Below, piece after piece: positions 1 through 64,000 of a DNA stretch of 64,000 nucleotides (the stretch's first letter is position 1; every line of letters begins with the position of its first letter). Origin of the DNA: a virus; the IMG/VR virus record IMGVR_UViG_3300042806_000370; one strand, given 5' to 3'. Both the position numbers and the translations under genes were made by a program. The notes below the pieces were generated by a model. The model did not search any database, was not told where the DNA came from, and was given only the letters and a program-made list of their open reading frames with translations.

Positions 1-2
1 TA

Positions 3-434
3 GAAAAATACCTTAAGAACGAAAAAATAGAAAATTCAAAAGTATTACCAACAGATCTAGAGCTTTTTGTTCAGATTAAAAAAGAAATAGACAAAATAGA
101 CAATATAAAAGCGTTAGAAACACCTTTATATGGAAAAGAAGTTGGTCTGGCGGGAAGAGTCGATTGTATCGCAGAATATGATGGTAAATTGAGTATAATT
201 GACTTTAAAGCCAGCACAAGAGAGAAAAGAAAAGAAGACATTGAAAATTATATGATGCAAGCTACGGCATACTCTTTACTATGGAAAGAGATGACCGGAC
301 AGATCATAAATAACTTCGTAATTTTAATTACCTGTGAGGATGGAGCTGTTCAGGTTTTTGAAGATAATCCATTAAATTATGTGGTGACTTTAGTAGAAAC
401 AATCAAAAAATATAAAAAAAATTATGAGCGATAA
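3..434 (+). CDS. Cas4-like/PD-(D/E)XK exonuclease, 5' partial
   Basis: Frame is open from the window edge: ...ETPLYGKEVGLAGRVDCIAEYDGKLSIIDFKAS...YMMQATAY, the motif set of the T4-like phage exonuclease. Confidence 0.85.
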   Translation, partial: EKYLKNEKIENSKVLPTDLELFVQIKKEIDKIDNIKALETPLYGKEVGLAGRVDCIAEYDGKLSIIDFKASTREKRKEDIENYMMQATAYSLLWKEMTGQIINNFVILITCEDGAVQVFEDNPLNYVVTLVETIKKYKKNYER

Positions 435-822
435 AGAACATGTAAATCGTAAAAATACCCGTATCTGGGTAAGAATGAACGAAGATGCCAGATCATCTTA
501 TTTCCGTGATAAATTTATTAAGGAACATGGTGGCCAATTTGTAAAAGATGGCAGATACTGGAAATGGATTGAATTAGACTTTGAGCAAATGATCAAAGAA
601 CATTTTGAACAACTAATGAAAAATTTTGAGATGCCTGCTCCAGTTGTAACAAAGGAGAGAGGAAAGGCATATGTGTTTAAGAAAAACAACGAGGAAGTTC
701 ATATTCAAAATCTTTTAGAATATTGCATGGACAATAATTTGATGAGAAGTGCAATGTACGATTTAATGAACGGAAAGAGAAAATCATACAAAGGTTACAA
801 ATTTTTAAGAAAGGAGGAATGA
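424..822 (+). CDS. Hypothetical protein with C-terminal NUMOD1-like DNA-binding motif
   Basis: C-terminus NLLEYCMDNNL..SAMYDLMNGKRKSYKGYKF resembles NUMOD1/HTH modules. Confidence 0.55.
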   Translation: MSDKEHVNRKNTRIWVRMNEDARSSYFRDKFIKEHGGQFVKDGRYWKWIELDFEQMIKEHFEQLMKNFEMPAPVVTKERGKAYVFKKNNEEVHIQNLLEYCMDNNLMRSAMYDLMNGKRKSYKGYKFLRKEE

Positions 823-823
823 T

Positions 824-949
824 ATGGAACTAATCATTAGCGAATCATTGGGTACTGTTTTTTATAGCCTAGTAGTTTTTACGGCTGGAGCATTGGTGGG
901 TCAAGGTATTTGGAAGTGGGTTTCTAAGTTCTTCCCCTGGAACAAGTGA
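824..949 (+). CDS. 41-aa single-TM membrane peptide (not in ORF track)
   Basis: AAGGAGG at 811-817, 6 nt before ATG; MELIISESLGTVFYSLVVFTAGALVGQGIWKWVSKFFPWNK; terminator follows. Confidence 0.75.
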   Translation: MELIISESLGTVFYSLVVFTAGALVGQGIWKWVSKFFPWNK

Positions 950-981
950 AAAAAGGCGGGTTAAATACCCGCCTTTTTTTA
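949..981 (+). terminator. Rho-independent terminator, probably bidirectional
   Basis: A-tract, GGCGGGT-taaat-ACCCGCC, T8. Confidence 0.9.
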
Positions 982-982
982 T

Positions 983-990
983 TATAAATA
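983..990 (+). promoter_or_regulatory. T4-type late promoter
   Basis: TATAAATA 9 nt upstream of ATG 1000. Confidence 0.85.
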
Positions 991-999
991 CCTAAGTAT

Positions 1000-3324
1000 A
1001 TGGAAAATACTTGGTTTGATAAAAATTTCATGGAAATGTACCAGAACGATGTTCTACCTTTTATAGAAAAGAAGATCAATGAGGGGTATTTCTTAAAGCA
1101 AGAAATTGCTTCTCAAAGAATGGAAAGAGCTAGAAATCGAGCTAGAAATAATAGAACTGATAGAGATCAGTTGCTCAAGAACAGAATTCTAAGAGCAAAA
1201 CAAGCCAGGGCCAGAGGCGAAGCAAGAGCAAAAGATGCTTTGGCGAAACAGCCAATCAGTAAACCAATTTACGAAAACTGGTTTGAGATTTTTGAAAATA
1301 AACAATCAGGTAAGACCAGAAGAAAAAGAGATAAGTTTAGAGGTCTAAAAGATTTCCGCAAGGATTTTAAATTATCAACTTCTATGTCTTTGACAGGTGG
1401 CAAGAAAGAGAAAGATAGAATAAGAAAAAATATCGAAAACAAACTAAACGAAAATATTTCGATACAATCAAGAAGATACATTTATGAACAAGAAGAAGAA
1501 ATTGGACAAGAACCAACAGAAAAAACAATCCTCGCTCCAGAAGAAAGCCAGCAACCAAAAGAAATTGCTACAGCAGCTGATTATGTTTTCACATTTGAAC
1601 AACTTAGACCTCTTCGAAAGAAAGTAAAAAACGTATTTGAGAATCTAAGCAACATTTCATATAAAATGTTGGCTGATACTCTTGGCGTTTTTTCTATCAG
1701 TAAAGACGATAAAGAATTTCAATTAGAAAACGCATTAGTTCTTGTGTCCAGAGTTTCATCTGGTGCTTCTCAGCAAGAAATAGAATTAATGAGAAATTTC
1801 GATGATGAAAGATTCTTTGATTTTGATGAAGCATCATTTGATATGGCAAGAAAGCTGCTTTCTTATCTTGGGGAATCTTGCTTTCAGAACATCTACCATG
1901 TAGATGAACTAAGCGTAGTCGAAGACTTTCCTGGCTTCAAGCGTTCGTGTTTAGTATGCGGAGATAATGCATTTAGAGTCGTAGTCGGCAAGGTTTATAT
2001 CAAAGACTCTACTGATTCCCCCAATTATGGAATCAAGATGCAGAATATAATAAATTCTCTTCTTCCTATTGCCATTCCACAAGATCCAGAAATATTGGAT
2101 GATGATGGTCTTTCAATTGTGTTGGCTGATGTCAAGAAGAGTATGCTCAACCTTTCTTTGTTCCTTGTTAATGACATTGACGAAGATCCAACACAAGATG
2201 AAGCATTCATGGACTATCTCGACAAGAATGGTCTTTTAGACGATGAGGGTTATATCTTAAATGAAGCTAAGTTATCTTCATATAATGATATGATCGAAAT
2301 AGCAATCCAAGAGCTTTCGAAGAAAAAATCAATAATAAAGGATTCTGCTTTCTTTGGAACAATAGTCAAGGAATTGACTCGCCACTATCTTGTTGGCGTG
2401 AATGCCCAAGATATCAGAGCAAATGCTACTCACTTGCTAACAGACAATGGCCTATTCATAATAACTGAAGATATGATCAATTATTATGCTCAGATGGCAG
2501 ATGTAAATATAAAAGTAAAATCAGCCATAGGCTCTAATAAAGGAAGAAAAAAGAACGGAAATAAAGTTCCAAAAGCATTGGAAAAATTTAGAGCAATAGT
2601 TGAACAAGTAAAAGAAGAATTAAAGCCTTCAAAGAACTACAAAGATAGATTGATCAATACCGCAGAATTGATAGCTGAATCTGATGCATCAATATATCAA
2701 GCCATACTAAACACATTTGATTTTGAATATAGCTTGGCATTGAATCCGGGAGAAAAAATAACTCCAAGCCAAAAAAAGAGTGCAGAATTTAATGTGGTAA
2801 AAATTGGTAATAAAGAATTTAAAATTCCAATTTCAATTGATAAGGGAGATATGACAACCATCTTCATTAAAGAAGATATCGATGATGCGTGTGATTATAT
2901 TCTATCAAACACAAACATCAGCGAAAGTGCTAAACGAAGAATACAGAATTCAAAGAAGACTGGAAATGTTCCACAGGATTTAGTAGAACTTATTTCTTTT
3001 GTCATAAGCCAAAATAGAAGTAAAAGAAAGTCTACTATTCTTGAGAAGCTTCAGGGACATGAGAAGCACTATTCAAAAAAAACTAGCCATCACAGATCAA
3101 ATAGAAATAAGGCTAGAAGAGCCGCAGAAAAAAAATGGGGTAAAGCCGCAATCAAAGGTAAGGATGTGGACCACAAAGACGGCAACCCCATGAATAACTC
3201 GCCAAGTAATCTTCGTCTAAGAAGTCCTGGTGACAATAGAGCTGATAATGGTCATCACAAGGGAGAACCTTACAAGAAGGCCAAGCGCGGAATCACGAAT
3301 ACCTATAAGGGAAAGGATAAGTAA
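1000..3324 (+). CDS. Large late protein with C-terminal HNH-type domain; putative head-packaged protein
   Basis: DVDHKDGNPMNNSPSNLRLRSPGDNR near C-terminus; late promoter; several [IL]xE motifs. Confidence 0.6.
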   Translation: MENTWFDKNFMEMYQNDVLPFIEKKINEGYFLKQEIASQRMERARNRARNNRTDRDQLLKNRILRAKQARARGEARAKDALAKQPISKPIYENWFEIFENKQSGKTRRKRDKFRGLKDFRKDFKLSTSMSLTGGKKEKDRIRKNIENKLNENISIQSRRYIYEQEEEIGQEPTEKTILAPEESQQPKEIATAADYVFTFEQLRPLRKKVKNVFENLSNISYKMLADTLGVFSISKDDKEFQLENALVLVSRVSSGASQQEIELMRNFDDERFFDFDEASFDMARKLLSYLGESCFQNIYHVDELSVVEDFPGFKRSCLVCGDNAFRVVVGKVYIKDSTDSPNYGIKMQNIINSLLPIAIPQDPEILDDDGLSIVLADVKKSMLNLSLFLVNDIDEDPTQDEAFMDYLDKNGLLDDEGYILNEAKLSSYNDMIEIAIQELSKKKSIIKDSAFFGTIVKELTRHYLVGVNAQDIRANATHLLTDNGLFIITEDMINYYAQMADVNIKVKSAIGSNKGRKKNGNKVPKALEKFRAIVEQVKEELKPSKNYKDRLINTAELIAESDASIYQAILNTFDFEYSLALNPGEKITPSQKKSAEFNVVKIGNKEFKIPISIDKGDMTTIFIKEDIDDACDYILSNTNISESAKRRIQNSKKTGNVPQDLVELISFVISQNRSKRKSTILEKLQGHEKHYSKKTSHHRSNRNKARRAAEKKWGKAAIKGKDVDHKDGNPMNNSPSNLRLRSPGDNRADNGHHKGEPYKKAKRGITNTYKGKDK

Positions 3325-3947
3325 TGTTTGATCTGAATCCTGAATTGTTTGAATATGGTATAGCTACCGCCACATTTATTGTAGGTGCTTTCTACGGTCT
3401 TAAGAAATTAAAAGAAAAACTATTTTCTGAAAAGAAGAAGAAAGAACAAAAAGAATACTGGAATATTCATTCAGAGATTCATGAGATTTTAACAGAACTT
3501 AGAATTCGCACAGACGCAGCCAGAGCACAAATCATTCAATTCCACAATGGAGAATACTTCATGGACGGAGTGTCTATGAAGAAAATGAGTCTTACTCACG
3601 AATCTCTTCGTTCTGGAATCAGTGCAGAAGTTCATCAGAAGAAGGATGTCCTTATTTCTGCTTATATTGATTTCATTCGTTCTATTCTTGAATCAAAGCA
3701 CAAGTTTGAAATTGTTGCTCTGATGAAAGAATCTTATCAGAGACAATTGTTCTTCGCCAGCAATGTCGTTGCTTACATGGCCGTCCCCATAGTAAACAAG
3801 GGAATGAATGTTGGCTATTTGATCGTTCACTGGTGCAGTGATGAAAAGGTAGATCAAGTAAAAGAACAAGTTGTGGCAGGCGAAATGAGACATGCAAAGG
3901 ATAGAATAGAAGTTCAATTAGGCCACCAGATATCATTGGAGAAATAA
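3324..3947 (+). CDS. N-terminal TM plus GAF-like domain; T4 holin T-like architecture
   Basis: TM YGIATATFIVGAFYGL; DAARAQIIQFHNG and YMAVPIVNKGMNVGYLIVHW have GAF-fold spacing. Confidence 0.5.
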   Translation: MFDLNPELFEYGIATATFIVGAFYGLKKLKEKLFSEKKKKEQKEYWNIHSEIHEILTELRIRTDAARAQIIQFHNGEYFMDGVSMKKMSLTHESLRSGISAEVHQKKDVLISAYIDFIRSILESKHKFEIVALMKESYQRQLFFASNVVAYMAVPIVNKGMNVGYLIVHWCSDEKVDQVKEQVVAGEMRHAKDRIEVQLGHQISLEK

Positions 3948-5575
3948 TGAAAGATCTAAACGAAGTCTATCGTAAGTCTGGTCTTGGTAAGTGGTTTCAT
4001 GACGAATCTGCTGGTGGCAAACCAGGCTGGGACCGCTACAACAGCAAAGGACAAAGAGTAGGTGAGTGCGGGGATGCCAAGAAGGGTGAGCCATATGCTG
4101 CTTGCCTGTCAAAGCAAAAAGCTGCCAAGCTAGGAAAGGAAAAGATAGGAAGCTTCGTTGAACGAAAAAGAGCTGCACAGTCTGCTGCGGGTAGGGGTAA
4201 AAAAGGATCGGGCAAGAAGGGAAAGAAACCGATCAATGTCGATACTGGAATTCGGGAGGAATATGATGTTGATAAGAAAGGTCCATCAATGACTCCTGGC
4301 CAAAATATGGATATCGATAAGCGCAATAAGAGATTCAAAACACCACCCTGCGCTATAGATAATAAAGAGGTAAAAATGCCAGAATACGAAGATTACATAA
4401 TCGGTGAAGAAAAAACTCCTAGATTGAATAAGCCCATGAAGGGTGATGTCAAGAAGTTCAAAGTTTATGTAAAAAACGAAAAGGGAAATATCGTTAAGGT
4501 AAATTTTGGCGATAAGAATATGTCCATAAAAAGAGATAATCCGGCCAGAAGAAAGAACTTCCGTGCCAGACACTCTTGCGACGATAATCCTGGTCCTAAA
4601 ACAAAGGCTCGTTACTGGAGCTGCCAGATGTGGAGAGCTGATAAGTCTGTTGGTGATATGCTCAGAGAAGCGGCAGAAACACAAGAAATAATCGATTTAA
4701 TCGAAAAGAATGTACCAAAGAAACCAAAGAAGTGGTCTGCTTGCAAAGCACAAGCTAAGAAAAAATTTGACGTTTATCCTTCTGCTTATGCCAATGCTTG
4801 GGCTGCAAAGTGCTATAAGAAGAAGGGTGGAAAGTGGAAATCAGTAAGCGAACAATTTGCTCCATATATTGATTCAATGCAGATAGATTCCACTCCAGAA
4901 GAAACTGATGAATTAAATAATAAAGCATTCAAGCCAGAAAAAATAGAAAATGATTTACCACCAATACAAAGGAATAAATCAGGCAAAAAATTTAATTCAA
5001 AGTCTTTGAGACTAGAAAATTTTAGAAACATTTTAAAAAAAAAGTTAAATGAATCTGCTAATAATGTCCCTTTAAGTTTATACAGGCAAGAATTTCCTAA
5101 CTGGAATATAACTAGCCCACCACCCGGTGTTGGTGTTTTTGATACTCCTAATTATTATTTACCGACACCAGGTATGCGTCCCACACCATACGATATTCCA
5201 ACCGGATTTCCTATGGAAGAACCAAATTCTTGGTTAGATGATAACGGTAAACCTTTATATTATGATAACAAAGGAAATCCAATAGTTCCTCCTGTATATC
5301 CTGGAGATAATGCAACCGAACAAGAAATGGAAAAATATTATAAAGATTATCTAAAATTTTTTGACAAATTGGTAAAACATTGGCAAAATTGGGCAAATAA
5401 TAATGGATTTAGTGCTCTTTATAAACCACAATGGATACAAGATGCTTATAGACAAAGTAAAATATACTTTAATTTATTAAATAATTTAAATCTTGATTTA
5501 AATGTAAATGATCCATTAAATTTAGTTGATAGTGGATATTCTTTCCCAAATAGTCTTTATGATCTTAATCCATAA
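3947..5575 (+). CDS. Modular basic/Cys-containing protein; putative internal head polyprotein
   Basis: Basic modules (GLGKWF..., KKFKVYVK...FRARHSC...RYWSCQMW, KKFDVYPSAYANAWAAKCYKKKGGKW) separated by acidic [ILV]xE linkers. Confidence 0.55.
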   Translation: MKDLNEVYRKSGLGKWFHDESAGGKPGWDRYNSKGQRVGECGDAKKGEPYAACLSKQKAAKLGKEKIGSFVERKRAAQSAAGRGKKGSGKKGKKPINVDTGIREEYDVDKKGPSMTPGQNMDIDKRNKRFKTPPCAIDNKEVKMPEYEDYIIGEEKTPRLNKPMKGDVKKFKVYVKNEKGNIVKVNFGDKNMSIKRDNPARRKNFRARHSCDDNPGPKTKARYWSCQMWRADKSVGDMLREAAETQEIIDLIEKNVPKKPKKWSACKAQAKKKFDVYPSAYANAWAAKCYKKKGGKWKSVSEQFAPYIDSMQIDSTPEETDELNNKAFKPEKIENDLPPIQRNKSGKKFNSKSLRLENFRNILKKKLNESANNVPLSLYRQEFPNWNITSPPPGVGVFDTPNYYLPTPGMRPTPYDIPTGFPMEEPNSWLDDNGKPLYYDNKGNPIVPPVYPGDNATEQEMEKYYKDYLKFFDKLVKHWQNWANNNGFSALYKPQWIQDAYRQSKIYFNLLNNLNLDLNVNDPLNLVDSGYSFPNSLYDLNP

Positions 5576-5583
5576 TATAAATA
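5576..5583 (+). promoter_or_regulatory. T4-type late promoter
   Basis: TATAAATA followed by AAGGA and ATG 5599. Confidence 0.85.
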
Positions 5584-5598
5584 ACTTAAAGGAATAAA

Positions 5599-6075
5599 AT
5601 GAAGAAATTTAAAGATATAATATCTCTAGTAGAATCAGAATCAATAGATGGCGGTGGTTTTGGCGATCCTTTCCAGCCATCAAAGACGACAAGATCAGCT
5701 TCTAGCGATTTTGGTGTTCATAGAATAGAAGAACCAACACAATTAAATAGAGTTGGAGCATTTCTTTCGGCATTTACTAATAGAGAATATCTTGATCCTC
5801 GCGGTGCTCTTGCTCTTTTAAGAGCAAAGATGAATATAATCGGTCTTGATTTTGAATTTCACCCAAAGGTTCAGTTGAATCCTGGACCAAATAAGTTCAA
5901 ATTGACAAGATTTGGTGGAACATTCGGAACAACTCCAGACCACGATCTTCTAAAAGACGGCTTCCAGGTTACAGATGGCATATCAGAATTTAATAACGGA
6001 AAAGGTCTTGATATGATTGTCGATGTGACAATAACTCCATCGCATCTATATAAGTTTGATATTTCGGTTATTTAA
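5599..6075 (+). CDS. Hypothetical late protein
   Basis: Late promoter and RBS; N-terminus MKKFKDIISLVE. Confidence 0.7.
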   Translation: MKKFKDIISLVESESIDGGGFGDPFQPSKTTRSASSDFGVHRIEEPTQLNRVGAFLSAFTNREYLDPRGALALLRAKMNIIGLDFEFHPKVQLNPGPNKFKLTRFGGTFGTTPDHDLLKDGFQVTDGISEFNNGKGLDMIVDVTITPSHLYKFDISVI

Positions 6076-6095
6076 ATTATGAATAAGTGTGAAAA

Positions 6096-6491
6096 ATGAA
6101 TAATACTATGAATATCAAAATTTTAACAGAAGAAAATTTTGAACTGTTTGCTAAATTAAAATACAACAATCCAGAGTGCGTTTCAATAGAAGAATTTAAT
6201 GACGATATCAAAAGAATAAAGTACGTTAAAAGACTTTTTTTGAAATATGATAATGAAAAAAATTTAAAGCACAAATTAATAAAAAATCACATTCTGATCC
6301 TGTGCAATCTTTTTGGAGAAGAATCAGCAATCAGAATGTTATTTTTTAAGATAGAAAAAAAATATCATGGATTTTTAAAAGCATTTTTAGTAAACCTAAA
6401 TATTTTACCAAAAAATATACCAGAAGTCAATTTAGCATTGATACAGCCTGATGCAAGAATAGAAAGATTACTAAAAAATGCAGTTGAATGA
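6096..6491 (+). CDS. Conserved T4-like phage hypothetical protein
   Basis: EENFELFAKLKYNNP...EEFNDDIKRIKYVKRLF...NHILILCNLFG...MLFFK pattern recognised from T4-like cyanophages. Confidence 0.75.
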   Translation: MNNTMNIKILTEENFELFAKLKYNNPECVSIEEFNDDIKRIKYVKRLFLKYDNEKNLKHKLIKNHILILCNLFGEESAIRMLFFKIEKKYHGFLKAFLVNLNILPKNIPEVNLALIQPDARIERLLKNAVE

Positions 6492-6999
6492 AAGAATACA
6501 AAACGCCTCTTTGATGGTAAGAAGTTTTACGATATACAAATTTCTTACCATGCTTTCAACGCCATTTACTAGTCTAGATGCATATAAAAGAGGCTACATC
6601 GACAGTCAGGGAAATTTTATAAAAAAGCTGGATGATGTTTTAAATAAAGCGTCCATAGATCCGCTTGAAGTTTTAATAATAAAACTAAAAAAATTACTAT
6701 CAAAAGTTCCAGAACCAGGAATAAGATCTGCTCTTAACAATAATCTAGCTATACTGGATTTATTTTTAAATGAAATGTACGAATATGGAATACAGCCACA
6801 CGAATCTCTATATCTTCTTGAATTACATAACCTTGAAAATAACGGAGAATCATTACTGGATATACTTGTTGAGGATATGAGTGTTGGTGCGGGTGGAATA
6901 GCTGGAGTCGGAGTTCCAGCAGCGGAACCACAAAATGTTGTTGTTCCAAAAAAGAAAAAAAAGTTTTCTATTCTTAGAAGATCTGATCTACAAATATAA
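6478..6999 (+). CDS. Conserved T4-like phage hypothetical protein
   Basis: YKFLTMLSTPF..LDAYKRGYIDSQG pattern; GGIAGVG...KKKKK tail. Confidence 0.7.
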   Translation: MQLNERIQNASLMVRSFTIYKFLTMLSTPFTSLDAYKRGYIDSQGNFIKKLDDVLNKASIDPLEVLIIKLKKLLSKVPEPGIRSALNNNLAILDLFLNEMYEYGIQPHESLYLLELHNLENNGESLLDILVEDMSVGAGGIAGVGVPAAEPQNVVVPKKKKKFSILRRSDLQI

Positions 7000-7002
7000 A
7001 TA
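6995..7002 (+). promoter_or_regulatory. T4-type late promoter
   Basis: TATAAATA then GGAGG before ATG 7018. Confidence 0.85.
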
Positions 7003-7017
7003 ACTCTGGAGGTCATT

Positions 7018-7452
7018 ATGCCGACTGAGTTGATTTCATTGATAGGCGGAAGCCTTACTGGATTTTTGTTTCGATTCATGGCTCAGAAGAGTCAGGATCA
7101 AAAAGAGCTATTTGAACGCCTAATTGCTGCCAATAAGCAGACTACCGAAAATCAGGATAAGGCGGCTCAAAGAGTTCCCCTTGATGTCGGCAAGGGAGTT
7201 CGTCAGCTAATCGTTCTAACCGTTCTCTTTGGAACCATTGCTGCACCATTCATTCTACCATTCTTTGGTGTTCCTACCTTCGTAGAGGTTGATTCAACAA
7301 ACCCAGAAGCATTGTTTGGCCTATTCCCAGAGACTGCAAAGAAGTATTTTGTTGAGGTTAACGGATATCTTTATACATCTGAAAATCGTCAAATACTCGT
7401 AGCGATTGTCGGTTTCTACTTTGGCACTGCTGCCGCAGGGAGGAAGTCATGA
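7018..7452 (+). CDS. Putative 3-TM holin-like membrane protein
   Basis: Three hydrophobic segments, ends IVGFYFG plus basic tail; late promoter. Confidence 0.55.
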   Translation: MPTELISLIGGSLTGFLFRFMAQKSQDQKELFERLIAANKQTTENQDKAAQRVPLDVGKGVRQLIVLTVLFGTIAAPFILPFFGVPTFVEVDSTNPEALFGLFPETAKKYFVEVNGYLYTSENRQILVAIVGFYFGTAAAGRKS

Positions 7453-7691
7453 AGAAGATCTGGGCATTAGTTTTAGTTCTAGCACTTGTCTTTGCAGGAT
7501 GCGATACCACTCCAGAAATAATTCCAGACATTACTGGCGATAATGTTATAATGATGGATATCAAGAGCCAGATTGAAAATAACAAGATGGTCAAAGATGA
7601 TTATAGCTGGGTAATCTGGTATTTGCCTATTCTTTTTCTAGTTGTTGCATGGGGATGGAAAGAATTTTTTGGTAAGAAGAGAGAAAGATAA
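7449..7691 (+). CDS. Lipoprotein with C-terminal TM; u-spanin-like
   Basis: MKK + hydrophobic core + FAGC lipobox; C-terminal WVIWYLPILFLVVAWGW then KEFFGKKRER; ATGA overlap with upstream gene. Confidence 0.6.
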   Translation: MKKIWALVLVLALVFAGCDTTPEIIPDITGDNVIMMDIKSQIENNKMVKDDYSWVIWYLPILFLVVAWGWKEFFGKKRER

Positions 7692-10240
7692 TGAATTATC
7701 TTTACAAATATTTGATAGAAGCTAAGAGAAGGCCAAAAATGACCACTCAGGAGTTATTGACTTCTCTTACCGGTTTTCCAAAAAATTTGATGGATGATAG
7801 ACCAGATACTACTACTTGGAGTCCTTCTGATTTTGCTGAAAGACAACGAAGAAAGAAGCTTTTAGCAAAAGAAACAGCTAAACCACCAAAAAGCAGTGCA
7901 TCAAGACCAGGCGCAAGATCAATATCTGTAAGTGCAGTAACAGGCAAAGGAACAACACCAGCCGCACCAACTGCACCAGCTACACCAGCTGCACCAGCTA
8001 CACCAGCTGCACCAGCACCTAAAAGAAGAACCAGAACAGCACCAGCTAGAACAGCTACACCAACTACACCAGCTACACCAGCTGCACCAGCTACACCAGC
8101 TACACCAGCTGCACCAACTGCACCAGCCCGTAAAAGAAGAACCAGATCAGCTGCACCAGCCGCACCAACTGCACCTACAACACCAGCCGCACCAACTGCA
8201 CCAGCTAGAACAGCTGCACCAGCCGCACCAACTACACCAGCCGCACCAACTGCACCAGCCGCACCAACTACACCAGCCACACCAACTGCACCAGCTAGAA
8301 CAGCTGCACCAGCTGCACCAGCTAGAACAGCTGCACCAGCCGCACCAACTACAATAGATCTAGAACCAGAAACTCCAAGAACTAGAAGAGGTAGTGTATA
8401 TAATCCTGAAGTAGCAAGATCAGCTGAAGCAGCGGCAGAAACAGCACAACAAGCATCTGAAAAAGCTGCAAGAAGATCAAGCGCACTAAGAAGAGAAAAG
8501 GGTCTTGGAAGATCATTAGCATCATTTGTAAGCGGAGGTGCTGCTGTTGGTGCTGCTAGAACTTTTATTCCACAAGAATTTTATGATCAATTGGACAAAT
8601 ATAAAATTTCTGTCGGTGGAGTAGATGTTTTAAAAGGCGGATCTGTAGTCGATGAATTAGCATTTACCGCTGGACAAGCAGTATTTCAACCAAGAAGTAC
8701 TCTTTTAAGACCAGGTTTATCTGGAAGAATCATTGGTGGAGCTGCTGGTTTTGATGTCGGAGAACAAATAGGAACTGCAATTGCAGACAGACTTGGGATA
8801 GAAAGTGAACTCGGAAGAGGCGGTGTAGAATTTGCTTCTGGAATAGTAGGTGGAGCTGTTGGAGAAAAAGCAGGAGAAGTAACACAAAAAGTTGTTACTG
8901 GTCTTGGCAAAAAAGCACTCGAAAAAGCAGCTCAAAATCAAACACTAAGATCTGCTGGCAATGCAATTAAGATTGATGCCCTAAGAACAGGTAAAGCAAT
9001 AAAAGGTGGTGCTAATCTTTTTGGCTCATCTGTAAAATCTAAGATTGGAACTTCTGGTTCTCTTATAAAAACAGGGCTTCAAAAAGCAACAAAACCCGTT
9101 CTTGATGTTGGTAAGAGCGCAATCAAATCTGCAATTGATAAGAATCCCTCTTTAGCTAAATTCGGAAAAGAAGTTAAATATGGGGCCAAGCTCGCTAAAT
9201 TCTCTGATGCCAAGATTGATAGAGCCGCTTCAAGACTACTAACAAAAGATCTTACAAACGAAATACTGCTAGGTAAAAAGCCTCAAGCAACTCAAATAAA
9301 AGCCGCTCAAACTGCTGCAAAAACAGGAAAACTTGGTGGCAAATTATTAGGTGCTGCCGGAACAGCATTTACTGCGTTTGATGAATTCTCAAAAGGTACA
9401 AAATACCAAGGAACGGGAACAGAAGCATTGAATGTTGCTACAACTGTTGGTGCTGGTCTTGCAGTTCCTGCTGCACTATCTGCTGCTGGAACTCTAGCTT
9501 CAGGTGCTGGTTTGGCAGCAGCTGGAACAGCTACTGGAGCAGCCTTAGCAGCAGCTGCTCCACTTGCCGTAGCCGCTGGTGGATTGGCTGCTGGTGCTGC
9601 TGCGGGAAGATATTTACAAACTGATCTTGATGATTATGAATCAACACAGAGATCTTTGAGAATTCAAAAAGATCTTTTACAAAACGCTTCTGGTGAAACT
9701 GAAAAAGAAAAAATAAGAGCAAAGATAGACGAACTTGAAAAGCAGTCAGAAGAAGATAAACCAGGAATAGTTTCAAGAGCATATGATGCAACTTATGGAA
9801 ATGTTGCTAGGGGAGTAGTTTCTGGAATCAATTCAACATCAGAATTGCTCTTTGGCAAAGAAACTCCAGAATCAATGAGACAAAAATCACTTGAAGCTAG
9901 AGAAAAGCAACTTGGTCCTGGTGCTAAAACAGTACAGCAACTAGACTATGAAGCTGAAATAGAAGCCAAGAAGAAAATGGCTGCAAGATCCAAGGAACAA
10001 GTAGCAGCGGATATCGAACGAGAAAAAAAGAAAGAAGAAATCGAAGCTAGAAATTCCGAACTAGATACTCTTCGTCAAGCTGCTGAACAGGGATACGAAT
10101 TGGACGATGAAACTGCGAAGAGATTTGGATATTCTACTGGAAGGCAATTAAGTGATTTCCTTTCAACAAAGAAAGAAACTCCAGAATCCAAAGCAAGAGA
10201 TGAGGAAGAAGAAAGAAAAAGAAAAGCTAATTTAGCTTGA
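7691..10240 (+). CDS. 849-aa late protein with Pro/Ala/Thr repeats, Gly/Ala-rich segments and charged C-terminus; putative packaged/ejected protein
   Basis: [11 protein letters not shown]-terminus; PAA/PTA/PAT repeats; GA-rich hydrophobic stretches; E/K-rich end. Confidence 0.6.
7958..8353 (+). repeat. Degenerate 9-bp coding tandem repeat with interspersed ARTA/RRTR units
   Basis: Repeated ccagc(t/c)(g/a)ca and ccaact(g/a)ca units, in frame. Confidence 0.9.
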
Positions 10241-10801
10241 TTCTAGATTACTTAATTCTTTGTAATTATACTTGCAAATATAGAAGGCATCAACTACATC
10301 TGATATTGGGCTTTTGATTTCTCTTTCAATTGAATCAAAATAAATTCTCAGATCTGTTCCTGTTTCTTTTACAAAAGCTTCAAACATTTCTTGCTTATTT
10401 GCATTACCTTTTCCTGTTGCAAATTTTTTAACTCTTGATGGTTGAACGACATCAAGTGGTATTGAATTTTGCCAAAGTTTGTATTTTAATATTCCAGTAT
10501 TTTCTGCTATATGAAATACTCTTCCTTTTGCTGCATAAGCATAGTCTTCAAGCGCAACAAGATTAGATCCTATTAACAAATCCAATGCCCAATCTGATAT
10601 GCTATCGTACCTACCACATTCAGCATTATAATCGGGAAATAATTCTCCACGAATATTATTATTGAACATTGTTGCATTTTTTTTAACATCAGTTAAAAAA
10701 TAAAAAGAACAGTTTTTATAAGAAAAATCCCCATGCAAATGCCCATTAAAGATGCAAATGCATGGGGAAGTTAAAGAGTAATCAATTCCAGCTAATATCA
10801 C
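10232..10801 (-). CDS. RuvC-like Holliday junction resolvase
   Basis: ILAGIDYSLTSP, VALEDYAY, ENTGILKYKL, KKFATGKGNANK, DVVDAFYI; GTG start. Confidence 0.85.
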   Translation of the reverse strand: MILAGIDYSLTSPCICIFNGHLHGDFSYKNCSFYFLTDVKKNATMFNNNIRGELFPDYNAECGRYDSISDWALDLLIGSNLVALEDYAYAAKGRVFHIAENTGILKYKLWQNSIPLDVVQPSRVKKFATGKGNANKQEMFEAFVKETGTDLRIYFDSIEREIKSPISDVVDAFYICKYNYKELSNLESS

Positions 10802-10804
10802 ATA

Positions 10805-12739
10805 TTATTTAGTCAGATCCACAATCTCGCAAGCTCCTGCGGTGCAACTAAAAGTCTGGGTTCCGGTGGTATTATCTTCCTTTTCATAGTTGGATAGTTC
10901 TAACCAATCAACATCAGCAGGAAGTTTAGCCAGTAATGCTTCATACTGCTCCTTGGTGCAGTCTTCGTATGGAGCCTGACGGTAAGTATGATCAGAGTGT
11001 GGAAGGAATGAAATACCGCTGATCTCATCAAAGTGAGCATAGACCCATGCTCCCACTTCCATCCATTCTTCATCCCGAACAGTTACAGTGATGCTTGGCT
11101 TGTGTTCGCACCAGTATTGCTGGTAGGTCAACCAAAGCTCCAGTTGTTCGATTGCGGTCATATCATTACGAGTTACGCAATGATCTGGAGACTTCATGGG
11201 GAATGAGAAGACCATTGTGTGGTTGGGCTTCATTACGCATGGCTCTGCAACGAATCCCTTATCGATCATGAACTGGCAGATTGGGTCCTTACGGTCTGCA
11301 CGAACACGACGAATGTAATAGCTGGCATGACGAGCATGAATACCCGAAGCAGCATCAACCAACTGACTGACCGTTCCACTTGGCTTTACGCAAGTGATGG
11401 CAGCAGATTCATTAATCTTTAACTTATGTGCATATTCCTTGTTCGTTTCAACTGCAACATGACGAAGATGATCAAGAACATCCTTAAGATCTACACCACC
11501 AGCACGACCATTGGTGATTTCATTATCCATGATACCAGTCAAAGATACACCAAGTAGACGCTCTTCTTCACAATTCTTCTTCCAGTCACTTGAAAGATAA
11601 CGGAAGTTGGTAAGAGTAGACTGGAATGTACCCAGGATAGTCGCAAGACGAACCTTACGAGCAAGTGTATCTGGAGTATCGTCTGCACGAATCACGACTT
11701 CAGATAGATTGCAGAATTCGCGGTCGCGTAGAATGATCTCTGAGCAAGGATTGGTTCCAAAGTCGTGGTTTGGATCACGACGATCCCCAAGACGCTTGAT
11801 CTGGTTCTTTGCAGCCTTACGGTTGAAGATACCACGCTCTCCGCTCTTGCTCTTGTAGAGTGAAACCCATTCGTCCATGAAGGTAGCCATGTCTGGCTTT
11901 TCCTTGTAGCAGGCTGAGTTGTTTGCTAGTGCGCGTTGAGCGTTGTTCTCCCACCATGCACCACTCTTTGCCATACGCATACGATCATCGTCAAGGGATG
12001 AGAGGGAGATAAGAGCAGAGCGACGAACTCCACCAACAACTACGATCTCAGCAATTTTGCATACGATATCGTGGCATTCGACCGTAGTGAGCTTTCTACC
12101 AGCCGCCTTGCGGAAGGTTTCAATGGTAAATCTGAAAAGGTCTTCCAGAGGTTCAGGTCCCGATGCTCGTCCACCGAAGGTTTTAAGTCTCGCTCCAGCA
12201 GGACGAACTTTTGAAATGTCCCATTGCGGAATCTGACCACCAATGAGTAGTGAGAATAGCTCTCGGTAGGCTTTAGCCCAACCAATTTTAGAATCTTCGA
12301 CCACGATAATAGTATCGCTATTTGTAAACTCTTCAGCAATAGTAGGAAGCTTTTCAACGAATTCCCTTTCGACAGAAAAACCAACACCCGTTCCGCACAT
12401 TAAGATGTATAAAATCTCGTCAAACGAGCGAACCTTGCTCGTTGAAACATAGGAGCAGTTATACCCTGCTACATGGTCGCGTTCTAGTGCCTCACCTGCG
12501 GTCATGAGGCAACGCATCGATGGCATCACTTCCAAATTCAATACCGCTGTTTCAAGTTCCTTACGAAGATCCTTTGAAAGCTTGTAGTTGCAGGATTCCT
12601 TGAGGTGAACTTCAAAGAAATCAAAATAGCGTTTTACAGTCTCTCCCCAGGATTCACGACGATTTTCATCTTCGATCCAACGAGCGTAGCGGGAGGAATG
12701 AATAAAACTTTGGTATGGGGTTGGTAGTGGCATTAACAT
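10805..12739 (-). CDS. nrdJ: Class II (AdoCbl-dependent) ribonucleotide reductase
   Basis: YNCS, GTNPCSEI, TCVKPSGTVSQL, C-terminal CTAGACEI; no beta subunit nearby. Confidence 0.93.
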   Translation of the reverse strand: MLMPLPTPYQSFIHSSRYARWIEDENRRESWGETVKRYFDFFEVHLKESCNYKLSKDLRKELETAVLNLEVMPSMRCLMTAGEALERDHVAGYNCSYVSTSKVRSFDEILYILMCGTGVGFSVEREFVEKLPTIAEEFTNSDTIIVVEDSKIGWAKAYRELFSLLIGGQIPQWDISKVRPAGARLKTFGGRASGPEPLEDLFRFTIETFRKAAGRKLTTVECHDIVCKIAEIVVVGGVRRSALISLSSLDDDRMRMAKSGAWWENNAQRALANNSACYKEKPDMATFMDEWVSLYKSKSGERGIFNRKAAKNQIKRLGDRRDPNHDFGTNPCSEIILRDREFCNLSEVVIRADDTPDTLARKVRLATILGTFQSTLTNFRYLSSDWKKNCEEERLLGVSLTGIMDNEITNGRAGGVDLKDVLDHLRHVAVETNKEYAHKLKINESAAITCVKPSGTVSQLVDAASGIHARHASYYIRRVRADRKDPICQFMIDKGFVAEPCVMKPNHTMVFSFPMKSPDHCVTRNDMTAIEQLELWLTYQQYWCEHKPSITVTVRDEEWMEVGAWVYAHFDEISGISFLPHSDHTYRQAPYEDCTKEQYEALLAKLPADVDWLELSNYEKEDNTTGTQTFSCTAGACEIVDLTK

Positions 12740-12760
12740 ATTTCCTTTTTTAGTTGTGGC

Positions 12761-12788
12761 ATTCTAGCCGTGTTGGGTATTTAGTCAA
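12761..12788 (-). promoter_or_regulatory. sigma70-type promoter with nested late promoter for nrdJ
   Basis: TTGACT-N16-TAGAAT; CTAAATA at 12784-12778; AAGGA RBS. Confidence 0.7.
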
Positions 12789-12791
12789 GGT

Positions 12792-13493
12792 TTACTTCGT
12801 CAGTTCCTGCCAAGAGACAGGAAAACAGGGCTGAATTAGCTGCCCAATAGCCGAAGCGTATTCCCGGACTTCCCATTGTGCATGGGGGTCGATTCTTTGC
12901 TTAAAAACGCGCGCATAAGCGGCCAGAGAACCCGTCCAGTACCATTCGGTGTATGTACCCTGGGGTAGGGCGAAACGGGCCTGTTCCGGGGCTACGCCAG
13001 CCTCTAGGAGCCAGCTGTAGGTCTTTAGGGCATCGCTAGCCACCCCAAAGTACATGGCCTCAGCAGCCGCTACCGTGTCTTCATTAGTAATGAAGTCTTC
13101 TGACCCCTGCTTTGCCCCATTTGTGGGCTTAGACCGCCATTTTGGAATGTAAATTTCTGGTTCTTCGGTTACATACCGACGAGAAATTTCATTCTCAACG
13201 AAACCAACTTTCGATTTAAAAAGCTGGGTTCGAATCGAAATCGGGGCCTTGATGTGAAGCATGATCTGGGGATGTGCGAACGGTGTCCAGTGTTTATGTG
13301 TTGCTAAGTACGAAATTAGTTTTTTATCCTTTTCGCACAAACTTGTCTTAGGTACATGAGAATCCTCATAATCCCAAGACGATTCTTTATGGAATGATAC
13401 TCTGGCAGCATTAACAACTGTTAGATCGCTTCCCATCCAATCGATCATACGAACAAATCCTTTATCTAACACTTGAAGGGTTTTCTCACTCAT
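12792..13493 (-). CDS. thyX: Flavin-dependent thymidylate synthase
   Basis: VNAARVS, HWTPFAH, NEISRRY, ARFALPQ, HAQWEVR. Confidence 0.95.
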   Translation of the reverse strand: MSEKTLQVLDKGFVRMIDWMGSDLTVVNAARVSFHKESSWDYEDSHVPKTSLCEKDKKLISYLATHKHWTPFAHPQIMLHIKAPISIRTQLFKSKVGFVENEISRRYVTEEPEIYIPKWRSKPTNGAKQGSEDFITNEDTVAAAEAMYFGVASDALKTYSWLLEAGVAPEQARFALPQGTYTEWYWTGSLAAYARVFKQRIDPHAQWEVREYASAIGQLIQPCFPVSWQELTK

Positions 13494-13938
13494 AATATTC
13501 TTCCTGTTTTTTATATGTTATTCCGTTATTATGGAGTATTTCTTGTAAATATCTTACATAGGGGGTGTTTGAATTGTTTACAAAATAATTACTCCATCGC
13601 AAATTTGAAACTAAATTATTTTTAGGATTGCCGTCTATGTGATCTACAATTGGTTGATTGTTCGGGTTTGGTATAAAATGTTCGGCCACAATCCTGTGTA
13701 TAAGTTTTGAACCATTAGATCTTCCATTTTTATAAAAATTCACTGCTAAATGACCAGAATCACAAACTGGTATAAGTTTTAGTTCTTTACCTTTAAAAGT
13801 TCTTTTTCGCAAAAACTGTTTTTTATTTTTACTGAAATTTTTATCGTAAATTATTCTATCTTTAGATTTTATTTTACCGTAATTTGAAACTTCGTAATAG
13901 TCTTCAAAGCCTTTTATGGGTTTCCATATCTCTTCCAT
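13486..13938 (-). mobile_element. Free-standing NUMOD4-HNH homing endonuclease gene
   Basis: EIWKPIKGFEDYYEVSNYG (NUMOD4); HRIVAEHFIPNP...VDHIDGNPKNNLVSNLRW (HNH); more AT-rich than its neighbours. Confidence 0.9.
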
Positions 13939-13942
13939 TTTG

Positions 13943-13970
13943 TTTTCTCCTAATACTATTTAGAAGAAAA
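13943..13970 (-). promoter_or_regulatory. RBS-sequestering hairpin with nested late promoter
   Basis: UUUUCUUCUA-(8 nt)-UAGGAGAAAA, 10 bp with one G-U; CTAAATA at 13963-13957. Confidence 0.8.
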
Positions 13971-13989
13971 TAAAATCCAAGTATATTAT

Positions 13990-14997
13990 TCACTTTTTCC
14001 ATTGCATATACCTCAACTTTGCTTCTAATCCTGAATAGGTGTTCTTGCTGATCATATCCATCGGATCACCAACCGCAAGAACATAGTCGTTAATATCCTT
14101 GACCTTAACATCAGGCCAAATAAGAATCTTATGACCCTTCTCCATAACCGTTTCCATGAAGCTGCAAATCTGCTTGTTGCGCTTTTCATTATCGAAAACA
14201 TAAACCACCTCGCTGTTTGCAATCTTCTCTGGAAGCTTCATATCTCCAGCAGCACCAACCATCGCAACTGCGTTAGGTAGGAAGATGCTGTCGATTGGGC
14301 CTTCTGTGATATAGATTCTTTCTTGTGGATTTACTCTCCATAATCCATACCATAGTTTCTCCACAGAATCCTTCTTGAGAGTAATATATCGGACCTTGGA
14401 ATCTCTCTCAAGCGCACGGCCTTGGAGTCCGATGAGTTCCTTGTTTTCGTCGTAGAAGGGAATGACGAGTCTTGGTTCTTCTGGTAGCGAGTATTCGCTG
14501 CTGAATTCCTTTGCGGTCTTTCCAAAGTCTTCGGTGTAATAAAAGTAGCAGAGCGATTCATCAGGGATGTTTCTCTTACCCAGATATTGCACGACTGAAT
14601 GTTCAGCATCAAGGTCACAAACATTGACGCAATGTGGCGGAACTTCGAATGTAGTGATCTTCCTAGAGGGCTTGAATAGCTCCTCTGCCTTTGGTTTCTT
14701 GTAGTTTGATCTTCCGTTTTCTCCATTTGCAAATCTCCTAAATGCATATTCTTTTGCGATATCTGGACTGATGGCTTCTAGGAAGACATAAAGATTCGTT
14801 CCGTACCCACAGTTATGGCAGCGGTAAAAGAAGTCATTGCCCTTCTGGTAGAAATACCCACGGGCAAGATTCTTTCGCTTCTTTGAATCTCCACAAAAAG
14901 GACAACGGCAGTTTGCCAGATTGTCCTTCTTCCACTTGAACTTTCCCAGATTGCTTGAAACGATATTGATATAAGTCTTATCGATGTATGCGCTCAT
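13990..14997 (-). CDS. gp61: DNA primase
   Basis: NCRCPFCGDS...CHNCG zinc finger; YITEGPIDSIFL and FDNE TOPRIM motifs. Confidence 0.95.
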   Translation of the reverse strand: MSAYIDKTYINIVSSNLGKFKWKKDNLANCRCPFCGDSKKRKNLARGYFYQKGNDFFYRCHNCGYGTNLYVFLEAISPDIAKEYAFRRFANGENGRSNYKKPKAEELFKPSRKITTFEVPPHCVNVCDLDAEHSVVQYLGKRNIPDESLCYFYYTEDFGKTAKEFSSEYSLPEEPRLVIPFYDENKELIGLQGRALERDSKVRYITLKKDSVEKLWYGLWRVNPQERIYITEGPIDSIFLPNAVAMVGAAGDMKLPEKIANSEVVYVFDNEKRNKQICSFMETVMEKGHKILIWPDVKVKDINDYVLAVGDPMDMISKNTYSGLEAKLRYMQWKK

Positions 14998-16391
14998 TCA
15001 ATCTTCCAATCGTTTACCTTGACCAGATTGGGAATCTGGCGAGGGCTATATCCATTACCATATCCATGAGGATCGTTCTGGTTTGAATCGGAGATTCCAT
15101 CTTGATCGTCGCGCTTGACATCAAAGAGTTTCATCTTGGACCTATCAATACCAACCACGAACTTCTTGTTCACGGTAGCACTATTGTAGCGATTCTTCAA
15201 CTGCTTTACCAGAATTTGCCCAAGATTCTCAAGATCGTCTGTGCTGATCAAAGCACAGAAGAAGTCTGCTGTGGCAGGAAGACCAAACGACTCTGAGGTA
15301 TCTTCAAGACCAAAATCGCTGTTGGCAAATCCTGAACGATTTACCTGAGTGGCAGAGAAGATCGGTACATTATATTCTACGGCCAAACCGCGCAGTTCTT
15401 CGGCCACAGACTTGATGTAGAAGTAACTATTGGTGTTAGCGTTCTGCTTGATCCTGGCAGAAGCACAGATGTTGATATAGTCAACGAAGATGACATCTGG
15501 AATGAAACGCTTCTTGATCTTGAGTTCATCCAGAAGGTGCTTGAAGTTTGCAACTGATGCACTTGCTGTGGGGTATTCCTTGACAATCAACTTGCCATGA
15601 ATCTTACTCTTTAGAGCTTCCATCTTCTTGTCGTAAATATTCTTTGGAAGTTCTTTCAGACTATCCAAAGTGATGTCGAGAAGATTGGCATCAATGCGCT
15701 CGGCAATTCTTTCTTCTGCCATCTCACAGGTGATGTAAAGAACATTCAGATTCTGTACAAGGCAGTTGGCTGCGTGGTGGCAAAGGAATAGAGACTTACC
15801 TACGCCAGTACCAGCCATGACGATATTGAGTGTCTTGGCCGGAACACCACCGCCAGTGATGGCATTGAAGAATTCAAGATCGAATGGAATGCGCTTCTCT
15901 ACCTGGTGATAAAACTGAAAACGGCGTTCAGCATCGTCAATATAGTCGTGACCAATGTGGTTGTCAAAAGAGACAGAAAGAGCATTCGAAAGAATAGTTG
16001 GAATTGCATTCTTTGTATGAGTCTTTGACTTTCCGTCGAGAATATGGATAGAATCCATGATAGCATTGTAAACTGCCTTATCCTTTACATGATTTTCGGT
16101 TTGTTCGACTAGCCAATTGATATCAGTAAGATCTGTTTCCGCAAAGATGTTTTCAATGCATTTGGCGCATTCTGTGTATTCATCCTCAGAAACCAGATCA
16201 AGCTTAGACAGGCTAATATCAATAGCCTCCCTTGTGGGGAGGCTATTGTACTTGGTAATAAAGTCTGAGATCAGATTGAAGATCTTCTTATTGGCATTTC
16301 CTGAAAAGTATTCTTCTTTGAGAAACGGATGAACCTTACGAGCGTAAGCTTCATTCGTTGCCAGATTCTTCAATATAACTGATTCCATCAT
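14994..16391 (-). CDS. gp41: Replicative DNA helicase
   Basis: MAGTGVGKS, VDYINIC, SATQVNRSG, SESFGLPATAD, KQLKNRY; start moved to ATG after GAGG. Confidence 0.95.
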   Translation of the reverse strand: MMESVILKNLATNEAYARKVHPFLKEEYFSGNANKKIFNLISDFITKYNSLPTREAIDISLSKLDLVSEDEYTECAKCIENIFAETDLTDINWLVEQTENHVKDKAVYNAIMDSIHILDGKSKTHTKNAIPTILSNALSVSFDNHIGHDYIDDAERRFQFYHQVEKRIPFDLEFFNAITGGGVPAKTLNIVMAGTGVGKSLFLCHHAANCLVQNLNVLYITCEMAEERIAERIDANLLDITLDSLKELPKNIYDKKMEALKSKIHGKLIVKEYPTASASVANFKHLLDELKIKKRFIPDVIFVDYINICASARIKQNANTNSYFYIKSVAEELRGLAVEYNVPIFSATQVNRSGFANSDFGLEDTSESFGLPATADFFCALISTDDLENLGQILVKQLKNRYNSATVNKKFVVGIDRSKMKLFDVKRDDQDGISDSNQNDPHGYGNGYSPRQIPNLVKVNDWKIE

Positions 16392-16668
16392 CTTCAATTA
16401 CCTCTCCGTCAAAGGTATCACCAATTGTTCCATCGCGTTCTTCTAGTAACTGAACTAGAATGCTTCCGATTACTTGATTAAATTCATCCTTATCAGATTC
16501 TGCGACTTGTCCGCTTACTATATCATAATCAAAATTTAATACAAGATTTTCATCAACTTCTTCAAGTTTAATTACCCCGTATTTAATAGCAACACCAGAA
16601 AATTTACCTTCGGCAAGTTCAATAGCTGCCTGATTTCCTTCTTTACCATCAACAATATTATACTTCAT
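16351..16668 (-). CDS. Small acidic hypothetical protein at the T4 gp40 position
   Basis: Lies just upstream of gp41; beta-rich acidic sequence. Confidence 0.55.
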   Translation of the reverse strand: MKYNIVDGKEGNQAAIELAEGKFSGVAIKYGVIKLEEVDENLVLNFDYDIVSGQVAESDKDEFNQVIGSILVQLLEERDGTIGDTFDGEVIEDDGISYIEESGNE

Positions 16669-16921
16669 ATTCTTCTGCTCTTTCTTTTGCTTCGTTTATA
16701 GAAATTTCTTCAATAAAGCACGGAGTTCCCGAACCAACCCAGGCCCCTATGATATTAAATTCAAAAAATTCTTGTGCTTCTTCAAATGTCATACCATCTT
16801 GAATAAGATTTTCTATAATCTTGGTTTGGCTGTAAGCGGCTATTGGTTTATCATGACCAAATCTCCACATTAAACCAAGAAATGCATTATCGTGACCGTC
16901 ACAAAAAAGTACATTATCCAT
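16658..16921 (-). CDS. Conserved phage hypothetical protein
   Basis: DGHDNAFLG...GMTFEEAQEFFEFNIIGAWVG..TP pattern; ATG 16921 follows GAGG. Confidence 0.7.
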   Translation of the reverse strand: MDNVLFCDGHDNAFLGLMWRFGHDKPIAAYSQTKIIENLIQDGMTFEEAQEFFEFNIIGAWVGSGTPCFIEEISINEAKERAEEYEV

Positions 16922-16928
16922 CTTTACC

Positions 16929-17933
16929 TCAAATCGTGTTAAATTCAAGCTTTGGGTTCTGAAGCTTGTGCATCCAGTAGTCGGCCATCTCTTCCATCAT
17001 CTCTTCGAATGAAATGGTGGGTTCCCATGCCATCTCTCGCTTTGCCTTGCTAGCATCGCCACGAAGATAATGTAGTTCCTCTGGTCGTTCATACTTCTTA
17101 TCGGTCTTGACATACTTACGATAATCCATGCCAAGATGTTCGAATACAAACTCAACCATGTCTTCTACTGAATATGCATATCCGGTAGCAAGAACATAAT
17201 CGTCTGCCTTTGGCATCTGAAGCATGTTCCACATTCCACGCACATAATCCTTGGCATGGCCCCAGTCTCTCTTTGCTCGTAGATTTCCTAGAACAAGTTC
17301 ATTTTCCATACCCAACTTGATCTTTGCTGCCTGGAGAGCGACCTTGTTGGTTACGAAGTTGATGCCTCTGCGTGGAGATTCGTGATTGAATAGAATCCCT
17401 GAGCAAATAAACATGCCATATGCATTTCTATAGTTGTGGCAAAGATTGTGAGCATAAAGTTTTGCACAGCCATATGGACTCACAGGACTCATATGAGTAG
17501 TTTCTCTCTGGTATCCATCAGAGTCACAAGAATTTCCGAACATCTCAGAAGTGGCTGCATGATAAACCTTAGTCTTTGGTGAAAATCTACGAACTGCTTC
17601 AAGTACCGCCAGAGTACCACCACCATTCACATCAAGAGTATACTTTGGAAGATCGAATGAAATCTGAACATGAGACTGTGCTGCTATATGATATAGTTCA
17701 TCTGGCTGAAGCTTCTGTACATTCGTTTCAATGCTGATTGGATCGGTAAGATCTGCATAGTGAAGCTGAATCTTTCCTTGCTCCCAAACACTATTAATGC
17801 GAGTGGTCTGAGATTCTGGAACAGAGTTTCTACGAACTGTTCCATGAACTTCATATCCCTTCTCAACAAGCATCTCTGCAAGATAAGAAGCGTCCTGGCC
17901 ATTGGCCCCGATGATAAGTGCTTTCTTAGCCAT
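16929..17933 (-). CDS. gmd: GDP-mannose 4,6-dehydratase
   Basis: [56 protein letters not shown]; start set to MAKKALI. Confidence 0.95.
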
Positions 17934-18936
17934 ACTTGAATTCCTCCTGAACCTTTTCATCAATTTGCTTTAGAATATCAGCGGTGAAATACTTCTCAGG
18001 TTCCTCGTTGATATGCTTTTCAAACACCTTAGTACCATCAGGAAGTTCAATCTTAGTAGAGTTCTTCTTGAAGATACCACAATCCAAGGCAAGGTCAACA
18101 AGACCGTAGTAACGATTCAGACCGCTATCGAAGTTCAGTTGAACCTGAACGATCTTGTTTTCCTTGGTTAGTCGGCTCTTGTAAAGTTTGCAAGTAATTA
18201 GATTACCTACAACTTCATCATCCTGCTTATCCTTCTTCTTGGATAGAGTTACGATAGTAGAAGCCGCATATTTTAGACCAGATCCACCACCAAGTTCCTT
18301 TGTCGGAACATAGGCTCCTACTACATCGTAGGTGTGATTCGTCATGAGCATGGGAATCTTTGCCTTACCCAACTTCAGGGTAAGAACACGGAAGGTTCCC
18401 TTGATAACCTGTGCGCGCGTCATGTCGCGGGTATTCTTGCCTTCAGCCACATCGTTCATTTCCTTCGCTGTGCTCAACATGCCCAGAGAGTCAAGGACAA
18501 TCATCATTGGCTTGCGCTCCGATTCGTCTGTTGCAAGAACCTTGTCAACGATGGTGAGGCACTGATGGCGAAACTCTTCAACTGTTTCGACGGGGAACAC
18601 GGCAACGCGCTTGGGATCTACACCGCGCTCAGTGAACATGTCACTGGTGACTGCCTGCTCAGTGTCGAAGTAAAGAACTACGCCTTCCGGGTTCGCTGCC
18701 AGAAATTGTGCCACGATACCAATGCTGAAGTAAGTCTTGCCAGTAGCAGATTCACCAGCGAGACAGGTAATCTTGTTATTAGGTAGACCATCGAATAGAC
18801 TACCAGATAGCAGAGCATTAAACACATAAGACCCAGTATCAATGTAGCCGCCAACATCAGATCCATCAAGTCCATCTTCGACTCTACTTGCGAATTTGTT
18901 TCCCGATGCATTAATCATTTCCTTTAAAAAATCCAT
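17926..18936 (-). CDS. uvsX: RecA-like recombinase
   Basis: [37 protein letters not shown]. Confidence 0.95.
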
Positions 18937-19553
18937 TACTTATTCTCCTTGATATCATAATAGTAGTTGTCATCATGTCCGTCAATGATCCAGCGATCAC
19001 TTTCTCCTTCACATCTCCAAGATTTATTATCAACCTTGAAGTCTGGATTCGTTGGGAAAGGTTTAGTAACAAAAGACATGTTCTTCCAATAGACTCTATT
19101 GTTTGGTTGTAGAGTATAATTGCCATTATCTAAAGCAATCATATGAAGACACTTATATTGGCTTGGTTCGTCAGAATATGAATTTCTGTACCAGTCAAAT
19201 GTCATTACATACTCACCCCAATGTTCTGATTTGTCCTTTAGAATTACCTTTGCTCTTGTATCAAACAAAGCATCGTATTCAACAACAGAAACATTTTCAT
19301 GGAAACAATCCCATAGCTGCAAATGATCTAGCGGCATTAGTGGAGCATCTTCTTTCCAACAAAGCATATGAATTGGAACTCTGCTTCTTACTAGACCATA
19401 ATCAGTCATGACATGGAATGTCATTGCGCTACCAGAACACGATTGAGCACCAAATACCATGACCTTATCGAATTCTCCGATATGATCCTTATGCTGGTAC
19501 ATGTGTTCTCTTCTAAGGAAACAATAAAATTGATTGATGTTTACATTATGCAA
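18936..19553 (-). CDS. Conserved phage hypothetical protein
   Basis: [31 protein letters not shown]; TTG start after GGAG, overlapping the gp43 stop. Confidence 0.7.
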
Positions 19554-22083
19554 ATAAGGACTCCAATGTATTTCGTCGTTCTGTCTGCCACCCAATGGCT
19601 TCTACGATAGCCTTGAGCGGGTCCAGGAATGCTTTCTCAAACTGAGTATCATAATCAATATAGGCGTTTAAGTCAAACTCTTTTGGTAGAGAATTCATGA
19701 AAGAAATAACACAATCCTTGCCAGTTATACCACCAACAGGGTTTGGAGATTTGAGATACAAGAACTTGATCTTGTCTGCATCCCGAATCAATTGATATTT
19801 CTTTTCAAGCTTGGCCTTCTTGACATAATGATTGAAGAGAAGAGCACCCTTGACCGCGATTGGAGTACCCTTCTTGTAAATGGTTACTTGGTCCGTATAA
19901 TCTTTTACGCCATTCACAGACCGAGGGAAGGCAATATCTTCTGGCTCAAACTTTTGGAATTTGTTTCTGAAATCATCGATATGCTTGATTAGGGTATCGT
20001 TGTCTTTGGTAAGAATGATATCGATACACTTCTTCAGTTCTTCCCGAATGATTTGCGGAGTAGATGATCTGGTCGTTTCAATGCCCATGATCTTGGTCTT
20101 GGGCTTGGCATACCGAACACCTTCGGAATCATGGACCAGAAGCATGTAACGCTTCTTGGCTGTCCAGATTCCCTTGGAAGCAATAGACTCGCGCTTCATA
20201 AACATCTTGTTTGCGTAAGCGTTCATGTTTTCAGCAAGTTCATCATAACACTTCTTGATATAAGGTTCGATTATCTCCTTGCAGCACTTGTCGAGATAGC
20301 TTACAATCTCTTCGGTTGATTTGCCCTTGGCCAACTTCTCAACAAGAGGACCCATGTTGATATAAATGGAGTCTGTATCGCTGGCCACGACATAATCAAA
20401 CTCGCTCTTGAGCATCTTGTTTAGGAATTCGTTGATCTTGTTTTCAATCCAACGAATTGAAAGTTGGCCAGACAGCGTAATGGCCTCTGCGATTGATTCA
20501 TCGTAATAGCGGAAGTATTCGTTTCCAATTGCACCGTAAGCTGAGTTTAGCTGAATCTTACGGGCCATCTGGAAGTTGTTGTACTTGGCAACCAGGAACT
20601 CCAACTCAGTTCTCTCTTCGTCAGTTATGTTCTTGCTTTCCAGTTTCTTCTGGCACTCAATCATCTTCTTCTTATACTGGCTGCGTTCGGCATACATCTT
20701 CTCCATGAGCCGAGGAAGGAATCCCTGAATGTCCTTACGCAGACCAACTCCATTAGCAGCAACGCAAATACCCTTCTTCTTGGCTTCGTTGGTGTAGGTC
20801 TGTGCCTCTGGTGTGTTATTGAGAACACGAATAGGAGTCAGACCACCACGGAAGAAATATGAATCACTGCAAATAGTCTCTGGAGAGAGATTGTATTGCA
20901 TGATGAGGTGCGGATAAAGGCTGTTCAAGTCGAACGAAACGATCCAGTCATTCATGCCAAGAATAGGTTCCTTGACATATGCGCCTTCGTACTGTTGCTC
21001 CTTGACCGCAGACTTTTTCTTTGGAATTACAATTTTGTCTTTGAGAAGTTCGTTGTAGATAATGGTATCCCATGTACGAACCTGGCTGAAGACATCTTCA
21101 TAGTTCACCTTGGCTGAGTAGGCCACGGCTAGAACCAGTTCGATCAGCTTCATTTTCTGTTCAAGCTTATAGACTAGTTCAACATCGTGGTAATTATAGT
21201 GAACAAACTTGTTGAAGTCATTCTTGTAGAACTCCTTCAAGTTGTCGTATTCGTCATAAGAGAGTTTACGCTCTCCTAGTTCCACTGAGGCAATATAATC
21301 AAGTCGATATGATTCTTGCTTTGTGTAGGTGAACTTGTTGTATAGCTCGTAATAGTCAAGCGTGGAGACACCTACGATGTCATAGCACTTCTGGGGTCCA
21401 CGGGTTGCAGACTGAATAACCTTCTCAAATACACGATTGAACGGAGACAATCGGGCGGAATCTTCTTCTCCCATCAAATAATTGATTCTATTATAAAGGT
21501 ATGGGATATCGAAGAAGCGAACATTCCAGCCCGTGATAATGTCTGGGGCATGTGATTCCCAGAAGATCAGGAAGTCTTCCAGGAGTTTTCTTTCATCGTC
21601 GTACTGCTGACATTTTACATTTGGAATGTCGATATTGAATTCCCCCAGCCCAAAGACATAGGACTTTGCTCCAAGCCGAACCGTGATCGCAATGATCTTT
21701 TCGGTTGGGTTTGAAATCTGGGGAAAGCCGTCTTCGCATGTCGTTTCAATATCGATGAAAGCTGTAACAATCTCTCGTTCATTGTAGGAGATTTCTTCTG
21801 GAAATTCCTTGCTGATGAGCTGGTAGATGAAGTCTGTCTGGCCATAGACTTCAAAGCCAGAGATGCCATCATACTTCTCAATGAACTCACGACACTCATA
21901 CATGTTGCCAGGACTGACTGGTTGTAGAGGCTGGCCATAGAGAGTCTTCCATTCTGAAGACTTATTGCTGGATACAAAGAGAACAGGTTCAAAGGGAACT
22001 TCCCTCTGAACCCGAATCCCATTTTCCACCCCTCTATAGAGGATCTTGCTGCCGCGAGTTTCTACGCAAGTATAAAAAGACAT
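19546..22083 (-). CDS. gp43: Family B DNA polymerase
   Basis: DIETTC exonuclease I motif; SFDLNSLYP; KIQLNSAYG; SDTDS. Confidence 0.97.
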   Translation of the reverse strand: MSFYTCVETRGSKILYRGVENGIRVQREVPFEPVLFVSSNKSSEWKTLYGQPLQPVSPGNMYECREFIEKYDGISGFEVYGQTDFIYQLISKEFPEEISYNEREIVTAFIDIETTCEDGFPQISNPTEKIIAITVRLGAKSYVFGLGEFNIDIPNVKCQQYDDERKLLEDFLIFWESHAPDIITGWNVRFFDIPYLYNRINYLMGEEDSARLSPFNRVFEKVIQSATRGPQKCYDIVGVSTLDYYELYNKFTYTKQESYRLDYIASVELGERKLSYDEYDNLKEFYKNDFNKFVHYNYHDVELVYKLEQKMKLIELVLAVAYSAKVNYEDVFSQVRTWDTIIYNELLKDKIVIPKKKSAVKEQQYEGAYVKEPILGMNDWIVSFDLNSLYPHLIMQYNLSPETICSDSYFFRGGLTPIRVLNNTPEAQTYTNEAKKKGICVAANGVGLRKDIQGFLPRLMEKMYAERSQYKKKMIECQKKLESKNITDEERTELEFLVAKYNNFQMARKIQLNSAYGAIGNEYFRYYDESIAEAITLSGQLSIRWIENKINEFLNKMLKSEFDYVVASDTDSIYINMGPLVEKLAKGKSTEEIVSYLDKCCKEIIEPYIKKCYDELAENMNAYANKMFMKRESIASKGIWTAKKRYMLLVHDSEGVRYAKPKTKIMGIETTRSSTPQIIREELKKCIDIILTKDNDTLIKHIDDFRNKFQKFEPEDIAFPRSVNGVKDYTDQVTIYKKGTPIAVKGALLFNHYVKKAKLEKKYQLIRDADKIKFLYLKSPNPVGGITGKDCVISFMNSLPKEFDLNAYIDYDTQFEKAFLDPLKAIVEAIGWQTERRNTLESLFA

Positions 22084-22089
22084 GCGGCG

Positions 22090-22117
22090 ATTATAGCGAG
22101 ATTACTGCTTCTTGCAA
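22090..22117 (-). promoter_or_regulatory. sigma70-type promoter, leaderless gp43 transcript
   Basis: TTGCAA-N16-TATAAT-N6-ATG. Confidence 0.75.
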
Positions 22118-22434
22118 GTTTCTTCCTTCGACTTTATATAAGCCGAGAATAGAACGCAATAATTCATGATATCTAGAATTGCGTCCCGATAACCTTCATT
22201 ATCAACAACAAGCTTTCCAGCATTTGCAAATGTGCTTAGACGGGAAACCTTATCTGTGATCCGCACCAAAAATCCCTGCTCTGTATTGCAGATTCCCATT
22301 GCTTCACATCTTTCAAAATTTGCAAATGGCTGTTCTCCACTGTTACCAGCATAATCATGATTTTTCTTCTTCATGATATCAAGAGCAATCTTTGAAAGCT
22401 CTTCATGATGTTTAAATAGTTCTTCTCTGTTCAT
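22102..22434 (-). CDS. Nmad1/DUF1599-like nucleotide-modification-associated protein
   Basis: KKNHDYAG..FANF...LVRITDKVSRL...DAILDIMNY. Confidence 0.75.
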   Translation of the reverse strand: MNREELFKHHEELSKIALDIMKKKNHDYAGNSGEQPFANFERCEAMGICNTEQGFLVRITDKVSRLSTFANAGKLVVDNEGYRDAILDIMNYCVLFSAYIKSKEETCKKQ

Positions 22435-22937
22435 ACTCCAGTACTCCCGAAGCCACCGTTTCTATCTGTTTTCTGTTGTGGTCTTTCTGTTAGATGGAGG
22501 TAAAGAAAGTGTTCCTTTCTTACTAGTTCCATCTGCGCGATTCTTTCTCCGTGAGAAATTTCGTAAGAAATATCACTGGTATTCACTACTGGAATCATTA
22601 GCTCTTCCACATAATCAGAATCAATGATTCCTTCACAGTTGGCTAGAATCAATCCCTTCTTGATTGAAAGACCAGATCGTGGGTGCATTCTCAAAGAATA
22701 GTGTTCGGGAATGTCAAGGATAAGTCCTGTTGGAACGAGAATTCTTTCTCTTGGTCCGATACGAATACCCACGGTATTTTCGTCTGTGGTAGTTGTACTC
22801 TTACTATTGTATCTGTCGTAGGTTACGATTGTACTATTCTTAAGATAAGCATAAACATCAACACAGGCCGAGTTTTCGGTCTGTAGTGATGGATCTTGTG
22901 CTGTTGGATGTAGTTTATAAATTCCTATTGATTGCAT
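22431..22937 (-). CDS. dut: Trimeric dUTPase
   Basis: PRSGL, GIIDSDY, GERIAQ, RNGGFGSTG; start set at leaderless ATG 22937. Confidence 0.92.
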   Translation of the reverse strand: MQSIGIYKLHPTAQDPSLQTENSACVDVYAYLKNSTIVTYDRYNSKSTTTTDENTVGIRIGPRERILVPTGLILDIPEHYSLRMHPRSGLSIKKGLILANCEGIIDSDYVEELMIPVVNTSDISYEISHGERIAQMELVRKEHFLYLHLTERPQQKTDRNGGFGSTGV

Positions 22938-22943
22938 AATCAG

Positions 22944-22971
22944 ATAATACACTAAAAACTAGGAATGTCAA
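22944..22971 (-). promoter_or_regulatory. sigma70-type promoter, leaderless dut transcript
   Basis: TTGACA-N16-TATTAT-N6-ATG. Confidence 0.75.
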
Positions 22972-23522
22972 GTCCATATTGACTGCCAAATACCCAACCA
23001 ATTACAAATATTACCGTATTTTTGTTGAATCAATTGAGCGTATTCCTGTTCGTTTAATGGATTTTCCCCTGTCCATGTATCAAACCAAGCGCAATCCCAT
23101 GTACCATTTGGTTGCCATGTTTCAACATCATCTACTACTAAATTAAATCTATTATCCTTTGGACAATGATCCCAAACCAAGTCAATAACATCTTGATTTT
23201 TTTCAATTATAGTAACTGATGTTATGTTTGGATCTTGTATCAATTTATGATTTACTAGACCAAGACCAAGACCACCGATTAAAACATCTCCAGTCATATT
23301 ATCCCACAGCGGTTGATGTTCTGCATATTCACTATAAGTATCCGACATTACAAATTTTATATCATCATGAAATAAGAAAGTGTAATCGTCGTGCGGTTCT
23401 GTCTTGCCACCACAGGAAGATCCAAAAACATCAGTGTATATGGTATTAGAATCGCCAGTAGCTTTTCTTATAGACCATTTGCCAGAAGTTCCAATTGGAA
23501 TATTCACTTTTATTCTTGTCAT
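22968..23522 (-). CDS. Class I SAM-dependent methyltransferase-like protein (spermidine-synthase-like fold)
   Basis: VLIGGLGLG, VTIIEKN, WFDTW. Confidence 0.75.
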   Translation of the reverse strand: MTRIKVNIPIGTSGKWSIRKATGDSNTIYTDVFGSSCGGKTEPHDDYTFLFHDDIKFVMSDTYSEYAEHQPLWDNMTGDVLIGGLGLGLVNHKLIQDPNITSVTIIEKNQDVIDLVWDHCPKDNRFNLVVDDVETWQPNGTWDCAWFDTWTGENPLNEQEYAQLIQQKYGNICNWLGIWQSIWT

Positions 23523-24274
23523 CCGTATGCCTTTATTCTTACTTGTCCTGCACCGCCAGCACCGCCGTTTGCGCTAATAACCGAGGAGTTGAATCCACCG
23601 CCACCACCGTTTCCGGGTTGAGATCCTGTTCCGCCTACTGTACTTCCTGATGTTCCTCCTGCGGCAACAGTTGTATTTCCAAAAACAGAAGATCCACCAT
23701 TAAGTGCTCCGTTACCACCATTGCTTGTTGATGTTCCCGGAGCACCACCATTAGATCCAGTTCCTCCGTTTGTATTTACATCTCCATTGGATGCAACTCC
23801 AGCAGAACCACCCGAAGCAGTAGTGTTGTATGTTGATTCTGTTTCACCGCCACCACCACCACCAGCAGTTGGTACTGTAGTAAACAAAATTGTATTGCCG
23901 CTTCTAGTGTGAGAATTCAAAGTAGTTGATGTGCCGCTTCCTCCAGAATTTGTTCCGCTTCCTGCACTTCCGGCAGTACCTACAGTAAAATTCAAAGTAT
24001 CATTAGCTTGCAAACCACCTTGCAAACTGCCTCTATAAGTGTATTTTACATACGCACCGCCACCACCACCGCCACCGCCATGATATCTTGTATTTCTTCC
24101 AGAAGTTAATGTTCTCCCTGCTCCACCGCCACCACCGCCACCAACTATTTCAATTTCAAGATAGATTGTTCCGGCAGGAACTGTATAGTTTTGTGATCCC
24201 GTGGATGTTATATCGGTTGTTGATATTAGGCGAGGAGTACGAATATACCCCGCCTTGAATGATGGAATTATCAT
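23519..24274 (-). CDS. Glycine-rich fibre-associated protein, putative adhesin
   Basis: YTVPAGT..LEIEIVGGGGGGG, further poly-Gly blocks, GGAGGAGQVRIKAY terminus. Confidence 0.75.
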   Translation of the reverse strand: MIIPSFKAGYIRTPRLISTTDITSTGSQNYTVPAGTIYLEIEIVGGGGGGGAGRTLTSGRNTRYHGGGGGGGGAYVKYTYRGSLQGGLQANDTLNFTVGTAGSAGSGTNSGGSGTSTTLNSHTRSGNTILFTTVPTAGGGGGGETESTYNTTASGGSAGVASNGDVNTNGGTGSNGGAPGTSTSNGGNGALNGGSSVFGNTTVAAGGTSGSTVGGTGSQPGNGGGGGFNSSVISANGGAGGAGQVRIKAYG

Positions 24275-27000
24275 GTGGATAGTGTTCCGGCAATGTTGTA
24301 AATATTGCTAGAATAAGATATAATCGTTGCAGCACCATGCTGACCAGCAAGTTTTAATAATCCACCATAACTGTTTAATGTCACGCCAGCGGCAGCAGTA
24401 AATCCAACTTGTCCAGCACCTAATTGAATTGCTGTACAATTAAATCCAACAGGAAGTCCAGTTGGAATTGTAACAGTAACGGCAGACGCATTATTGAATG
24501 TTAGAATTTCCCCGTTATCAGTGCTTAATATAGAATATGTTGTTCCTGTTTGTGTGTTAATTGCACTTGAGGAAATTCTATATCCTGTATCAGAAGAGAC
24601 TGTTCCTGCAAATGTTGCACCAGAAGAAGCACTCAATCCACCAGGAAGATTCAATGTTCCATAAATTGTCGCTGATACTTGTGCTGTAGCACCAATGACT
24701 GCTGTGTTTGATCCAAGACCTAAAGCATTTGTTCCTATTACAATTTCGTTTGTTTGTCCGTTGGCAGATGCCCTTGACCACTGGCCAATATAAATTCCGC
24801 CTGTCCCCGTTGTTCTGTTAGAAACAACATTTGGTTCTTCGTTATCTAAATCGTTTGGAAAAAGAATATCTAAATCGCCACGATATGCTCCTGCTGCATG
24901 ACCAATGGCAACATTTGCTACACCAGAACTATTCTTTTCCAAAGCCAGATAACCAATTGCTACATTTCTAAATCCAGTAGTAGTGTTTTGTAGAGAAGAT
25001 GATCCTATTGCAGTATTCTGCTCGCTTGCTGTAGACGATGAAAGAGCAAGAGAACCTATAGCAACATTAACGGAGCCATTTTCATTTTCATCTAGTGCGT
25101 TTGCTCCTATAGCAACATTATTGATTCCTCCTTGAATATCTCTCGCTGCATGATATCCTATTGCAACATTATTGATTGCACCAGTAGAATCGCGCATTGC
25201 CTCTCTACCTATAGCAACATTGAATGTTCCTGACGGACATGCAGTTGCGCCGATTACTACACTATTCTGATCTCCAGCTGCACCTATTCCGACACGAATT
25301 CCGTTGATTGTTATATCACTTGCAAATGTAACTCCACCAGATCCAGAAATTCCCTGTGTGAATTGTTGCAATCCACTAAATGACTGAGCGATGTTGGTAA
25401 AGGCAACATTTGTAATAGCACCAGTAAATCCATTGATGGATGATACACCCTGAATAGCACCAGTATTTCCGTTAAAAGAAAGAACACCTGTATTAGTAAT
25501 AGTTACGGAACCAGTCGCACCTGATACAGAAATACCTGTTCCAGCAGCAGCGGCAGATACTCCTTGAACCGCACCCGTCAGACCATTAAAAGAATAAACT
25601 AAAGGTAATTGAGAAACTGATTTGTTTTCCCAACCAGTAAGTCCGTCAACATAAGTCAACACTTGGTAGTCAATTAGAGGAGATGATATAATAACATCCG
25701 TGAGGTCATCCAGAGTTATGGATACTGAACCACCACCGCTTGATGTACTTCTAAAGCTTCCAGACTGAATAATCAATGCATCTGTTGTGTTTGTTAAATC
25801 AGTTGCACCAGACTTGACTATCAAATAACCAGCAAAAATTGCATTTGTTCTTGTATTCTCAATTTCTGAGAAATTTTCTAAGTCTATATTTGCAGCAGCA
25901 ACAGCAATACTAGTATATTCTGCTCTACCATAATAAACACCAAGAAGCGTTGGTGTATTTGGGTAATAGAACAATCTTTGAATGGTATATTTACCACCAG
26001 GAACTGTTGCTAATGTTCCGCTTCCATCATCATATTTTGTCGGATCTATCTCTGTCTGATTTGGAACTGTTATAAAGCTTCCAGCAGTGATACCGCGATA
26101 ATATCTAAAGAATGTACAATCGGTTTGAGCAGGATCTGAAACTACGCTAGGGTCATCAGTATTATTGATCCAGTTTCTACCAAGGCTGAATGCCTTACCA
26201 GAGGTTCTATTGAGTTTTAGATTTGCTCCGTTTGGGGAAATGCTATGGCCAGAAACTTTAATGGGACCGAAAGATCTAATGAACTGTTCATACTGCTTAT
26301 CGGTAGCATAAGCAACATTTGGGTTTGTTCTTGCAAGATTGATGTAAGTTCTTGAAGGATGGACTAACTGGCCTATGATTATAGTAGTTTCTAACTGTTC
26401 ATCGGTATAATATTCGGTTCTTTGCTGTACATTGCCAGACGAGTCAATATAGAGCCAAGTTGTATCTGAAGTTGCAAGATTTGTTACAGTTACTCCGGTC
26501 TGAGATGGCCATGTAACATAATTGAATATGGGCTGTGGATCTGCCGTGTATGTAGATCCTGATGCATGAATTTGGCCTCTTCCAGAAGTTATATCAAATT
26601 GAGCAGTGTTTCCTGCATTTATGGAAATAATTCCACCGTGCAACAGTCCAGTTGCAAGACTTGATGCGTATATGTTTGCGCTAATACCATAAACAGTAGG
26701 AGAGCTAAAAGCAAGCGTATTACCTACAATGCTTATTGACATATCTTGTCCAGCAGATATGCCAACAGCACCGCTTAGTCCGTTAATAGTTGTAACAGCA
26801 CTGGTAATTCCTCCACCAGTACTAGAAGCTGAAATTACTAGAGGCCCAGTCCCATTATAATTTGCAAAACTAATATTTGAACCAGCAGAAATACCATAAA
26901 TGCTCTTATTGACCCACCCATCACCATTATAAATGTAATGAATGCCACCGAAATCATAGGTATTACCGACTGAAGGATTGTTTGGGAAACTAATTGGCAT
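24271..27000 (-). CDS. Tail fibre protein
   Basis: MPISFPNNPSVG..Y.Y.GDGW head; VxSxNGxTGA repeats; about seven NxAIG repeats; QTGTTY...TVTIP..LPVGF C-terminal domain. Confidence 0.85.
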   Translation of the reverse strand: MPISFPNNPSVGNTYDFGGIHYIYNGDGWVNKSIYGISAGSNISFANYNGTGPLVISASSTGGGITSAVTTINGLSGAVGISAGQDMSISIVGNTLAFSSPTVYGISANIYASSLATGLLHGGIISINAGNTAQFDITSGRGQIHASGSTYTADPQPIFNYVTWPSQTGVTVTNLATSDTTWLYIDSSGNVQQRTEYYTDEQLETTIIIGQLVHPSRTYINLARTNPNVAYATDKQYEQFIRSFGPIKVSGHSISPNGANLKLNRTSGKAFSLGRNWINNTDDPSVVSDPAQTDCTFFRYYRGITAGSFITVPNQTEIDPTKYDDGSGTLATVPGGKYTIQRLFYYPNTPTLLGVYYGRAEYTSIAVAAANIDLENFSEIENTRTNAIFAGYLIVKSGATDLTNTTDALIIQSGSFRSTSSGGGSVSITLDDLTDVIISSPLIDYQVLTYVDGLTGWENKSVSQLPLVYSFNGLTGAVQGVSAAAAGTGISVSGATGSVTITNTGVLSFNGNTGAIQGVSSINGFTGAITNVAFTNIAQSFSGLQQFTQGISGSGGVTFASDITINGIRVGIGAAGDQNSVVIGATACPSGTFNVAIGREAMRDSTGAINNVAIGYHAARDIQGGINNVAIGANALDENENGSVNVAIGSLALSSSTASEQNTAIGSSSLQNTTTGFRNVAIGYLALEKNSSGVANVAIGHAAGAYRGDLDILFPNDLDNEEPNVVSNRTTGTGGIYIGQWSRASANGQTNEIVIGTNALGLGSNTAVIGATAQVSATIYGTLNLPGGLSASSGATFAGTVSSDTGYRISSSAINTQTGTTYSILSTDNGEILTFNNASAVTVTIPTGLPVGFNCTAIQLGAGQVGFTAAAGVTLNSYGGLLKLAGQHGAATIISYSSNIYNIAGTLST

Positions 27001-27008
27001 ATGTCATA

Positions 27009-27015
27009 TATTTAT
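27009..27015 (-). promoter_or_regulatory. Late promoter
   Basis: ATAAATA 8 nt before ATG 27000, no SD. Confidence 0.7.
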
Positions 27016-27020
27016 GGTTA

Positions 27021-28898
27021 TCAGCTGATCCAAACCTGAGATCCGCTTTTAGTTACTGACGTATAGATTATTCCATCATCCGTGTTGTACCATCTATCAC
27101 CTGGGTTTGAAGATGCTGGTGCGGTTAAACCCTCGGTGAAAATACAAGCATAATTTTGTATACTTCCGTCAGGAAATTGTAATCCACCATTCGTAAGCTC
27201 AAGAGAAATAGAACCATTTCCGCTTATGCTAGTAAAAGCATCAATATCTAAAGTTGAAGAATTGATATTTACAGTCGATAGAGCATCTTCAGTTGCTATT
27301 TGAAATATATCAGATTTTTTACCAGCAGTAAAACCATAAGCAAAAATCTTAAATGCGTTTGTTATTCCGTCAGAAATGCCAAAACGCAATTCTGGTGCTT
27401 GACCAAGCAATCCCCAATTAGCAAGAAGAACAGCAAGGTCTGCACCGTTCACAGTTCCGTCTAAATTTACATCCCCAAGCAACCCATTCGTTAATAGCGT
27501 TATCTTTACCCAGGCATCAGGGTTTGTTGCAGTAGTATAATAATAATATGCACCATTACCATCGCCACTATCAACCACCCACGCTAAATCACCATCTTCT
27601 GGATTCGGAGATGCCTGTAAAGCTGTTACATTAGGAAATGATCTTAGTAACTTATAGCCAGAATCAATAGACACTGTTATATTACCAGTTCCTCCAGAAG
27701 GAGAAACTGTTATTCCGTCAGTTCCAGCAATTGATAAAACACCAGTATTGGAATAAGTTATGGTATTATTCGAATATGTTACGCCTATTCCAGAGCCTGC
27801 TGACCATGTGACTCCACCAGTAAATCCATTTGCAGTCAATACCGCTTGTGAAACTGATCCTCCCCCACCAACAGCATCAACTCTTACATTAGAACCTATT
27901 CTGGTTACATTTAGATTGTCACCGAAATCTATTACACCTACACCAGTTCTAACTACTATACTTCCCTTACTTCTTACGCCTAAACCGCTACCGCCACTGG
28001 CAAAAAGAGGATCTGAGGCTAGTTTTGAAATTTTTTCGTCAAATAATTTTATATCGACAGAAATGCTTTTTTTCGCTTTATCATAAACTAAAGGATAAGA
28101 AGCAGATAAAAGGCCAGTGTCTCCTTGATCACCCTTATCGCCTTTAGGACCCTGCAATCCTTCGGGACCCTGTTCTCCTTGTATTCCTTGCGGCCCCTGT
28201 GGCCCTCTAGGACCTTGTGGACCCTCTGGACCAACATCCCCCTGTGGGCCTTGTGGTCCTGGTTCTCCAGCTAAACCATCATCCCCCTTAAGCCCCTGTG
28301 GGCCTTGTGGTCCTGGTTCTCCTGCATCTCCTTTATCGCCCTTGTCCCCTTTAGGTCCCTTTGGTCCTTTGGGGCCAATAGAACCAGGTTCTCCCTTATC
28401 TCCTTGCAATCCACGGGGACCCATTGGCCCAGCTGGACCTATTGGGCCAGCAGGACCCATTGGGCCTGGTTCGCCGTCCTTACCGTCCTTGCCATCGGAT
28501 CCTGGAAGGCCATCTGATCCTGGATCCCCTCTTATTCCCTGCAACCCCCTTGGACCAGCTGGACCCTGCATTCCAGGAGATCCAACACTAGGTGCAGCTT
28601 CTATTACAGTTTCTGGTTCCTCAAAAATATTGAGAGGAGCAGACTTTGATGGTATAATAGTAAATTTTTGTTGTATCTTTGGGAGTGGTTGAAAATTTTC
28701 TGTAATCAAACTGTCATTGCTTTTGATAAGCAATATTTCTCCAGTTTCATCTTTTAGAAAATAATTCTTAGTTCCGCCTAATTTATATTCTTTTCCATAC
28801 CACTGAGTAGGAACACATTCAAATACAGAACCTTTTTTTAGATCCTGTATGTCATTTTTTAATATTATCTTTGTTCCAGGCGTAAAACTATTTTTCAT
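27021..28898 (-). CDS. Collagen-like fibre protein with dockerin-type motif
   Basis: 52 uninterrupted Gly-X-Y triplets; [22 protein letters not shown]; C-terminal [14 protein letters not shown]. Confidence 0.85.
28113..28583 (-). repeat. Collagen Gly-X-Y coding repeat
   Basis: GSP GMQ GPA ... GDQ GDT G, counted from the translation. Confidence 0.95.
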
Positions 28899-28901
28899 TT
28901 A

Positions 28902-29027
28902 TCACCTGTAATATACTTCTACAGTAGAGTCCTTCTTGATCTTTATTTTAGAAACAATACCTCTTACTGTTCTTGTTTTTTGCCTGTCGGTGGCTATCTT
29001 TGAAAATTTTTTAATCTTTAACTTCAT
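28902..29027 (-). CDS. 41-aa basic peptide (not in ORF track)
   Basis: ATGA overlap with upstream gene; MKLKIKKFSKIATDRQKTRTVRGIVSKIKIKKDSTVEVYYR; fills the gap exactly. Confidence 0.6.
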   Translation of the reverse strand: MKLKIKKFSKIATDRQKTRTVRGIVSKIKIKKDSTVEVYYR

Positions 29028-29452
29028 AGTAAACCACCATCTTCATTTGATAGTTCAAATCTTCCTCTCAACAATGTATCTGAGAAAGTGTTGCCATTAA
29101 AAATTTCCAAAGAATAAAAATGTCTTCCACTAGGAATACTTCCCATAATATCCGAATCTATGCTAACATAAATTCCACCAGTCAAAGTGGCAAGATTTTC
29201 ATCTTTATTTCTATAAACAAAAGATTTTGAAGAATCGTGAGTCAATCCTCCAGTTCCGGTAGGAACATAATAGGTAACTCCAGTTACACCAGCAATTATT
29301 AAAGTATGCTCATCCATCGGTAAAGCTCTGAAGACGCTAAAGGTAACTTTATCGAATGTTGCAGAAATAGCAGCATCATTTTCATCGTAATAAGTTACAT
29401 GAAAATTAAAATTGTTTCCCTTTATGCCTTCAAGATCTTTTTGTGGAGTCAT
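29024..29452 (-). CDS. BppU-N-like Ig-fold virion accessory protein
   Basis: KGNNFNFHVTY...YVSIDS..MGSIPSGRHFYSLEI...TLLRGRFEL pattern. Confidence 0.6.
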   Translation of the reverse strand: MTPQKDLEGIKGNNFNFHVTYYDENDAAISATFDKVTFSVFRALPMDEHTLIIAGVTGVTYYVPTGTGGLTHDSSKSFVYRNKDENLATLTGGIYVSIDSDIMGSIPSGRHFYSLEIFNGNTFSDTLLRGRFELSNEDGGLL

Positions 29453-30666
29453 ATTCTAGCTTTCTTCTTCTTTTTATTTATCTTCTTTTTTTCCTTTTCT
29501 TTTTGCTTCTCTACCATTTCAGCCATAGCTCTTTCATCTTGAATCTTTGCTACAATATGCTTGTAAGAATTGAAGTTGTTTTGAATTCTTTGTCTATGTT
29601 CTTCTGGAAATTTATTTTCGCAAAGAAGCTTATGACAAATTTGCATTCCCAAGTGAAATTTTCCTACTGAATGGGCAACCGCACCTAATTCATCAAGAAT
29701 GCCCCATGAGTATGGAATTTCTTCTACGAACAAATCATCCATTACTGGTCTTGGAATCTCCAATGCCATGCGCGCATAAATGTATGCTGCCTTTGGCCTG
29801 TCATTCATTCTACAGAGTCTTGCTAATTGATACAGTGGCTCTGCTCTTGTTGGTCTTGCTTCGTATGATCTCATGAACATGTCATAGATTTCATTCCAAG
29901 GATGTTGTAGGAAGACCTTACAAATTGCCATTCTGTAGATAGAGAAAAATATCTCTTCTTCCCAACCACCAAGTTCAGATCTCTTTCTATAAGCCTCAAG
30001 AGCTTTTTCAAATTGGAAAGAATCAAAATAGCTTTGTGCAAGATAAAAATGATATCTTGTATTTGTCGGATCTTCTAAAATTGCCTTTTCTAGAACTTCT
30101 GCATCTCTGGCATACTTTTCCTTCGGATCGATACCTACGTTTCTTGCACCTTCTGTTCTAGCTTCTATGCAATAGTTTCCAGGTAGCTTTTCTATCTTGT
30201 ATGGCTTAGGTTCAGAATCTGGATATTCGTGAAGAATTCCGACATATTTCCAATCCCTATTGTTCTTGAATAGCTGTGTTCTCCACCAAGAAAATTCACC
30301 TCTCTTGAACTGTAAGGTATAAGCATCTGCACTTGCATTTTCTGGTAGCACTAATTCACCGTGTAGGAAGTCATCTGCGTCTATGACCCAAGCATAGTCT
30401 GCCTTGCCTTTGGCGTTCTGGAACGCCTCTGTACGAGAGCCAATACTGTTCCCGTGATTACCGAATCCCTTCCAATCTGACTGGTAAATTTCTCCTGGAA
30501 TATTCTTCTCAGCAAAAAACTTACGAATCATATCCTGAGTTCCATCAGTAGAACCAGTATCTGTGATATCGTAACGGTCAATATACTTGTAAACAGATTC
30601 TAAACAGCGAAGAATAACGTGAGTTTCGTTCTTCACGATCATGCATAGTGTAATTGTTGGTTTCAT
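29449..30666 (-). CDS. GT2 glycosyltransferase with TPR-like repeats
   Basis: LCMIVKNE, DTGSTDGT, IDADD, GILHE; RYHFYLAQSY, RAEPLYQLA. Confidence 0.9.
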   Translation of the reverse strand: MKPTITLCMIVKNETHVILRCLESVYKYIDRYDITDTGSTDGTQDMIRKFFAEKNIPGEIYQSDWKGFGNHGNSIGSRTEAFQNAKGKADYAWVIDADDFLHGELVLPENASADAYTLQFKRGEFSWWRTQLFKNNRDWKYVGILHEYPDSEPKPYKIEKLPGNYCIEARTEGARNVGIDPKEKYARDAEVLEKAILEDPTNTRYHFYLAQSYFDSFQFEKALEAYRKRSELGGWEEEIFFSIYRMAICKVFLQHPWNEIYDMFMRSYEARPTRAEPLYQLARLCRMNDRPKAAYIYARMALEIPRPVMDDLFVEEIPYSWGILDELGAVAHSVGKFHLGMQICHKLLCENKFPEEHRQRIQNNFNSYKHIVAKIQDERAMAEMVEKQKEKEKKKINKKKKKARI

Positions 30667-30675
30667 ATTGTATCT

Positions 30676-30703
30676 ATTCTACATTTTGGAGCGATAAAAT
30701 CAA
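30676..30703 (-). promoter_or_regulatory. sigma70-type promoter
   Basis: TTGATT-N16-TAGAAT, 9 nt before ATG. Confidence 0.65.
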
Positions 30704-31593
30704 GTGTTATTCTTGATCCAAATTTCCACATCTATCTTTGGCTTCCATCCTAGATGGCTTATTTGTTCTATATTTGCTAAAGTTGATTTAGCTTCTCCCT
30801 CTCTTGGGGGCAAATGTTTGGTTGGCCCACCAACCATTTTTGCTATTTCGTTTACCGAATAATTTTTTCCGGTTCCAACATTTAATGTTCTAGTCAACAT
30901 TTTAGTATCACCATAATCGTGGTTGGCTAAAAGAATGTTTGCTTCGACAACATCGGAAACATGAACAAAATCTCTTCTTTGTTCTCCATTACCTACTATA
31001 GTAAGTGGTTCTCCAGCTGCCTTCTGTCTTCCGAAGATACCAATTACAGGTGCATATTGCCCTTTTACTGGTTGCCTTTCTCCAAAAACATTGAAATATC
31101 TAAAAATATGTGTTTCTAGACCATACATTTTAGAATATAATTTGCACAATTCTTCCGCATTTTGTTTAGTTACAGAATACGCATTTAGGCAATCTGGTGG
31201 AGCTGCTTCATTGCTTTTTCCAGTATTACCGTAAATTGCAGAAGTTGACGAAAGAAGTACCTTTTTGACTCGGTGTTTTCGTGCTAGCTGAAGAACCGTT
31301 CCTGTGCCAAGAACATTGACTTCTATTGCCTTGAGAGGATCTTCAATGCAATTTTGTATTCTCGCCTCTGCTGCTAGATGAAATACTACATCAACATGAT
31401 TATACATGTCACTAGTCATAACATAATCAGTTACGCAGTGATGATTATACTTTGCTTTTTTATTGAAGTAAAATTCATTATGTGCGTCTGACGAGAGATT
31501 GTCAATGACATTTACTTCATGACCATCTTCTATAAGACGATCAACTAGATTCGATCCAATAAATCCACAACCGCCAGTTACTAAGTATTTCAT
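30700..31593 (-). CDS. NAD-dependent nucleotide-sugar epimerase/dehydratase
   Basis: TGGCGFIGS, HLAA, SSTSAIYG, YSVTK, RYFNVFG, RDFVHVSD. Confidence 0.93.
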   Translation of the reverse strand: MKYLVTGGCGFIGSNLVDRLIEDGHEVNVIDNLSSDAHNEFYFNKKAKYNHHCVTDYVMTSDMYNHVDVVFHLAAEARIQNCIEDPLKAIEVNVLGTGTVLQLARKHRVKKVLLSSTSAIYGNTGKSNEAAPPDCLNAYSVTKQNAEELCKLYSKMYGLETHIFRYFNVFGERQPVKGQYAPVIGIFGRQKAAGEPLTIVGNGEQRRDFVHVSDVVEANILLANHDYGDTKMLTRTLNVGTGKNYSVNEIAKMVGGPTKHLPPREGEAKSTLANIEQISHLGWKPKIDVEIWIKNNT

Positions 31594-31599
31594 TTTATT

Positions 31600-32289
31600 T
31601 TATATCTTAAAGTAATTACATGCAAAAGTATCTCTTATCGGAGAACCCATTTCAAATTCTTTATTATTAAAATCAACAAAAAGATTTGTTAATACGCTCT
31701 GATCATGTCTATGATCTATAAAATCTGGAAAATTATTCCCATGAACATTTGGCATATCAGTTACAATATTTTCATCTTTGCAAAATTCTAACCATTTATT
31801 AACAAATTCTTTATTTTTATATGTATTTTTAAAAGCAACCACTCCTGCTTCTAATTGAATCTGATTTCTATATTTTTCATCTAAACAATTCATTTTATAA
31901 AAACAATCATACTTTGTATATTGACTTTGCTTAAAAGCACCACCAATAAACAATGTATCTTGTAAATTTATTGAGCTATTTACATAATTAATAAATGCTG
32001 GTGGATTTAAAATTATATCTCCACTATCCATATAAATTACAGTTTCGTCATTTGGTATTAATTCTAAAGTTTTTAAAATAAAATAAGGTTTCCATAAACA
32101 ATAACCAAAACATCTTTTTTGGTCTAAAATATGCTTATTTTCTGAATAAAATTGTGTTTTATATAAATCAGTTTCATTAAAAATATGAAAATCATTAAAA
32201 ATTTTAAATTTTGCCAAATTTTTAACTGTATCGTTTTTAAATTTTTCATACAGTTTATCAGAAAACATTAAAAGGTGAAAATTATTCAT
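31600..32289 (-). CDS. Putative GT-A glycosyltransferase
   Basis: GYCLWKPYFI, IYMDSG, DHRHDQSVLT. Confidence 0.7.
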   Translation of the reverse strand: MNNFHLLMFSDKLYEKFKNDTVKNLAKFKIFNDFHIFNETDLYKTQFYSENKHILDQKRCFGYCLWKPYFILKTLELIPNDETVIYMDSGDIILNPPAFINYVNSSINLQDTLFIGGAFKQSQYTKYDCFYKMNCLDEKYRNQIQLEAGVVAFKNTYKNKEFVNKWLEFCKDENIVTDMPNVHGNNFPDFIDHRHDQSVLTNLFVDFNNKEFEMGSPIRDTFACNYFKI

Positions 32290-32296
32290 ATTTTAA

Positions 32297-32890
32297 TTAA
32301 GTAAAATAAATTCCGTAAGCATTATCTTTAGTATGAAAATTTGGTTCTGTTCCACCAATATATCTTTTAACACAATCACCAAAATGCATTTTGAAAAAGT
32401 CTATATTAAATGTATGTGGATGACAAGGATCATATTCTTCTGGAGATCTAATATCAATAGGTTCAAAAAATTTAATAATTTTACAACTTTTTTTGCATTT
32501 TTCAATTATTAAATTTGGATCTATTGTGTGTTCTAAAATATTAAGTAACCATATTTCATCAACATTCGGAAAATCTATATCTTCAGCTGGTTTATTTATT
32601 AGGTCTATTCCACATTTTTTATATAAAAAAATATTTTCCTCATATATTGTAGGTTCTATAACAATTGCTTTAGAAAAATTTTTACAAAAAAACAAAGAAG
32701 ATACTCTAGCTGGACCTATTTCTATAATAGATTTGTTGTTTAAATCTGGATTTATATTTAAATACTTAAAATAAATTTGATATCCATTTTTATAGTGAGT
32801 TAAAGATTCTTCAAAAGATGTTGTTATGTGATGTTTTTTTTCTTCAATTTGTGCTAAGTTCCATCGCTCATTAGTTATTTTTTGTATCAT
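32297..32890 (-). CDS. Class I SAM methyltransferase
   Basis: IIEIGP, VIEP, LNILEHTIDP. Confidence 0.65.
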   Translation of the reverse strand: MIQKITNERWNLAQIEEKKHHITTSFEESLTHYKNGYQIYFKYLNINPDLNNKSIIEIGPARVSSLFFCKNFSKAIVIEPTIYEENIFLYKKCGIDLINKPAEDIDFPNVDEIWLLNILEHTIDPNLIIEKCKKSCKIIKFFEPIDIRSPEEYDPCHPHTFNIDFFKMHFGDCVKRYIGGTEPNFHTKDNAYGIYFT

Positions 32891-32900
32891 ATTTTTTCTT

Positions 32901-33725
32901 TTATTTTAAATTATAAATTGCTCCGTGCTGATATGCTATTTCCGTTATATTTAGGAAATTATCTTGAGGCATTATTAGATTTAATATTAAATATCTTATA
33001 GGAGCATCACCCCATCTATTAATGTAGATTCCTCCAGATTTTTTAATTTCTTCATAAAATTGCATATATTTTGATTCTTTAAACCAAGATATCTTACCGA
33101 TTTCAAAATTATTATAAAACATACCATTTTCTCTGATGTTTGAAATAGTAGTTAATGTTTTTATTTTATTAGTTTCTATATAATTTTTAATAAAATCATT
33201 TAGACCAATAGTAACTTTTGGATTATCTAATTGAATTGCTTCTCCAATAAATCCATAAAAAGAATTTAATTTTTTCATTTTATCAAAAATATTTTCTTTA
33301 ACTTCTCTTAATATAAAGGAATCAGTATCAAGGCGCATATAGTAGTCATAATTTTCTAATATTTTTTGATTATAAATTTCTCCTGCAAAAAAATTACACA
33401 TATGCCTATAACCAATTGTAAATCCTGGATGTCCCCATGCTATCGGACCATTTCCATGTGTAGGATGTGGAAAATATTCTGGTATTTTATTTAAAATTTC
33501 TTTACTATAATCTAAAGTAAAATTTAATTCTTGAAATATAAAGGATATGTTTGGGAAAATGTTTTTTATATTTTCTATATGACTATTAAATTCTTTTTCG
33601 TGAAAAACAACAACATCTGCGACATGTGTTTTTAAAAAATTCTTTTCTAATAATAATAAACTTTTTAAAAAATCTTTTATTTCTTGTTCTCTATGATTTA
33701 CCAAATAAACTATACAATTTTTCAT
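32901..33725 (-). CDS. GT15 (Kre2/Mnt1-like) alpha-1,2-mannosyltransferase
   Basis: GYRHMCNFF, YDYYMRLDTDS, FYNNFEI, SGGIYINRWGDAPIR. Confidence 0.85.
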   Translation of the reverse strand: MKNCIVYLVNHREQEIKDFLKSLLLLEKNFLKTHVADVVVFHEKEFNSHIENIKNIFPNISFIFQELNFTLDYSKEILNKIPEYFPHPTHGNGPIAWGHPGFTIGYRHMCNFFAGEIYNQKILENYDYYMRLDTDSFILREVKENIFDKMKKLNSFYGFIGEAIQLDNPKVTIGLNDFIKNYIETNKIKTLTTISNIRENGMFYNNFEIGKISWFKESKYMQFYEEIKKSGGIYINRWGDAPIRYLILNLIMPQDNFLNITEIAYQHGAIYNLK

Positions 33726-34351
33726 TTAATTATCCATCCTATCTGGTAACCTTCAAATAATTTTTCTGCTCCTATAGATTCCATAAATTCTTTAACATAT
33801 GTACCTTTTCCTATTTTTCCTTGAGTAAAAAAAGCATCATGGTCATCTACTAAAATTATAGAACCTGATTTTAAATTTTTAGTAGCTGCACAGAGTTCTT
33901 TCAAATGATGTAATTGAGATGGATGTGGATTATGTTTTTCTATATCATAAGAATCTAAATACAAAAAATCTATCTTGATTTCTTGTGGTATGTTCCATAA
34001 AAATTTTACAGAATCTGAACAAAATATTTTTGTTTTTTCGCTTACAAATTTTTTGGCATGATCTACGTTATTTTGAGAAATATCCACAGAATAAAATTTT
34101 CCTTTTACTGTTTGGATAAATTTATCAAAGATAAAAGTACTAGCCCCATCATCACCAAATGCTATAGTACCATGATCAGCTCTCATACAACCAGTTTCTA
34201 CTAAAAAATAATCTTTATTGCTACTATTAGAACATAATAGTTCAAATACTTTAAGAAAAGAATCTGCTCTATTTCTTATAGGATTTGCTGGGTGACCTGG
34301 AATTAAAAGTTTTTGGTAAATTTCCGATTTATAAAAATTTAAAAAGTTCAT
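33722..34351 (-). CDS. Class I SAM methyltransferase, sugar O-methyltransferase-like
   Basis: LVETGCMR, YSVDI, DSVKFL, IDFLYLDSYD, ILVDD. Confidence 0.75.
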   Translation of the reverse strand: MNFLNFYKSEIYQKLLIPGHPANPIRNRADSFLKVFELLCSNSSNKDYFLVETGCMRADHGTIAFGDDGASTFIFDKFIQTVKGKFYSVDISQNNVDHAKKFVSEKTKIFCSDSVKFLWNIPQEIKIDFLYLDSYDIEKHNPHPSQLHHLKELCAATKNLKSGSIILVDDHDAFFTQGKIGKGTYVKEFMESIGAEKLFEGYQIGWIIK

Positions 34352-34360
34352 TTTATTTTA

Positions 34361-35062
34361 TTAAATGTTTTTATTTGATAAATTATTGAAATAATTATAA
34401 TGATCCGTATAAGATCCTTCTTTTAGAGTCGATTGTGAAGGAATTGTATTAATTAGTGGTGGTATAAAAGCAAAACAATCGTTTGTTTCGTAAAATTTTC
34501 TTGCAAAAAAACCATCTGCTGCACTTAAACCATTTTTATTACAAAAATTATTTTCCGTAATATTAATATAATTTTCGTAAAAATTTTTATTTACAATATA
34601 AGCAAAAGATCCATTACATGCTTTAATTTTATTAATATTTAATTTATAGGGAATTAACCAATCTTCGATATAATACCCTCCAATATGGAGGATATCAAAA
34701 ATAAAATCTATGGATATGTTTTTTATAGAATTTGGTTCTTTAATATTAAAATCATTTTCAAAAATTAAAACATTATCATAATTTTCTTTTTTTGCATTTT
34801 TAACTATTTCTAAATGAGACATCATTAGACATAAATTTTTAAGATTATATAATTCTCTATTATTTTTTGGTTCATAATTATAATATTCAAATTTATATTT
34901 ATTATAATATTCTTTATAATTTTTTAAAGTATCTGGAACTATTGCTTCAAATACATTTATATTATTAAAAACATTTTTTTGGATTTGATCGTATATATTT
35001 TTAGCTCTTTCGCTACAGCCTTTATTGTGGATAATAAATGCTGGAATATCTGTCATTTTCAT
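34361..35062 (-). CDS. GT25-like glycosyltransferase
   Basis: SERAK, CLMMSH..I.K.A, VLIFEND, GSFAYIV, AADG. Confidence 0.7.
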   Translation of the reverse strand: MKMTDIPAFIIHNKGCSERAKNIYDQIQKNVFNNINVFEAIVPDTLKNYKEYYNKYKFEYYNYEPKNNRELYNLKNLCLMMSHLEIVKNAKKENYDNVLIFENDFNIKEPNSIKNISIDFIFDILHIGGYYIEDWLIPYKLNINKIKACNGSFAYIVNKNFYENYINITENNFCNKNGLSAADGFFARKFYETNDCFAFIPPLINTIPSQSTLKEGSYTDHYNYFNNLSNKNI

Positions 35063-35862
35063 AATAATCTATCTTCTTTTATTCTATATTTTATTATTAA
35101 TTCTTTATGGATATTTAAAAATAATTTTGTATTTTTGTGATTGGCTTGTAATAGCCAAGGAGCTGGAGATCCATTAATTCTAGTTCCCCCCCAAGAATCT
35201 TTAGACTCATAATCTATCCAATAACATCCACATATTTTTCCCAATTTTGTTTTGGCTCTATAGCATAGATCATGGTCATCCATGTCTTGTGGAGCAAAAT
35301 TTTCATCTAAATAATTTAAAGATTTAATATCTTCATGTTTAAGCATAAGTGGTCCTCTATTAACAGAACTTCTTATTGCAAATATATTTCTTGGTGTATT
35401 ATGGCAGTTAGCATGATCTACATGATTCAAAATATCGCACCAACAATTATCTAAATTTTCTTTAAGATATAAATGTTTAGTTTTTTGGTTGAATTCCCAA
35501 TTATGAGCAGTTCTTGATGTTACAGCAAATACGTCATTGAACTGAAATGGTTTTATCATTCTTTCGTTCCAACCATATTCTTTTATGATCATATCATCTT
35601 GAATTATTGTACAGTAATCTCCAGAACTATTTTTAAGACCTATATTATTTGCTTTTGTTTCAAATACATTATCGGCATAATAAATGTTAATTTTATCAAA
35701 TTTTTGTTTATTTTGTTTTACAATTTTTTCTGAACTATCGGTACATCCATCAAGAATAATATTTAATTCATAAAAACCTAAAGTATTTTCTTTAATGCCA
35801 TGCAATACTTTTTCTAGTAAAAACTCTTTATTATGTACTGTCAATATTATACTATGTGTCAT
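35059..35862 (-). CDS. GT2 glycosyltransferase
   Basis: SIILTVHN, ILDGCTDSS, IQDDM, PQDMDDHDLCYRA. Confidence 0.85.
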   Translation of the reverse strand: MTHSIILTVHNKEFLLEKVLHGIKENTLGFYELNIILDGCTDSSEKIVKQNKQKFDKINIYYADNVFETKANNIGLKNSSGDYCTIIQDDMIIKEYGWNERMIKPFQFNDVFAVTSRTAHNWEFNQKTKHLYLKENLDNCWCDILNHVDHANCHNTPRNIFAIRSSVNRGPLMLKHEDIKSLNYLDENFAPQDMDDHDLCYRAKTKLGKICGCYWIDYESKDSWGGTRINGSPAPWLLQANHKNTKLFLNIHKELIIKYRIKEDRLL

Positions 35863-35963
35863 ATTAAATCGCGTTTTATTTTATTCAAAAAATCATCATA
35901 TTTTATTATTTTATCTTCGTCGTTTTGACTAAAAAATATTTTTAACGTATTTTAAATAATGAT

Positions 35964-36725
35964 TCATTTGTATTTTTTCCAATATTCTTGAGTATTATAG
36001 TAATTTAATAATTCTTCTTTTGTCATATTTATTATTTTTTCATGATATAAAACATTATGTTCATATGATTTTTTTCTAATTGATGGTGGATGTTCTTGGT
36101 GAAATACTAAATTATTTCCCCATTTTACATTATATCCCAATTTTTGAAATCTTATAGCTCTCTCTATATCTTCTGGTCCCCAGTCAACATAGTTTTCATT
36201 TTCCATAAAACCTTTTCTATAAGATTCTGTATTAAAAAATTGACAATGACCATACATCGTGCAATGATAATCGCTTTGTTTTATTTTTAATTTAGAAAAA
36301 TCAAAATAACTTTTAAATTCTATTACATCGTTTCTTTCTGGATACAATCTGATTTGATGCATTTTTTGAAGACCAAAAGGATAATATAAATCAACTTTGT
36401 TTTCTAATATTTCTTTTTCTGCCAATTTATATGTTTCTGGTAATAAAAAAACATCAGCATCATAATTTACTGTTATAGGCGTTAAAACGCAGTTTAACAT
36501 TTGATTTAATAATTTTGTTCTATAAAAGTAATTTGTATTATTATTTACAAAATGGTATTCTAATCTATCAGAAGATTTTATTTTTAATTTTTGATCAGTA
36601 TCTGATTCTGTTACTATTATATTACCATTAGTATTTTCTAATAAAAATTTAATACAATTGTTTATATTATTATATCTGATATCAGAATCTATTTTTACTG
36701 GTATTATAAATGTGGTATTAATCAT
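35964..36725 (-). CDS. GT2/GT7-like glycosyltransferase
   Basis: FIIPV..D...R, NYDADV, GFMENENYVDWGPEDIE. Confidence 0.75.
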   Translation of the reverse strand: MINTTFIIPVKIDSDIRYNNINNCIKFLLENTNGNIIVTESDTDQKLKIKSSDRLEYHFVNNNTNYFYRTKLLNQMLNCVLTPITVNYDADVFLLPETYKLAEKEILENKVDLYYPFGLQKMHQIRLYPERNDVIEFKSYFDFSKLKIKQSDYHCTMYGHCQFFNTESYRKGFMENENYVDWGPEDIERAIRFQKLGYNVKWGNNLVFHQEHPPSIRKKSYEHNVLYHEKIINMTKEELLNYYNTQEYWKKYK

Positions 36726-37521
36726 GATAAATTTTATTCAAAAATAAGTCTATGCAATTTTCTACTGTATTTTGTTTTACAATTTTTTGTGCAATTTCAT
36801 AATTTTTAAAAATATATTCTTTTTTACTTTCGTATAAAGAAAAACTTAAATTGTCTATTTCTGCTATATCAATAATTCCTCTTGGATCATATATATCGGC
36901 TATATCTGGATCTCCCCAATATATTGGTATTGTTCCAGATAGCATGCAATCATTTATTTTTTCTGTATAGTAACCAGATTCTCTGCAATTTTCTATTGCA
37001 AAATTAAAACAATAATTTATTAATCCATCTTCTTTATTTTTAATTGGATTATCAAATAATTGACCATAACCATCTATTATACCAGGTTTTGTTAATGATT
37101 TTAAACTGTGTCTTAATTTATGCCCTTCTGAATATTTTTTTTCAGAAAAAATCATTGAAGCTAATTTTGTTTTATTTGTGGTAAAACAATTTTTGGATAA
37201 AGATGTTCCTGCATTAGGTGGAATTATAATAGCATTTGATAAAAAATTAAATCTTTTATGGCAAGTTATAATATGATCAAAATTTTTAGTGTAATTTAAA
37301 TCGTTTAATAGCTCATAACATATAGGAATAAGTCCATATGGTTCCGAAAGATACAAAATTTTTTTCTTAGTAGAGTCTTTTATTATTTTGATATTATCTA
37401 CAAATAAATAACAATCTGCTTCTTGTATATTATTAACTTTAATAAATTTATTGCCTATAAATTTAAAATTTTTCCAAGTTATTGAATCCACTAAAGATTC
37501 TACAATATAAATTTTAATCAT
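36718..37521 (-). CDS. GT10-like fucosyltransferase
   Basis: YCFNFAIEN...GYYTEKINDCMLSGTIPIYWG. Confidence 0.85.
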   Translation of the reverse strand: MIKIYIVESLVDSITWKNFKFIGNKFIKVNNIQEADCYLFVDNIKIIKDSTKKKILYLSEPYGLIPICYELLNDLNYTKNFDHIITCHKRFNFLSNAIIIPPNAGTSLSKNCFTTNKTKLASMIFSEKKYSEGHKLRHSLKSLTKPGIIDGYGQLFDNPIKNKEDGLINYCFNFAIENCRESGYYTEKINDCMLSGTIPIYWGDPDIADIYDPRGIIDIAEIDNLSFSLYESKKEYIFKNYEIAQKIVKQNTVENCIDLFLNKIYHD

Positions 37522-38288
37522 AAAAGAACCATATCACTACGATATATTTTTTCCCAATTTTTTGGTCCGCCATTATTATTATACCATCTATTAGGTACAA
37601 TAACTTTTTTATTTAAATTTTCATTCAACCACGATCCCCACCAAGAATAAGAGCTATTTGAAAGTATATTATGATCACATAAAGACATAAGAGCTAAATC
37701 AACTTCTGCTGAATTATCCATTATTATATTTGGTATATTTTTAAACTTATTTTTACAAAATTCTTTATCGTCTGTAAAAATAACATAAAAATAATCATTT
37801 CCAAATTTATCCATTGCTTTTTTAAAGTAATTATCATCACAAACTGTATGGATGGAATTTGGCAATAAATAATCACTTCTTCTTACATGAACAGATACTA
37901 ATTCTTTTTTTACTTTATCTTTAAGCTCTTTTATAAATTTGAAGCAGGCATCCATCATATCTTTTTTAAAGATAAATAAATTTTTTAGATCATATTCTAT
38001 ATCATAGACATATTTACTATTTTGAAAATATCCATAACAATCTGTATTATCTTCTATATTAGAAGTATCAATATAAGCACAATCATTAAGTTGTATTAAA
38101 GCATTTTTTTGTGCTATTTGAGTAGAATCTTTTAATGGAAGATCAAAAATTTTTGTTATTAAAGGTCTGTGGATATAATCATAACCTATTTCTAAATTTT
38201 TATGTTTAGCTACATTGTATATAAAAGCAAATTGAAACATTTGATTACCTAATCTTCCCATATTTCCTAAATTTTTAAAAGTAATCAT
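37518..38288 (-). CDS. GT11 alpha-1,2-fucosyltransferase-like
   Basis: GRLGNQMFQ, GYFQN, VHVRRSDY, DLALMSLCDH.I.SNSSYSWW. Confidence 0.92.
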   Translation of the reverse strand: MITFKNLGNMGRLGNQMFQFAFIYNVAKHKNLEIGYDYIHRPLITKIFDLPLKDSTQIAQKNALIQLNDCAYIDTSNIEDNTDCYGYFQNSKYVYDIEYDLKNLFIFKKDMMDACFKFIKELKDKVKKELVSVHVRRSDYLLPNSIHTVCDDNYFKKAMDKFGNDYFYVIFTDDKEFCKNKFKNIPNIIMDNSAEVDLALMSLCDHNILSNSSYSWWGSWLNENLNKKVIVPNRWYNNNGGPKNWEKIYRSDMVLL

Positions 38289-38911
38289 CCCTTTACCTCC
38301 AATTCACATTTTGTCAAATGTTCCCATTTATTTGAACTTTCTGCCAAATCTGCCTGATAAAATACTGGTTTATTTGGTGTCAATACTTGAAAAAATTTCT
38401 GTAAATATGCACATCCAATATCGAACGGAGTGCGTCTATTATACACAAGATCTTTTGACATATTTTTTACTTCTTCTCTATACCGCTGACTTGTATATAA
38501 AATGGCATGTGTTGCCAAAATACCAGCTATTCTTTTATAATTTTCATTATATCGAATGCAATTATAAAACATATTACCCGTGCTTATTCCCAAATATAAA
38601 GCAGCTGTTTCGTCTGGAATTTCCAATACAGGATTAAAATTTTCTTCAATGACTTCAACATCATCTTCAAGAATTAAAAATGGTGTCTTGAGATCTGCAA
38701 TTTCAAATATGTCAATATGCGATTGAGCACACCCGACATAATGCTTATTACTTGGAATCGTATCTGGCGGTGCTGGTATTACTCTAGCAGACTTCCTAAC
38801 GGTGTTCTTGAAGCCTAGCTTCTCAAACATCTTAGTCATTCTTTCTGCATTTTTTATGGCAGAGTCTAAATTAATCCAGTATACTGGTATTTCACGAAGA
38901 TCTATTTTCAT
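38285..38911 (-). CDS. GT25-like glycosyltransferase
   Basis: YWINLD, GCAQSH, LILEDD, ATHAILY. Confidence 0.75.
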   Translation of the reverse strand: MKIDLREIPVYWINLDSAIKNAERMTKMFEKLGFKNTVRKSARVIPAPPDTIPSNKHYVGCAQSHIDIFEIADLKTPFLILEDDVEVIEENFNPVLEIPDETAALYLGISTGNMFYNCIRYNENYKRIAGILATHAILYTSQRYREEVKNMSKDLVYNRRTPFDIGCAYLQKFFQVLTPNKPVFYQADLAESSNKWEHLTKCELEVKG

Positions 38912-39200
38912 AATTAATAAATTTATTAGAATATTCTAGCAAATATTCGCTATTAGTCAAGATATAATCAAATCTGGATTCAATTTCTGCTATATTATCT
39001 ACAGCAAATTTTGTCATTCTTTCATCATCTATAAAAGCTAAATTAATTCTTGTTTTTTCTTTTGGGTATAAAAATACAGCATCGCCAATACCATTACCCC
39101 AAAATACTTCTACAGGTTTATTTAAGCTTCTCACTTGTAAAAAGTTGTAAACATAATCTCTTATATCAAGAGGAATAAAATCTTCATTGTAAATATACAT
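38892..39200 (-). CDS. Hypothetical protein, possibly the N-terminal remnant of a GT10-like gene
   Basis: RFDYILTNSEYLL echoes NFDHIITCHK in the GT10 ORF; no catalytic half. Confidence 0.5.
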   Translation of the reverse strand: MYIYNEDFIPLDIRDYVYNFLQVRSLNKPVEVFWGNGIGDAVFLYPKEKTRINLAFIDDERMTKFAVDNIAEIESRFDYILTNSEYLLEYSNKFINYENRSS

Positions 39201-39610
39201 TATTTTTTACCGATATGATACTTTTGAATAAGCTGCCAATTTTTCTTTTCTGAATGAGGAATTATTTTAATTTGGTTTAACCCCAATTGAGGTTCCTTAT
39301 ATTTATTCTCATTAATTGGATCTATTAATCCCCATTCTTTTAGCAACTTTACTATTATGTTTCTTCTGCCAAGATCATTGCTGTCCATATTGCTATCAAG
39401 ACCATCAAGAACAAACATCTCCTTGAAGTGCATGATTGCATATCTTCCTCTCTTGTGCAAAATGTGACATGATTGATAAAGCTTTTTTTCTTGTTTTGAA
39501 GAAACGCCTATACGGGTTAATGTTTCCTTAACCTTCAGAAAGTCCTGTTCGGACTTTAGCTTTATTTCTACACCTAAACCTTGAAAAATATCCTCGTCAA
39601 CTGCGCTCAT
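39200..39610 (-). CDS. regA: Translational repressor
   Basis: DFLKVKETLTRIG...LYQSCHILHKRGRYAIMHFKE; start at ATG after GGAG. Confidence 0.95.
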   Translation of the reverse strand: MSAVDEDIFQGLGVEIKLKSEQDFLKVKETLTRIGVSSKQEKKLYQSCHILHKRGRYAIMHFKEMFVLDGLDSNMDSNDLGRRNIIVKLLKEWGLIDPINENKYKEPQLGLNQIKIIPHSEKKNWQLIQKYHIGKK

Positions 39611-39628
39611 AATATCTCCATACAAGGA

Positions 39629-39635
39629 TATTTAT
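39629..39635 (-). promoter_or_regulatory. Late promoter upstream of regA
   Basis: ATAAATA. Confidence 0.55.
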
Positions 39636-40003
39636 TAAATTTTGTATTCTTCTACATGCTTTACAATAGCATCCTTTTGTTCCTGGGTCAAAAGAACCTC
39701 ATATTCGCATGCTTTACGATAGGAGACATCGTAATACTTGATAATAGCCTGAATTACATCGCTCTTATCTTTCTTGGCCCATCCGCTGAACCGTTTTCGC
39801 TTACGGACAGCCAATCTATAGTAATCGTATTGCATTCTCTTGTCTAGGAATGGATACTTGTTCATTTCGTTGGCATAGGCCACGGTATCCATGAAATAAG
39901 AGAGAGACTTATTGACTATAAAAGGAACATAATCCCGACCATCCTGGTCGAGAATATCTTCCTTAGTATAGTTGATGGATTCTAGAACCTTTCCTAGATT
40001 CAT
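39635..40003 (-). CDS. gp62: Clamp loader small subunit
   Basis: YVPFIVNKSLSYFMD...ANEMN...QYDYY..AVRKRKRFSGW. Confidence 0.92.
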   Translation of the reverse strand: MNLGKVLESINYTKEDILDQDGRDYVPFIVNKSLSYFMDTVAYANEMNKYPFLDKRMQYDYYRLAVRKRKRFSGWAKKDKSDVIQAIIKYYDVSYRKACEYEVLLTQEQKDAIVKHVEEYKI

Positions 40004-40950
40004 TTGCCGATGCCCTTAAACTCGCAGTTCATCATGATCTCAACCATCATGGCTGTCAGATTGATCTCCTGATCAGCCACAAAAGCAGACTTGTATTGAT
40101 ACTCGGCAATGATGGTAATTGCTTGCGGAATACTGCTTGGGACTAGCATCTCCTGTAGATTATCGTAAATCTTACGGAAAATATCCGTGCTATTATCCAG
40201 GTTCTTCACGATCCATTCACGAACAGACTTGAAGTTCTTTTGAGCCATGAAACCAATTAGCTTGGCAACATCAACATCCTTGACCTCAGAGAGAATTCCG
40301 ATGTCGATCTTTCCCGATACAGAGTATCGCTGAAGTTCGTTGATGATTCGCCTAAAGTCTGGGAAGTGCTTGATTACGAGTTGTCTAACTGCACCGTCAT
40401 TGTATTCAATATTTTCAGCAGTTAGAATTTTGCAAGCTCGCTTGTACATTTCAAGACCAAGCGTGGAGTTTTCTCCTGATTGAATATTGAAGTTGATCTC
40501 TGTGCAGCGAGAGTGAAGAGGTTCAATGATTCGATACTTCCAGTTACAGGTCATGATAAATCGGCAGTTGGCTGCAAATTCCTCAATGGCCCCGCGCAAA
40601 GCAGGCTGAATGCTCTGGGCATTAGAGTAATCGAACTCGTCCAGAATCACTACCTTCTTGGCATCGGTCAATGATACAGTGCTAGCAAAGCCACGAATCT
40701 TTGTTCGCAGAGTATCAATATTCCCATCCTCTGAGCAGTTGATGAGAATGTAATCACACCCAAGATCATTGCAGAGGGCCTTGGCAACGGTAGTCTTACC
40801 GCATCCAGGCTTACCAACAAACATCATGTTCTGCAATTCACCACCCTTTACCATTTCGCTAAAGGTAGCTTTTAGTTCCTTTGGAAGAACACAATCGGAT
40901 AGCGTCTGGGGTCGATACTTCTCGACCCACAGGTACTGGTCAGTTGTCAT
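40000..40950 (-). CDS. gp44: Clamp loader large subunit
   Basis: WVEKYRP, GKPGCGKTT, LDEFD, LHSRC. Confidence 0.95.
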   Translation of the reverse strand: MTTDQYLWVEKYRPQTLSDCVLPKELKATFSEMVKGGELQNMMFVGKPGCGKTTVAKALCNDLGCDYILINCSEDGNIDTLRTKIRGFASTVSLTDAKKVVILDEFDYSNAQSIQPALRGAIEEFAANCRFIMTCNWKYRIIEPLHSRCTEINFNIQSGENSTLGLEMYKRACKILTAENIEYNDGAVRQLVIKHFPDFRRIINELQRYSVSGKIDIGILSEVKDVDVAKLIGFMAQKNFKSVREWIVKNLDNSTDIFRKIYDNLQEMLVPSSIPQAITIIAEYQYKSAFVADQEINLTAMMVEIMMNCEFKGIGK

Positions 40951-40952
40951 GA

Positions 40953-41663
40953 TTAGCTCCCGCTGTTACTGCTAGATTCTAGGGCGATCCAATAGGTCAG
41001 ATTTAGATTCTTTGAAGTAAACTTGCTGATAACCTTGCTTCCGATTTGGACATCGTAAGAGCCGGGGATCATCTTGAGATTTTCCATCTTTAGACGGAAT
41101 TCAAAATCATCATCAAAATCGGCATCAAGGCAGTCTTCAGTGCTTCCGAGGCTGATTGAATAGGTGTTTGTGGTGCTGTCCTTGACATCACAGACCTTGG
41201 CAAATACCTCCCCGTCCTCAGCGTAGATCGACATATCAGCGACCTGAAGGACTCCAGAAGCCTTCTGAAGCTCGTTTAGCTTCTTATCCGACAGGCTGAA
41301 CTCTAGGACCACTGAGGGCATCGTAAGGGCCTTTGGCGGGTTGCTGGTAATCAGCTTTGGTTCACAGTAGAAGTACTTGACCGAAGATCCGGTATCGTTC
41401 GAAATTTCAAGGTACTTATCGTGGAACTCCAGTTCAGGGTTTTCAAACAGCGATAGAATACCGAGGAACTGGGATAGATCCCAGATACCGAATTCCTGGT
41501 CAAATGTTTCCTCTACCGTGGCTTCGGCCACAATGTTCTTGTAGGAGGACATCGTAGCAAGCTTGTTTCCAGGACGAATCAGCAGATTGCTGTTGATCGT
41601 TGAGAAGTTCTTCAGGATCTGAAGAGTGGGCTTGCTGAGAGTTAGTTTGGATGTAGTTTTCAT
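40953..41663 (-). CDS. gp45: Sliding clamp
   Basis: LKNFSTINSNL, FGIWDLSQFL, YFYCEP, ENLKMIPGSY, YWIALE. Confidence 0.95.
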   Translation of the reverse strand: MKTTSKLTLSKPTLQILKNFSTINSNLLIRPGNKLATMSSYKNIVAEATVEETFDQEFGIWDLSQFLGILSLFENPELEFHDKYLEISNDTGSSVKYFYCEPKLITSNPPKALTMPSVVLEFSLSDKKLNELQKASGVLQVADMSIYAEDGEVFAKVCDVKDSTTNTYSISLGSTEDCLDADFDDDFEFRLKMENLKMIPGSYDVQIGSKVISKFTSKNLNLTYWIALESSSNSGS

Positions 41664-41684
41664 AATATAAAATTCACCTTTCGA

Positions 41685-41846
41685 TCAGGTATTGTCCTGC
41701 AAATAGTCAAAAAAGTCAAGGCTTCCGTCACGCAAATCATGCATTAATTTCTTCGTGGCATGACGCAAATCACGAAGTTTTTTCTTTCTAAAGAATCTTG
41801 CGAGTTTCCTGGCCCGAATGATTTTCCATAGTGGATGTTTTTTCAT
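41685..41846 (-). CDS. 53-aa basic protein (not in ORF track)
   Basis: ATGA overlap; MKKHPLWKIIRARKLARFFRKKKLRDLRHATKKLMHDLRDGSLDFFDYLQDNT. Confidence 0.65.
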   Translation of the reverse strand: MKKHPLWKIIRARKLARFFRKKKLRDLRHATKKLMHDLRDGSLDFFDYLQDNT

Positions 41847-42148
41847 AAGATACCTACCCAAGAATACGAGTTGTTGTCATAGACATATTCATACAACATA
41901 CCAACCGTTGTATTAAACCATCTCTGACCAACAACTGGCTCGTAGGGGGCGGAAGCTCCAACATGAACTCCTGCTGAGTTGAGAAGCCTCCAGCCCCTTT
42001 TTTCGCCGTGTTCGGGAGAAAATCCACTTGTTTCAAAAGATGCAACATAATACTTGCCCTCTTTCTCTACAATGCTCCCATACTCGTATACCTTGAGTGT
42101 ACCGTCTGGATTAGCAATCTTAAATTTTCCTTTAAAATTGAGATCCAT
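41843..42148 (-). CDS. Small protein with CBM5/12-like motif and fibre-type C-terminal motif
   Basis: YEYGSIVEKEGKYYVA..T.G.SP......W; APYEPVVGQRWFNT..G.LY. Confidence 0.55.
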   Translation of the reverse strand: MDLNFKGKFKIANPDGTLKVYEYGSIVEKEGKYYVASFETSGFSPEHGEKRGWRLLNSAGVHVGASAPYEPVVGQRWFNTTVGMLYEYVYDNNSYSWVGIL

Positions 42149-43863
42149 TAGTTTTGTACCAGTTTGCTAAAGTTGTTTTTCTTTTCTAGTGTAACCGTAT
42201 TCTTGAACTTGTCGTGTAGTTGGTCTGTCTTGTGGCTGATTACAAAGACATTGCAACCCTTCTTCAGGCCGTTGAGCAACTTCATAAGTTCATCGGTTCC
42301 GATAGAATCCAGCGAAGAATCAAATACTTCGTCAAGGATGAGTAGGTTGCAGTGAAGACTGTTCTTCATTCTTGCAACTTCTCGCCATGCTAGGAGTAGA
42401 GAAATGTCGATTCTCATCTTTTCTCCTTCACTGAAACTCAAATACGAAAATTCGTCACGATGCCTACTTTCAATCTTTTCGTTAAATTCACCGTCAAGAT
42501 TGAATTTCACGAAGAATCCCATGTTACTGAGATTCTTATTCACTAACTTATTTATAATCGGAAGATAGTGATTTATAATTTTTCCTTTGATTCCACTATC
42601 CTTTAATAGATCCACTACAAGTTCGTGATCATTTTGCTGTTTTTCAAGATAGATCAAAGCAGTTTCTTTTACTTTTTTCTCAATTTTAACAGATTCTAAC
42701 TGTTCTTTTGTAGAAGCTATCTGATCTTCATTTACAGAACACTTATCAGCTTCATATCCTGCCTTTACCTTTTCTAGACTAGCAACTTCTCGTTCAAGTG
42801 ACTTGACCTCTCTAACAAGCTCTTTAATTCGTTCTTGAACTTCTTTGCTTTTGGTTAAAATATCGTTATGCCAAGCTATTGAATTAATAATCTCTTCTGC
42901 ATTGGTTCCTAGTTTGGCTAGTTTATTCTTCTTAGCTGAAACAATAGAACACTTATGAGATTCTTCAATGGCTTGCTTACAAGTTGGACAAGTCTCATTG
43001 TCGTTAAAGAATTCTAGCTCTTCATTTATGGTATTGATGCTAACAGTAAGATCGGCTTTCTTTTCTCTCAGAAGAGCCAAATCTTCGTCTGTAATCTTAT
43101 ATTGTTCTAGCTTCTTACCTTCCTGAAGGATTTCTTTGTTTAAAATCTTAATTTTTCGTTTAGATCCATCAATCTCTTCAGTCGCCTCTTTAATTTTATT
43201 CTCCAACACTTCAAGGCTCTTCTCCATACTGGATTGTAAATTTTTGAGATTAGTTTCATAAAGTTTTATCTTTTCGTCTATAACTCTTTGGTCAAGCTTA
43301 TTAATCTTAATATTCTCCCGTATCTGTGAAAGCTTGCCCTTTAGGATCAAGTTCATTGACGAGAAGACATCAATATCTAGGATAGTTTCAATAACCTGGC
43401 GGCGATCAGCCGGGGGTAATTCCATGAAAGGAACGAACGAAGACTTACCAAGAATGATGACTTGCATGAAAGTCTTTTTGTTCATCTTGAGTATCTGATT
43501 CTCAAGCATGTCTTGGTAATCTTTGGTCTTGGCTGCTTGCTCTATCATCTCCCCGTTCTTATAGATCTCAAAGACCTTCGGGGCAAGACCGCGCCGAATC
43601 ATGTACTCAGTCTTGTTAATCTCAAACTCTAGTTCAACAAGGCACTTACCTTTGTTTACACTATTTACAAGTTGCGGTATGTTGATGTTTCTAAAGGGAT
43701 TGCCGAAGAGGGCAAATGTAATTGCATCAAGAAACGCAAACGACTTACCGTTTCCATTTGATCCACTGACAAGAGTTGTTTGGCTCTTCTGGAAATCAAT
43801 CTCAGAAAAGGTGTTTCCAAATGAGCCGAAGTTCTTGAATCTAATCTTTTTAAAGTTAATCAT
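42148..43863 (-). CDS. gp46: Recombination endonuclease ATPase subunit (Rad50/SbcC-like)
   Basis: GSNGNGKS, CPTCKQ hook, FSEGEKMRID, LILDEVFD. Confidence 0.95.
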   Translation of the reverse strand: MINFKKIRFKNFGSFGNTFSEIDFQKSQTTLVSGSNGNGKSFAFLDAITFALFGNPFRNINIPQLVNSVNKGKCLVELEFEINKTEYMIRRGLAPKVFEIYKNGEMIEQAAKTKDYQDMLENQILKMNKKTFMQVIILGKSSFVPFMELPPADRRQVIETILDIDVFSSMNLILKGKLSQIRENIKINKLDQRVIDEKIKLYETNLKNLQSSMEKSLEVLENKIKEATEEIDGSKRKIKILNKEILQEGKKLEQYKITDEDLALLREKKADLTVSINTINEELEFFNDNETCPTCKQAIEESHKCSIVSAKKNKLAKLGTNAEEIINSIAWHNDILTKSKEVQERIKELVREVKSLEREVASLEKVKAGYEADKCSVNEDQIASTKEQLESVKIEKKVKETALIYLEKQQNDHELVVDLLKDSGIKGKIINHYLPIINKLVNKNLSNMGFFVKFNLDGEFNEKIESRHRDEFSYLSFSEGEKMRIDISLLLAWREVARMKNSLHCNLLILDEVFDSSLDSIGTDELMKLLNGLKKGCNVFVISHKTDQLHDKFKNTVTLEKKNNFSKLVQN

Positions 43864-44908
43864 CTATGGTAAGGGATTCTTGATAAAGATCTTTAATGAT
43901 GTTCTTGATATCGTCCTTGTTCGTGATCTCAGATAGATCATCTATCTCTTTGCAGATCATCGTTATTGTATCCATATTCATATCAATATCAATAGACGAA
44001 TAATTCATTTCAATTTCTTCATCCACCACAGTTACATCATATGGCTTGGCTTCGTTTAGCTTTGTCATGAACTTTTCGTAAAAGACTGGCTTGTTTCTTC
44101 TCTGAACAATCAGTCTTACATACTTATCCTTGAAACTCGGAAAGTCAAGTTTCTCAAGATCTTCTGGAAGAGAATCATCATAAACAATTCTATGAAATAG
44201 CTCTTCTGTGTTCTGGATAAATTCTAGATCTCTAGTCTTGGTATCAAAGACATGAAATCCTTTTCGCTCGTTGACATCAGTGAATCCCATTTGATACTGA
44301 GTGCCAAGATATTCAATGTTCTTATGTCTTGATTTTAAGTGAAAATGTCCCGACATAACAGTTTCAAACTTATTGAACATTTCTCTCTGAAGTCCAGTAT
44401 CGTGATAAACTCCACGAAGGACTTCAAATCCAACGATCTCAAAATGGCCTAATAGTATATGTGCCTTTGTATTCTTTATAAATTCAACACAGGCATTCAT
44501 GTTATCTTCACACATCCAAGGAACAGCACCGATAGAAACATCTGGATAAACAAGTTCCTTTGGTTCATTTACCACTTCAATATGAAAATACTTTTCAAGA
44601 AGTTCTTGTGGTGAATTAGTTTTATTTGTATTCCTGAAATAGGTATCGTGATTCCCGATGATAATCTTCATTGACATGCCCATCTTTTCCATAGGCTCAA
44701 TTACCCTAGTACGAACCTGGTTCAGAGTATTAAAGTTAATATACTTACGACGATCAAAAAAATCGCCCAAGTGTATTACATGCTCAATATTATTTTTTAT
44801 GCAATATGGAAAAAATTGGTTTTCAAAAAACTGAATAAAGTGTTCTAAAAGAACCGATGAATCATTTTTTGCGCCAAAGTGAGTATCATTTATTATGGCT
44901 ATCTTCAT
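43856..44908 (-). CDS. gp47: Recombination endonuclease nuclease subunit (Mre11/SbcD-like)
   Basis: DTHFG, HLGDFFD, GNHD, SGHFH. Confidence 0.95.
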   Translation of the reverse strand: MKIAIINDTHFGAKNDSSVLLEHFIQFFENQFFPYCIKNNIEHVIHLGDFFDRRKYINFNTLNQVRTRVIEPMEKMGMSMKIIIGNHDTYFRNTNKTNSPQELLEKYFHIEVVNEPKELVYPDVSIGAVPWMCEDNMNACVEFIKNTKAHILLGHFEIVGFEVLRGVYHDTGLQREMFNKFETVMSGHFHLKSRHKNIEYLGTQYQMGFTDVNERKGFHVFDTKTRDLEFIQNTEELFHRIVYDDSLPEDLEKLDFPSFKDKYVRLIVQRRNKPVFYEKFMTKLNEAKPYDVTVVDEEIEMNYSSIDIDMNMDTITMICKEIDDLSEITNKDDIKNIIKDLYQESLTIDD

Positions 44909-45501
44909 TTGCGCTTCTTAGTTTTCTTTTTCTTTTTTACTTTTGTATCTTCAAATTTATTTACGTCATTTTCAGAAAGATTAAAAATTTCTCTGAAGCT
45001 GGCTGAACTATCTTTTGCGAAGTAATTTTCTTTGAACCACCGATGAAATTTTTCATCAGCATTATCTTCCATGATCTTATACTTGATATAAGATTGCTTC
45101 TTTTCCTTTTCTATGCGTCTTAGAAATGCAAAGTATATTATTTGGGTAAAATAAGAAAAGGGGTTTTTTGATTTGCTTGGATCAAAATTATGAGCATACA
45201 TCAAACAATTTTCTATACCATCTCCCACCATTTCTTCTCGGTAAGGATAATTCATAAAATTTGGTCTATAAGAAAGATGTTCTGCTATCTTCAGAAAAGA
45301 TTCTGCTATGTAGCTCGATACTGGTGGAGTTTTTCTTCCAGATGACTCTGCTGAGTCATACTTGGCTTTCCACTTTATCATTTCCTTCAAAAATTCTTTA
45401 TTATCAACGTAATGAGATTTTTCTTCTTCTTCTTTGATTATTGGAAATAAATCCTCATCTATTATCTCATCTTCTACGTCTTTTTTCTTTTTTTTCTTCA
45501 T
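44905..45501 (-). CDS. gp55: Late transcription sigma factor
   Basis: HYVDNKEF, FLKIAEHLS.RPNF.NY.YREEMVGDGIENC, NPFSYFTQIIYFAFLRRI. Confidence 0.95.
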   Translation of the reverse strand: MKKKKKKDVEDEIIDEDLFPIIKEEEEKSHYVDNKEFLKEMIKWKAKYDSAESSGRKTPPVSSYIAESFLKIAEHLSYRPNFMNYPYREEMVGDGIENCLMYAHNFDPSKSKNPFSYFTQIIYFAFLRRIEKEKKQSYIKYKIMEDNADEKFHRWFKENYFAKDSSASFREIFNLSENDVNKFEDTKVKKKKKTKKRK

Positions 45502-45507
45502 GTGGTT

Positions 45508-45535
45508 ATTATACCACTTTTTTTAAAAAAATCAA
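45508..45535 (-). promoter_or_regulatory. sigma70-type promoter, leaderless gp55 transcript
   Basis: TTGATT-N16-(TGg)TATAAT-N6-ATG. Confidence 0.8.
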
Positions 45536-45536
45536 G

Positions 45537-45565
45537 TTGACAAAAAACAGTCTTGTTGATACACT
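45537..45565 (+). promoter_or_regulatory. Divergent sigma70-type promoter with no sense ORF downstream
   Basis: TTGACA-N17-(TGa)TACACT. Confidence 0.6.
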
Positions 45566-45606
45566 TCGCTGTGTAGGCGATCAATAAGAAAATCTAGGTT
45601 TATATA

Positions 45607-46335
45607 TTACTCACTAGTATTATCTAAATCCTCTTCAATATACTTCTGAGGATTATCTGGGAATTGATCCAAGTCAATTCCTTTTCTTTTTAGACGATCT
45701 TTTTCTTTGTCAGTCATCATTTCCATTTCTGGAATTAAAACATCATTTTCATCGTCTTTATCGTCTTCATCTTTTCCACCAAAGAAATCAAAATCTAAAA
45801 TGCCATTTTCTACCATTTCCTCAAATATATCAGGAGGAATAGAAAAAAACATTCCAACACTTGTATTTGGATTTATGAAAGGAAATGGCATTTGAGGAAT
45901 TTTTGTTATTGGATTTTTTGGCTCTGCTGTTTGGATATCGCCATCAATTATATCATTGAATAAAGAATTTAGCATATCCTGCAATCCTTCTGGATTTTCC
46001 AATATTTCTTTTGTTTTTTCTTCTTTTTCTTTTATTGATTCTTTATATTTTTCTTCTGTTTTTAAAGATTTTTGATAAAGAATTACTGTGCTTTCTGATG
46101 GCATCAAAACAGAAGCAATATGATCTCTAGGAAGATCTATACGGATTTCATCAGTAAATTCAAGCCAGTTTCTAAGTAGAGTTATTTCTCTTGTAACTCC
46201 AAAAGAATCTGGAGATATGTGAGTTTTAATAACCATTGGTTTTAGAATACTAATGGTAGAATCGTTTTCTCCAGATAATAATCCGAGAACTTCTTCACCA
46301 CTTCTCAGCTTAAACAATCTGCAAGTAGTTTCCAT
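45607..46335 (-). CDS. Conserved T4-like protein with N-terminal Sm-like fold and acidic tail
   Basis: LFKLRSGEEVLG...ISILKPM; position between uvsW and gp55. Confidence 0.65.
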   Translation of the reverse strand: METTCRLFKLRSGEEVLGLLSGENDSTISILKPMVIKTHISPDSFGVTREITLLRNWLEFTDEIRIDLPRDHIASVLMPSESTVILYQKSLKTEEKYKESIKEKEEKTKEILENPEGLQDMLNSLFNDIIDGDIQTAEPKNPITKIPQMPFPFINPNTSVGMFFSIPPDIFEEMVENGILDFDFFGGKDEDDKDDENDVLIPEMEMMTDKEKDRLKRKGIDLDQFPDNPQKYIEEDLDNTSE

Positions 46336-46339
46336 ATAC

Positions 46340-46346
46340 TATTTAT
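46340..46346 (-). promoter_or_regulatory. Late promoter
   Basis: ATAAATA-gtat-ATG. Confidence 0.65.
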
Positions 46347-46350
46347 CCTT

Positions 46351-47823
46351 TCAAAGATCTATAGGAGCTAACTTAAAAGAAAAAGATTCGCTTTCATAAA
46401 TTTTTATTCGCTCAAGAAAATGATTGAATGCATGATTTCGATATTTTTTATGTCTTAAATCATCTACTAAATCAAAAATCATTACACGATCTTTTGTTTC
46501 TGACATTCTCAAACCACGGCCAATAGACTGAAGAACACGCACAACAGACTTTGATGGATGAAGAAATACAATGTTGTGAATGTTCTTGATATTTATGCCT
46601 GTACTGCAAGTTCCATAAGAAGCAACAAGAATAGAATTTTCGGACTTATCCACAATCTTACGAATTTCTTCTCTATCTTCAGCATCAGTCATTCCAGAAA
46701 TAAAATAGCTCTTTTTATCTGTGCAAGTTTTTTGTACTGATTCAAAGAATGGAAGACCGTGCTTTTGAACTTGTGAGAATAGAACTAATGTATTTCCCTT
46801 GAGAGAAGCGCAAAGTTTTTCTGCTACTTTATTTCTTCTTTCATGTGATATAATGTAATCTATTTCTTCTTGATATGTCTTGCGCTTCATGCTATCGCAT
46901 TCTTCTTTTGCATATTTCAGCTGAATGCAATTGATATCAAGATTTGAAAGAACTTTATTATCAATTAGATCTTTTGTGCTTGTAACGCGAATTGGTGGGC
47001 CAAATAGTCCTTCAAGAACTAGTTTATGAACCTGGATATTATCAAGCGTTCCTGTAGTCCCAATGCGAATGTGACAGTTTCTGAGCTTGTTCATTAAACG
47101 AACAAGGGATTTAGCCTTGAATAGATGACATTCATCGCCAATAACAGCATCGTATTCAGCAAAGAATTTCTCTGGAAGATCATAAACACTCTGCCATGTC
47201 GATATTGCTATGGGCTTTGTTGTTTCCTTGTCTTTACCAGCATAGATGATGTGAATATTCTTATCCGCATTCCAGTCTTTTCCAGAGTATTCGATGAAAT
47301 CTGAACGCATCTGGTGAACTAGGCTAGTAGTGGGAACAAGCACAAGAATCTTCTTATTCTTACTGAGAAGATATCTAAGAATCGTATAGATGATGAGAGA
47401 CTTGCCGCTACCAGTTGGAGATATCAGTAGACTACGCTTGTGATCAAGAGCCATTTCCACAGCCCTCTGCTGATAGTCTCTGAGCTTGATTTGGCCAGAA
47501 TCTGAGTGTAGAGGTAGAGCATCAATAAAAGACTTATAATCTTCAAAAAATTCTTCCTTAAAATTTTCAAACTTGCATTCGTAGTTTCGATCAAGGCAAA
47601 ACTGAACAATCTTGTTTCTCAGACCAGTATAGATCTTACGAGTGAAGTAGTTGAATAGACGAATCTGGCCATCCCATACTCTTCGCTTGAAGGCCGGGGA
47701 ATATTGTGAGTTTGGGACCTTAAATGTGAAGTAATCGGATATCTCTTTTGCTACTGAATTTTCGCAATGAACTTTGATGAATGTACCATCTATTTTTTCT
47801 ATTTTTACTTCTTCATTGGCCAT
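46351..47823 (-). CDS. uvsW: SF2 DNA helicase
   Basis: LRDYQ, SPTGSGKS, STWQS, GDECH, GTTGT, LQSIGRGLR; start set to MANEE. Confidence 0.95.
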   Translation of the reverse strand: MANEEVKIEKIDGTFIKVHCENSVAKEISDYFTFKVPNSQYSPAFKRRVWDGQIRLFNYFTRKIYTGLRNKIVQFCLDRNYECKFENFKEEFFEDYKSFIDALPLHSDSGQIKLRDYQQRAVEMALDHKRSLLISPTGSGKSLIIYTILRYLLSKNKKILVLVPTTSLVHQMRSDFIEYSGKDWNADKNIHIIYAGKDKETTKPIAISTWQSVYDLPEKFFAEYDAVIGDECHLFKAKSLVRLMNKLRNCHIRIGTTGTLDNIQVHKLVLEGLFGPPIRVTSTKDLIDNKVLSNLDINCIQLKYAKEECDSMKRKTYQEEIDYIISHERRNKVAEKLCASLKGNTLVLFSQVQKHGLPFFESVQKTCTDKKSYFISGMTDAEDREEIRKIVDKSENSILVASYGTCSTGINIKNIHNIVFLHPSKSVVRVLQSIGRGLRMSETKDRVMIFDLVDDLRHKKYRNHAFNHFLERIKIYESESFSFKLAPIDL

Positions 47824-48247
47824 GACTAAACTTGATCCATTCAATCGCTGAACGAATATTCCATTGTCTATTTGCAACTATCTTTACTACGCCATCCAAG
47901 TAGCTGACTAGTTCTTTCTTTTCCGTGATTTGACGCTCCAGTTTGATAACATCATCATCTGCGTCAATGAACTTATCAACATCAGTCTTTAGTATATTTA
48001 GGTCAAATGGCTCCCACTTAAACTGGTCTAATTCCTCTTTAGACAGCTTTCCTGTGTAGTAGAGCCACTTGTACTTCTTCATGACGCGAAGGGTTCTCTC
48101 GTCTTCCGCAAGGGCTTCCTTGTGCTTCTTAAGGAACAGTAGATACTTGTTATGGATCTGTGGTGTGTTTACAGATTCAATGGCAAGTTCTGTGGAATCT
48201 ATCTTGAGATCTTCTTGTACTTGTTGTTTTAATTCATCAAAATTCAT
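47813..48247 (-). CDS. uvsY: Recombination mediator
   Basis: DLKIDSTEL..ES...P.IHNKYL; KWLYYTGK; RQWNIRSAIEWIKF. Confidence 0.9.
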   Translation of the reverse strand: MNFDELKQQVQEDLKIDSTELAIESVNTPQIHNKYLLFLKKHKEALAEDERTLRVMKKYKWLYYTGKLSKEELDQFKWEPFDLNILKTDVDKFIDADDDVIKLERQITEKKELVSYLDGVVKIVANRQWNIRSAIEWIKFSHGQ

Positions 48248-48253
48248 AATTTA

Positions 48254-48280
48254 AGTATACACAATAACAAATAAAGTCAA
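48254..48280 (-). promoter_or_regulatory. sigma70-type promoter, leaderless uvsY transcript
   Basis: TTGACT-N15-TATACT-N6-ATG (short spacer). Confidence 0.55.
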
Positions 48281-48789
48281 CGCAAATGAGTTTCGCTTGG
48301 TTGAGGAGTAAAGTCATAATATGTATAGGCAAATTTTACGGCTGCATATTGGGGAGAATATGATTGATCAGTTGATACAAATTTTAATCCACCCAAAAAA
48401 GTAGGAAAAACTTCATAAAAATTTACGATAATATTATCGTTATATGTTCCTTTTGTTATATACAATTTTGCTTGTGTTGTCCATTTATTAAATGGTAAAG
48501 AATTGTATGTACAATCATCATCAATATTTCCTAACTGACGCATCCAGGTATAAATTTCAAACCAATTAACCATATTTTCATCAACAATAAAAGACAATTC
48601 AAGATCTGCAAAATTATATTTTCCTATGGGTCTTTTGATTGGTATACCCAATGTAGTTGGTTGATCTGCTGGAGAATGACTTAAAGAAGGTAAATTTACT
48701 TCTTGGCAATTGTAAACCACTGTTGGTAGTCTAGCTATCTCAAAATGAAAATAATTTGATCCGAGATTTGATATTAAATTTCCTGCCAT
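48277..48789 (-). CDS. gp3: Tail tube terminator / tail completion protein
   Basis: FHFEIARLP.V.Y.CQEVNLP, LELSFIVDENMVNW.EIY.W, VKFAYTYY. Confidence 0.88.
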   Translation of the reverse strand: MAGNLISNLGSNYFHFEIARLPTVVYNCQEVNLPSLSHSPADQPTTLGIPIKRPIGKYNFADLELSFIVDENMVNWFEIYTWMRQLGNIDDDCTYNSLPFNKWTTQAKLYITKGTYNDNIIVNFYEVFPTFLGGLKFVSTDQSYSPQYAAVKFAYTYYDFTPQPSETHLR

Positions 48790-48800
48790 AAACTATGTAG

Positions 48801-48831
48801 AAAAGAAAACGGGAGCCATTTCTGGCTCCCG
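48801..48831 (-). terminator. Rho-independent terminator after gp23
   Basis: CGGGAGCCA-GAAA-TGGCTCCCG then TTTTCTTTT. Confidence 0.92.
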
Positions 48832-48860
48832 CTTCCGAAGTTTTAGATACTAACTAACTA

Positions 48861-50288
48861 TCAGTTAGTGTTACCGTGTAGATTTGTTACGCGGAAGATG
48901 CGGTAGTACTGGTTGAGATTTGCTGTTAGGCTTTCTCCGTCAGCAGTGCCGCTGTTGTTAGTTACGAATGGATTAGCAACCATGCCGTAACGAGTCTTGA
49001 AGCCGATCTTGGGCTGGAAGGTGTTGGGATCGACTGCACGAACCATCTGTAGTGGAACGTAGGGGCAGTAGAACAATCCAGCGTCATAGGGGCTTGATCC
49101 ACGGTAGCCCATGCAGACGAAATCAACGCCAGCCTGGACATAGGGATCGATGTAAACGCGCATCTTGCCGTTTAGAATACCAGCAAAGGTGTTGCCAGTA
49201 TCATCAACTTCAAGCTGAACATTTAGTGCTGGGCTGATGTTTAGCCAACCACCCATTGCGAGAGCTGAAGCAACATCTGATGAGCAGATGATGAAGTTGC
49301 CCTTACCGCGACGAGTTTCCTTGGCGATGACATTAGCTTCGCGTTCAATCTGGAACATGAGGCCACGGAAGCGTTCAGCTGACCAACGACCGTCTGAGTC
49401 GGTTAGGAGGTCATATACACCACCCTGGTTATTGGTAAAGTTATATCCGCTTAGATCGCGCTGCTTTGCACCGAGCTTAGAAACATGATAGATGCTACGA
49501 ACGACTTCGCGGTTGATTTCAGCAAGAATTTCAGTGCTGAGAATGTTGGCGAGTTCGGTTTCAGCGTCAAGTCCGTGAACAGCCTTGAGGTCCTGAGCGA
49601 GTTCAGTGGTGTAGTCGGCCTTTAGAGCGCGAGTCTTAGCCTGAACAGCAACCTTATCAATGGTGAATGCCATTTCCTGGAAAGGCTTGCCATTAGTTCC
49701 GCCGAGATTTTCGGCATCACCGACAAGTAGTCCCTTGAAATCGTCATTGAATAGAGCAGTTCCTCTAGTAGAACCAGTTTCACCAGCAAAAATGGTTAGA
49801 CCATAACCAATATTAGATGCTAAATTGGTGTCTGGATAATCGGTGAACTTAGTATTATTTCCGTTAGTACCACCTGAACCACCGAATGGTACGAATGGTT
49901 CCTGGAATAGAGCTTCCTTACGGCTACCATCAACGTCGTACTTGGGACGCATTGCGAAAATGAGTCCGGTTGGAGCGGTCATGGGTTGAACGCCGCAGAT
50001 GTCGTAGGCAATTAGGTTTGGCATTGCGCGACGAACAAGGCTGATTAGGATTGGGTCATAACCAGCGATGTTTGTTGCAGCGGGGGTAATTACACCGCCA
50101 CCGAGTGCTCCGCCTAGTGTATTGTCTTCAACTAGTCTTTGCTGACGAATAGCAGCCTCTTGGTTTTCAAGTAGAACTGCGGTAACTTTCTTCTTGTAAG
50201 TATCTTCGATAGATGGAAGAGCGTTGTGTTCAAGTACAGGCTCCCACTTTTCGGTTAAGATATCGTATGGTGTTGTTTCTTCGATCAT
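48861..50288 (-). CDS. gp23: Major capsid protein
   Basis: DPILISLVRRAMPNLIAYDICGVQPMTAPTGLIFAMR, RALKADYTTELAQDLKAVHGLDAE, FQPKIGFKTRYG. Confidence 0.98.
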   Translation of the reverse strand: MIEETTPYDILTEKWEPVLEHNALPSIEDTYKKKVTAVLLENQEAAIRQQRLVEDNTLGGALGGGVITPAATNIAGYDPILISLVRRAMPNLIAYDICGVQPMTAPTGLIFAMRPKYDVDGSRKEALFQEPFVPFGGSGGTNGNNTKFTDYPDTNLASNIGYGLTIFAGETGSTRGTALFNDDFKGLLVGDAENLGGTNGKPFQEMAFTIDKVAVQAKTRALKADYTTELAQDLKAVHGLDAETELANILSTEILAEINREVVRSIYHVSKLGAKQRDLSGYNFTNNQGGVYDLLTDSDGRWSAERFRGLMFQIEREANVIAKETRRGKGNFIICSSDVASALAMGGWLNISPALNVQLEVDDTGNTFAGILNGKMRVYIDPYVQAGVDFVCMGYRGSSPYDAGLFYCPYVPLQMVRAVDPNTFQPKIGFKTRYGMVANPFVTNNSGTADGESLTANLNQYYRIFRVTNLHGNTN

Positions 50289-50303
50289 TGTATCTCCTAA
50301 TTT

Positions 50304-50311
50304 TATTTATA
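50304..50311 (-). promoter_or_regulatory. Late promoter for gp23
   Basis: TATAAATA plus AGGAG. Confidence 0.88.
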
Positions 50312-50315
50312 AAAT

Positions 50316-51329
50316 TTATTTCTTTGTATGTCTACTCAAGGCTCTTGTATACTGATTCATAACGCCTTCGGTTATTACTTCGGGCTGTGTTGAAGTCTCC
50401 AGAATGTCTACAGAAGGTAGACTTCTTGCTGGTACAACTGGAGAAATTGCTGGCAGTCTGGGGGCAGGAACAACCTGAGATCTTAAGAAGCTTTCCTTAA
50501 TGATTCTTAGCTTGTCTCTGAACATTTCGGGTGATTCATATTCAATGCCTTCGCATAGGTTCTTTAGCTTCTCTACTTGAGTTGCTGCAAGACCACGGGT
50601 TTCTTCGGCAAAGATTGCCACTGATGCAGATTCCATAATTCTCTTACGGAGTGTAACATTGGCATTGATTACGTTGTTTAATTCTAGATTTTGATTATCG
50701 ATAGTTTCGTATAGTTCGTCTAGAACGTCGTATTTTTCATCTGGAACATCAATGAAGTTATTTTCAAATAGCTTCTTTAGACCAAAGATGAAGTTTTCAG
50801 CAAGCTCAACCTTTAGGCCGCGCTCAACCTGAAGTTTGTTTTCAGTTACCCACTCTTCAACGACATAAGTTAGATAATCATCAACCTTTTCGGTTAGCTG
50901 ATCTACCATGCCTTCTAGAGCATTGTTATATTCGTTTTCGTAGTGTTCTGCAATTTGTCTTGTTGCTTCTCCGACCTTTTCGTTTACAGCAGCAACAAAA
51001 ATTGTTTTTGCCTTTTCAATGAAATCTTCTGAAAGATTGGTATTTGCAAAAAGTGCAGCTAGATGTTCCTTTAGGGATTCTTCCGCTGACATTTCGTCTT
51101 CATCTTCCATTCCTTCTTCCATTTCAGGCTCTTCTACTTCAGAATATCCTCCAGATACAGGTGCTCCCATACCCATAGAATTTGAGCCGACTGATCGGCC
51201 TGGTCCTGAAATGCTGGCCCTATTTCTTTGATCTAATCCTTCGATAGGTGAGGGAAGTTCAAATCCCTTACCGGTAGTATCAAAACTACCTTTACCCATA
51301 AAATCTGCAACTGGTTGTTTGTTTTGCAT
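50316..51329 (-). CDS. gp22: Prohead core scaffold protein
   Basis: LSEDFIEKAKTIFVAAV, KVDDYLTYVVEEWVTENKL.VE.GLK.E.AE.F..GLK.LF. Confidence 0.92.
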   Translation of the reverse strand: MQNKQPVADFMGKGSFDTTGKGFELPSPIEGLDQRNRASISGPGRSVGSNSMGMGAPVSGGYSEVEEPEMEEGMEDEDEMSAEESLKEHLAALFANTNLSEDFIEKAKTIFVAAVNEKVGEATRQIAEHYENEYNNALEGMVDQLTEKVDDYLTYVVEEWVTENKLQVERGLKVELAENFIFGLKKLFENNFIDVPDEKYDVLDELYETIDNQNLELNNVINANVTLRKRIMESASVAIFAEETRGLAATQVEKLKNLCEGIEYESPEMFRDKLRIIKESFLRSQVVPAPRLPAISPVVPARSLPSVDILETSTQPEVITEGVMNQYTRALSRHTKK

Positions 51330-51345
51330 TTATAATCTCCGTTTT

Positions 51346-51353
51346 TATTTATA
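51346..51353 (-). promoter_or_regulatory. Late promoter for gp22
   Basis: TATAAATA plus GGAG. Confidence 0.85.
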
Positions 51354-51360
51354 ATTCCTA

Positions 51361-51933
51361 TTAACTAGTTCCTCTACGCTTAAATCTTTGGGGAAGTCCG
51401 GCCATTTCACCCGGATCTGTTGCTATTCTCTTTATTGTGCTTTGTATATAAGGAATACCTATTATTCCTCTTTCTGCTTCTTCTGAAGACTTTCCTATAT
51501 CGCTGAATGCACGACTTATGAAGCCGCCAGAATCAGAATCTGTTGCTGCTCCAACAGCCGCGCCTCCGGCTGCTCCGACTGCAAGCGGAACAAGATTTCC
51601 TGAAGCATCTTTTTTAAGTCCTAATATTTCAGATCCTCTTCCTTGTTTGCCAAGTGTTTTGAGTCTTTCTACCTCAAAATATTCCCTTGATCCTCTTGGA
51701 TGCGGGTTTGGAGCAGTTAAAATATCATCGATCAAATCTTCTGTTGTTTGCACGGTTGTTGCTCTTTGTTGAGCAGTTTTTTGAGCTTTTGCTTTTGCAC
51801 CTGGAGTCATGGACTTTAGTTTTTTTCCAGCCCACCCTAAAGCACCAGAAATAAGTCCACCCCTACTCTCATTTAAGACATGCTTTGAGGTATAGTAAAG
51901 AGATAATTCTTGTTCTCTTGAAAGGGGTTTCAT
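51361..51933 (-). CDS. Hypothetical protein inserted between gp21 and gp22
   Basis: ATGA-coupled to gp21; KHVLNE motif; GA-rich segment. Confidence 0.65.
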   Translation of the reverse strand: MKPLSREQELSLYYTSKHVLNESRGGLISGALGWAGKKLKSMTPGAKAKAQKTAQQRATTVQTTEDLIDDILTAPNPHPRGSREYFEVERLKTLGKQGRGSEILGLKKDASGNLVPLAVGAAGGAAVGAATDSDSGGFISRAFSDIGKSSEEAERGIIGIPYIQSTIKRIATDPGEMAGLPQRFKRRGTS

Positions 51934-52574
51934 TTTATTTTTTTTAAGAAGTCAGAAAACAATTTAATTGATTCTTCCTGAAGTTTTCTTTTTGGTGTTC
52001 TCTTAAGAGAATTGTGATATGCAGCAATCTGCTGTTCCTTAAGAATTCCATTGTCCCATATCCATTCTCTGCCTTCCATGATTCCGTTTACGAAAGCATT
52101 TGGAGCCGAAGGATCAGCAACAATATCAATAGCAGCAAGCATGAAGTCTTCTTTGACAACATTTACACTACCTTTTTTCTCTAACGAACCCATTCCACGG
52201 GTTGAAACACCAAGCTTAACGCCTTCGTTCATTAGATTTTTTACAATCTGTCCGCATGGAGTATCAAGAATTTTTGCCTTGCCATAGAAATCGTTATTAT
52301 TTTCATATAGCCAGGTAATCTTATGAGAAACACGATCTAGATTTACAGAAGGCCCCGTTGGGTGGTTCAGTTCACCGAGAGCACGGTTCTTGTTGACATA
52401 TTCTGTTACATAACGCTGTGCTTCTTTAGCAAGAATTTGCTTTGGATAAACTCTGCCATTCTTATTTTTTTGTTCAGCCTGCATGAAAACGCCTTCGATG
52501 AAATGTTGTTTTTCACCATTGGCATTTTCTGTCAGATATGCTACTTCTTCAATTGTTTCGGTGATTAGTTTCAT
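51930..52574 (-). CDS. gp21: Prohead protease
   Basis: MKLITE, NKNGRVYP, ALGELNHP, LGVSTRGMGSL, DIVADPSAPNAFV. Confidence 0.96.
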   Translation of the reverse strand: MKLITETIEEVAYLTENANGEKQHFIEGVFMQAEQKNKNGRVYPKQILAKEAQRYVTEYVNKNRALGELNHPTGPSVNLDRVSHKITWLYENNNDFYGKAKILDTPCGQIVKNLMNEGVKLGVSTRGMGSLEKKGSVNVVKEDFMLAAIDIVADPSAPNAFVNGIMEGREWIWDNGILKEQQIAAYHNSLKRTPKRKLQEESIKLFSDFLKKIK

Positions 52575-52578
52575 TTAA

Positions 52579-52920
52579 TCAGGACTTTCTGTTTTTCATT
52601 GCTTCGGTTGCTAAAGCAATCGCTTTCTTCCTAGGCATTCCTCTTTTCATAAAAAGGGCTACTAAGGCATCTAGCTTATCCATATCACCATCGCCATCTT
52701 GATCGGAATATTCGCCTTCTCCACCATCAGATTCGCCACCTCCGCTATCGCCTCCACCCTCGCCGCCACCATTTTCTTCACTGAAATAGGTCTTAGCAAT
52801 TTCTTTGTATTCTTCTGCTAGTCTTTGACCCAATTTCAATGCCAAATCTTCACAAATAGTTTTCTTTGCATCGATTGCATTTTCTTCTAATATTGATTTA
52901 ATAATTTTTCTTGCTTTCAT
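52579..52920 (-). CDS. Prohead core protein, gp67-like, with EF-hand-like loop
   Basis: Position between gp20 and gp21; IKSILEENAIDAKK...EIAKTYF; DQDGDGDMDKLD. Confidence 0.6.
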   Translation of the reverse strand: MKARKIIKSILEENAIDAKKTICEDLALKLGQRLAEEYKEIAKTYFSEENGGGEGGGDSGGGESDGGEGEYSDQDGDGDMDKLDALVALFMKRGMPRKKAIALATEAMKNRKS

Positions 52921-52935
52921 AGTAGTGTCCTTTTC

Positions 52936-52942
52936 TATTTAT
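52936..52942 (-). promoter_or_regulatory. Late promoter
   Basis: ATAAATA plus AAGGA. Confidence 0.7.
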
Positions 52943-52949
52943 TTTTTTA

Positions 52950-54521
52950 TTAAGTTGGTTCTGTGGTACTGTCTGGCTGTTCTGGAGTAGATTCCTGAGC
53001 CATTTGATATTCTAGTTCCATTTTTCTTAGTTCTTCTTCTCTCTTACGAGCCAGATCAACCGCCATTTCTTCCTCTAAAACCTTAATTTCCTCGTCTGTA
53101 AACTTTAAAATATTTCTTTTTATATAATTTGAAGAGAAATAAACGCCGACCATAGGCTCCATTTGGGTGGCAAGATCCATTCTTGCACTAAGTATTTCAG
53201 CATCCTTTAGGTCGTTAAAGTACGAATCCTTGTTAAAGGCAAAATTAATATTCGGGTAAAGTATATCCCAATCCTGTTCGGTTATTATTCCCTTTAGAAG
53301 CAGCTGAACTCGTAAAAGCTGTAAAAACAGTCCTGAGAACTTATAACGAATTTTTTCTATAAACTTATAGAATTTAACTTCATCTCTTGTTATATCTGCG
53401 GCTCTACCAAGATTAAATCCGTTTTCGCCTACTAATCTTGATGGTGGAATATTTAAAGCGTAGTAAAGCTTTTTCTTAAAATATTCTACGTCAGTCAATT
53501 CTCCTAGATTTTGTCCCCCGTCAAGAGTTGAGATTTCTGTACCCTTACCACCCTCTCTTCTTGGAAGCCAGAAATCTTCAAGCATTGCCATTTGATTTCT
53601 ATCATCTTTGATTTCTCCGGTGGTTTGGTTATAAACCATTCGGTTTCTGTACTTGTTCATCAATTCTCTGATGTATTGCTCTGCTTTTTGCTTTGGAAGA
53701 TTACCGACATCCACATAGAAAATTCTACGCTCTGGGGCGCGAGAAATGCGATATACGACGATGGCATCTTCGACCTGCCGTAGCATGTTCAATGGTCTGA
53801 TTGCCTTGTGAAGGAATCCTAGAACCCTCTTGGAGTTCATATCAACCATTCCAGAGTGAACGTAGCAGACAGAATCTGGGGAAATCTTAAGGCCAGAAGA
53901 AGTTGTAGAAATTACAGAATTCTTATCATTGTTTGTATAAGTGTAATATTCTTCAATATCTTTGATCAACATCGTAGATTCTAAACCTTGTTTAGTACCT
54001 GATGTCTTTACTCTTCTAACCTTTTTTACCTTAGTAGCATCCAAAGGAACCAATTGCTGAATTCCTTCTCCGGGATTTTCGCTATCGATTGTTATGTAAT
54101 AAAATAGTTTAGAATCGATGTACCATCTTCTAAAAATTTCATATCCCTTATCCTGAAAATCTAATAATTTTAAAATATTATTAAATTCTTCGTGAATTTT
54201 GCTCTTGATATTATCAGAATAGTCAATTTTTTGAAGATCTAATTTAATTGGCTTTCGATCATTGCCCATTACGATTGATTCGTTTGCTATTTCATCTATG
54301 GCTGTATCTACTTCTGGATACAATGCCATTGCTCTATATTGGGCAATAATTGCATTATCATCCTTTGCTGAACCCATGAAATCAACAAATGTTCCATAGA
54401 CTCCAGCCCCCTCAAGGGTGTAAGCACCATCAAATTCTTCAGGCGTAGTAAAATTTTGAAGATTTTTTGTTTCTTCTTTTTTTTCCTTACCTATTGTAAA
54501 TCCAAATAAATTCCAAGCCAT
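52950..54521 (-). CDS. gp20: Portal protein
   Basis: YPEVDTAIDEIANE, FRRWYID, IVVYRISRAPERRIFYVDVGNLPK, EDFWLPRREGGKGTEI. Confidence 0.97.
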   Translation of the reverse strand: MAWNLFGFTIGKEKKEETKNLQNFTTPEEFDGAYTLEGAGVYGTFVDFMGSAKDDNAIIAQYRAMALYPEVDTAIDEIANESIVMGNDRKPIKLDLQKIDYSDNIKSKIHEEFNNILKLLDFQDKGYEIFRRWYIDSKLFYYITIDSENPGEGIQQLVPLDATKVKKVRRVKTSGTKQGLESTMLIKDIEEYYTYTNNDKNSVISTTSSGLKISPDSVCYVHSGMVDMNSKRVLGFLHKAIRPLNMLRQVEDAIVVYRISRAPERRIFYVDVGNLPKQKAEQYIRELMNKYRNRMVYNQTTGEIKDDRNQMAMLEDFWLPRREGGKGTEISTLDGGQNLGELTDVEYFKKKLYYALNIPPSRLVGENGFNLGRAADITRDEVKFYKFIEKIRYKFSGLFLQLLRVQLLLKGIITEQDWDILYPNINFAFNKDSYFNDLKDAEILSARMDLATQMEPMVGVYFSSNYIKRNILKFTDEEIKVLEEEMAVDLARKREEELRKMELEYQMAQESTPEQPDSTTEPT

Positions 54522-54532
54522 TTAAATCTCCA

Positions 54533-55069
54533 TTATGTTAGCACATCAATATAATCAAAAACAAATGTTACGTTAAAGGTAACATATTCATCATTCGCAG
54601 TCATATCTAGGTCAATTTCGCCTACGCTAAACGGCCAGCATCCATAAAGAGTTACTGTTTTTAAAGGATTTGTGGAGCAATTTAAATCTAGTTGCTTTAT
54701 GGTCCATGCATCTCTTTTATAAGAAATTGGATTGTCCTGAGAACCAACATTAGTTTCGTGGTTGTTTATGCTATTGCTCCAATCGTGCAATTTGCTCCAC
54801 AGTAAACTATTGTTCTGATTGTTATCGTCAAGTACAGTAACTACCCAGGATGATTCGCCCTGCTTGCCGTAAATTCTATCTCCTGGAAGCTTTAATTTTC
54901 TTCCTCTGTGATTAAACTCGTTTGTGAGTAATGTTACTTGTGGTAAAGAAGCTCCAAGAACTTGAAACTTATTCCATTGTCCGTTTGGAAATGAACCCTC
55001 AACGAGAAAGCGATTTTTTCTCGTACCTCCGTAAAACTCGCTTTTGAAATTGTATATTGATTGTGCCAT
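54533..55069 (-). CDS. gp19: Tail tube protein, paralog 2
   Basis: GGTRKNRF, ASLP, RGRKLKLPGDR, W.VTVLDD, LYGCWP..VGEIDL, F.VTF.FDY. Confidence 0.88.
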   Translation of the reverse strand: MAQSIYNFKSEFYGGTRKNRFLVEGSFPNGQWNKFQVLGASLPQVTLLTNEFNHRGRKLKLPGDRIYGKQGESSWVVTVLDDNNQNNSLLWSKLHDWSNSINNHETNVGSQDNPISYKRDAWTIKQLDLNCSTNPLKTVTLYGCWPFSVGEIDLDMTANDEYVTFNVTFVFDYIDVLT

Positions 55070-55071
55070 TT

Positions 55072-55581
55072 TTATCCTGTGAAATAATCGTAGTTTATCT
55101 GAACACCAAATGCATTATAACCATTTTGTGTCATCGTAAAATCTATAGGATTTACTATAGCAGGCCAACACCCAACAAGAGTCATTGTCTTTAAAACATT
55201 ACCATTATGATCTAAATGTTTAACAGTCCAATTTCGCTTTGCATCAGCAAAACTATCCGTTATATTTGTACTTCTTAGGTTACTTACATGTTCGTTTATC
55301 AGCTTTTGCCATTCTTGAAAAGAATGCCATAGGGAAGTATTGGTATCGTCCAATACAGTTATATCCCAGGGTTCATAAGTTCTATCTCCAGCAAAATTAG
55401 CAAATCTTCCTCTGTGAGGGACAGATACAACCCCTAAATCAGAAGAAGGAAGAGAAGCAGAAATTATGTGATATGTTGTTATGTTATTGGTAACATTGGA
55501 AGGCCATGTACCAGTAACAACAAATCTATTTTTTCTAGTTCCGCCTTTGAAAGCTGAAATAAAATCTGTAATTGAAGCCAT
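55072..55581 (-). CDS. gp19: Tail tube protein, paralog 1
   Basis: GGTRKNRF, ASLP, RGRFANFAGDRTYEPWDITVLDD, GCWP, F.VQINYDYF. Confidence 0.9.
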   Translation of the reverse strand: MASITDFISAFKGGTRKNRFVVTGTWPSNVTNNITTYHIISASLPSSDLGVVSVPHRGRFANFAGDRTYEPWDITVLDDTNTSLWHSFQEWQKLINEHVSNLRSTNITDSFADAKRNWTVKHLDHNGNVLKTMTLVGCWPAIVNPIDFTMTQNGYNAFGVQINYDYFTG

Positions 55582-55584
55582 ATA

Positions 55585-56880
55585 TTATGTAGTAAAGGAC
55601 AACTCCACAAAATTTATGCTTTGTGATGGCTTAATAGAGACTTCTACATTTAATTTTCTATTGTTTATGTCATCTATTGTATTGTTAGAAGCATCACAAA
55701 CAACTCTATATTCTTCCAAGCCCTGATTTGCCTTTATTTGTTGAAGAACACTTTCAAACTTATTTTTAATATTTGCTCTTAAAAATTCATCGTTTATTTC
55801 AAATAAAGCATTACTCAATATTGCATATGATTCAAAATTTATATAATTTAATAGACTTGCATAGCTTATTGAGGTTTTTATTGGCAAATCGTCTGATGGC
55901 TCACCAGAAAAATCGCTGAAAAGATATATGCTCTTGTTGCCAGTATCGTCCGTTATCTTTAAAAAAGAATTTACTCTTTTTGTATAACTAGTAGAAATTT
56001 CAGTATTAGTCGAGGAAGTAAAACTAGAGGGAGTTTCTGGTATTACTAATTCGGGAATACCATTTACAGTAGAAAATGTTTGATTTAGCATTTTTCCACG
56101 GTCAAACCCCGCCGGAGTAAACCAAGGATATGATGATAAACTTCTTGATAAACAACCAACACCATCAGATAACATAGGTAAAATTACAAATGGAGCATTA
56201 GCAGGAAAAGTTGGATTAAACTCAGATTCATAAAATCTTTTTACTCTTTTTATTCCACCAACTGTAAATGTAATATAATTTAAAGAATTTCCTGTAATTG
56301 AAGTTCTTTTTTTCATATTATCAAAAGTAAAAGTGTGACTTATATTTCCTGTTTCTGTATAGGAGGTTTCATATATTGAGTTTGTACCTCCTCCTGGAGT
56401 AGTCGTTTCAGATAATGCATTAAAGCATATTGGTACTTTTTTTTCCTCAAAAAAAGTTTTTACTGGATCTGAAAATGTAGCAGTTAGTGGATCGAATACT
56501 ATAGCTTTTATATCGTATTTACTAAAAGCTTCAGCAAGATAAGTTTCTGGAGTAGTTGAACAATTTATCAAAACAATATTAAAATTATAATGAGCTAAAT
56601 CTAGCAAAAAATTATTATAAAAATCTAATTTTCTAGCAGTTTTATTTGTTGAACTAGTAGATGTCGTTAGTAAACTAACTAAAGTTTCAAAATTTGCTCC
56701 TGCTCCAAGCGCAGTATAATTTGCATTTTTAATTAAATCAGTTAACTCTGAAATACTAGAGATTTTATAAACTTTATCGGTTATTCGTAAAAATGTAAAT
56801 ATACTAGAATCATAGAGCATTACTGCAATGTCTATGTCTTTTTGCGTATCAACCGACTTTAGTTTAAATGATACTGCCAT
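55585..56880 (-). CDS. gp18: Tail sheath protein, divergent paralog 2
   Basis: PWFTPAGFDRG, LFEINDEFLR, YRVVCDASNNT, V.IKPSQSINFVEL.F. Confidence 0.8.
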   Translation of the reverse strand: MAVSFKLKSVDTQKDIDIAVMLYDSSIFTFLRITDKVYKISSISELTDLIKNANYTALGAGANFETLVSLLTTSTSSTNKTARKLDFYNNFLLDLAHYNFNIVLINCSTTPETYLAEAFSKYDIKAIVFDPLTATFSDPVKTFFEEKKVPICFNALSETTTPGGGTNSIYETSYTETGNISHTFTFDNMKKRTSITGNSLNYITFTVGGIKRVKRFYESEFNPTFPANAPFVILPMLSDGVGCLSRSLSSYPWFTPAGFDRGKMLNQTFSTVNGIPELVIPETPSSFTSSTNTEISTSYTKRVNSFLKITDDTGNKSIYLFSDFSGEPSDDLPIKTSISYASLLNYINFESYAILSNALFEINDEFLRANIKNKFESVLQQIKANQGLEEYRVVCDASNNTIDDINNRKLNVEVSIKPSQSINFVELSFTT

Positions 56881-58049
56881 TAGGCTTGATTTATAGTAAA
56901 TCTAAATGTGATTTCATTAACGGAGAAGTTTGGCTTGAATGTTAAGTCAACAACAAACTGCCTAGCTTGTATGGTAGAAGTTGTGTTATTTGAACCATCA
57001 CAGACAATACTATAAGAAGAAATTCCTCTACCAGATTTTATGAATTCCATTACGGCAGTGGAATCTGTTACAAACTTTGCTCTAGTTTCGGCATCGTTTA
57101 GTTCGAATAGAATTGAATCCAAGATAGGTCTAAAGGATCTCTTGATATAAAGAAGAAGTCTGGAAATTCCAACTTGCTTCTTGTTATCATCAGTTGCTTC
57201 GTATGTTCTATCTCCTAGAAGATAAAGACCATCATTTCCTATGAGATTATTAAAGGAATTAATTTTTTCGTTTGTTAAGAAGTTTGTTACATCGGTATCT
57301 GTAAAATTAGGTGTAACAGATATGAAAGAATTTACTTCTCCTCTAACAACTCCAGCTGGAGCAAACCAGGGGAAGAAAGACGCATCGGTTCTTGCCATAC
57401 ATCCAGCAGCATCAGAAGTCATTAGAATAGAAATATTGCTAGTAGATCCCCCATAAATTCTTGTTCTATCTTTTCTTCCTATTACAGAGAAAATTAAATC
57501 GTCGTATAGGGTAATTCCAGAAACACCAGCAATTTGAGAAATTCCAAAAATAGAAGGTGTTAATGTAGTTGGATATGTTCCAGTGGATCCATTATTACGC
57601 TCAAAGCTAGAACCATAAATTCCAATCAAATCTTGTCTTAAGCTAAGTAGATTTGTTATATCTGCAAATTTATTTGTAGATTGACAAAAAGCAGAGTCTA
57701 ATTCCAGTTCGTTTACATTTAATTGGGTTGCTCCTGTGGCAAATACAATTTGACCGCCGTATTCAAGATAATTTAGGGCAGAGTGTAATTCTCTATCAGA
57801 GGTTGATCCATTTGAAAGAGTATCGCCAAATTGTAAACCAACTGTACCTAAAAGCTGAGAATTTGAAAATTCTCCAAGCAGATCTTGAGAGTTTGTGTAA
57901 ATCTTATAAGTTGGAGTGGGAGTATCACCGTAAATAATGTGATTAAAAAGACTAGTTCCGCACAAAAAGGCAGAAAGATGGGTAGATGCCTGACCAGCTA
58001 TTGTAGTTACTATATTGGATGAATTTTCGTTTATATTAATTTGTGGCAT
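56880..58049 (-). CDS. gp18: Tail sheath protein, short paralog 1
   Basis: SALNYLEYGG, PWFAPAGVVRG, GDRT, RLLLYI, LFELNDAETR, VCDGSNNT, KPNFSVNEI. Confidence 0.88.
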   Translation of the reverse strand: MPQININENSSNIVTTIAGQASTHLSAFLCGTSLFNHIIYGDTPTPTYKIYTNSQDLLGEFSNSQLLGTVGLQFGDTLSNGSTSDRELHSALNYLEYGGQIVFATGATQLNVNELELDSAFCQSTNKFADITNLLSLRQDLIGIYGSSFERNNGSTGTYPTTLTPSIFGISQIAGVSGITLYDDLIFSVIGRKDRTRIYGGSTSNISILMTSDAAGCMARTDASFFPWFAPAGVVRGEVNSFISVTPNFTDTDVTNFLTNEKINSFNNLIGNDGLYLLGDRTYEATDDNKKQVGISRLLLYIKRSFRPILDSILFELNDAETRAKFVTDSTAVMEFIKSGRGISSYSIVCDGSNNTTSTIQARQFVVDLTFKPNFSVNEITFRFTINQA

Positions 58050-58058
58050 TTTTTATCC

Positions 58059-59693
58059 TTATGTAAACCAAATATCGTTCCCATCATTAAAAGCATCTTC
58101 TAAAATCTCAGGTCCCATCAAAAAAGTCGTATTTTCTTCTTCCTCTTCTGGTTTATTTATATCTTTTTTCTTTTGTAATTCGATTATCTCTTCAAAATAG
58201 CCCTGACGAGTCAACCAACCAAAAAGAACCAGACACATAACCAAATCGTCTGTATATCCATCATCAGCAACAAATGACTGTTGCTTTGCCACAAACGTCA
58301 TTAGTTCTTGTATGATATTTTGATCATTTAAAATTAATTTATCCTGTTCAACTAAAGTTTTAAGAACAGCACATCCTAATTTTTTAACAGCTGAACTTGT
58401 TCTGACACCCAATTGTTTTGACTTATTACCAAAACCGAGAGATACTTTTTGCCCAGCTCTACCCATGTAAACTGTTTGAATAATATTGTCGTATTCAAAT
58501 TCTTCATGCATGGCATCCGCTACTTGGCCACCAATATCATTTACTTCAATCAAGACATGAGCATCATTGTAAGTGGTAACCAAATTATAAAGTTCGGTTG
58601 GAAAATCAAAAGGTGATATTACATTGTTTCTATATGTGGAAACAACCCTATAAGGTTTCTCTGTCGTGTTAATAACAACTACAGCAGTATAATCCTTACC
58701 TTGCCCTCTTGAAGTATCTACAATCGCAAAATAACAATTGTCTGGTTTTGCATATTCAAACACTTTAAGACCGTTATGTGTACTTTCGATTGGTCTTTCG
58801 TGTTGCAGGACTGTTAGCTTACTTGTACTTATTAGTGTATTTGAAGAGCCAAGAAATGAGCATTCAAATTCGCTTTCAAATTGTTGTTCACTTGTCTGAG
58901 CGACCACTTCACGTTTCCAAACATCATCTCTTAATGGCCCCCCAGCATACTTGGGAACTTGTCTCCAAGAAACTTCTATTGGAACATATTCATTCTTTCC
59001 TTCTTCACCTGGTTTTCTGGTAGCCCCCTTCCAGAACGCATAAAACATATTCAATCCATTTGGGGTTGAAACCATGAACACTTTAGTGGTTTGACCTGAT
59101 GTAATCGTAGGATAAACTGAGCTAAAGAATTCTTCCGCCACATTCTGCGGAACGTGAGCAAATTCGTCTAGGAAGATAAGATTGAAAGAGCCACCACGAA
59201 TTGCTGATGACGAAGTAGCCGATGCCATTACCTTTGAACCATTTTCCAGCTGAACAGAAGTTTTATTCCATTCTATGATTCCTTGCTGAAGCCATGTTGG
59301 AATATACTCATAAGCTAACTTCAATCTTCCCAGAATTTCTCTGGCAGTGTTCATCTTATTGGCCAAAATTCCAACGCTCATGCTCTGATTAAACAAGATA
59401 TAATGCAAAATATAAGAAACTATAGTGGTGCTCTTACCAGATTGACGAGGTAATTTAGCTATGATATAGCGGTTATCATGCATCTTCCTGATCATATCTT
59501 CTTGATAATTGTAAAGATCAAAAGGAACAAGACCTTTATCAAGAGAAACTACCTTTACATACTTTTTAATAAAATAAATTGGATCGTTGGCGCAACGAAG
59601 ATATTCCCGAATCTGATCTTCGGTATAGTCTATTTTTATTCCAGCTTCTTTTAAGTTCGGATTACCTAAGTATCCCTTAAACTTCCTTGTCAT
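58059..59693 (-). CDS. gp17: Terminase large subunit
   Basis: PRQSGKST, IFLDEFAH, STPNGLN, QEFEC-like QFESEFEC, DTSRGQGKDY, DDLVMCL. Confidence 0.97.
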   Translation of the reverse strand: MTRKFKGYLGNPNLKEAGIKIDYTEDQIREYLRCANDPIYFIKKYVKVVSLDKGLVPFDLYNYQEDMIRKMHDNRYIIAKLPRQSGKSTTIVSYILHYILFNQSMSVGILANKMNTAREILGRLKLAYEYIPTWLQQGIIEWNKTSVQLENGSKVMASATSSSAIRGGSFNLIFLDEFAHVPQNVAEEFFSSVYPTITSGQTTKVFMVSTPNGLNMFYAFWKGATRKPGEEGKNEYVPIEVSWRQVPKYAGGPLRDDVWKREVVAQTSEQQFESEFECSFLGSSNTLISTSKLTVLQHERPIESTHNGLKVFEYAKPDNCYFAIVDTSRGQGKDYTAVVVINTTEKPYRVVSTYRNNVISPFDFPTELYNLVTTYNDAHVLIEVNDIGGQVADAMHEEFEYDNIIQTVYMGRAGQKVSLGFGNKSKQLGVRTSSAVKKLGCAVLKTLVEQDKLILNDQNIIQELMTFVAKQQSFVADDGYTDDLVMCLVLFGWLTRQGYFEEIIELQKKKDINKPEEEEENTTFLMGPEILEDAFNDGNDIWFT

Positions 59694-60096
59694 TTTCGAC
59701 CTCTACATCAATTATATTTTCAAGAGCTTTTTTCTTACTTCTTTCTGGATTTATTAAATCTTGAAGATCTGTTGTAGATCCAATAAAGAATGAATTATTA
59801 TTTGTTGTTTTAATGCTCTGTTTTTCGGATTCTTTTTTAATGTTATCTAAATCAATATAATCTTTATTGATTTCTGACATAGTTTTAAGCATCTGAGTTA
59901 CTACTTCATATGCTCTGGGGGAATCACCTTCCATTGCAACTCTCATTATTCCCTCTAAAGCAATTTTTGATTGTTCTATTATATCTTTTAAATTTTGCTT
60001 TGCATAAGAAAAATCAGCGCAAGTAGCACCTTCAATTTTTTCTATTTGACCTTTTTTTGTTTCTTCAATATTAAAAAAATTATTTAAATTATCCAT
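59677..60096 (-). CDS. gp16: Terminase small subunit
   Basis: DFSYAKQNL, SPRAYEV, NNSFFIGSTTDLQ. Confidence 0.9.
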   Translation of the reverse strand: MDNLNNFFNIEETKKGQIEKIEGATCADFSYAKQNLKDIIEQSKIALEGIMRVAMEGDSPRAYEVVTQMLKTMSEINKDYIDLDNIKKESEKQSIKTTNNNSFFIGSTTDLQDLINPERSKKKALENIIDVEVENDKEV

Positions 60097-60098
60097 AA

Positions 60099-61160
60099 TT
60101 ACTCACAAATCTGCATCAACTGGAATTTACTATCCACTTGATCAAAATAAGTTCCATTAGATACCCTTATGACAAATGTTTGTTTGTTTGCTGTAAAACT
60201 ATGTAATGTAGGATTTATACATGTATTATCATAATAAGTAAGATCCAATGCATTTGATATTTGTTCTCTTAAACTATTAACATCGGTCTGTGTCAATGAA
60301 GTTGTAGAAGATGATACTTGTAGTGTTGCAATTGCCTTATCAACTTTTGGTTGATATATTTGAATATAATTAAATTTGTCGGCTGCATTTGTAACAGTCC
60401 ATGTAAAATTAGTTATAAACGAAGAATCAGAACCCGTTAGATTATAATTACTAGAAGTATAATTAGGATTAATTACTACACTAGAAATGCTTTGGGCTGT
60501 ATCATCATCTGTAGCATCAAGAGCTGTGATATTGAAAATAGCAGTTTCTGATGGTAGACCCGTTTTTATTTCTCCAAAAACATAGCTGGATGCTGCAAAA
60601 GATATTGTTCCTATAAGAACTCTTCTATTTTTAAATTCACCTTCATAATCATCTAAAAATTTAACTTCTCTAAAACTGATAGGAACATTTATATTTTGAA
60701 ATACATCGTTAAAATTAATTCTTAGATTAAATTCTGGATTAAAATACGCCATTATTTGTTCTATAATCTGAAAAAGTTCATCTAAACTTCTTGTATAGAA
60801 AAATAAAGTAAATCCTATTTGTACTGGCGTTTCTGAAAATGTTTTATATGTTGTATCTTCATCAACATTATTAGATGCAAATTTTAGCTTATTTCTTTTT
60901 CTATTGTAATCGTATGCAATAGAAGACACATCAAAACTTAGATATGGTAAATTTATCTGTGTTTTGATAGTGTCTGAAATTGAAGAATTTGTTTCTAACC
61001 TTCTAAGAAATTTTTCCTTAGAAGCAAAGGTTATTGGAACCTTTATCTTTTCTTCCACATCTGTAGTGTCGTTTTTTCTGGTCACATAAATTTCGTCAAA
61101 TAAGGATCCAAAAGCAACGACAAGTTTTCTTATAGATTGGTTATTGAATGTGTTAAACAT
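60099..61160 (-). CDS. gp15: Tail sheath stabilizer / completion protein with C-terminal extension
   Basis: SIRKLVVAFGSLF, KVPITF..KEKFL, LP.LSF, QIIEQI..YFNPEF. Confidence 0.9.
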   Translation of the reverse strand: MFNTFNNQSIRKLVVAFGSLFDEIYVTRKNDTTDVEEKIKVPITFASKEKFLRRLETNSSISDTIKTQINLPYLSFDVSSIAYDYNRKRNKLKFASNNVDEDTTYKTFSETPVQIGFTLFFYTRSLDELFQIIEQIMAYFNPEFNLRINFNDVFQNINVPISFREVKFLDDYEGEFKNRRVLIGTISFAASSYVFGEIKTGLPSETAIFNITALDATDDDTAQSISSVVINPNYTSSNYNLTGSDSSFITNFTWTVTNAADKFNYIQIYQPKVDKAIATLQVSSSTTSLTQTDVNSLREQISNALDLTYYDNTCINPTLHSFTANKQTFVIRVSNGTYFDQVDSKFQLMQICE

Positions 61161-62095
61161 TAATAATTCCCTTCTGAGAATGGATCAGTTTCTGTAAAAT
61201 CTATGATATTCATGTCAAACTTACTACCGGAACCAGTAAATCCTCTCTGATAATCCATAGGAGGAACTTCTCCAGCATCATCATCCAGGATGGTATTGAC
61301 TATAGCATAGTCTCCAGAAGCATCCTGTGTATTAATACTGAATGTCAATCCATTTACTTCATTTCTTATAATAGATGAAGTAAATGTTATTCCATCCAAC
61401 GACATAAATTCTGTTGTTAGTGTATTTCCTAATAGACTATAATCAAGAAGTCTAAAGTATGCTGTTGTTCCAGCAATAGTTCCAGTAATAGAATATTTAC
61501 CTCCGCGAATAATGGAATTATAAGCGGCATTGAATCCAGTTGCCTGAGCGTTTATTAAGAAATCGTATATGTTCTGCTTAAAGTCATTCACCGAGTCAAT
61601 AGTTTCATTGCCAGTATTGAAGTTTTCTGCCGAGTAGGTGAAGGTTTCACATGTTAAAGTAAAAACATAGTTCTTATCCAATTGATAGAACGGCAATTCG
61701 TGCTCAACAAAGTTAATTTCAAATAAAGTTTTTGATAATGGAAAATAGATCAGATCTCCTTCTCTAGGTCTGTTTATCAAAATATCATTTGTAGTGACTT
61801 CTTTGTTAAATCTTTTTTTACTTAATACCACGGTCATTCTATCTTTATTTTCAATTCCAAATTTTGATATTGCTTCACCACCATCAAATCCAGAATAAGA
61901 AACTATGTACATTTCTATAGGATAAGCTTTTGTAAATCTGTTTAATTGATCTTCACCGAATAGCCTATCCAAATTTACAAACTCTCTTGGAATGTACCAA
62001 AGCTCTTTGCCCATCATTCTTATTATTTCGATGGCAATATCTTCTGTTACATTTTGCTCAGTTGGTTGAAATTTAAAATAAGGATTCGTCGGCAT
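61160..62095 (-). CDS. gp14: Neck protein
   Basis: LFGED...FTKAYPIEMY, SKFGIE, RPREGDLIYFPL...FEINFVEHE.PFYQL. Confidence 0.93.
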   Translation of the reverse strand: MPTNPYFKFQPTEQNVTEDIAIEIIRMMGKELWYIPREFVNLDRLFGEDQLNRFTKAYPIEMYIVSYSGFDGGEAISKFGIENKDRMTVVLSKKRFNKEVTTNDILINRPREGDLIYFPLSKTLFEINFVEHELPFYQLDKNYVFTLTCETFTYSAENFNTGNETIDSVNDFKQNIYDFLINAQATGFNAAYNSIIRGGKYSITGTIAGTTAYFRLLDYSLLGNTLTTEFMSLDGITFTSSIIRNEVNGLTFSINTQDASGDYAIVNTILDDDAGEVPPMDYQRGFTGSGSKFDMNIIDFTETDPFSEGNY

Positions 62096-62096
62096 A

Positions 62097-62900
62097 TTAT
62101 CCAGTCATCATATCTGGTGGTAATTCGTATGAAGATATTATCTGGTCTTCTAAAATAGCTATTTCTTTTTCTGCTTCGGCTAAAATACTCCCGCCTCTCA
62201 TCTGAACACCGCCAGGTAAAGAAATACCATCAAACTTTGATAAGTTCTGTCCCCATTGCTTCTTTATTAAGGCAGTAAAATATCTTTTTAGCATTCTATC
62301 GTTATAGATCTCTGGATATAGATCAGGATCCAAATTGACATAAGCCTCTACTGCAATATAAGTTCCTGCTTTCAATGCTGTCCAATCTGTTTCAATATAA
62401 AGCTTATTAGTGACTTTATTAAACCTAATAGTTCTTTCTGGATCGAACATCATTTCGATCATTCTGATATATCGTTTAGTTAAATCATAATTTGCTATTG
62501 GCGTAGAGTTTACAAATCCTAAATTAGTATTGATTCCATAAACGTCATTTAATGCCAATTGGTATCGAATATCAAAAAGTTCATTTGAGTTTAAAGATCC
62601 GAAAGGAAAAACTCTAATGATGGAAAGAATATCATAACCAGTTGGTTTACTGCTATTAGAACCGACTATAGGACCAAAATTTGTAGTGTTGATGTACTTA
62701 TTAGCCAAATCAGTATCGGTCAACTGATAAGAGAAAAATGCTCTCTCAACTCCGTCAAAATGGCGTTCTGAGAAGAACTGTAGAGCATCATCTAGCCTAT
62801 CGCTAGCCTGTTCGTAGTCTACATTTATTTCAACTACTGGTGCTCCGAGTTGCCTATAGGCGTATTCTATTAGAGATTGTCGTGAATTAGGCTGTGCCAT
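62097..62900 (-). CDS. gp13: Neck protein
   Basis: LGAPVVEINV, YNDRMLKRYFTALIKKQWGQNLSKF.G..LPGGV; start at ATG 62900. Confidence 0.95.
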   Translation of the reverse strand: MAQPNSRQSLIEYAYRQLGAPVVEINVDYEQASDRLDDALQFFSERHFDGVERAFFSYQLTDTDLANKYINTTNFGPIVGSNSSKPTGYDILSIIRVFPFGSLNSNELFDIRYQLALNDVYGINTNLGFVNSTPIANYDLTKRYIRMIEMMFDPERTIRFNKVTNKLYIETDWTALKAGTYIAVEAYVNLDPDLYPEIYNDRMLKRYFTALIKKQWGQNLSKFDGISLPGGVQMRGGSILAEAEKEIAILEDQIISSYELPPDMMTG

Positions 62901-62919
62901 CAATTTATTTATGCACAGC
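62891..62919 (-). promoter_or_regulatory. Late promoter inside a hairpin that pairs with the gp13 start codon
   Basis: GCUGUGCAU-AAAUAAAUUG-AU(G)GCACAGC; ATAAATA at 62912-62906. Confidence 0.7.
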
Positions 62920-62925
62920 TATTAA

Positions 62926-63441
62926 TTAATTTTTTTGATTTGCTTGATCCTTTGGCATTATTTCGGGAATCGAAACATGAATTTTTTCCAAATCTTCTGG
63001 AGTTAGCTTTTCTATGAGTCCCTTTCTAGGATCATGATTAACATTACCTTCTACGCTTAAAGGAATATAATTAGTGAATCCTGGCATGTTCAGGGGACAT
63101 GAAAGCTTTGGGTAATCTAATTTAGAATATTTTTCTCCGTTAGAAAGTAACCAAGTACCTGGCTTATCTCCGCAACCACAAGCTCCACAGAAAAACTTTC
63201 CTTCTGTGGATGAGTTCATAAGATGACTGCATTTTGGTATATTTCCACCAACATCTTCATTACCAAAACAGCTAACTGCGCGCAGTTTTTTGACACCCAC
63301 ATCTACTTTATTGTTTGATACTCCCCTAGACACCATAGATGATGTAAAAGACTTAGTTTGTCCAATTTTAGAAGATATAAAGTGTTTTAAAGATTCTAGA
63401 TGATTTTTATTTATGTTTGCACTAAATTTTTCATATTCCAT
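62926..63441 (-). CDS. Cys-rich putative metal-binding hypothetical protein
   Basis: SC...KC...FCGACGC...SCP. Confidence 0.6.
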   Translation of the reverse strand: MEYEKFSANINKNHLESLKHFISSKIGQTKSFTSSMVSRGVSNNKVDVGVKKLRAVSCFGNEDVGGNIPKCSHLMNSSTEGKFFCGACGCGDKPGTWLLSNGEKYSKLDYPKLSCPLNMPGFTNYIPLSVEGNVNHDPRKGLIEKLTPEDLEKIHVSIPEIMPKDQANQKN

Positions 63442-63455
63442 ATTATTATTCCATA

Positions 63456-63998
63456 TTATAAAGTTATTCCGTTAATGTAGTATACATTAAATGTAGCTCC
63501 ATTACTACCAAATTTTAAAATTTTATTAAAATAATTATCATTAAATCCAATTTCAGGAGAAATCTCAATAGAGTTTATATTTATTTGATATCTATCAGCC
63601 CCACAAACACTCTCGTTCCATAGCCCGGAAGAATTGTCAGTTAATGTAGTATCATCCGCACAATCAACTATTTCGGTGGAATAAGACAGACCCGCATAAT
63701 AATAATATCCAGGCGTAAATCCATAATTTTTGGTTAAAGAATTATTAAGATATGCCCAGCTTTTTATTCCAGATATTTCTTTTATGAGATACCAACCCTC
63801 ATTCATATTAATAGTAATTCCATATGGAGGAGTTAAAGAATAAGTAAAACCAATCATAGTCGATCCAGAGGAATTTGTGAATGGAAATAATGGTGTAGCA
63901 CCTTCCCACGCCGGACCGCTTGTCATAGAATTGTTATTTACTTCTTCTAACCAATAATGAATCATATTCATGCTCAAAGTTTGTTGAACATAGAATAT
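63456..63998 (-). CDS. Hypothetical protein, probably 5' partial; virion-type composition
   Basis: Frame stays open from 63977 to the window edge; S/T/G/N/Y-rich. Confidence 0.55.
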   Translation of the reverse strand: MFYVQQTLSMNMIHYWLEEVNNNSMTSGPAWEGATPLFPFTNSSGSTMIGFTYSLTPPYGITINMNEGWYLIKEISGIKSWAYLNNSLTKNYGFTPGYYYYAGLSYSTEIVDCADDTTLTDNSSGLWNESVCGADRYQININSIEISPEIGFNDNYFNKILKFGSNGATFNVYYINGITL

Positions 63999-64000
63999 TT

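What the first reader, a model, noticed from the sequence alone, without database searches (positions are those of the whole stretch)
27411..27476. Planctomycete-style dockerin motif in a collagen fibre: host clue
Seen: a single [22 protein letters not shown] motif in the C-terminal third of the fibre. From recall, the G-D-x-N-x-D-G-x-V-N-G-A-D-L-x-x-L-L-x-x-W-G form is typical of secreted Phycisphaerae/Planctomycetota proteins. Inference: it was captured from, or mimics, a planctomycete host surface module and may mediate Ca-dependent binding. T4-like phages of planctomycetes are poorly characterised.
Basis: partly seen in the sequence, partly recalled or inferred. Interest (0 to 1): 0.75.

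Follow-up and report, generated by a model that had tools for sequence, protein, structure and literature searches.

The report
Dockerin-type calcium loop in phage fibre
A collagen-like tail-fibre gene of an uncultured freshwater T4-like phage contains one dockerin-type calcium-binding loop whose spelling is otherwise found almost only in secreted proteins of Phycisphaerales planctomycetes, which makes them the best, still unproven, host candidate.

Summary
The motif [22 protein letters not shown] is real. It lies on the minus strand at 27411-27476, residues 475-496 of a 625-aa collagen-like fibre. It is unique in the window and absent from 100 shuffles.

It is one dockerin-type (F-hand) calcium loop plus helix, not a full two-repeat dockerin. 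Pfam Dockerin_1 scores 15.5 bits against a 22.9 cut-off.

Of 120 genome stretches with the exact form, 107 have Planctomycetota titles, 72 of them Phycisphaer*. It occurs in 24 of 121 genomes of one Phycisphaerales order, 0 of 300 other Planctomycetota and 0 of 150 Actinomycetota.

"Captured from the host" is not supported as a recent event. The loop sits inside a ~160-aa fibre module conserved at 29-42% identity in related phages (GC 0.31-0.51), and only about 30 residues resemble cellular proteins.

Related repeats also occur in several other proteins of related uncultured T4-like phages. One is a secreted subtilase with a C-terminal dockerin pair, whose only organism-named cellular homologues are Phycisphaerae/Planctomycetes (48-52% identity).

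No direct host link was found: no tRNA, no spacer-like match, no cohesin.

My odds for a Phycisphaerales host are about 40%. Another finding in this scan (unchecked) notes a similar loop in a collagen fibre elsewhere.

The parts
27021..28898 (-). Collagen-like tail-fibre gene, 625 aa (P0001)
   Evidence: ORF list and translation. Pfam Collagen E 1.6e-26; PHROG tail-fibre families, mostly through the collagen part. The exact protein is found on 11 metagenome contigs.
28584..28898 (-). N-terminal domain, residues 1-105
   Evidence: Conserved in homologues P0003, P0004, P0008, P0017, P0019 and P0021 (alignment A1).
28113..28583 (-). Collagen Gly-X-Y region, residues ~106-262. It implies a trimeric rod.
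   Evidence: Pfam PF01391 above cut-off (92.2 bits against 27.2). Gly-X-Y is visible in the translation.
27159..27641 (-). Conserved ~160-aa fibre module, residues 420-580, which carries the motif. It is mosaic: present in some fibres and absent from others.
   Evidence: Alignments A1 and A2. Whole-module relatives are listed. Their contexts are phage fibre clusters.
27411..27476 (-). The reported motif, residues 475-496: a dockerin-type F-hand (Ca loop plus start of helix)
   Evidence: Pfam Dockerin_1 profile positions 2-18 of 57, 15.5 bits. The A2 profile hits solved dockerins only at this segment.
27438..27473 (-). 12-residue Ca-binding loop, D476-D487. Ligand positions: 1 = D476, 3 = N478, 5 = D480, 7 = T482 (backbone), 9 = N484, 12 = D487. 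G481 is at position 6 and V483 at position 8.
   Evidence: Read directly from the sequence and the strict regex. D476 (position 1), G481 (position 6), G485 (position 10) and D487 (position 12) are invariant in A2, as is G496 of the helix; W495 is kept in at least 90% of rows. The ligand assignment follows the established EF-hand/dockerin pattern (own knowledge).
27405..27446 (-). Predicted exiting helix, residues ~485-498
   Evidence: AF2 model of A2: helix at module residues 66-79, pLDDT about 58-64, so low confidence.
27159..27308 (-). Beta-rich segment, residues 531-580, predicted to form the trimer interface
   Evidence: Three-copy complex prediction: ipSAE 0.46 against best control 0.00. 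The confident contacts are module residues 112-161 only.
27024..27158 (-). C-terminal tip, residues 581-625, with the [16 protein letters not shown]-type motif
   Evidence: Shared with P0008, P0017, P0019 and P0021, which lack the module. Weak tblastn hits to cyanophage structural proteins (E 0.07).
24271..27000 (-). Downstream second fibre gene, 909 aa (P0002)
   Evidence: PHROG tail fibre / tail spike families outside any collagen region. Co-located with the module gene in relatives.
29024..30666 (-). Upstream 142-aa ORF and GT2-TPR glycosyltransferase, conserved neighbours of the fibre genes
   Evidence: Gene calls and Pfam families on identical contigs. 52-54% identical homologues sit next to module-bearing fibres in relatives.

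Best explanation
The motif is a single dockerin-type (F-hand) calcium-binding loop followed by a helix. It is an integral and old part of a ~160-aa module in a trimeric, collagen-like tail fibre of an uncultured freshwater T4-like phage.

Shown:
- The sequence, its uniqueness in the window and its significant similarity to dockerin repeats.
- Its conservation in distant phage relatives.
- The near-exclusive occurrence of its exact spelling in one order of Phycisphaerae.

Inferred:
- It binds one Ca2+ through D476, N478, D480, the T482 carbonyl, N484 and D487.
- The trimer model places its only confident subunit contacts further downstream, so the loop's position in the fibre (surface or buried) is not known, and whether it only stiffens the fibre or also contacts a partner is not known.

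The 'WG' spelling is shared with Phycisphaerales dockerins. The same repeat type recurs in other proteins of related phages, including a secreted subtilase of Phycisphaerae type. Together these point to long-standing gene exchange with, and probably infection of, Phycisphaerales. I put the host assignment at about 40%. It is a lead, not a result.
For: - Motif and context.
- Dockerin likeness: Pfam Dockerin_1 profile positions 2-18, E 0.02. The A2 profile hits solved dockerins 2y3n_B (E 7e-7), 8ajy_B (1.8e-5) and 6kg9_A (2.6e-5) only at profile positions ~52-85; calmodulin EF-hands follow at E 0.3 or worse.
- Conservation: 12 module sequences at 29-98% identity keep D57, G62, G66, D68 and G77 of the segment (module numbering), and W76 in at least 90%.
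- Phage context: every module carrier inspected lies in a phage fibre cluster with thyX, RNR and GT2-TPR homologues, GC 0.31-0.51.
- Viral rarity: only 5 of 2.9 million viral contigs hold the exact form, and all 5 are this module.
- Trimer: ipSAE 0.46 against best control 0.00; runs agree in at least 71% of contacts; partner pLDDT at least 61. The mark was reached by 20 of 30 solved one-chain pairs and 1 of 23 single chains. My own alignment and a riding Ca were used, so these counts hold only roughly.
The 'Chitinophaga pinensis' MAG lacks SusD and belongs to the same order as the Phycisphaerales MAG G001. Counts: 24 of 121 genomes in that order, up to 44 copies per genome; 0 of 300 and, with a relaxed form, 0 of 150 other genomes of the phylum; 0 of 150 Actinomycetota.
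- Trait of the wider phage group: 60 viral contigs hold the relaxed WG form in at least 6 protein families. About 30 share T4-like genes with the window. Five of five large records carry its MCP at 60-66% by the search tool (56-62% by tblastn), and none has psbA. In the MCP tree the window groups with G650 (97/94) and G648 (85/87), outside the cyanophage + Melnitz clade.
- Subtilase with dockerin pair in relatives: best hit in the Phycisphaerales order E 2e-132, 50% identity over residues 45-470 of 471. At E <= 1e-50: 0 of 151 Actinomycetota and 12 of 201 in the phylum sample, catalytic part only. In the search of the 5.8-billion-protein collection, the only organism-named hits are Phycisphaeraceae, Planctomycetes and Phycisphaerae (48-52%).
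- Co-occurrence: metagenome 3300044639 yielded both a module-bearing phage contig (L004) and a Phycisphaerales MAG with the motif (L105).
Against: - Not a full dockerin: one repeat rather than two, internal rather than C-terminal, below the Pfam cut-off.
- No Pfam cohesin in the five most motif-rich Phycisphaerales genomes, and only sub-threshold hits in five large viral records.
- The AF2 model is weak at the loop (pLDDT about 58-64). Ca binding is untested.
- Host: phage GC is 0.36 against 0.52-0.75 for the bacterial loci. This is weak, because T4-like cyanophages of about 38% GC infect about 60% GC Synechococcus (own knowledge).
- The subtilase is not in this window. Its carriers are only about 57-59% identical in full-length MCP by tblastn (65% over a partial L164 match), little more than cyanophages at 55-56%.
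- WG-repeat carriers are not resolved as one clade, and two are small non-T4 phages.
Confidence: 0.55

Rival explanations
1. The loop carries no host information. It is an old phage structural Ca site that shares deep ancestry, or has converged, with dockerin repeats. The phage infects a low-GC freshwater bacterium of another phylum.
For: - Seven of the 13 fixed residues are the generic EF-hand/dockerin loop. The A2 profile also hits Firmicutes dockerins ending in FG.
- The module is conserved at 29-42% identity in phages of GC 0.31-0.51, which suggests age and possibly several hosts.
- GC is 0.36 against 0.52-0.75.
- No tRNA, no spacer-like match, and no MCP in 201 Phycisphaerales genomes.
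Against: - The helix half (G-A-D-L..L-L..W-G) is the part that is Phycisphaerales-specific.
- The same repeat type recurs in many proteins of related phages, including a secreted subtilase with Phycisphaerae-type architecture.
- GC mismatch is normal for T4-like cyanophages (own knowledge).
Confidence: 0.33
2. The loop is a working docking element. The fibre, and the dockerin-pair proteins of related phages, attach in a Ca-dependent way to a cohesin-like scaffold on the host surface (a 'planctosome'-type structure) or on the virion.
For: - Andrei et al. 2019 (PMC6461901) report cohesin/dockerin modules in freshwater Phycisphaerae and propose a surface complex.
- Related phages encode signal-peptide proteins that end in Phycisphaerales-style dockerin pairs.
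Against: - Only one repeat is present, whereas solved dockerins use two.
- No Pfam cohesin was found in five motif-rich genomes or five large phage records.
- No partner is known.
Confidence: 0.1
3. The motif was recently captured from a planctomycete host gene.
For: The spelling is identical to the Phycisphaerales repeats. One 43-nt stretch is 84% identical to a motif copy in genome G381.
Against: - The motif is conserved in relatives at 29-42% identity.
- The flanks have no cellular homologues.
- Motif GC is 0.47 and module GC 0.385, against a bacterial median of 0.67.
- The nucleotide match is what the constrained codons would give anyway.
Confidence: 0.02

Closest known systems
Type I dockerin domain (Pfam PF00404; solved examples 2y3n_B, 8ajy_B, 6kg9_A)
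   Same: The 12-residue Ca loop D-x-N-x-D-G-x-V-N-x-x-D followed by a helix. Profile similarity is significant (E 7e-7 to 3e-5).
   Different: One repeat instead of two. It is internal to a fibre rather than at the end of a secreted enzyme. It scores below the Pfam cut-off, and no cohesin partner was found.
C-terminal 'WG' dockerin pairs of secreted Phycisphaerales proteins, the group in which Andrei et al. 2019 proposed a 'planctosome' (PMC6461901)
   Same: The exact spelling, including G-A-D-L, L-L and W-G.
   Different: The bacterial copies come as tandem pairs at the extreme C-terminus, usually ending WGxCP, in genomes of GC 0.52-0.75. Pfam covers both repeats there (profile 2-52; 18.5-25.3 bits in four of six proteins tested, above the 22.9 cut-off in three).
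Collagen-like tail fibres of T4-like cyanomyoviruses and other phages
   Same: A Gly-X-Y rod between globular ends, a place in the fibre cluster, and mosaic exchange of modules.
   Different: No phage in the 50,697 GenBank phage records searched matches the non-collagen part, apart from a weak hit to the C-terminal tip. The best MCP identity to a cultured phage is 56%.
crAssphage BACON-domain protein used as a clue to a Bacteroides host (own knowledge)
   Same: The same logic: a phage protein carries a surface module typical of one bacterial lineage.
   Different: Here the shared piece is about 22-30 residues, not a whole domain, so the inference is weaker.

Membership tests
Dockerin type I domain (PF00404) | Two tandem ~22-residue F-hand repeats | tested here: not met
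   There is one copy in the protein and in all six frames of the window. Pfam matches profile positions 2-18 of 57 only.
Dockerin type I domain (PF00404) | Score at or above the Pfam gathering cut-off | tested here: not met
   15.5 bits against 22.9, E 0.02.
Dockerin type I domain (PF00404) | Ca-loop consensus D-x-N-x-D-G-x-[VI]-[ND]-x-x-D followed by a helix | tested here: met
   D476, N478, D480, G481, V483, N484 and D487. Profile hits to solved dockerins. A helix is predicted at low confidence.
Dockerin type I domain (PF00404) | A cognate cohesin partner | tested here: inconclusive
   PF00963 was not found in five motif-rich Phycisphaerales genomes. Only sub-threshold hits appeared in five large related phage records. 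The window itself was not scanned fully.
EF-hand / F-hand Ca-binding site | Acidic or amide ligands at loop positions 1, 3, 5, 9 and 12, Gly at 6, hydrophobic residue at 8 | tested here: met
   Read directly from the sequence. Positions 1, 6, 10 and 12 are invariant in A2.
EF-hand / F-hand Ca-binding site | Measured Ca2+ binding | not testable with these tools
   This needs ITC, DSF or a structure.
Collagen-like phage tail fibre | Long Gly-X-Y region, trimeric, encoded in a fibre cluster | tested here: met
   Pfam Collagen at 92.2 bits. The three-copy model passes its mark (0.46 against 0.00). Neighbours P0002 and the 142-aa ORF are fibre-type.
T4-like myovirus | gp23, gp20, gp43, gp46-like, UvsX, UvsW and baseplate genes in T4-like order | tested here: met
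   PHROG and Pfam hits. 52-56% identity to cyanomyovirus gp43 and gp23. Synteny with G650.
Phage of Planctomycetota (Phycisphaerales) | A direct host link: spacer, prophage, Hi-C, single cell or isolate | tested here: inconclusive
   No tRNA. MCP absent from 201 genomes of the order. In 40 kb of the window against 141 genomes, the only short DNA matches were a poly-Gly run, the motif itself and collagen repeats.
Phage of Planctomycetota (Phycisphaerales) | Lineage-specific host-type modules or genes shared with the phage group | tested here: met
   The WG repeat is specific to that order. It recurs in related phages. The subtilase's only organism-named cellular homologues are Phycisphaerae/Planctomycetes. 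This is indirect evidence only.

The most novel reading that the evidence does not exclude
A broad group of uncultured freshwater T4-like phages infects Phycisphaerales. These phages use host-type dockerin (F-hand) elements on tail fibres, on a secreted subtilase and on other proteins. The elements dock in a Ca-dependent way onto the still unidentified receptor that the bacteria use for their own dockerin-tagged surface proteins. That would be a dockerin-based way for a phage to attach to its host.
Probability: 0.1. Interest if true: 0.8.

Novelty: new variant of a known kind. Interest (0 to 1): 0.6.

Why it matters
I found no described phage of Planctomycetota in the held literature, and the hosts of most freshwater T4-like phages are unknown (PMC4360716). 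A sequence signature that ties a definable group of lake phages to one order of Phycisphaerae gives a concrete, testable host hypothesis. The same lakes (Mendota, Tanganyika) supply both partners.

It also shows that a half-dockerin can be built into a phage fibre. If the loop or the dockerin pairs bind a host scaffold, that would be a new type of receptor recognition. It would also help identify the unknown partner of the abundant Phycisphaerales dockerins.

Tried and rejected
- megablast of 20 kb and tblastn of the fibre against 50,697 phage records: no match, or only a weak hit to the C-terminal tip. tblastn of the 37-aa motif region: no match at E <= 10, because the query is too short to score.
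- tRNA scan: none.
- MCP search in 201 (and again 121) genomes of the Phycisphaerales order: nothing. This is uninformative.
- Spacer-type search of window 20001-60000 against 141 genomes of the order. The only matches were a poly-glycine codon run at 24055-24084, the motif itself (84% over 43 nt) and collagen repeats. Window 1-20000 was not searched.
- Cohesin PF00963: no hit in five bacterial genomes and only sub-threshold hits in five viral records.
- GDP-mannose dehydratase as a donor clue: a flat field of hits at 72-76% identity with no organism names.
- AF2 monomer of the module: mean pLDDT 63, too weak for a fold search, so none was run.
- psbA in five related large phage records: absent, so they do not look like cyanophages.
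- Recent capture: considered and rejected (see rivals).
- Far-T4 membership: rejected, because the MCP is 55-56% identical to cyanophage gp23.
- Genome G400 is unpublished.

Full report
**Observation**

Window 27021-28898 (minus strand) encodes a 625-aa protein, P0001. Its parts are:
- an N-terminal domain (residues 1-105);
- a Gly-X-Y collagen region (about residues 106-262; Pfam Collagen E 1.6e-26);
- a non-collagen C-terminal half.

[22 protein letters not shown] is residues 475-496, which is exactly 27411-27476. A six-frame scan finds no second copy. The back-translated pattern matches once, and never in 100 shuffles even with two mismatches.

The window is part of a T4-like phage: gp23, gp20, gp43, DnaB-like helicase, gp46-like, UvsW, UvsX, thyX and RNR. 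GC is 0.36. The closest cultured phages are only 52-56% identical in gp43 and gp23.

**What the motif is**

Pfam Dockerin_1 matches only profile positions 2-18 of 57. The score is 15.5 bits, below the 22.9 cut-off.

A profile of the surrounding module (alignment A2) hits solved dockerins significantly: 2y3n_B at E 7e-7, 8ajy_B at 1.8e-5 and 6kg9_A at 2.6e-5. The hits cover profile positions ~52-85 only, and both repeats of each dockerin align to the single phage segment. Calmodulin EF-hands follow at E 0.3 or worse.

The loop has the canonical ligand pattern: D476, N478, D480, G481, T482, V483, N484, D487. So this is one dockerin-type F-hand, not a dockerin domain.

**It belongs to an old phage module**

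- Close full-length homologues (P0003, P0004) keep the motif.
- P0005 and P0006 share only a ~160-aa module (residues 420-580), in different N- and C-terminal contexts.
- P0008, P0017, P0019 and P0021 share the N-terminus, the collagen and the C-terminal tip, but lack the module.

A search of 1.84 billion representative proteins found about eleven clusters that match beyond the motif. The other hits, about 225, match only the loop-helix, usually twice or more per protein.

In twelve module sequences (29-98% identical to P0001), D57, G62, G66, D68 and G77 of the segment (module numbering) are invariant, and W76 is kept in at least 90%.

Every carrier inspected lies in a fibre cluster of a related T4-like phage, with thyX, RNR, primase and GT2-TPR homologues. 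Their GC is 0.31-0.51.

The exact motif occurs in only 5 of 2.9 million viral contigs, and all five are this module.

The motif's own GC (0.47) and the module's (0.385) show no sign of recent import from a 0.67-GC genome.

**Structure**

- AF2 on A2 gives beta strands, then a loop at module residues 52-65, a helix at 66-79, then more strands. Mean pLDDT is only 63.
- A three-copy prediction with Ca passes its mark: ipSAE 0.46 against best control 0.00. The runs agree in at least 71% of contacts, and partner pLDDT is at least 61.
- In the tool's calibration, the mark was reached by 20 of 30 solved one-chain pairs and 1 of 23 single chains. Those counts hold only roughly here, because my own alignment and a riding ligand were used.
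- The confident contacts are module residues 112-161 (P0001 531-580), not the loop-helix.

The collagen region already implies a trimer. The model therefore leaves the position of the F-hand in the fibre open; residues without confident contacts are simply uncertain.

**Taxonomy of the spelling**

By record title, 72 are Phycisphaer*, 35 carry other Planctomycetota names, 6 are Chitinophaga, 4 are unnamed, and there is one each of Actinomycetota, Bacteroidia and Bacteriovoracaceae.
- The 'Chitinophaga pinensis' MAG (15 copies) lacks SusD, and its 'order' sample is the same set of genomes as for the Phycisphaerales MAG G001. Its title is therefore wrong.
- Sampling gives 24 of 121 genomes in that order, with up to 44 copies each.
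- It gives 0 of 300 other genomes of the phylum, and 0 of 150 with a relaxed form.
- It gives 0 of 150 other genomes in the phylum of the Actinomycetota-titled MAG.
- In the bacteria, the repeats sit as tandem pairs at the extreme C-terminus of proteins with signal-peptide-like N-termini, and usually end in WGxCP. Pfam covers both repeats there.
- The top motif-only cluster from the unbiased protein search has a member named Planctomycetaceae bacterium.

The spelling marks part of one order, not the whole phylum.

Two caveats apply. The scan order is unknown. I also could not sample Pseudomonadota, Verrucomicrobiota, Cyanobacteriota or genuine Bacteroidota.

**A trait of the wider phage group**

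A relaxed WG form occurs in 60 viral contigs (GC 0.31-0.54), in at least six protein families:
- this module;
- other collagen fibres with one repeat;
- ~360-aa proteins with tandem pairs;
- ~200-aa proteins with tandem pairs;
- large baseplate-region proteins;
- a ~471-aa protein with a signal peptide, a subtilisin domain and a C-terminal pair ending in WGACP, encoded next to the MCP gene.

About 30 of the 55 newly fetched contigs share T4-like genes with the window. Five of five large records carry its MCP at 60-66% identity by the search tool (56-62% by tblastn), and none has psbA.

In an MCP tree the window pairs with G650 (97/94) and G648 (85/87). Both carry WG repeats, and both lie outside the cyanophage + Melnitz clade (95/97). 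The remaining carriers are unresolved.

G650 is syntenic with the window over 32 ORFs, at about 47% identity. Two carriers are small non-T4 phages.

**The subtilase**

- In the Phycisphaerales order, the best hit is E 2e-132, 50% identity over residues 45-470 of 471, which includes the dockerin pair. Sixteen of 121 genomes reach E <= 1e-50.
- The phylum sample gives 12 of 201, over the catalytic part only.
- The Actinomycetota sample gives 0 of 151.
- In the collection of 5.8 billion proteins, phage-like homologues (57-99% identity) come first. Below them, the only organism-named hits are Phycisphaeraceae (52%), Planctomycetes (49%) and Phycisphaerae (48%). All three carry C-terminal dockerin pairs.
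- A 55% homologue lies in another T4-like phage.
- This gene is not in the window.

**Host**

Direct tests were empty:
- no tRNA;
- no MCP in the order's genomes;
- no spacer-like match in 40 kb against 141 genomes, where the hits were a poly-Gly run, the motif itself and collagen repeats;
- no cohesin.

Metagenome 3300044639 yielded both a module-bearing phage contig and a Phycisphaerales MAG with the motif. Sample names point to Lakes Mendota and Tanganyika; this is an inference from the record names.

Andrei et al. 2019 describe cohesin/dockerin modules in freshwater Phycisphaerae (PMC6461901). No paper in the held library describes planctomycete phages or dockerin-type repeats in tail fibres.

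**Verdict**

- The motif is an integral, single dockerin-type Ca loop in a conserved fibre module, not a recent capture.
- Its spelling, together with the dockerin-bearing genes of related phages, makes Phycisphaerales the leading host candidate at about 40%. That is an indirect case.

Noticed in passing
L163:680-2092 (also L160, L177, L203, L157, L164): Related T4-like phages encode, next to the major capsid gene, a ~471-aa protein with a signal peptide, a subtilisin (S8) domain and a C-terminal dockerin pair ending in WGACP. The only organism-named cellular homologues are Phycisphaerae/Planctomycetes. It is not present in this window.
   Followed up: yes
L151, L161, L178 and others (~360 aa); L149, L158, L185, L191 and others (~200 aa): Two more families of small phage proteins end in tandem WG-type dockerin-like pairs. 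They often sit near thyX/RNR or a DUF7207 gene. Their function is unknown.
   Followed up: partly
G381, G392, G312, G306, G001 (Phycisphaerales genomes): These genomes hold 15-44 exact copies of the WG repeat (41 relaxed copies in G001) but show no Pfam cohesin. The partner of these abundant dockerin-like pairs is unknown.
   Followed up: partly
Loci L012, L061, L094, L116, L118 (record CALQCP02...): A MAG titled 'Chitinophaga pinensis' lacks SusD and falls in the same GTDB order as a Phycisphaerales MAG, so the record title looks wrong. The 'Bacteroidia' MAG12 (G002) also lacks SusD.
   Followed up: yes
window 24055-24084 (minus strand, in ORF 23519-24274, Pfam Gly_rich_2): A run of eight glycine codons gives 23-28-nt near-exact DNA matches in many high-GC genomes. 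These could be mistaken for spacer hits.
   Followed up: yes
window 28186-28323; G358:C3:170499-170770: The collagen region matches a repeated collagen-like stretch in a Phycisphaerales genome at 67-71% DNA identity. This fits an earlier, unchecked scan note of a phage-type collagen fibre gene in a planctomycete.
   Followed up: no
window 16929-17963 (minus strand): A GDP-mannose 4,6-dehydratase (379 bits) lies between the helicase and uvsX, apart from the main sugar-gene cluster at 29.4-39.2 kb. That cluster has a very low GC of 0.24-0.27.
   Followed up: partly
window 27760-28086 (+) and 28342-28692 (+): Two long antisense ORFs lie inside the fibre gene. They are most likely by-products of the repetitive collagen coding sequence, not genes.
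   Followed up: no
window 13486-13938 (minus strand) and 1000-3324 (+), C-terminal part: HNH/NUMOD4 homing-endonuclease domains: one free-standing next to thyX, and one at the end of a 774-aa protein.
   Followed up: no

Follow-up and report, generated by a model that had tools for sequence, protein, structure and literature searches.

The window analysed here, 64 kb in all, derives from an uncultured freshwater T4-like phage. At 29449–39200, between regA and a tail-fibre block, it carries 13 tightly packed ORFs on the minus strand, the contiguous and co-oriented layout that a preliminary description of this DNA had reported. The ORFs are separated by gaps of 6–33 nt or overlap by 4–20 nt, with a single 101-nt gap as the exception, and the genes adjoining the cluster are regA (39200–39625), gp62, gp44 and gp45. 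Based on families and folds, the cluster comprises nine glycosyltransferases, two methyltransferases and one SDR. The GC content of 31600–38288 is 21–27%, versus about 40% in the genome core, which marks this segment as a 6.7-kb low-GC island. From regA onwards, the features are as follows.

38892–39200, minus strand: o102, small conserved ORF, left flank adjoining regA
38285–38911, minus strand: GT25b, GT25-like glycosyltransferase, conserved left flank (PF01755, 26.8 bits against a cut-off of 24)
37518–38288, minus strand: GT11, alpha-1,2-fucosyltransferase-like, first island gene (PF01531, E 1e-26, 94.3 bits)
36718–37521, minus strand: GT10, alpha-1,3/4-fucosyltransferase-like (PF00852, 33.9 bits against a cut-off of 23.9)
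35964–36725, minus strand: o253, GT-A fold of GT2/GT7C type (model pLDDT 82)
35863–35963, no strand: the 101-nt gap, an indel site between strains (blastn of the window against phage L001)
35059–35862, minus strand: GT2 glycosyltransferase (PF00535, E 2e-17, 64 bits)
34361–35062, minus strand: GT25a, weakly called GT25-like (PF01755, 22.7 bits, under the cut-off of 24)
33722–34351, minus strand: MT209, probable SAM-dependent methyltransferase (PF13578, Methyltransf_24, E 1e-3, under the cut-off)
32901–33725, minus strand: GT15 (Kre2/Mnt1-type), alpha-1,2-mannosyltransferase-like, without membrane anchor (PF01793, E 2e-26, 93.7 bits)
32297–32890, minus strand: o197, class I SAM-dependent methyltransferase (Atlas features 0.96; TM 0.73–0.80 to Methyltransf_11/23 clusters)
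31600–32289, minus strand: o229, GT-A fold glycosyltransferase, last island gene (model pLDDT 64, mediocre)
30700–31593, minus strand: SDR297, NDP-hexose 4-epimerase-like extended SDR, conserved right flank (PF01370, E 5e-54)
29449–30666, minus strand: GT2-TPR, GmaR/SunS-like putative protein glycosyltransferase (PF00535, E 4e-11, plus TPR families)

The Pfam scores supported the earlier GT10, GT11 and GT15 calls, and the motifs of GT10 (FAIENCRESGYYTEK) and GT11 (HVRRSDY and SNSSYSWWGSWL) are present; the GT2-TPR, epimerase and GT2 calls also had clear Pfam matches. GT11 homologues occur in 103 phage records, for the most part cyanophages, and a 267-aa GT10 is listed in cyanophage S-SCSM2R too (PMC12801897). 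The family profile of GT15 matched Kre2p (1s4n) across the catalytic domain (E 1.6e-36), with YRHMC, RWGDAP and a C-terminal His conserved. None of 50,697 phage records matched GT15, 309 metagenomic homologues were found, and a pattern-limited scan of 185,579 prokaryotic species genomes returned four loci. The o229 and o253 proteins, previously called GT-A and GT2/7, had no Pfam match and adopt GT-A folds in their models. For o253, Foldseek returned K4 chondroitin polymerase and the WrtF fucosyltransferase (E 1e-9); it carries NYDADV and WGPEDxER, and its homologues have weak PF02709 or PF10111 matches. For o229, the top VIA-align match was the PBCV-1 capsid-glycan transferase A64R (2p6w, Z 12.6), only about 1 Z unit from many other GT-A enzymes (Z 10–11.6); YLDSGD and HRHDQS are conserved, with homologues in P-TIM68 and S-SRM01.

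The two GT25 and two methyltransferase calls each held for one gene and stayed weak for the other. GT25b exceeds the Pfam cut-off over a 43-residue stretch and has an EDD motif within LILEDDVE, its closest solved relative is Mimivirus R655 (weak, E 0.004), and it is 82% identical in L019 although the L019 cassette differs; GT25a falls below the cut-off. No Pfam family matched o197, but methyltransferase motifs are visible in its alignment. MT209 matches phrog_24975 (E 6e-51), and its homologue in the L005 cassette (52% identity) itself carries a weak PF13578 match. The ORF formerly taken for a possible remnant, o102, had no Pfam or PHROG match and only a weak likeness to the GT4 N-terminal region (Atlas features, scores <0.85). 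L001 encodes the same protein (100% identity) and L019 a copy with 70% identity; dN against L001 is 0, so o102 is a conserved ORF rather than a remnant.

The proposed route from GDP-mannose to GDP-fucose was borne out in part. The window contains Gmd at the predicted site, between uvsX and a gp41-like helicase:

16929–17963, minus strand: Gmd, GDP-mannose 4,6-dehydratase (PF16363, E 3e-113; TIGR01472, 373 bits against a cut-off of 415)

Its predicted product is GDP-4-keto-6-deoxymannose. No Fcl was found within the 64-kb window. SDR297 was rejected as Fcl, since its best NCBIfam match is GalE (141 bits versus 57 bits for Fcl); it also matches best to the T. maritima UDP-glucose 4-epimerase (4zrm, E 3e-49), and it is 95–97% identical in L019 and L023. 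The cassettes of relatives include Gmd, Fcl-like and GalE-like SDRs adjoining GT15 and GT11, in line with the proposed route.

Genes for membrane or export functions are absent. The cluster ORFs contain no membrane segments (highest 19-residue Kyte-Doolittle mean 1.11), confirming the reported lack of anchors, and none of 180 ORFs (159 in the cassettes of 16 related loci, the others in the window) is a polytopic membrane protein. The locus contains no flippase or polymerase, as had been stated, and no phosphoglycosyltransferase, ligase or ABC transporter. The preliminary description had set the missing anchors against O-antigen loci. Bacterial GT10, GT11 and GT25 enzymes act on LPS, LOS or O-antigen and are soluble as well, so this contrast does not separate the possible readings.

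We compared the GT2-TPR family profile (A4) with solved structures. The results showed matches to GmaR, a flagellin O-GlcNAc transferase (E 1.6e-15), and to the peptide S-glycosyltransferases SunS (E 2e-7) and ThuS-like 7msk (E 7e-7), while the remaining matches at E <0.01 were TPR-repeat proteins alone, aligned to the TPR region. The likeness is thus to protein and peptide glycosyltransferases and not to polysaccharide ones. GT2-TPR was present in 17 related viral loci and is conserved within the phage lineage. The TPR domain of GmaR has been proposed to recognise flagellin, and for FlmG, flagellin binding by this domain has been demonstrated (PMC9638930, PMC7591256). A protein acceptor for GT2-TPR is plausible from these homologies; pilin, flagellin or an S-layer protein of the host could equally serve.

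Downstream of GT2-TPR lie the following features.

29475–29481, minus strand: ATAAATA (GATAAATA), candidate T4-type late promoter for the fibre genes (motif scan)
29024–29452, minus strand: orf142, BppU_N/LtfC-like small protein (Atlas features 0.95; TM 0.64–0.66 to BppU_N/LtfC clusters)
27021–28898, minus strand: collagen-like tail-fibre protein, 625 aa (PF01391, E 2e-26; PHROG tail-fibre families, E 4e-37)
24271–27000, minus strand: 909-aa tail-fibre/virion structural protein (PHROG tail fibre, tail spike and virion structural families, E 1e-22 to 1e-19)
23519–24274, minus strand: Gly_rich_2 fibre-like protein (PF21722, E 2e-15; PHROG 'tail fiber assembly' and tail-fibre families)

The start of orf142, probably a fibre anchor, overlaps the GT2-TPR stop codon (ATGA), and the three ORFs after it match tail-fibre PHROGs. 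GT2-TPR is followed by orf142 in 11 related loci, at GT2-TPR identities as low as 51%, and by such a BppU-like ORF in every relative having sufficient downstream DNA; in 10 of the 11 a collagen-like or p909-like fibre gene comes next (as low as 54%). Synteny in phage genomes can mirror module inheritance instead of common function. The 625-aa protein combines Lys-rich G-X-Y repeats with a Ser/Thr/Gly-rich region and is a candidate acceptor. Inside GT2-TPR, at its 3' end, GATAAATA precedes the start of orf142 by about 22 nt, and CATAAATA lies at 27015, ahead of the gene for the 909-aa protein. Exact TATAAATA was found ahead of gp23 and gp22 and nowhere in the low-GC island by motif scan, where ATAAATA is depleted (3 found versus 10.6 ± 3.3 expected). 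Lacking a T4-type late promoter of its own, the island is therefore probably transcribed by read-through from the gp45-regA unit.

The survey of homologous operons suggested earlier showed varying slot contents and a recurring core cassette. Varying sugar-pathway genes occupy the 8 kb immediately upstream of GT2-TPR in at least 16 related loci, and relatives whose GT2-TPR is 80–85% identical carry different genes there:

L020/L022: RmlA-like, RmlC-like, DegT and methyltransferases
L021/L032/L033: TPP enzyme, PanB-like, GT34-like and DUF5672
L023: carbamoyltransferase

The island is a swappable cassette, and because this slot encodes other sugar pathways in relatives, the glycan type would vary by strain in a serotype-like manner. 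The core cassette consists of GT11, o229, GT2, GT15 and o253, with both o197 and MT209 included in some relatives; its GT2 copies in L002–L006 are 51–69% identical. It recurs in other phage backbones, among them cyanophages and one non-T4 phage. In L005/L039, from a DnaB/PolIII-alpha phage, and in cyanophage loci L015/L016, it is found in the absence of GT2-TPR and at a distance from fibre genes, so the island can do without GT2-TPR and may have a different target. In L002, L003 and L014 the island lies beyond gp45 or gp46/47 with GT2-TPR still adjoining regA; in L002, GT2-TPR adjoins regA and a collagen-like gene, with the island on the opposite side of gp45.

Comparison with the near-identical phage L001 showed that the two strains differ by the loss of one methyltransferase and the gain of another. 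L001 is without 32306–32893, so that o197 is missing, and at the 101-nt gap it has a 622-bp insert encoding an FkbM-like methyltransferase (translation of L001:7100–7900). All island genes have dN/dS of 0.06–0.43 and are under purifying selection. Their dS is similar to that of core genes, with dN roughly 3–20 times higher; GT25a is the most diverged gene (80% amino-acid identity, dN/dS 0.43).

As the best-supported reading, we tentatively favour a two-layer cytoplasmic glycosylation system encoded by the phage and putatively acting on a fibre protein. The lineage-conserved layer would be the GmaR/SunS-type GT2-TPR, usually with a GalE-like epimerase. As the proposed initiating enzyme, GT2-TPR would recognise the protein through its TPR domain and attach the first sugar in the cytoplasm, most likely to the adjoining collagen-like fibre or another fibre protein. 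The second layer would be the island at 31600–38288, whose elongating and capping enzymes (GT11, GT10, two GT-A, GT2, GT15, one weak GT25-like and two methyltransferases) may extend this primer with mannose and 6-deoxyhexose (fucose-type) residues, drawing on host GDP-mannose and phage Gmd; the island methyltransferases may O-methylate the glycan. Transcription of the island would probably occur before or alongside that of the fibre genes, through the gp45-regA read-through.

A close rival, in itself rather doubtful, is remodelling of the host envelope, in which the enzymes, working on the cytoplasmic side, would modify lipid-linked intermediates of the host (LPS core, O-antigen, capsule) or its surface proteins (pili, flagella, S-layer), and the altered glycan would be displayed through the host's own export machinery; superinfection would then be blocked, or progeny kept from adsorbing to debris. 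This is the literature's own reading of analogous cyanophage clusters, and the present cluster resembles that of P-SSM2. GT10, GT11, GT25 and GT2 are families typical of LPS, LOS and O-antigen pathways, low GC and a varying cassette within conserved flanks recall bacterial O-antigen loci, the core cassette exists apart from GT2-TPR and the fibre genes, and the island lacks late-promoter motifs, as early or middle genes would. However, with the export genes listed above missing, a new repeat unit would rely wholly on host machinery; the lineage-conserved GT2-TPR resembles protein and peptide transferases and is tied to the fibres by synteny and the start-stop overlap; and the near absence of GT15-type genes from prokaryote genomes in the pattern-limited scan makes this one unlike a host-derived O-antigen gene.

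It is less probable still that the functions are split, with GT2-TPR adding a single sugar to a fibre or other protein and the island serving as an independent module for a different acceptor (host glycolipid, small molecule or free oligosaccharide), the two adjoining merely through a hyperplastic region. The island does move apart from GT2-TPR, and occurs in phages without it; moreover, SunS transfers one sugar only. The same holds for GmaR (PMC9638930). Yet varying sugar genes upstream of GT2-TPR in at least 16 loci would be hard to explain unless the slot were functionally tied to GT2-TPR or the fibres. We regard as very improbable a glycan built on a 5hmC- or 5hmU-type base of the phage DNA to evade restriction. 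T4-like phages do glucosylate 5hmC, and a weak DUF1599 'nucleotide modification associated' match (22102–22434) and a PHROG 'methyltransferase' (22968–23522) lie nearby. Phage clusters that decorate 5hmC with mono- to trisaccharides have been described, and their transferases are relatives of LPS enzymes (bioRxiv 10.1101/2023.12.21.572611). Against this, the ORFs scanned within the window, which spans 64 kb of the genome, included no cytosine C5-methyltransferase, TET/5mYOX or dCMP/dUMP hydroxymethylase, and ThyX, RNR and dUTPase/dCTP-deaminase suggest an ordinary dTMP supply. To our knowledge, GT10, GT11, GT15 and GT25 are not DNA glycosyltransferase families, and we know of no DNA glycan requiring as many as nine transferases.

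Sugar clusters of comparable kind are already known in marine cyanophages, and the novelty ascribed to this locus earlier was overrated: Gmd/GT2/GT11/GT25(/GT10) clusters are annotated in P-SSM2, S-SCSM1 and S-SCSM2R (PMC9602691; PMC12801897), that of P-SSM2 comprising Gmd, epimerases, GT2, GT1, GT11, GT6 and GT25. In mycobacteriophages, virion glycosylation by phage-encoded transferases is described by Freeman et al. 2023, as cited in PMC11600133. New here are the low-GC island, the varying sugar genes in its slot, the recurring core cassette and the GmaR/SunS-like GT2-TPR next to the fibres.

Pfam annotation showed that the core genes of the window are T4-like. No DNA match was obtained when the region was searched by megablast in 50,697 phage records, and gp44 was at most ~54% identical to its counterparts in cyanophages, pelagiphage Mosig and the Methylophilales phage Melnitz. 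Several studies contributed metagenomes with near-identical DNA, taken from subsurface, drinking water, freshwater, wastewater and lakes, and the window contained no photosynthesis genes. In T4, regA adjoins gene 43; in the window they are separated by ~17 kb. The core genes and the contents of this interval are as follows.

Core genes of the window, and the regA-gp43 interval in order of transcription
Minus strand: ThyX, primase, gp41-like helicase, Gmd (16929-17963), UvsX, gp43
Minus strand: regA, gp62, gp44, gp45
Minus strand: gp46/47-like proteins, UvsW, UvsY
Minus strand: gp23, scaffold, prohead protease, portal, sheath, terminase, gp15
39200 to 29449, minus strand: the 13 cluster ORFs, including o102 (38892-39200), GT25b (38285-38911), o253 (35964-36725), GT25a (34361-35062), methyltransferase MT209 (33722-34351), o229 (31600-32289), epimerase SDR297 (30700-31593) and GT2-TPR (29449-30666)
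29024-29452: BppU_N/LtfC-like ORF (orf142)
27021-28898: collagen-like tail-fibre gene
24271-27000: 909-aa fibre or virion protein
23519-24274: Gly_rich_2 fibre protein
22102-23522: PHROG 'methyltransferase', dUTPase/dCTP-deaminase, ORF with a weak DUF1599 match

The genes at 22102-23522, between the fibre genes and gp43, comprise the ORF weakly matching DUF1599 ('nucleotide modification associated'), the dUTPase/dCTP-deaminase and the 184-aa PHROG 'methyltransferase', which lacks a Pfam match; they could form a small nucleotide-metabolism or nucleotide-modification set. Elsewhere in the window, the adjoining ORFs 55585-56880 (431 aa) and 56880-58049 (389 aa) each matched only the tail-sheath C-terminal domain PF17482 and may represent a duplicated or split gp18. 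HNH_3 endonuclease domains were located at the C-terminus of a 774-aa protein (1000-3324) and in a free-standing NUMOD4-HNH ORF (13486-13938) that lies between thyX and the primase gene. T4 td carries an intron. In G001, the record of related locus L004, a thymidylate-synthase-like gene (C1:16609-18729, ~2.1 kb) matched PF00303 as three segments separated by stops and may be intron-interrupted or broken.

The preliminary description had proposed 13 contiguous, co-oriented ORFs free of membrane anchors, and both points held. The spacing was 6-33 nt or an overlap of 4-20 nt, with a single 101-nt gap as the sole exception, and no hydrophobic segment was found in the 13 ORFs (top 19-residue hydropathy mean, 1.11). 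Its family calls stood in large part: Pfam and NCBIfam supported GT2 plus TPR, GT15, GT2, GT10, GT11 and an extended, GalE-like SDR, while GT25b just exceeded its cut-off over a short stretch and both GT25a and Methyltransf_24 (MT209) fell under the Pfam cut-offs. In total, the cluster encodes nine glycosyltransferases (one weak), two methyltransferases (one weak), one epimerase and one ORF with no assigned function.

We then examined the individual calls. GT11 scored 94.3 bits against PF01531 (cut-off 23.9), covering profile positions 38-291 of 298, and carries HVRRSDY and SNSSYSWWGSWL, which assign it to CAZy GT11 (alpha-1,2-fucosyltransferase); the diagnostic motif of this family is HxRRxDY. 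GT10 scored 33.9 bits against PF00852 (cut-off 23.9) with only profile positions 2-111 of 182 aligned, and contains FAIENCRESGYYTEK, consistent with CAZy GT10 (alpha-1,3/4-fucosyltransferase), the alpha-1,3-fucosyltransferase motif being FxxxFENxxxxxYxTEK. Against PF01755 (cut-off 24), GT25b scored 26.8 bits, with the match confined to residues 59-101, and GT25a 22.7 bits. The model of o253 showed a GT-A/GT2-like fold (pLDDT 82, Foldseek E 1e-9), and its PDB sequence-profile search gave only weak beta-4-GalT or chondroitin-synthase matches. The o229 model adopted a GT-A fold (pLDDT 64) whose best match was the PBCV-1 capsid-glycan transferase A64R at Z 12.6, with other GT-A folds within ~1 Z unit. 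PDB sequence-profile searches with o229 and o197 returned nothing meaningful; by fold and Atlas comparison, o197 is a class I SAM methyltransferase. The ORF o102 had been described as a possible remnant, and this had to be abandoned: its protein is 100% identical in L001, a near-identical phage, and 70% identical in related locus L019, with dN = 0 against L001, which speaks against a decayed gene. It is a conserved ORF of no assigned function, for which only weak GT4-like leads were obtained.

GT15 scored 93.7 bits against PF01793, and the profile of its family matched yeast Kre2p/Mnt1p (1s4n) at E 1.6e-36 over residues 28-294, the entire catalytic domain, in agreement with CAZy GT15 (Kre2/Mnt1 alpha-1,2-mannosyltransferase), whose catalytic domain is marked by YRHMC, RWGDAP and a metal-binding His near the C-terminus. 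Motifs YRHMCNF and RWGDAP are present, the alignment showed Y106, R107, M109, C110, R237-D240 and H267 to be invariant, and the EPD of Kre2p is DTD in the phage enzyme. The 274-aa protein starts at the catalytic domain, its 19-residue hydropathy maximum is 1.11, and no Golgi type II anchor was found in it; it is a predicted soluble, anchor-less form. One search returned 309 homologues and a second one 3,848 representative clusters, whereas tblastn with the window GT15 matched none of 50,697 phage records. A pattern-limited scan of prokaryote genomes detected GT15 in 4 of 185,579 species genomes, with 34-42% identity: three Candidatus Methanoperedens MAGs (L036-L038) and a candidate-phyla-radiation MAG of Minisyncoccia (L035), in which the 4-kb contig may come from a phage and have been mis-binned. 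Soluble GT15 enzymes form a large family that lies largely outside sequenced prokaryotes.

GT11, o229, GT2, GT15 and o253 recurred together in six related viral loci (L001-L006), some of which also have homologues of one or both methyltransferases, and the loci with this core cassette include large contigs of 276 and 471 kb. In the T4-like L002, L003 and L014 it is placed either beyond gp45 or in the interval from UvsY to gp47. The full set of seven genes, with both methyltransferases, was found together on the 166-kb contig of a non-T4 phage (L005/L039; IMG/VR 3300049919) encoding DnaB, DNA polymerase III alpha, a sigma-70 region 2 protein and ClpP, in which the GC content of the cassette (~40%) is the same as that of its flanks. 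The same seven-gene cassette thus occurs in a phage of a different type, and therefore moves between unrelated phage backbones. A set related at the Pfam level (GT11, GT2, GT15 and GT25) was present in L015/L016, loci with psbA and pstS that occur in 142 blocks of the collection.

GT10, GT11 and GT15 are predicted to be GDP-mannose or GDP-fucose transferases. The pathway coherence claimed earlier was borne out in part. Relatives' cassettes place Gmd, Fcl-like and GalE-like SDRs beside GT15 and GT11, which supports a pathway logic leading from GDP-mannose to GDP-6-deoxyhexose; of these enzymes of the pathway, Gmd alone was found in the window, and Fcl is absent from its 64 kb. We considered SDR297 as the GDP-fucose synthase and rejected it: it scored 141 bits as GalE vs 57 as Fcl, and among solved structures a UDP-glucose 4-epimerase is its best match.

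The last gene of the cluster, GT2-TPR, is tied to the fibre genes by position and encodes an enzyme with the DxD motif DADD (residues 96-99). The profile of its family matched GmaR at E 1.6e-15 over positions 1-197, the whole catalytic domain, followed by peptide S-glycosyltransferases (SunS, E 2e-7; 7msk, E 7e-7). The remaining matches under E 0.01 were only TPR-repeat proteins aligned to its TPR region, and Pfam placed TPR families at residues 185-305. GT2-TPR thus has an N-terminal GT2 domain closest to GmaR/SunS, then TPR repeats. GmaR, the Listeria flagellin O-GlcNAc transferase, has a GT2 domain followed by a TPR domain proposed to recognise flagellin (PMC9638930), and the TPR domain of FlmG, a cytoplasmic flagellin O-glycosyltransferase, was shown to bind its acceptor (PMC7591256). 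Relatives of GT2-TPR were found in 17 IMG/VR loci; orf142 lies downstream in 11 of the 17, and a collagen-like or p909-like (909-aa protein) fibre gene in 10. The enzyme matched 15 phage records, none of them a cyanophage. The predicted complex of GT2-TPR with orf142 had a median score of 0.00, with one of three runs at the 0.32 mark. The collagen-like fibre itself contains Lys-rich triplets and, at about residues 340-420, a region rich in Ser, Thr and Gly. In the collagens of animals and Mimivirus, sites of the X-Lys-Gly type undergo hydroxylation and glycosylation. We keep a collagen-lysine/GT25 link, as in Mimivirus L230, only as a lead, because the GT25 calls are weak and the window ORFs that were scanned yielded neither a lysyl hydroxylase nor a 2OG-oxygenase.

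We also compared the sequences upstream of GT2-TPR. In phages whose GT2-TPR is 80-85% identical, the 8 kb upstream contain sugar genes of differing kinds.

Contents of the slot upstream of GT2-TPR in related loci
L020/L022: dTDP-aminosugar set (RmlA-like, RmlC-like, DegT, methyltransferases)
L021/L032/L033: TPP enzyme, PanB-like enzyme, GT34-like enzyme, DUF5672
L023: carbamoyltransferase
L019: other GT2 enzymes

The slot from regA to GT2-TPR is a defined site whose content differs between close relatives. In L021/L032/L033, the TPP enzyme is acetolactate-synthase-like and the PanB-like enzyme resembles ketopantoate hydroxymethyltransferase; they stand beside DegT, the GT34-like enzyme and DUF5672, which suggests that this cassette makes a branched-chain or otherwise unusual sugar. 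No polytopic membrane protein was found among 159 cassette ORFs from 16 loci plus the window ORFs (180 in all).

The nine genes from o229 to GT11 (31600-38288) form a low-GC island, with 21-27% GC and GC3 of ~0.1. GC content is 37-38% in GT2-TPR and the SDR, and 43-44% in core genes such as gp44 and Gmd. The core proteins of L001 are 99-100% identical to those of the window phage, and comparison with it indicated purifying selection on all cluster genes (dN/dS 0.00-0.43; 0.06-0.43 for the nine island genes). In this comparison dS was similar in island and core, and dN was roughly 3-20 times higher in the island. The two phages also differ by a methyltransferase swap: L001 lacks 32306-32893 and with it o197, and an FkbM-like methyltransferase (L001:7201-7822) is inserted at the 101-nt gap (35863-35963). 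In sequencing run X2, which shares its study with the probable source, contigs identical to both flanks (26668-31951 and 38931-43000) had a depth of ~50 and island-matching contigs (31952-38930) a depth of 2-17, and the assembly was interrupted at 31951 and 38931. Depth of contigs measures this poorly, and the pattern is only a hint that alternative islands may occur in one and the same backbone in the source habitat.

An exact TATAAATA was found upstream of gp23 and gp22 and nowhere within the island, where ATAAATA was depleted (3 observed vs 10.6 +/- 3.3 expected). Further motifs were GATAAATA, which lies inside the 3' end of GT2-TPR and precedes the start of orf142 by ~22 nt, and CATAAATA, upstream of the 909-aa fibre gene. 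Taken by themselves, these motifs would fit late expression of the fibre genes, with the transferases expressed by read-through from the gp45-regA unit. A generic sigma-70 promoter scan gave 82 sites vs 79 expected from shuffles, which is no excess, and the 12 terminator-like sites (6.4 expected) included none that was convincing between genes.

We tentatively favour glycosylation of the fibre proteins by a cytoplasmic system, because GT2-TPR resembles GmaR/SunS and the order of GT2-TPR, BppU-like ORF and fibre gene is conserved, and because sugar genes lie directly upstream in every related locus examined with no lipid-carrier or export genes. GT2-TPR would prime the acceptor with the first sugar, and the cassette would then extend and methylate the glycan. 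The enzymes could instead remodel the host envelope or host surface proteins. Analogous cyanophage clusters have been read in this way (PMC9602691, PMC12801897), the families include LPS-type ones, and cassettes occur without GT2-TPR and away from fibre genes; set against the gene order and the missing carrier and export functions, we regard host remodelling as a close but somewhat less likely rival. These stand-alone cassettes also bear on a division of labour, in which GT2-TPR and the island have separate targets and which we consider unlikely. DNA as the acceptor is highly improbable: no base-hydroxymethylation or TET-type gene was found among the ORFs scanned in the 64 kb (cytosine methyltransferase with TET/5mYOX and dCMP hydroxymethylase, Pfam, ~60 window ORFs), and the glycosyltransferase families differ from known DNA glycosyltransferases.

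Extending the fibre-glycosylation reading, we offer a speculative picture that we hold with reserve. Freshwater T4-like phages might decorate their collagen-like tail fibres with an oligosaccharide begun by a GmaR/SunS-type starter and completed by a horizontally exchanged, serotype-like cassette, so that 'glycotypes' would differ between near-identical strains, and soluble GT15 might be a mainly viral invention shared among unrelated backbones.

To our knowledge, the large glycosyltransferase clusters of T4-like cyanophages (e.g. P-SSM2) have no demonstrated function so far. What phage glycan clusters act on is a long-open question that this locus makes directly testable, as it offers a protein-directed-looking GT2-TPR physically tied to fibre genes, a slot with sugar cassettes that differ between close relatives, and a core cassette that recurs across backbones and could be produced for enzyme assays. 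Should the fibres prove to be glycosylated, abundant aquatic myoviruses would join mycobacteriophages and giant viruses in having glycosylated virions, which would matter for host recognition, the stability of particles, grazing and the use of lectins to capture environmental phages. Should the enzymes act on the host surface instead, the cassette diversity would point to a receptor arms race.

Among known systems, bacterial O-antigen and capsule loci share with the window a low GC content relative to the genome, a variable transferase and sugar-synthesis cassette between conserved flanks, and GT10, GT11, GT25 and GT2 enzymes. Unlike these Und-P-dependent loci, the window and the 16 variant loci contained no initiating phosphoglycosyltransferase, Wzx/Wzy, ABC transporter (Wzm/Wzt) or ligase. 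Listeria GmaR, Bacillus SunS/ThuS and Caulobacter FlmG are soluble, cytoplasmic glycosyltransferases of proteins or peptides whose acceptor domains are helical repeats, and GmaR and SunS have a GT2 domain and then TPR repeats, as in GT2-TPR; the window enzyme differs from GmaR in being phage-encoded, at 405 aa, without an antirepressor domain. The catalytic domain of FlmG is of the GT-B type, so that this enzyme is an analogue in architecture only.

In mycobacteriophages, tandem glycosyltransferases and an O-methyltransferase modify capsid and tail-tube proteins (Freeman et al. 2023, as cited in PMC11600133). The likeness lies in phage-encoded soluble glycosyltransferases in tandem with a methyltransferase and in cytoplasmic modification of the phage's own structural proteins, which is demonstrated there and proposed for the window phage; those phages are actinobacterial siphoviruses with two to three transferases and capsid or tail-tube acceptors. 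Giant viruses (PBCV-1 A064R/A061L, Mimivirus L230) likewise combine soluble transferases with sugar methyltransferases and carry methylated 6-deoxyhexose glycans on virion proteins. They also glucosylate collagen-like proteins, and Mimivirus L230, which contains a GT25-like domain, acts on Lys in viral collagen-like G-X-Y repeats (PMC9614988). The best structural match of o229 was A064R domain 1 and the best solved relative of GT25b was Mimivirus R655 (E 0.004), although these are eukaryotic viruses, the structural matches are no closer than is general among GT-A folds and the similarity to R655 is weak.

Another close parallel is with the 'LPS' or 'cell wall synthesis and modification' clusters of the cyanomyoviruses P-SSM2, S-SCSM1 and S-SCSM2R. 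Like the window, they have a T4-like backbone and, in a hyperplastic region, a co-oriented block that encodes Gmd, nucleotide-sugar epimerases, GT2, GT11 and GT25 (with GT10 in S-SCSM2R) but no export genes, and GT11 homologues occur in 103 phage records. The P-SSM2 block consists of Gmd, epimerases, GT2, GT1, GT11, GT6 and GT25, and S-SCSM2R was reported to encode 13 glycosyltransferases, including GT10, GT11 and GT25 (PMC12801897). Unlike these cyanophages, the window phage comes from freshwater, groundwater and drinking-water metagenomes and has no photosynthesis genes in the window. A system of this kind was therefore already known; what is new is its GT15 member, a GmaR/SunS-like GT2-TPR tied to fibre genes, a defined, hypervariable slot and a core cassette found across backbones, the first three of which set the window apart from these cyanophage clusters.
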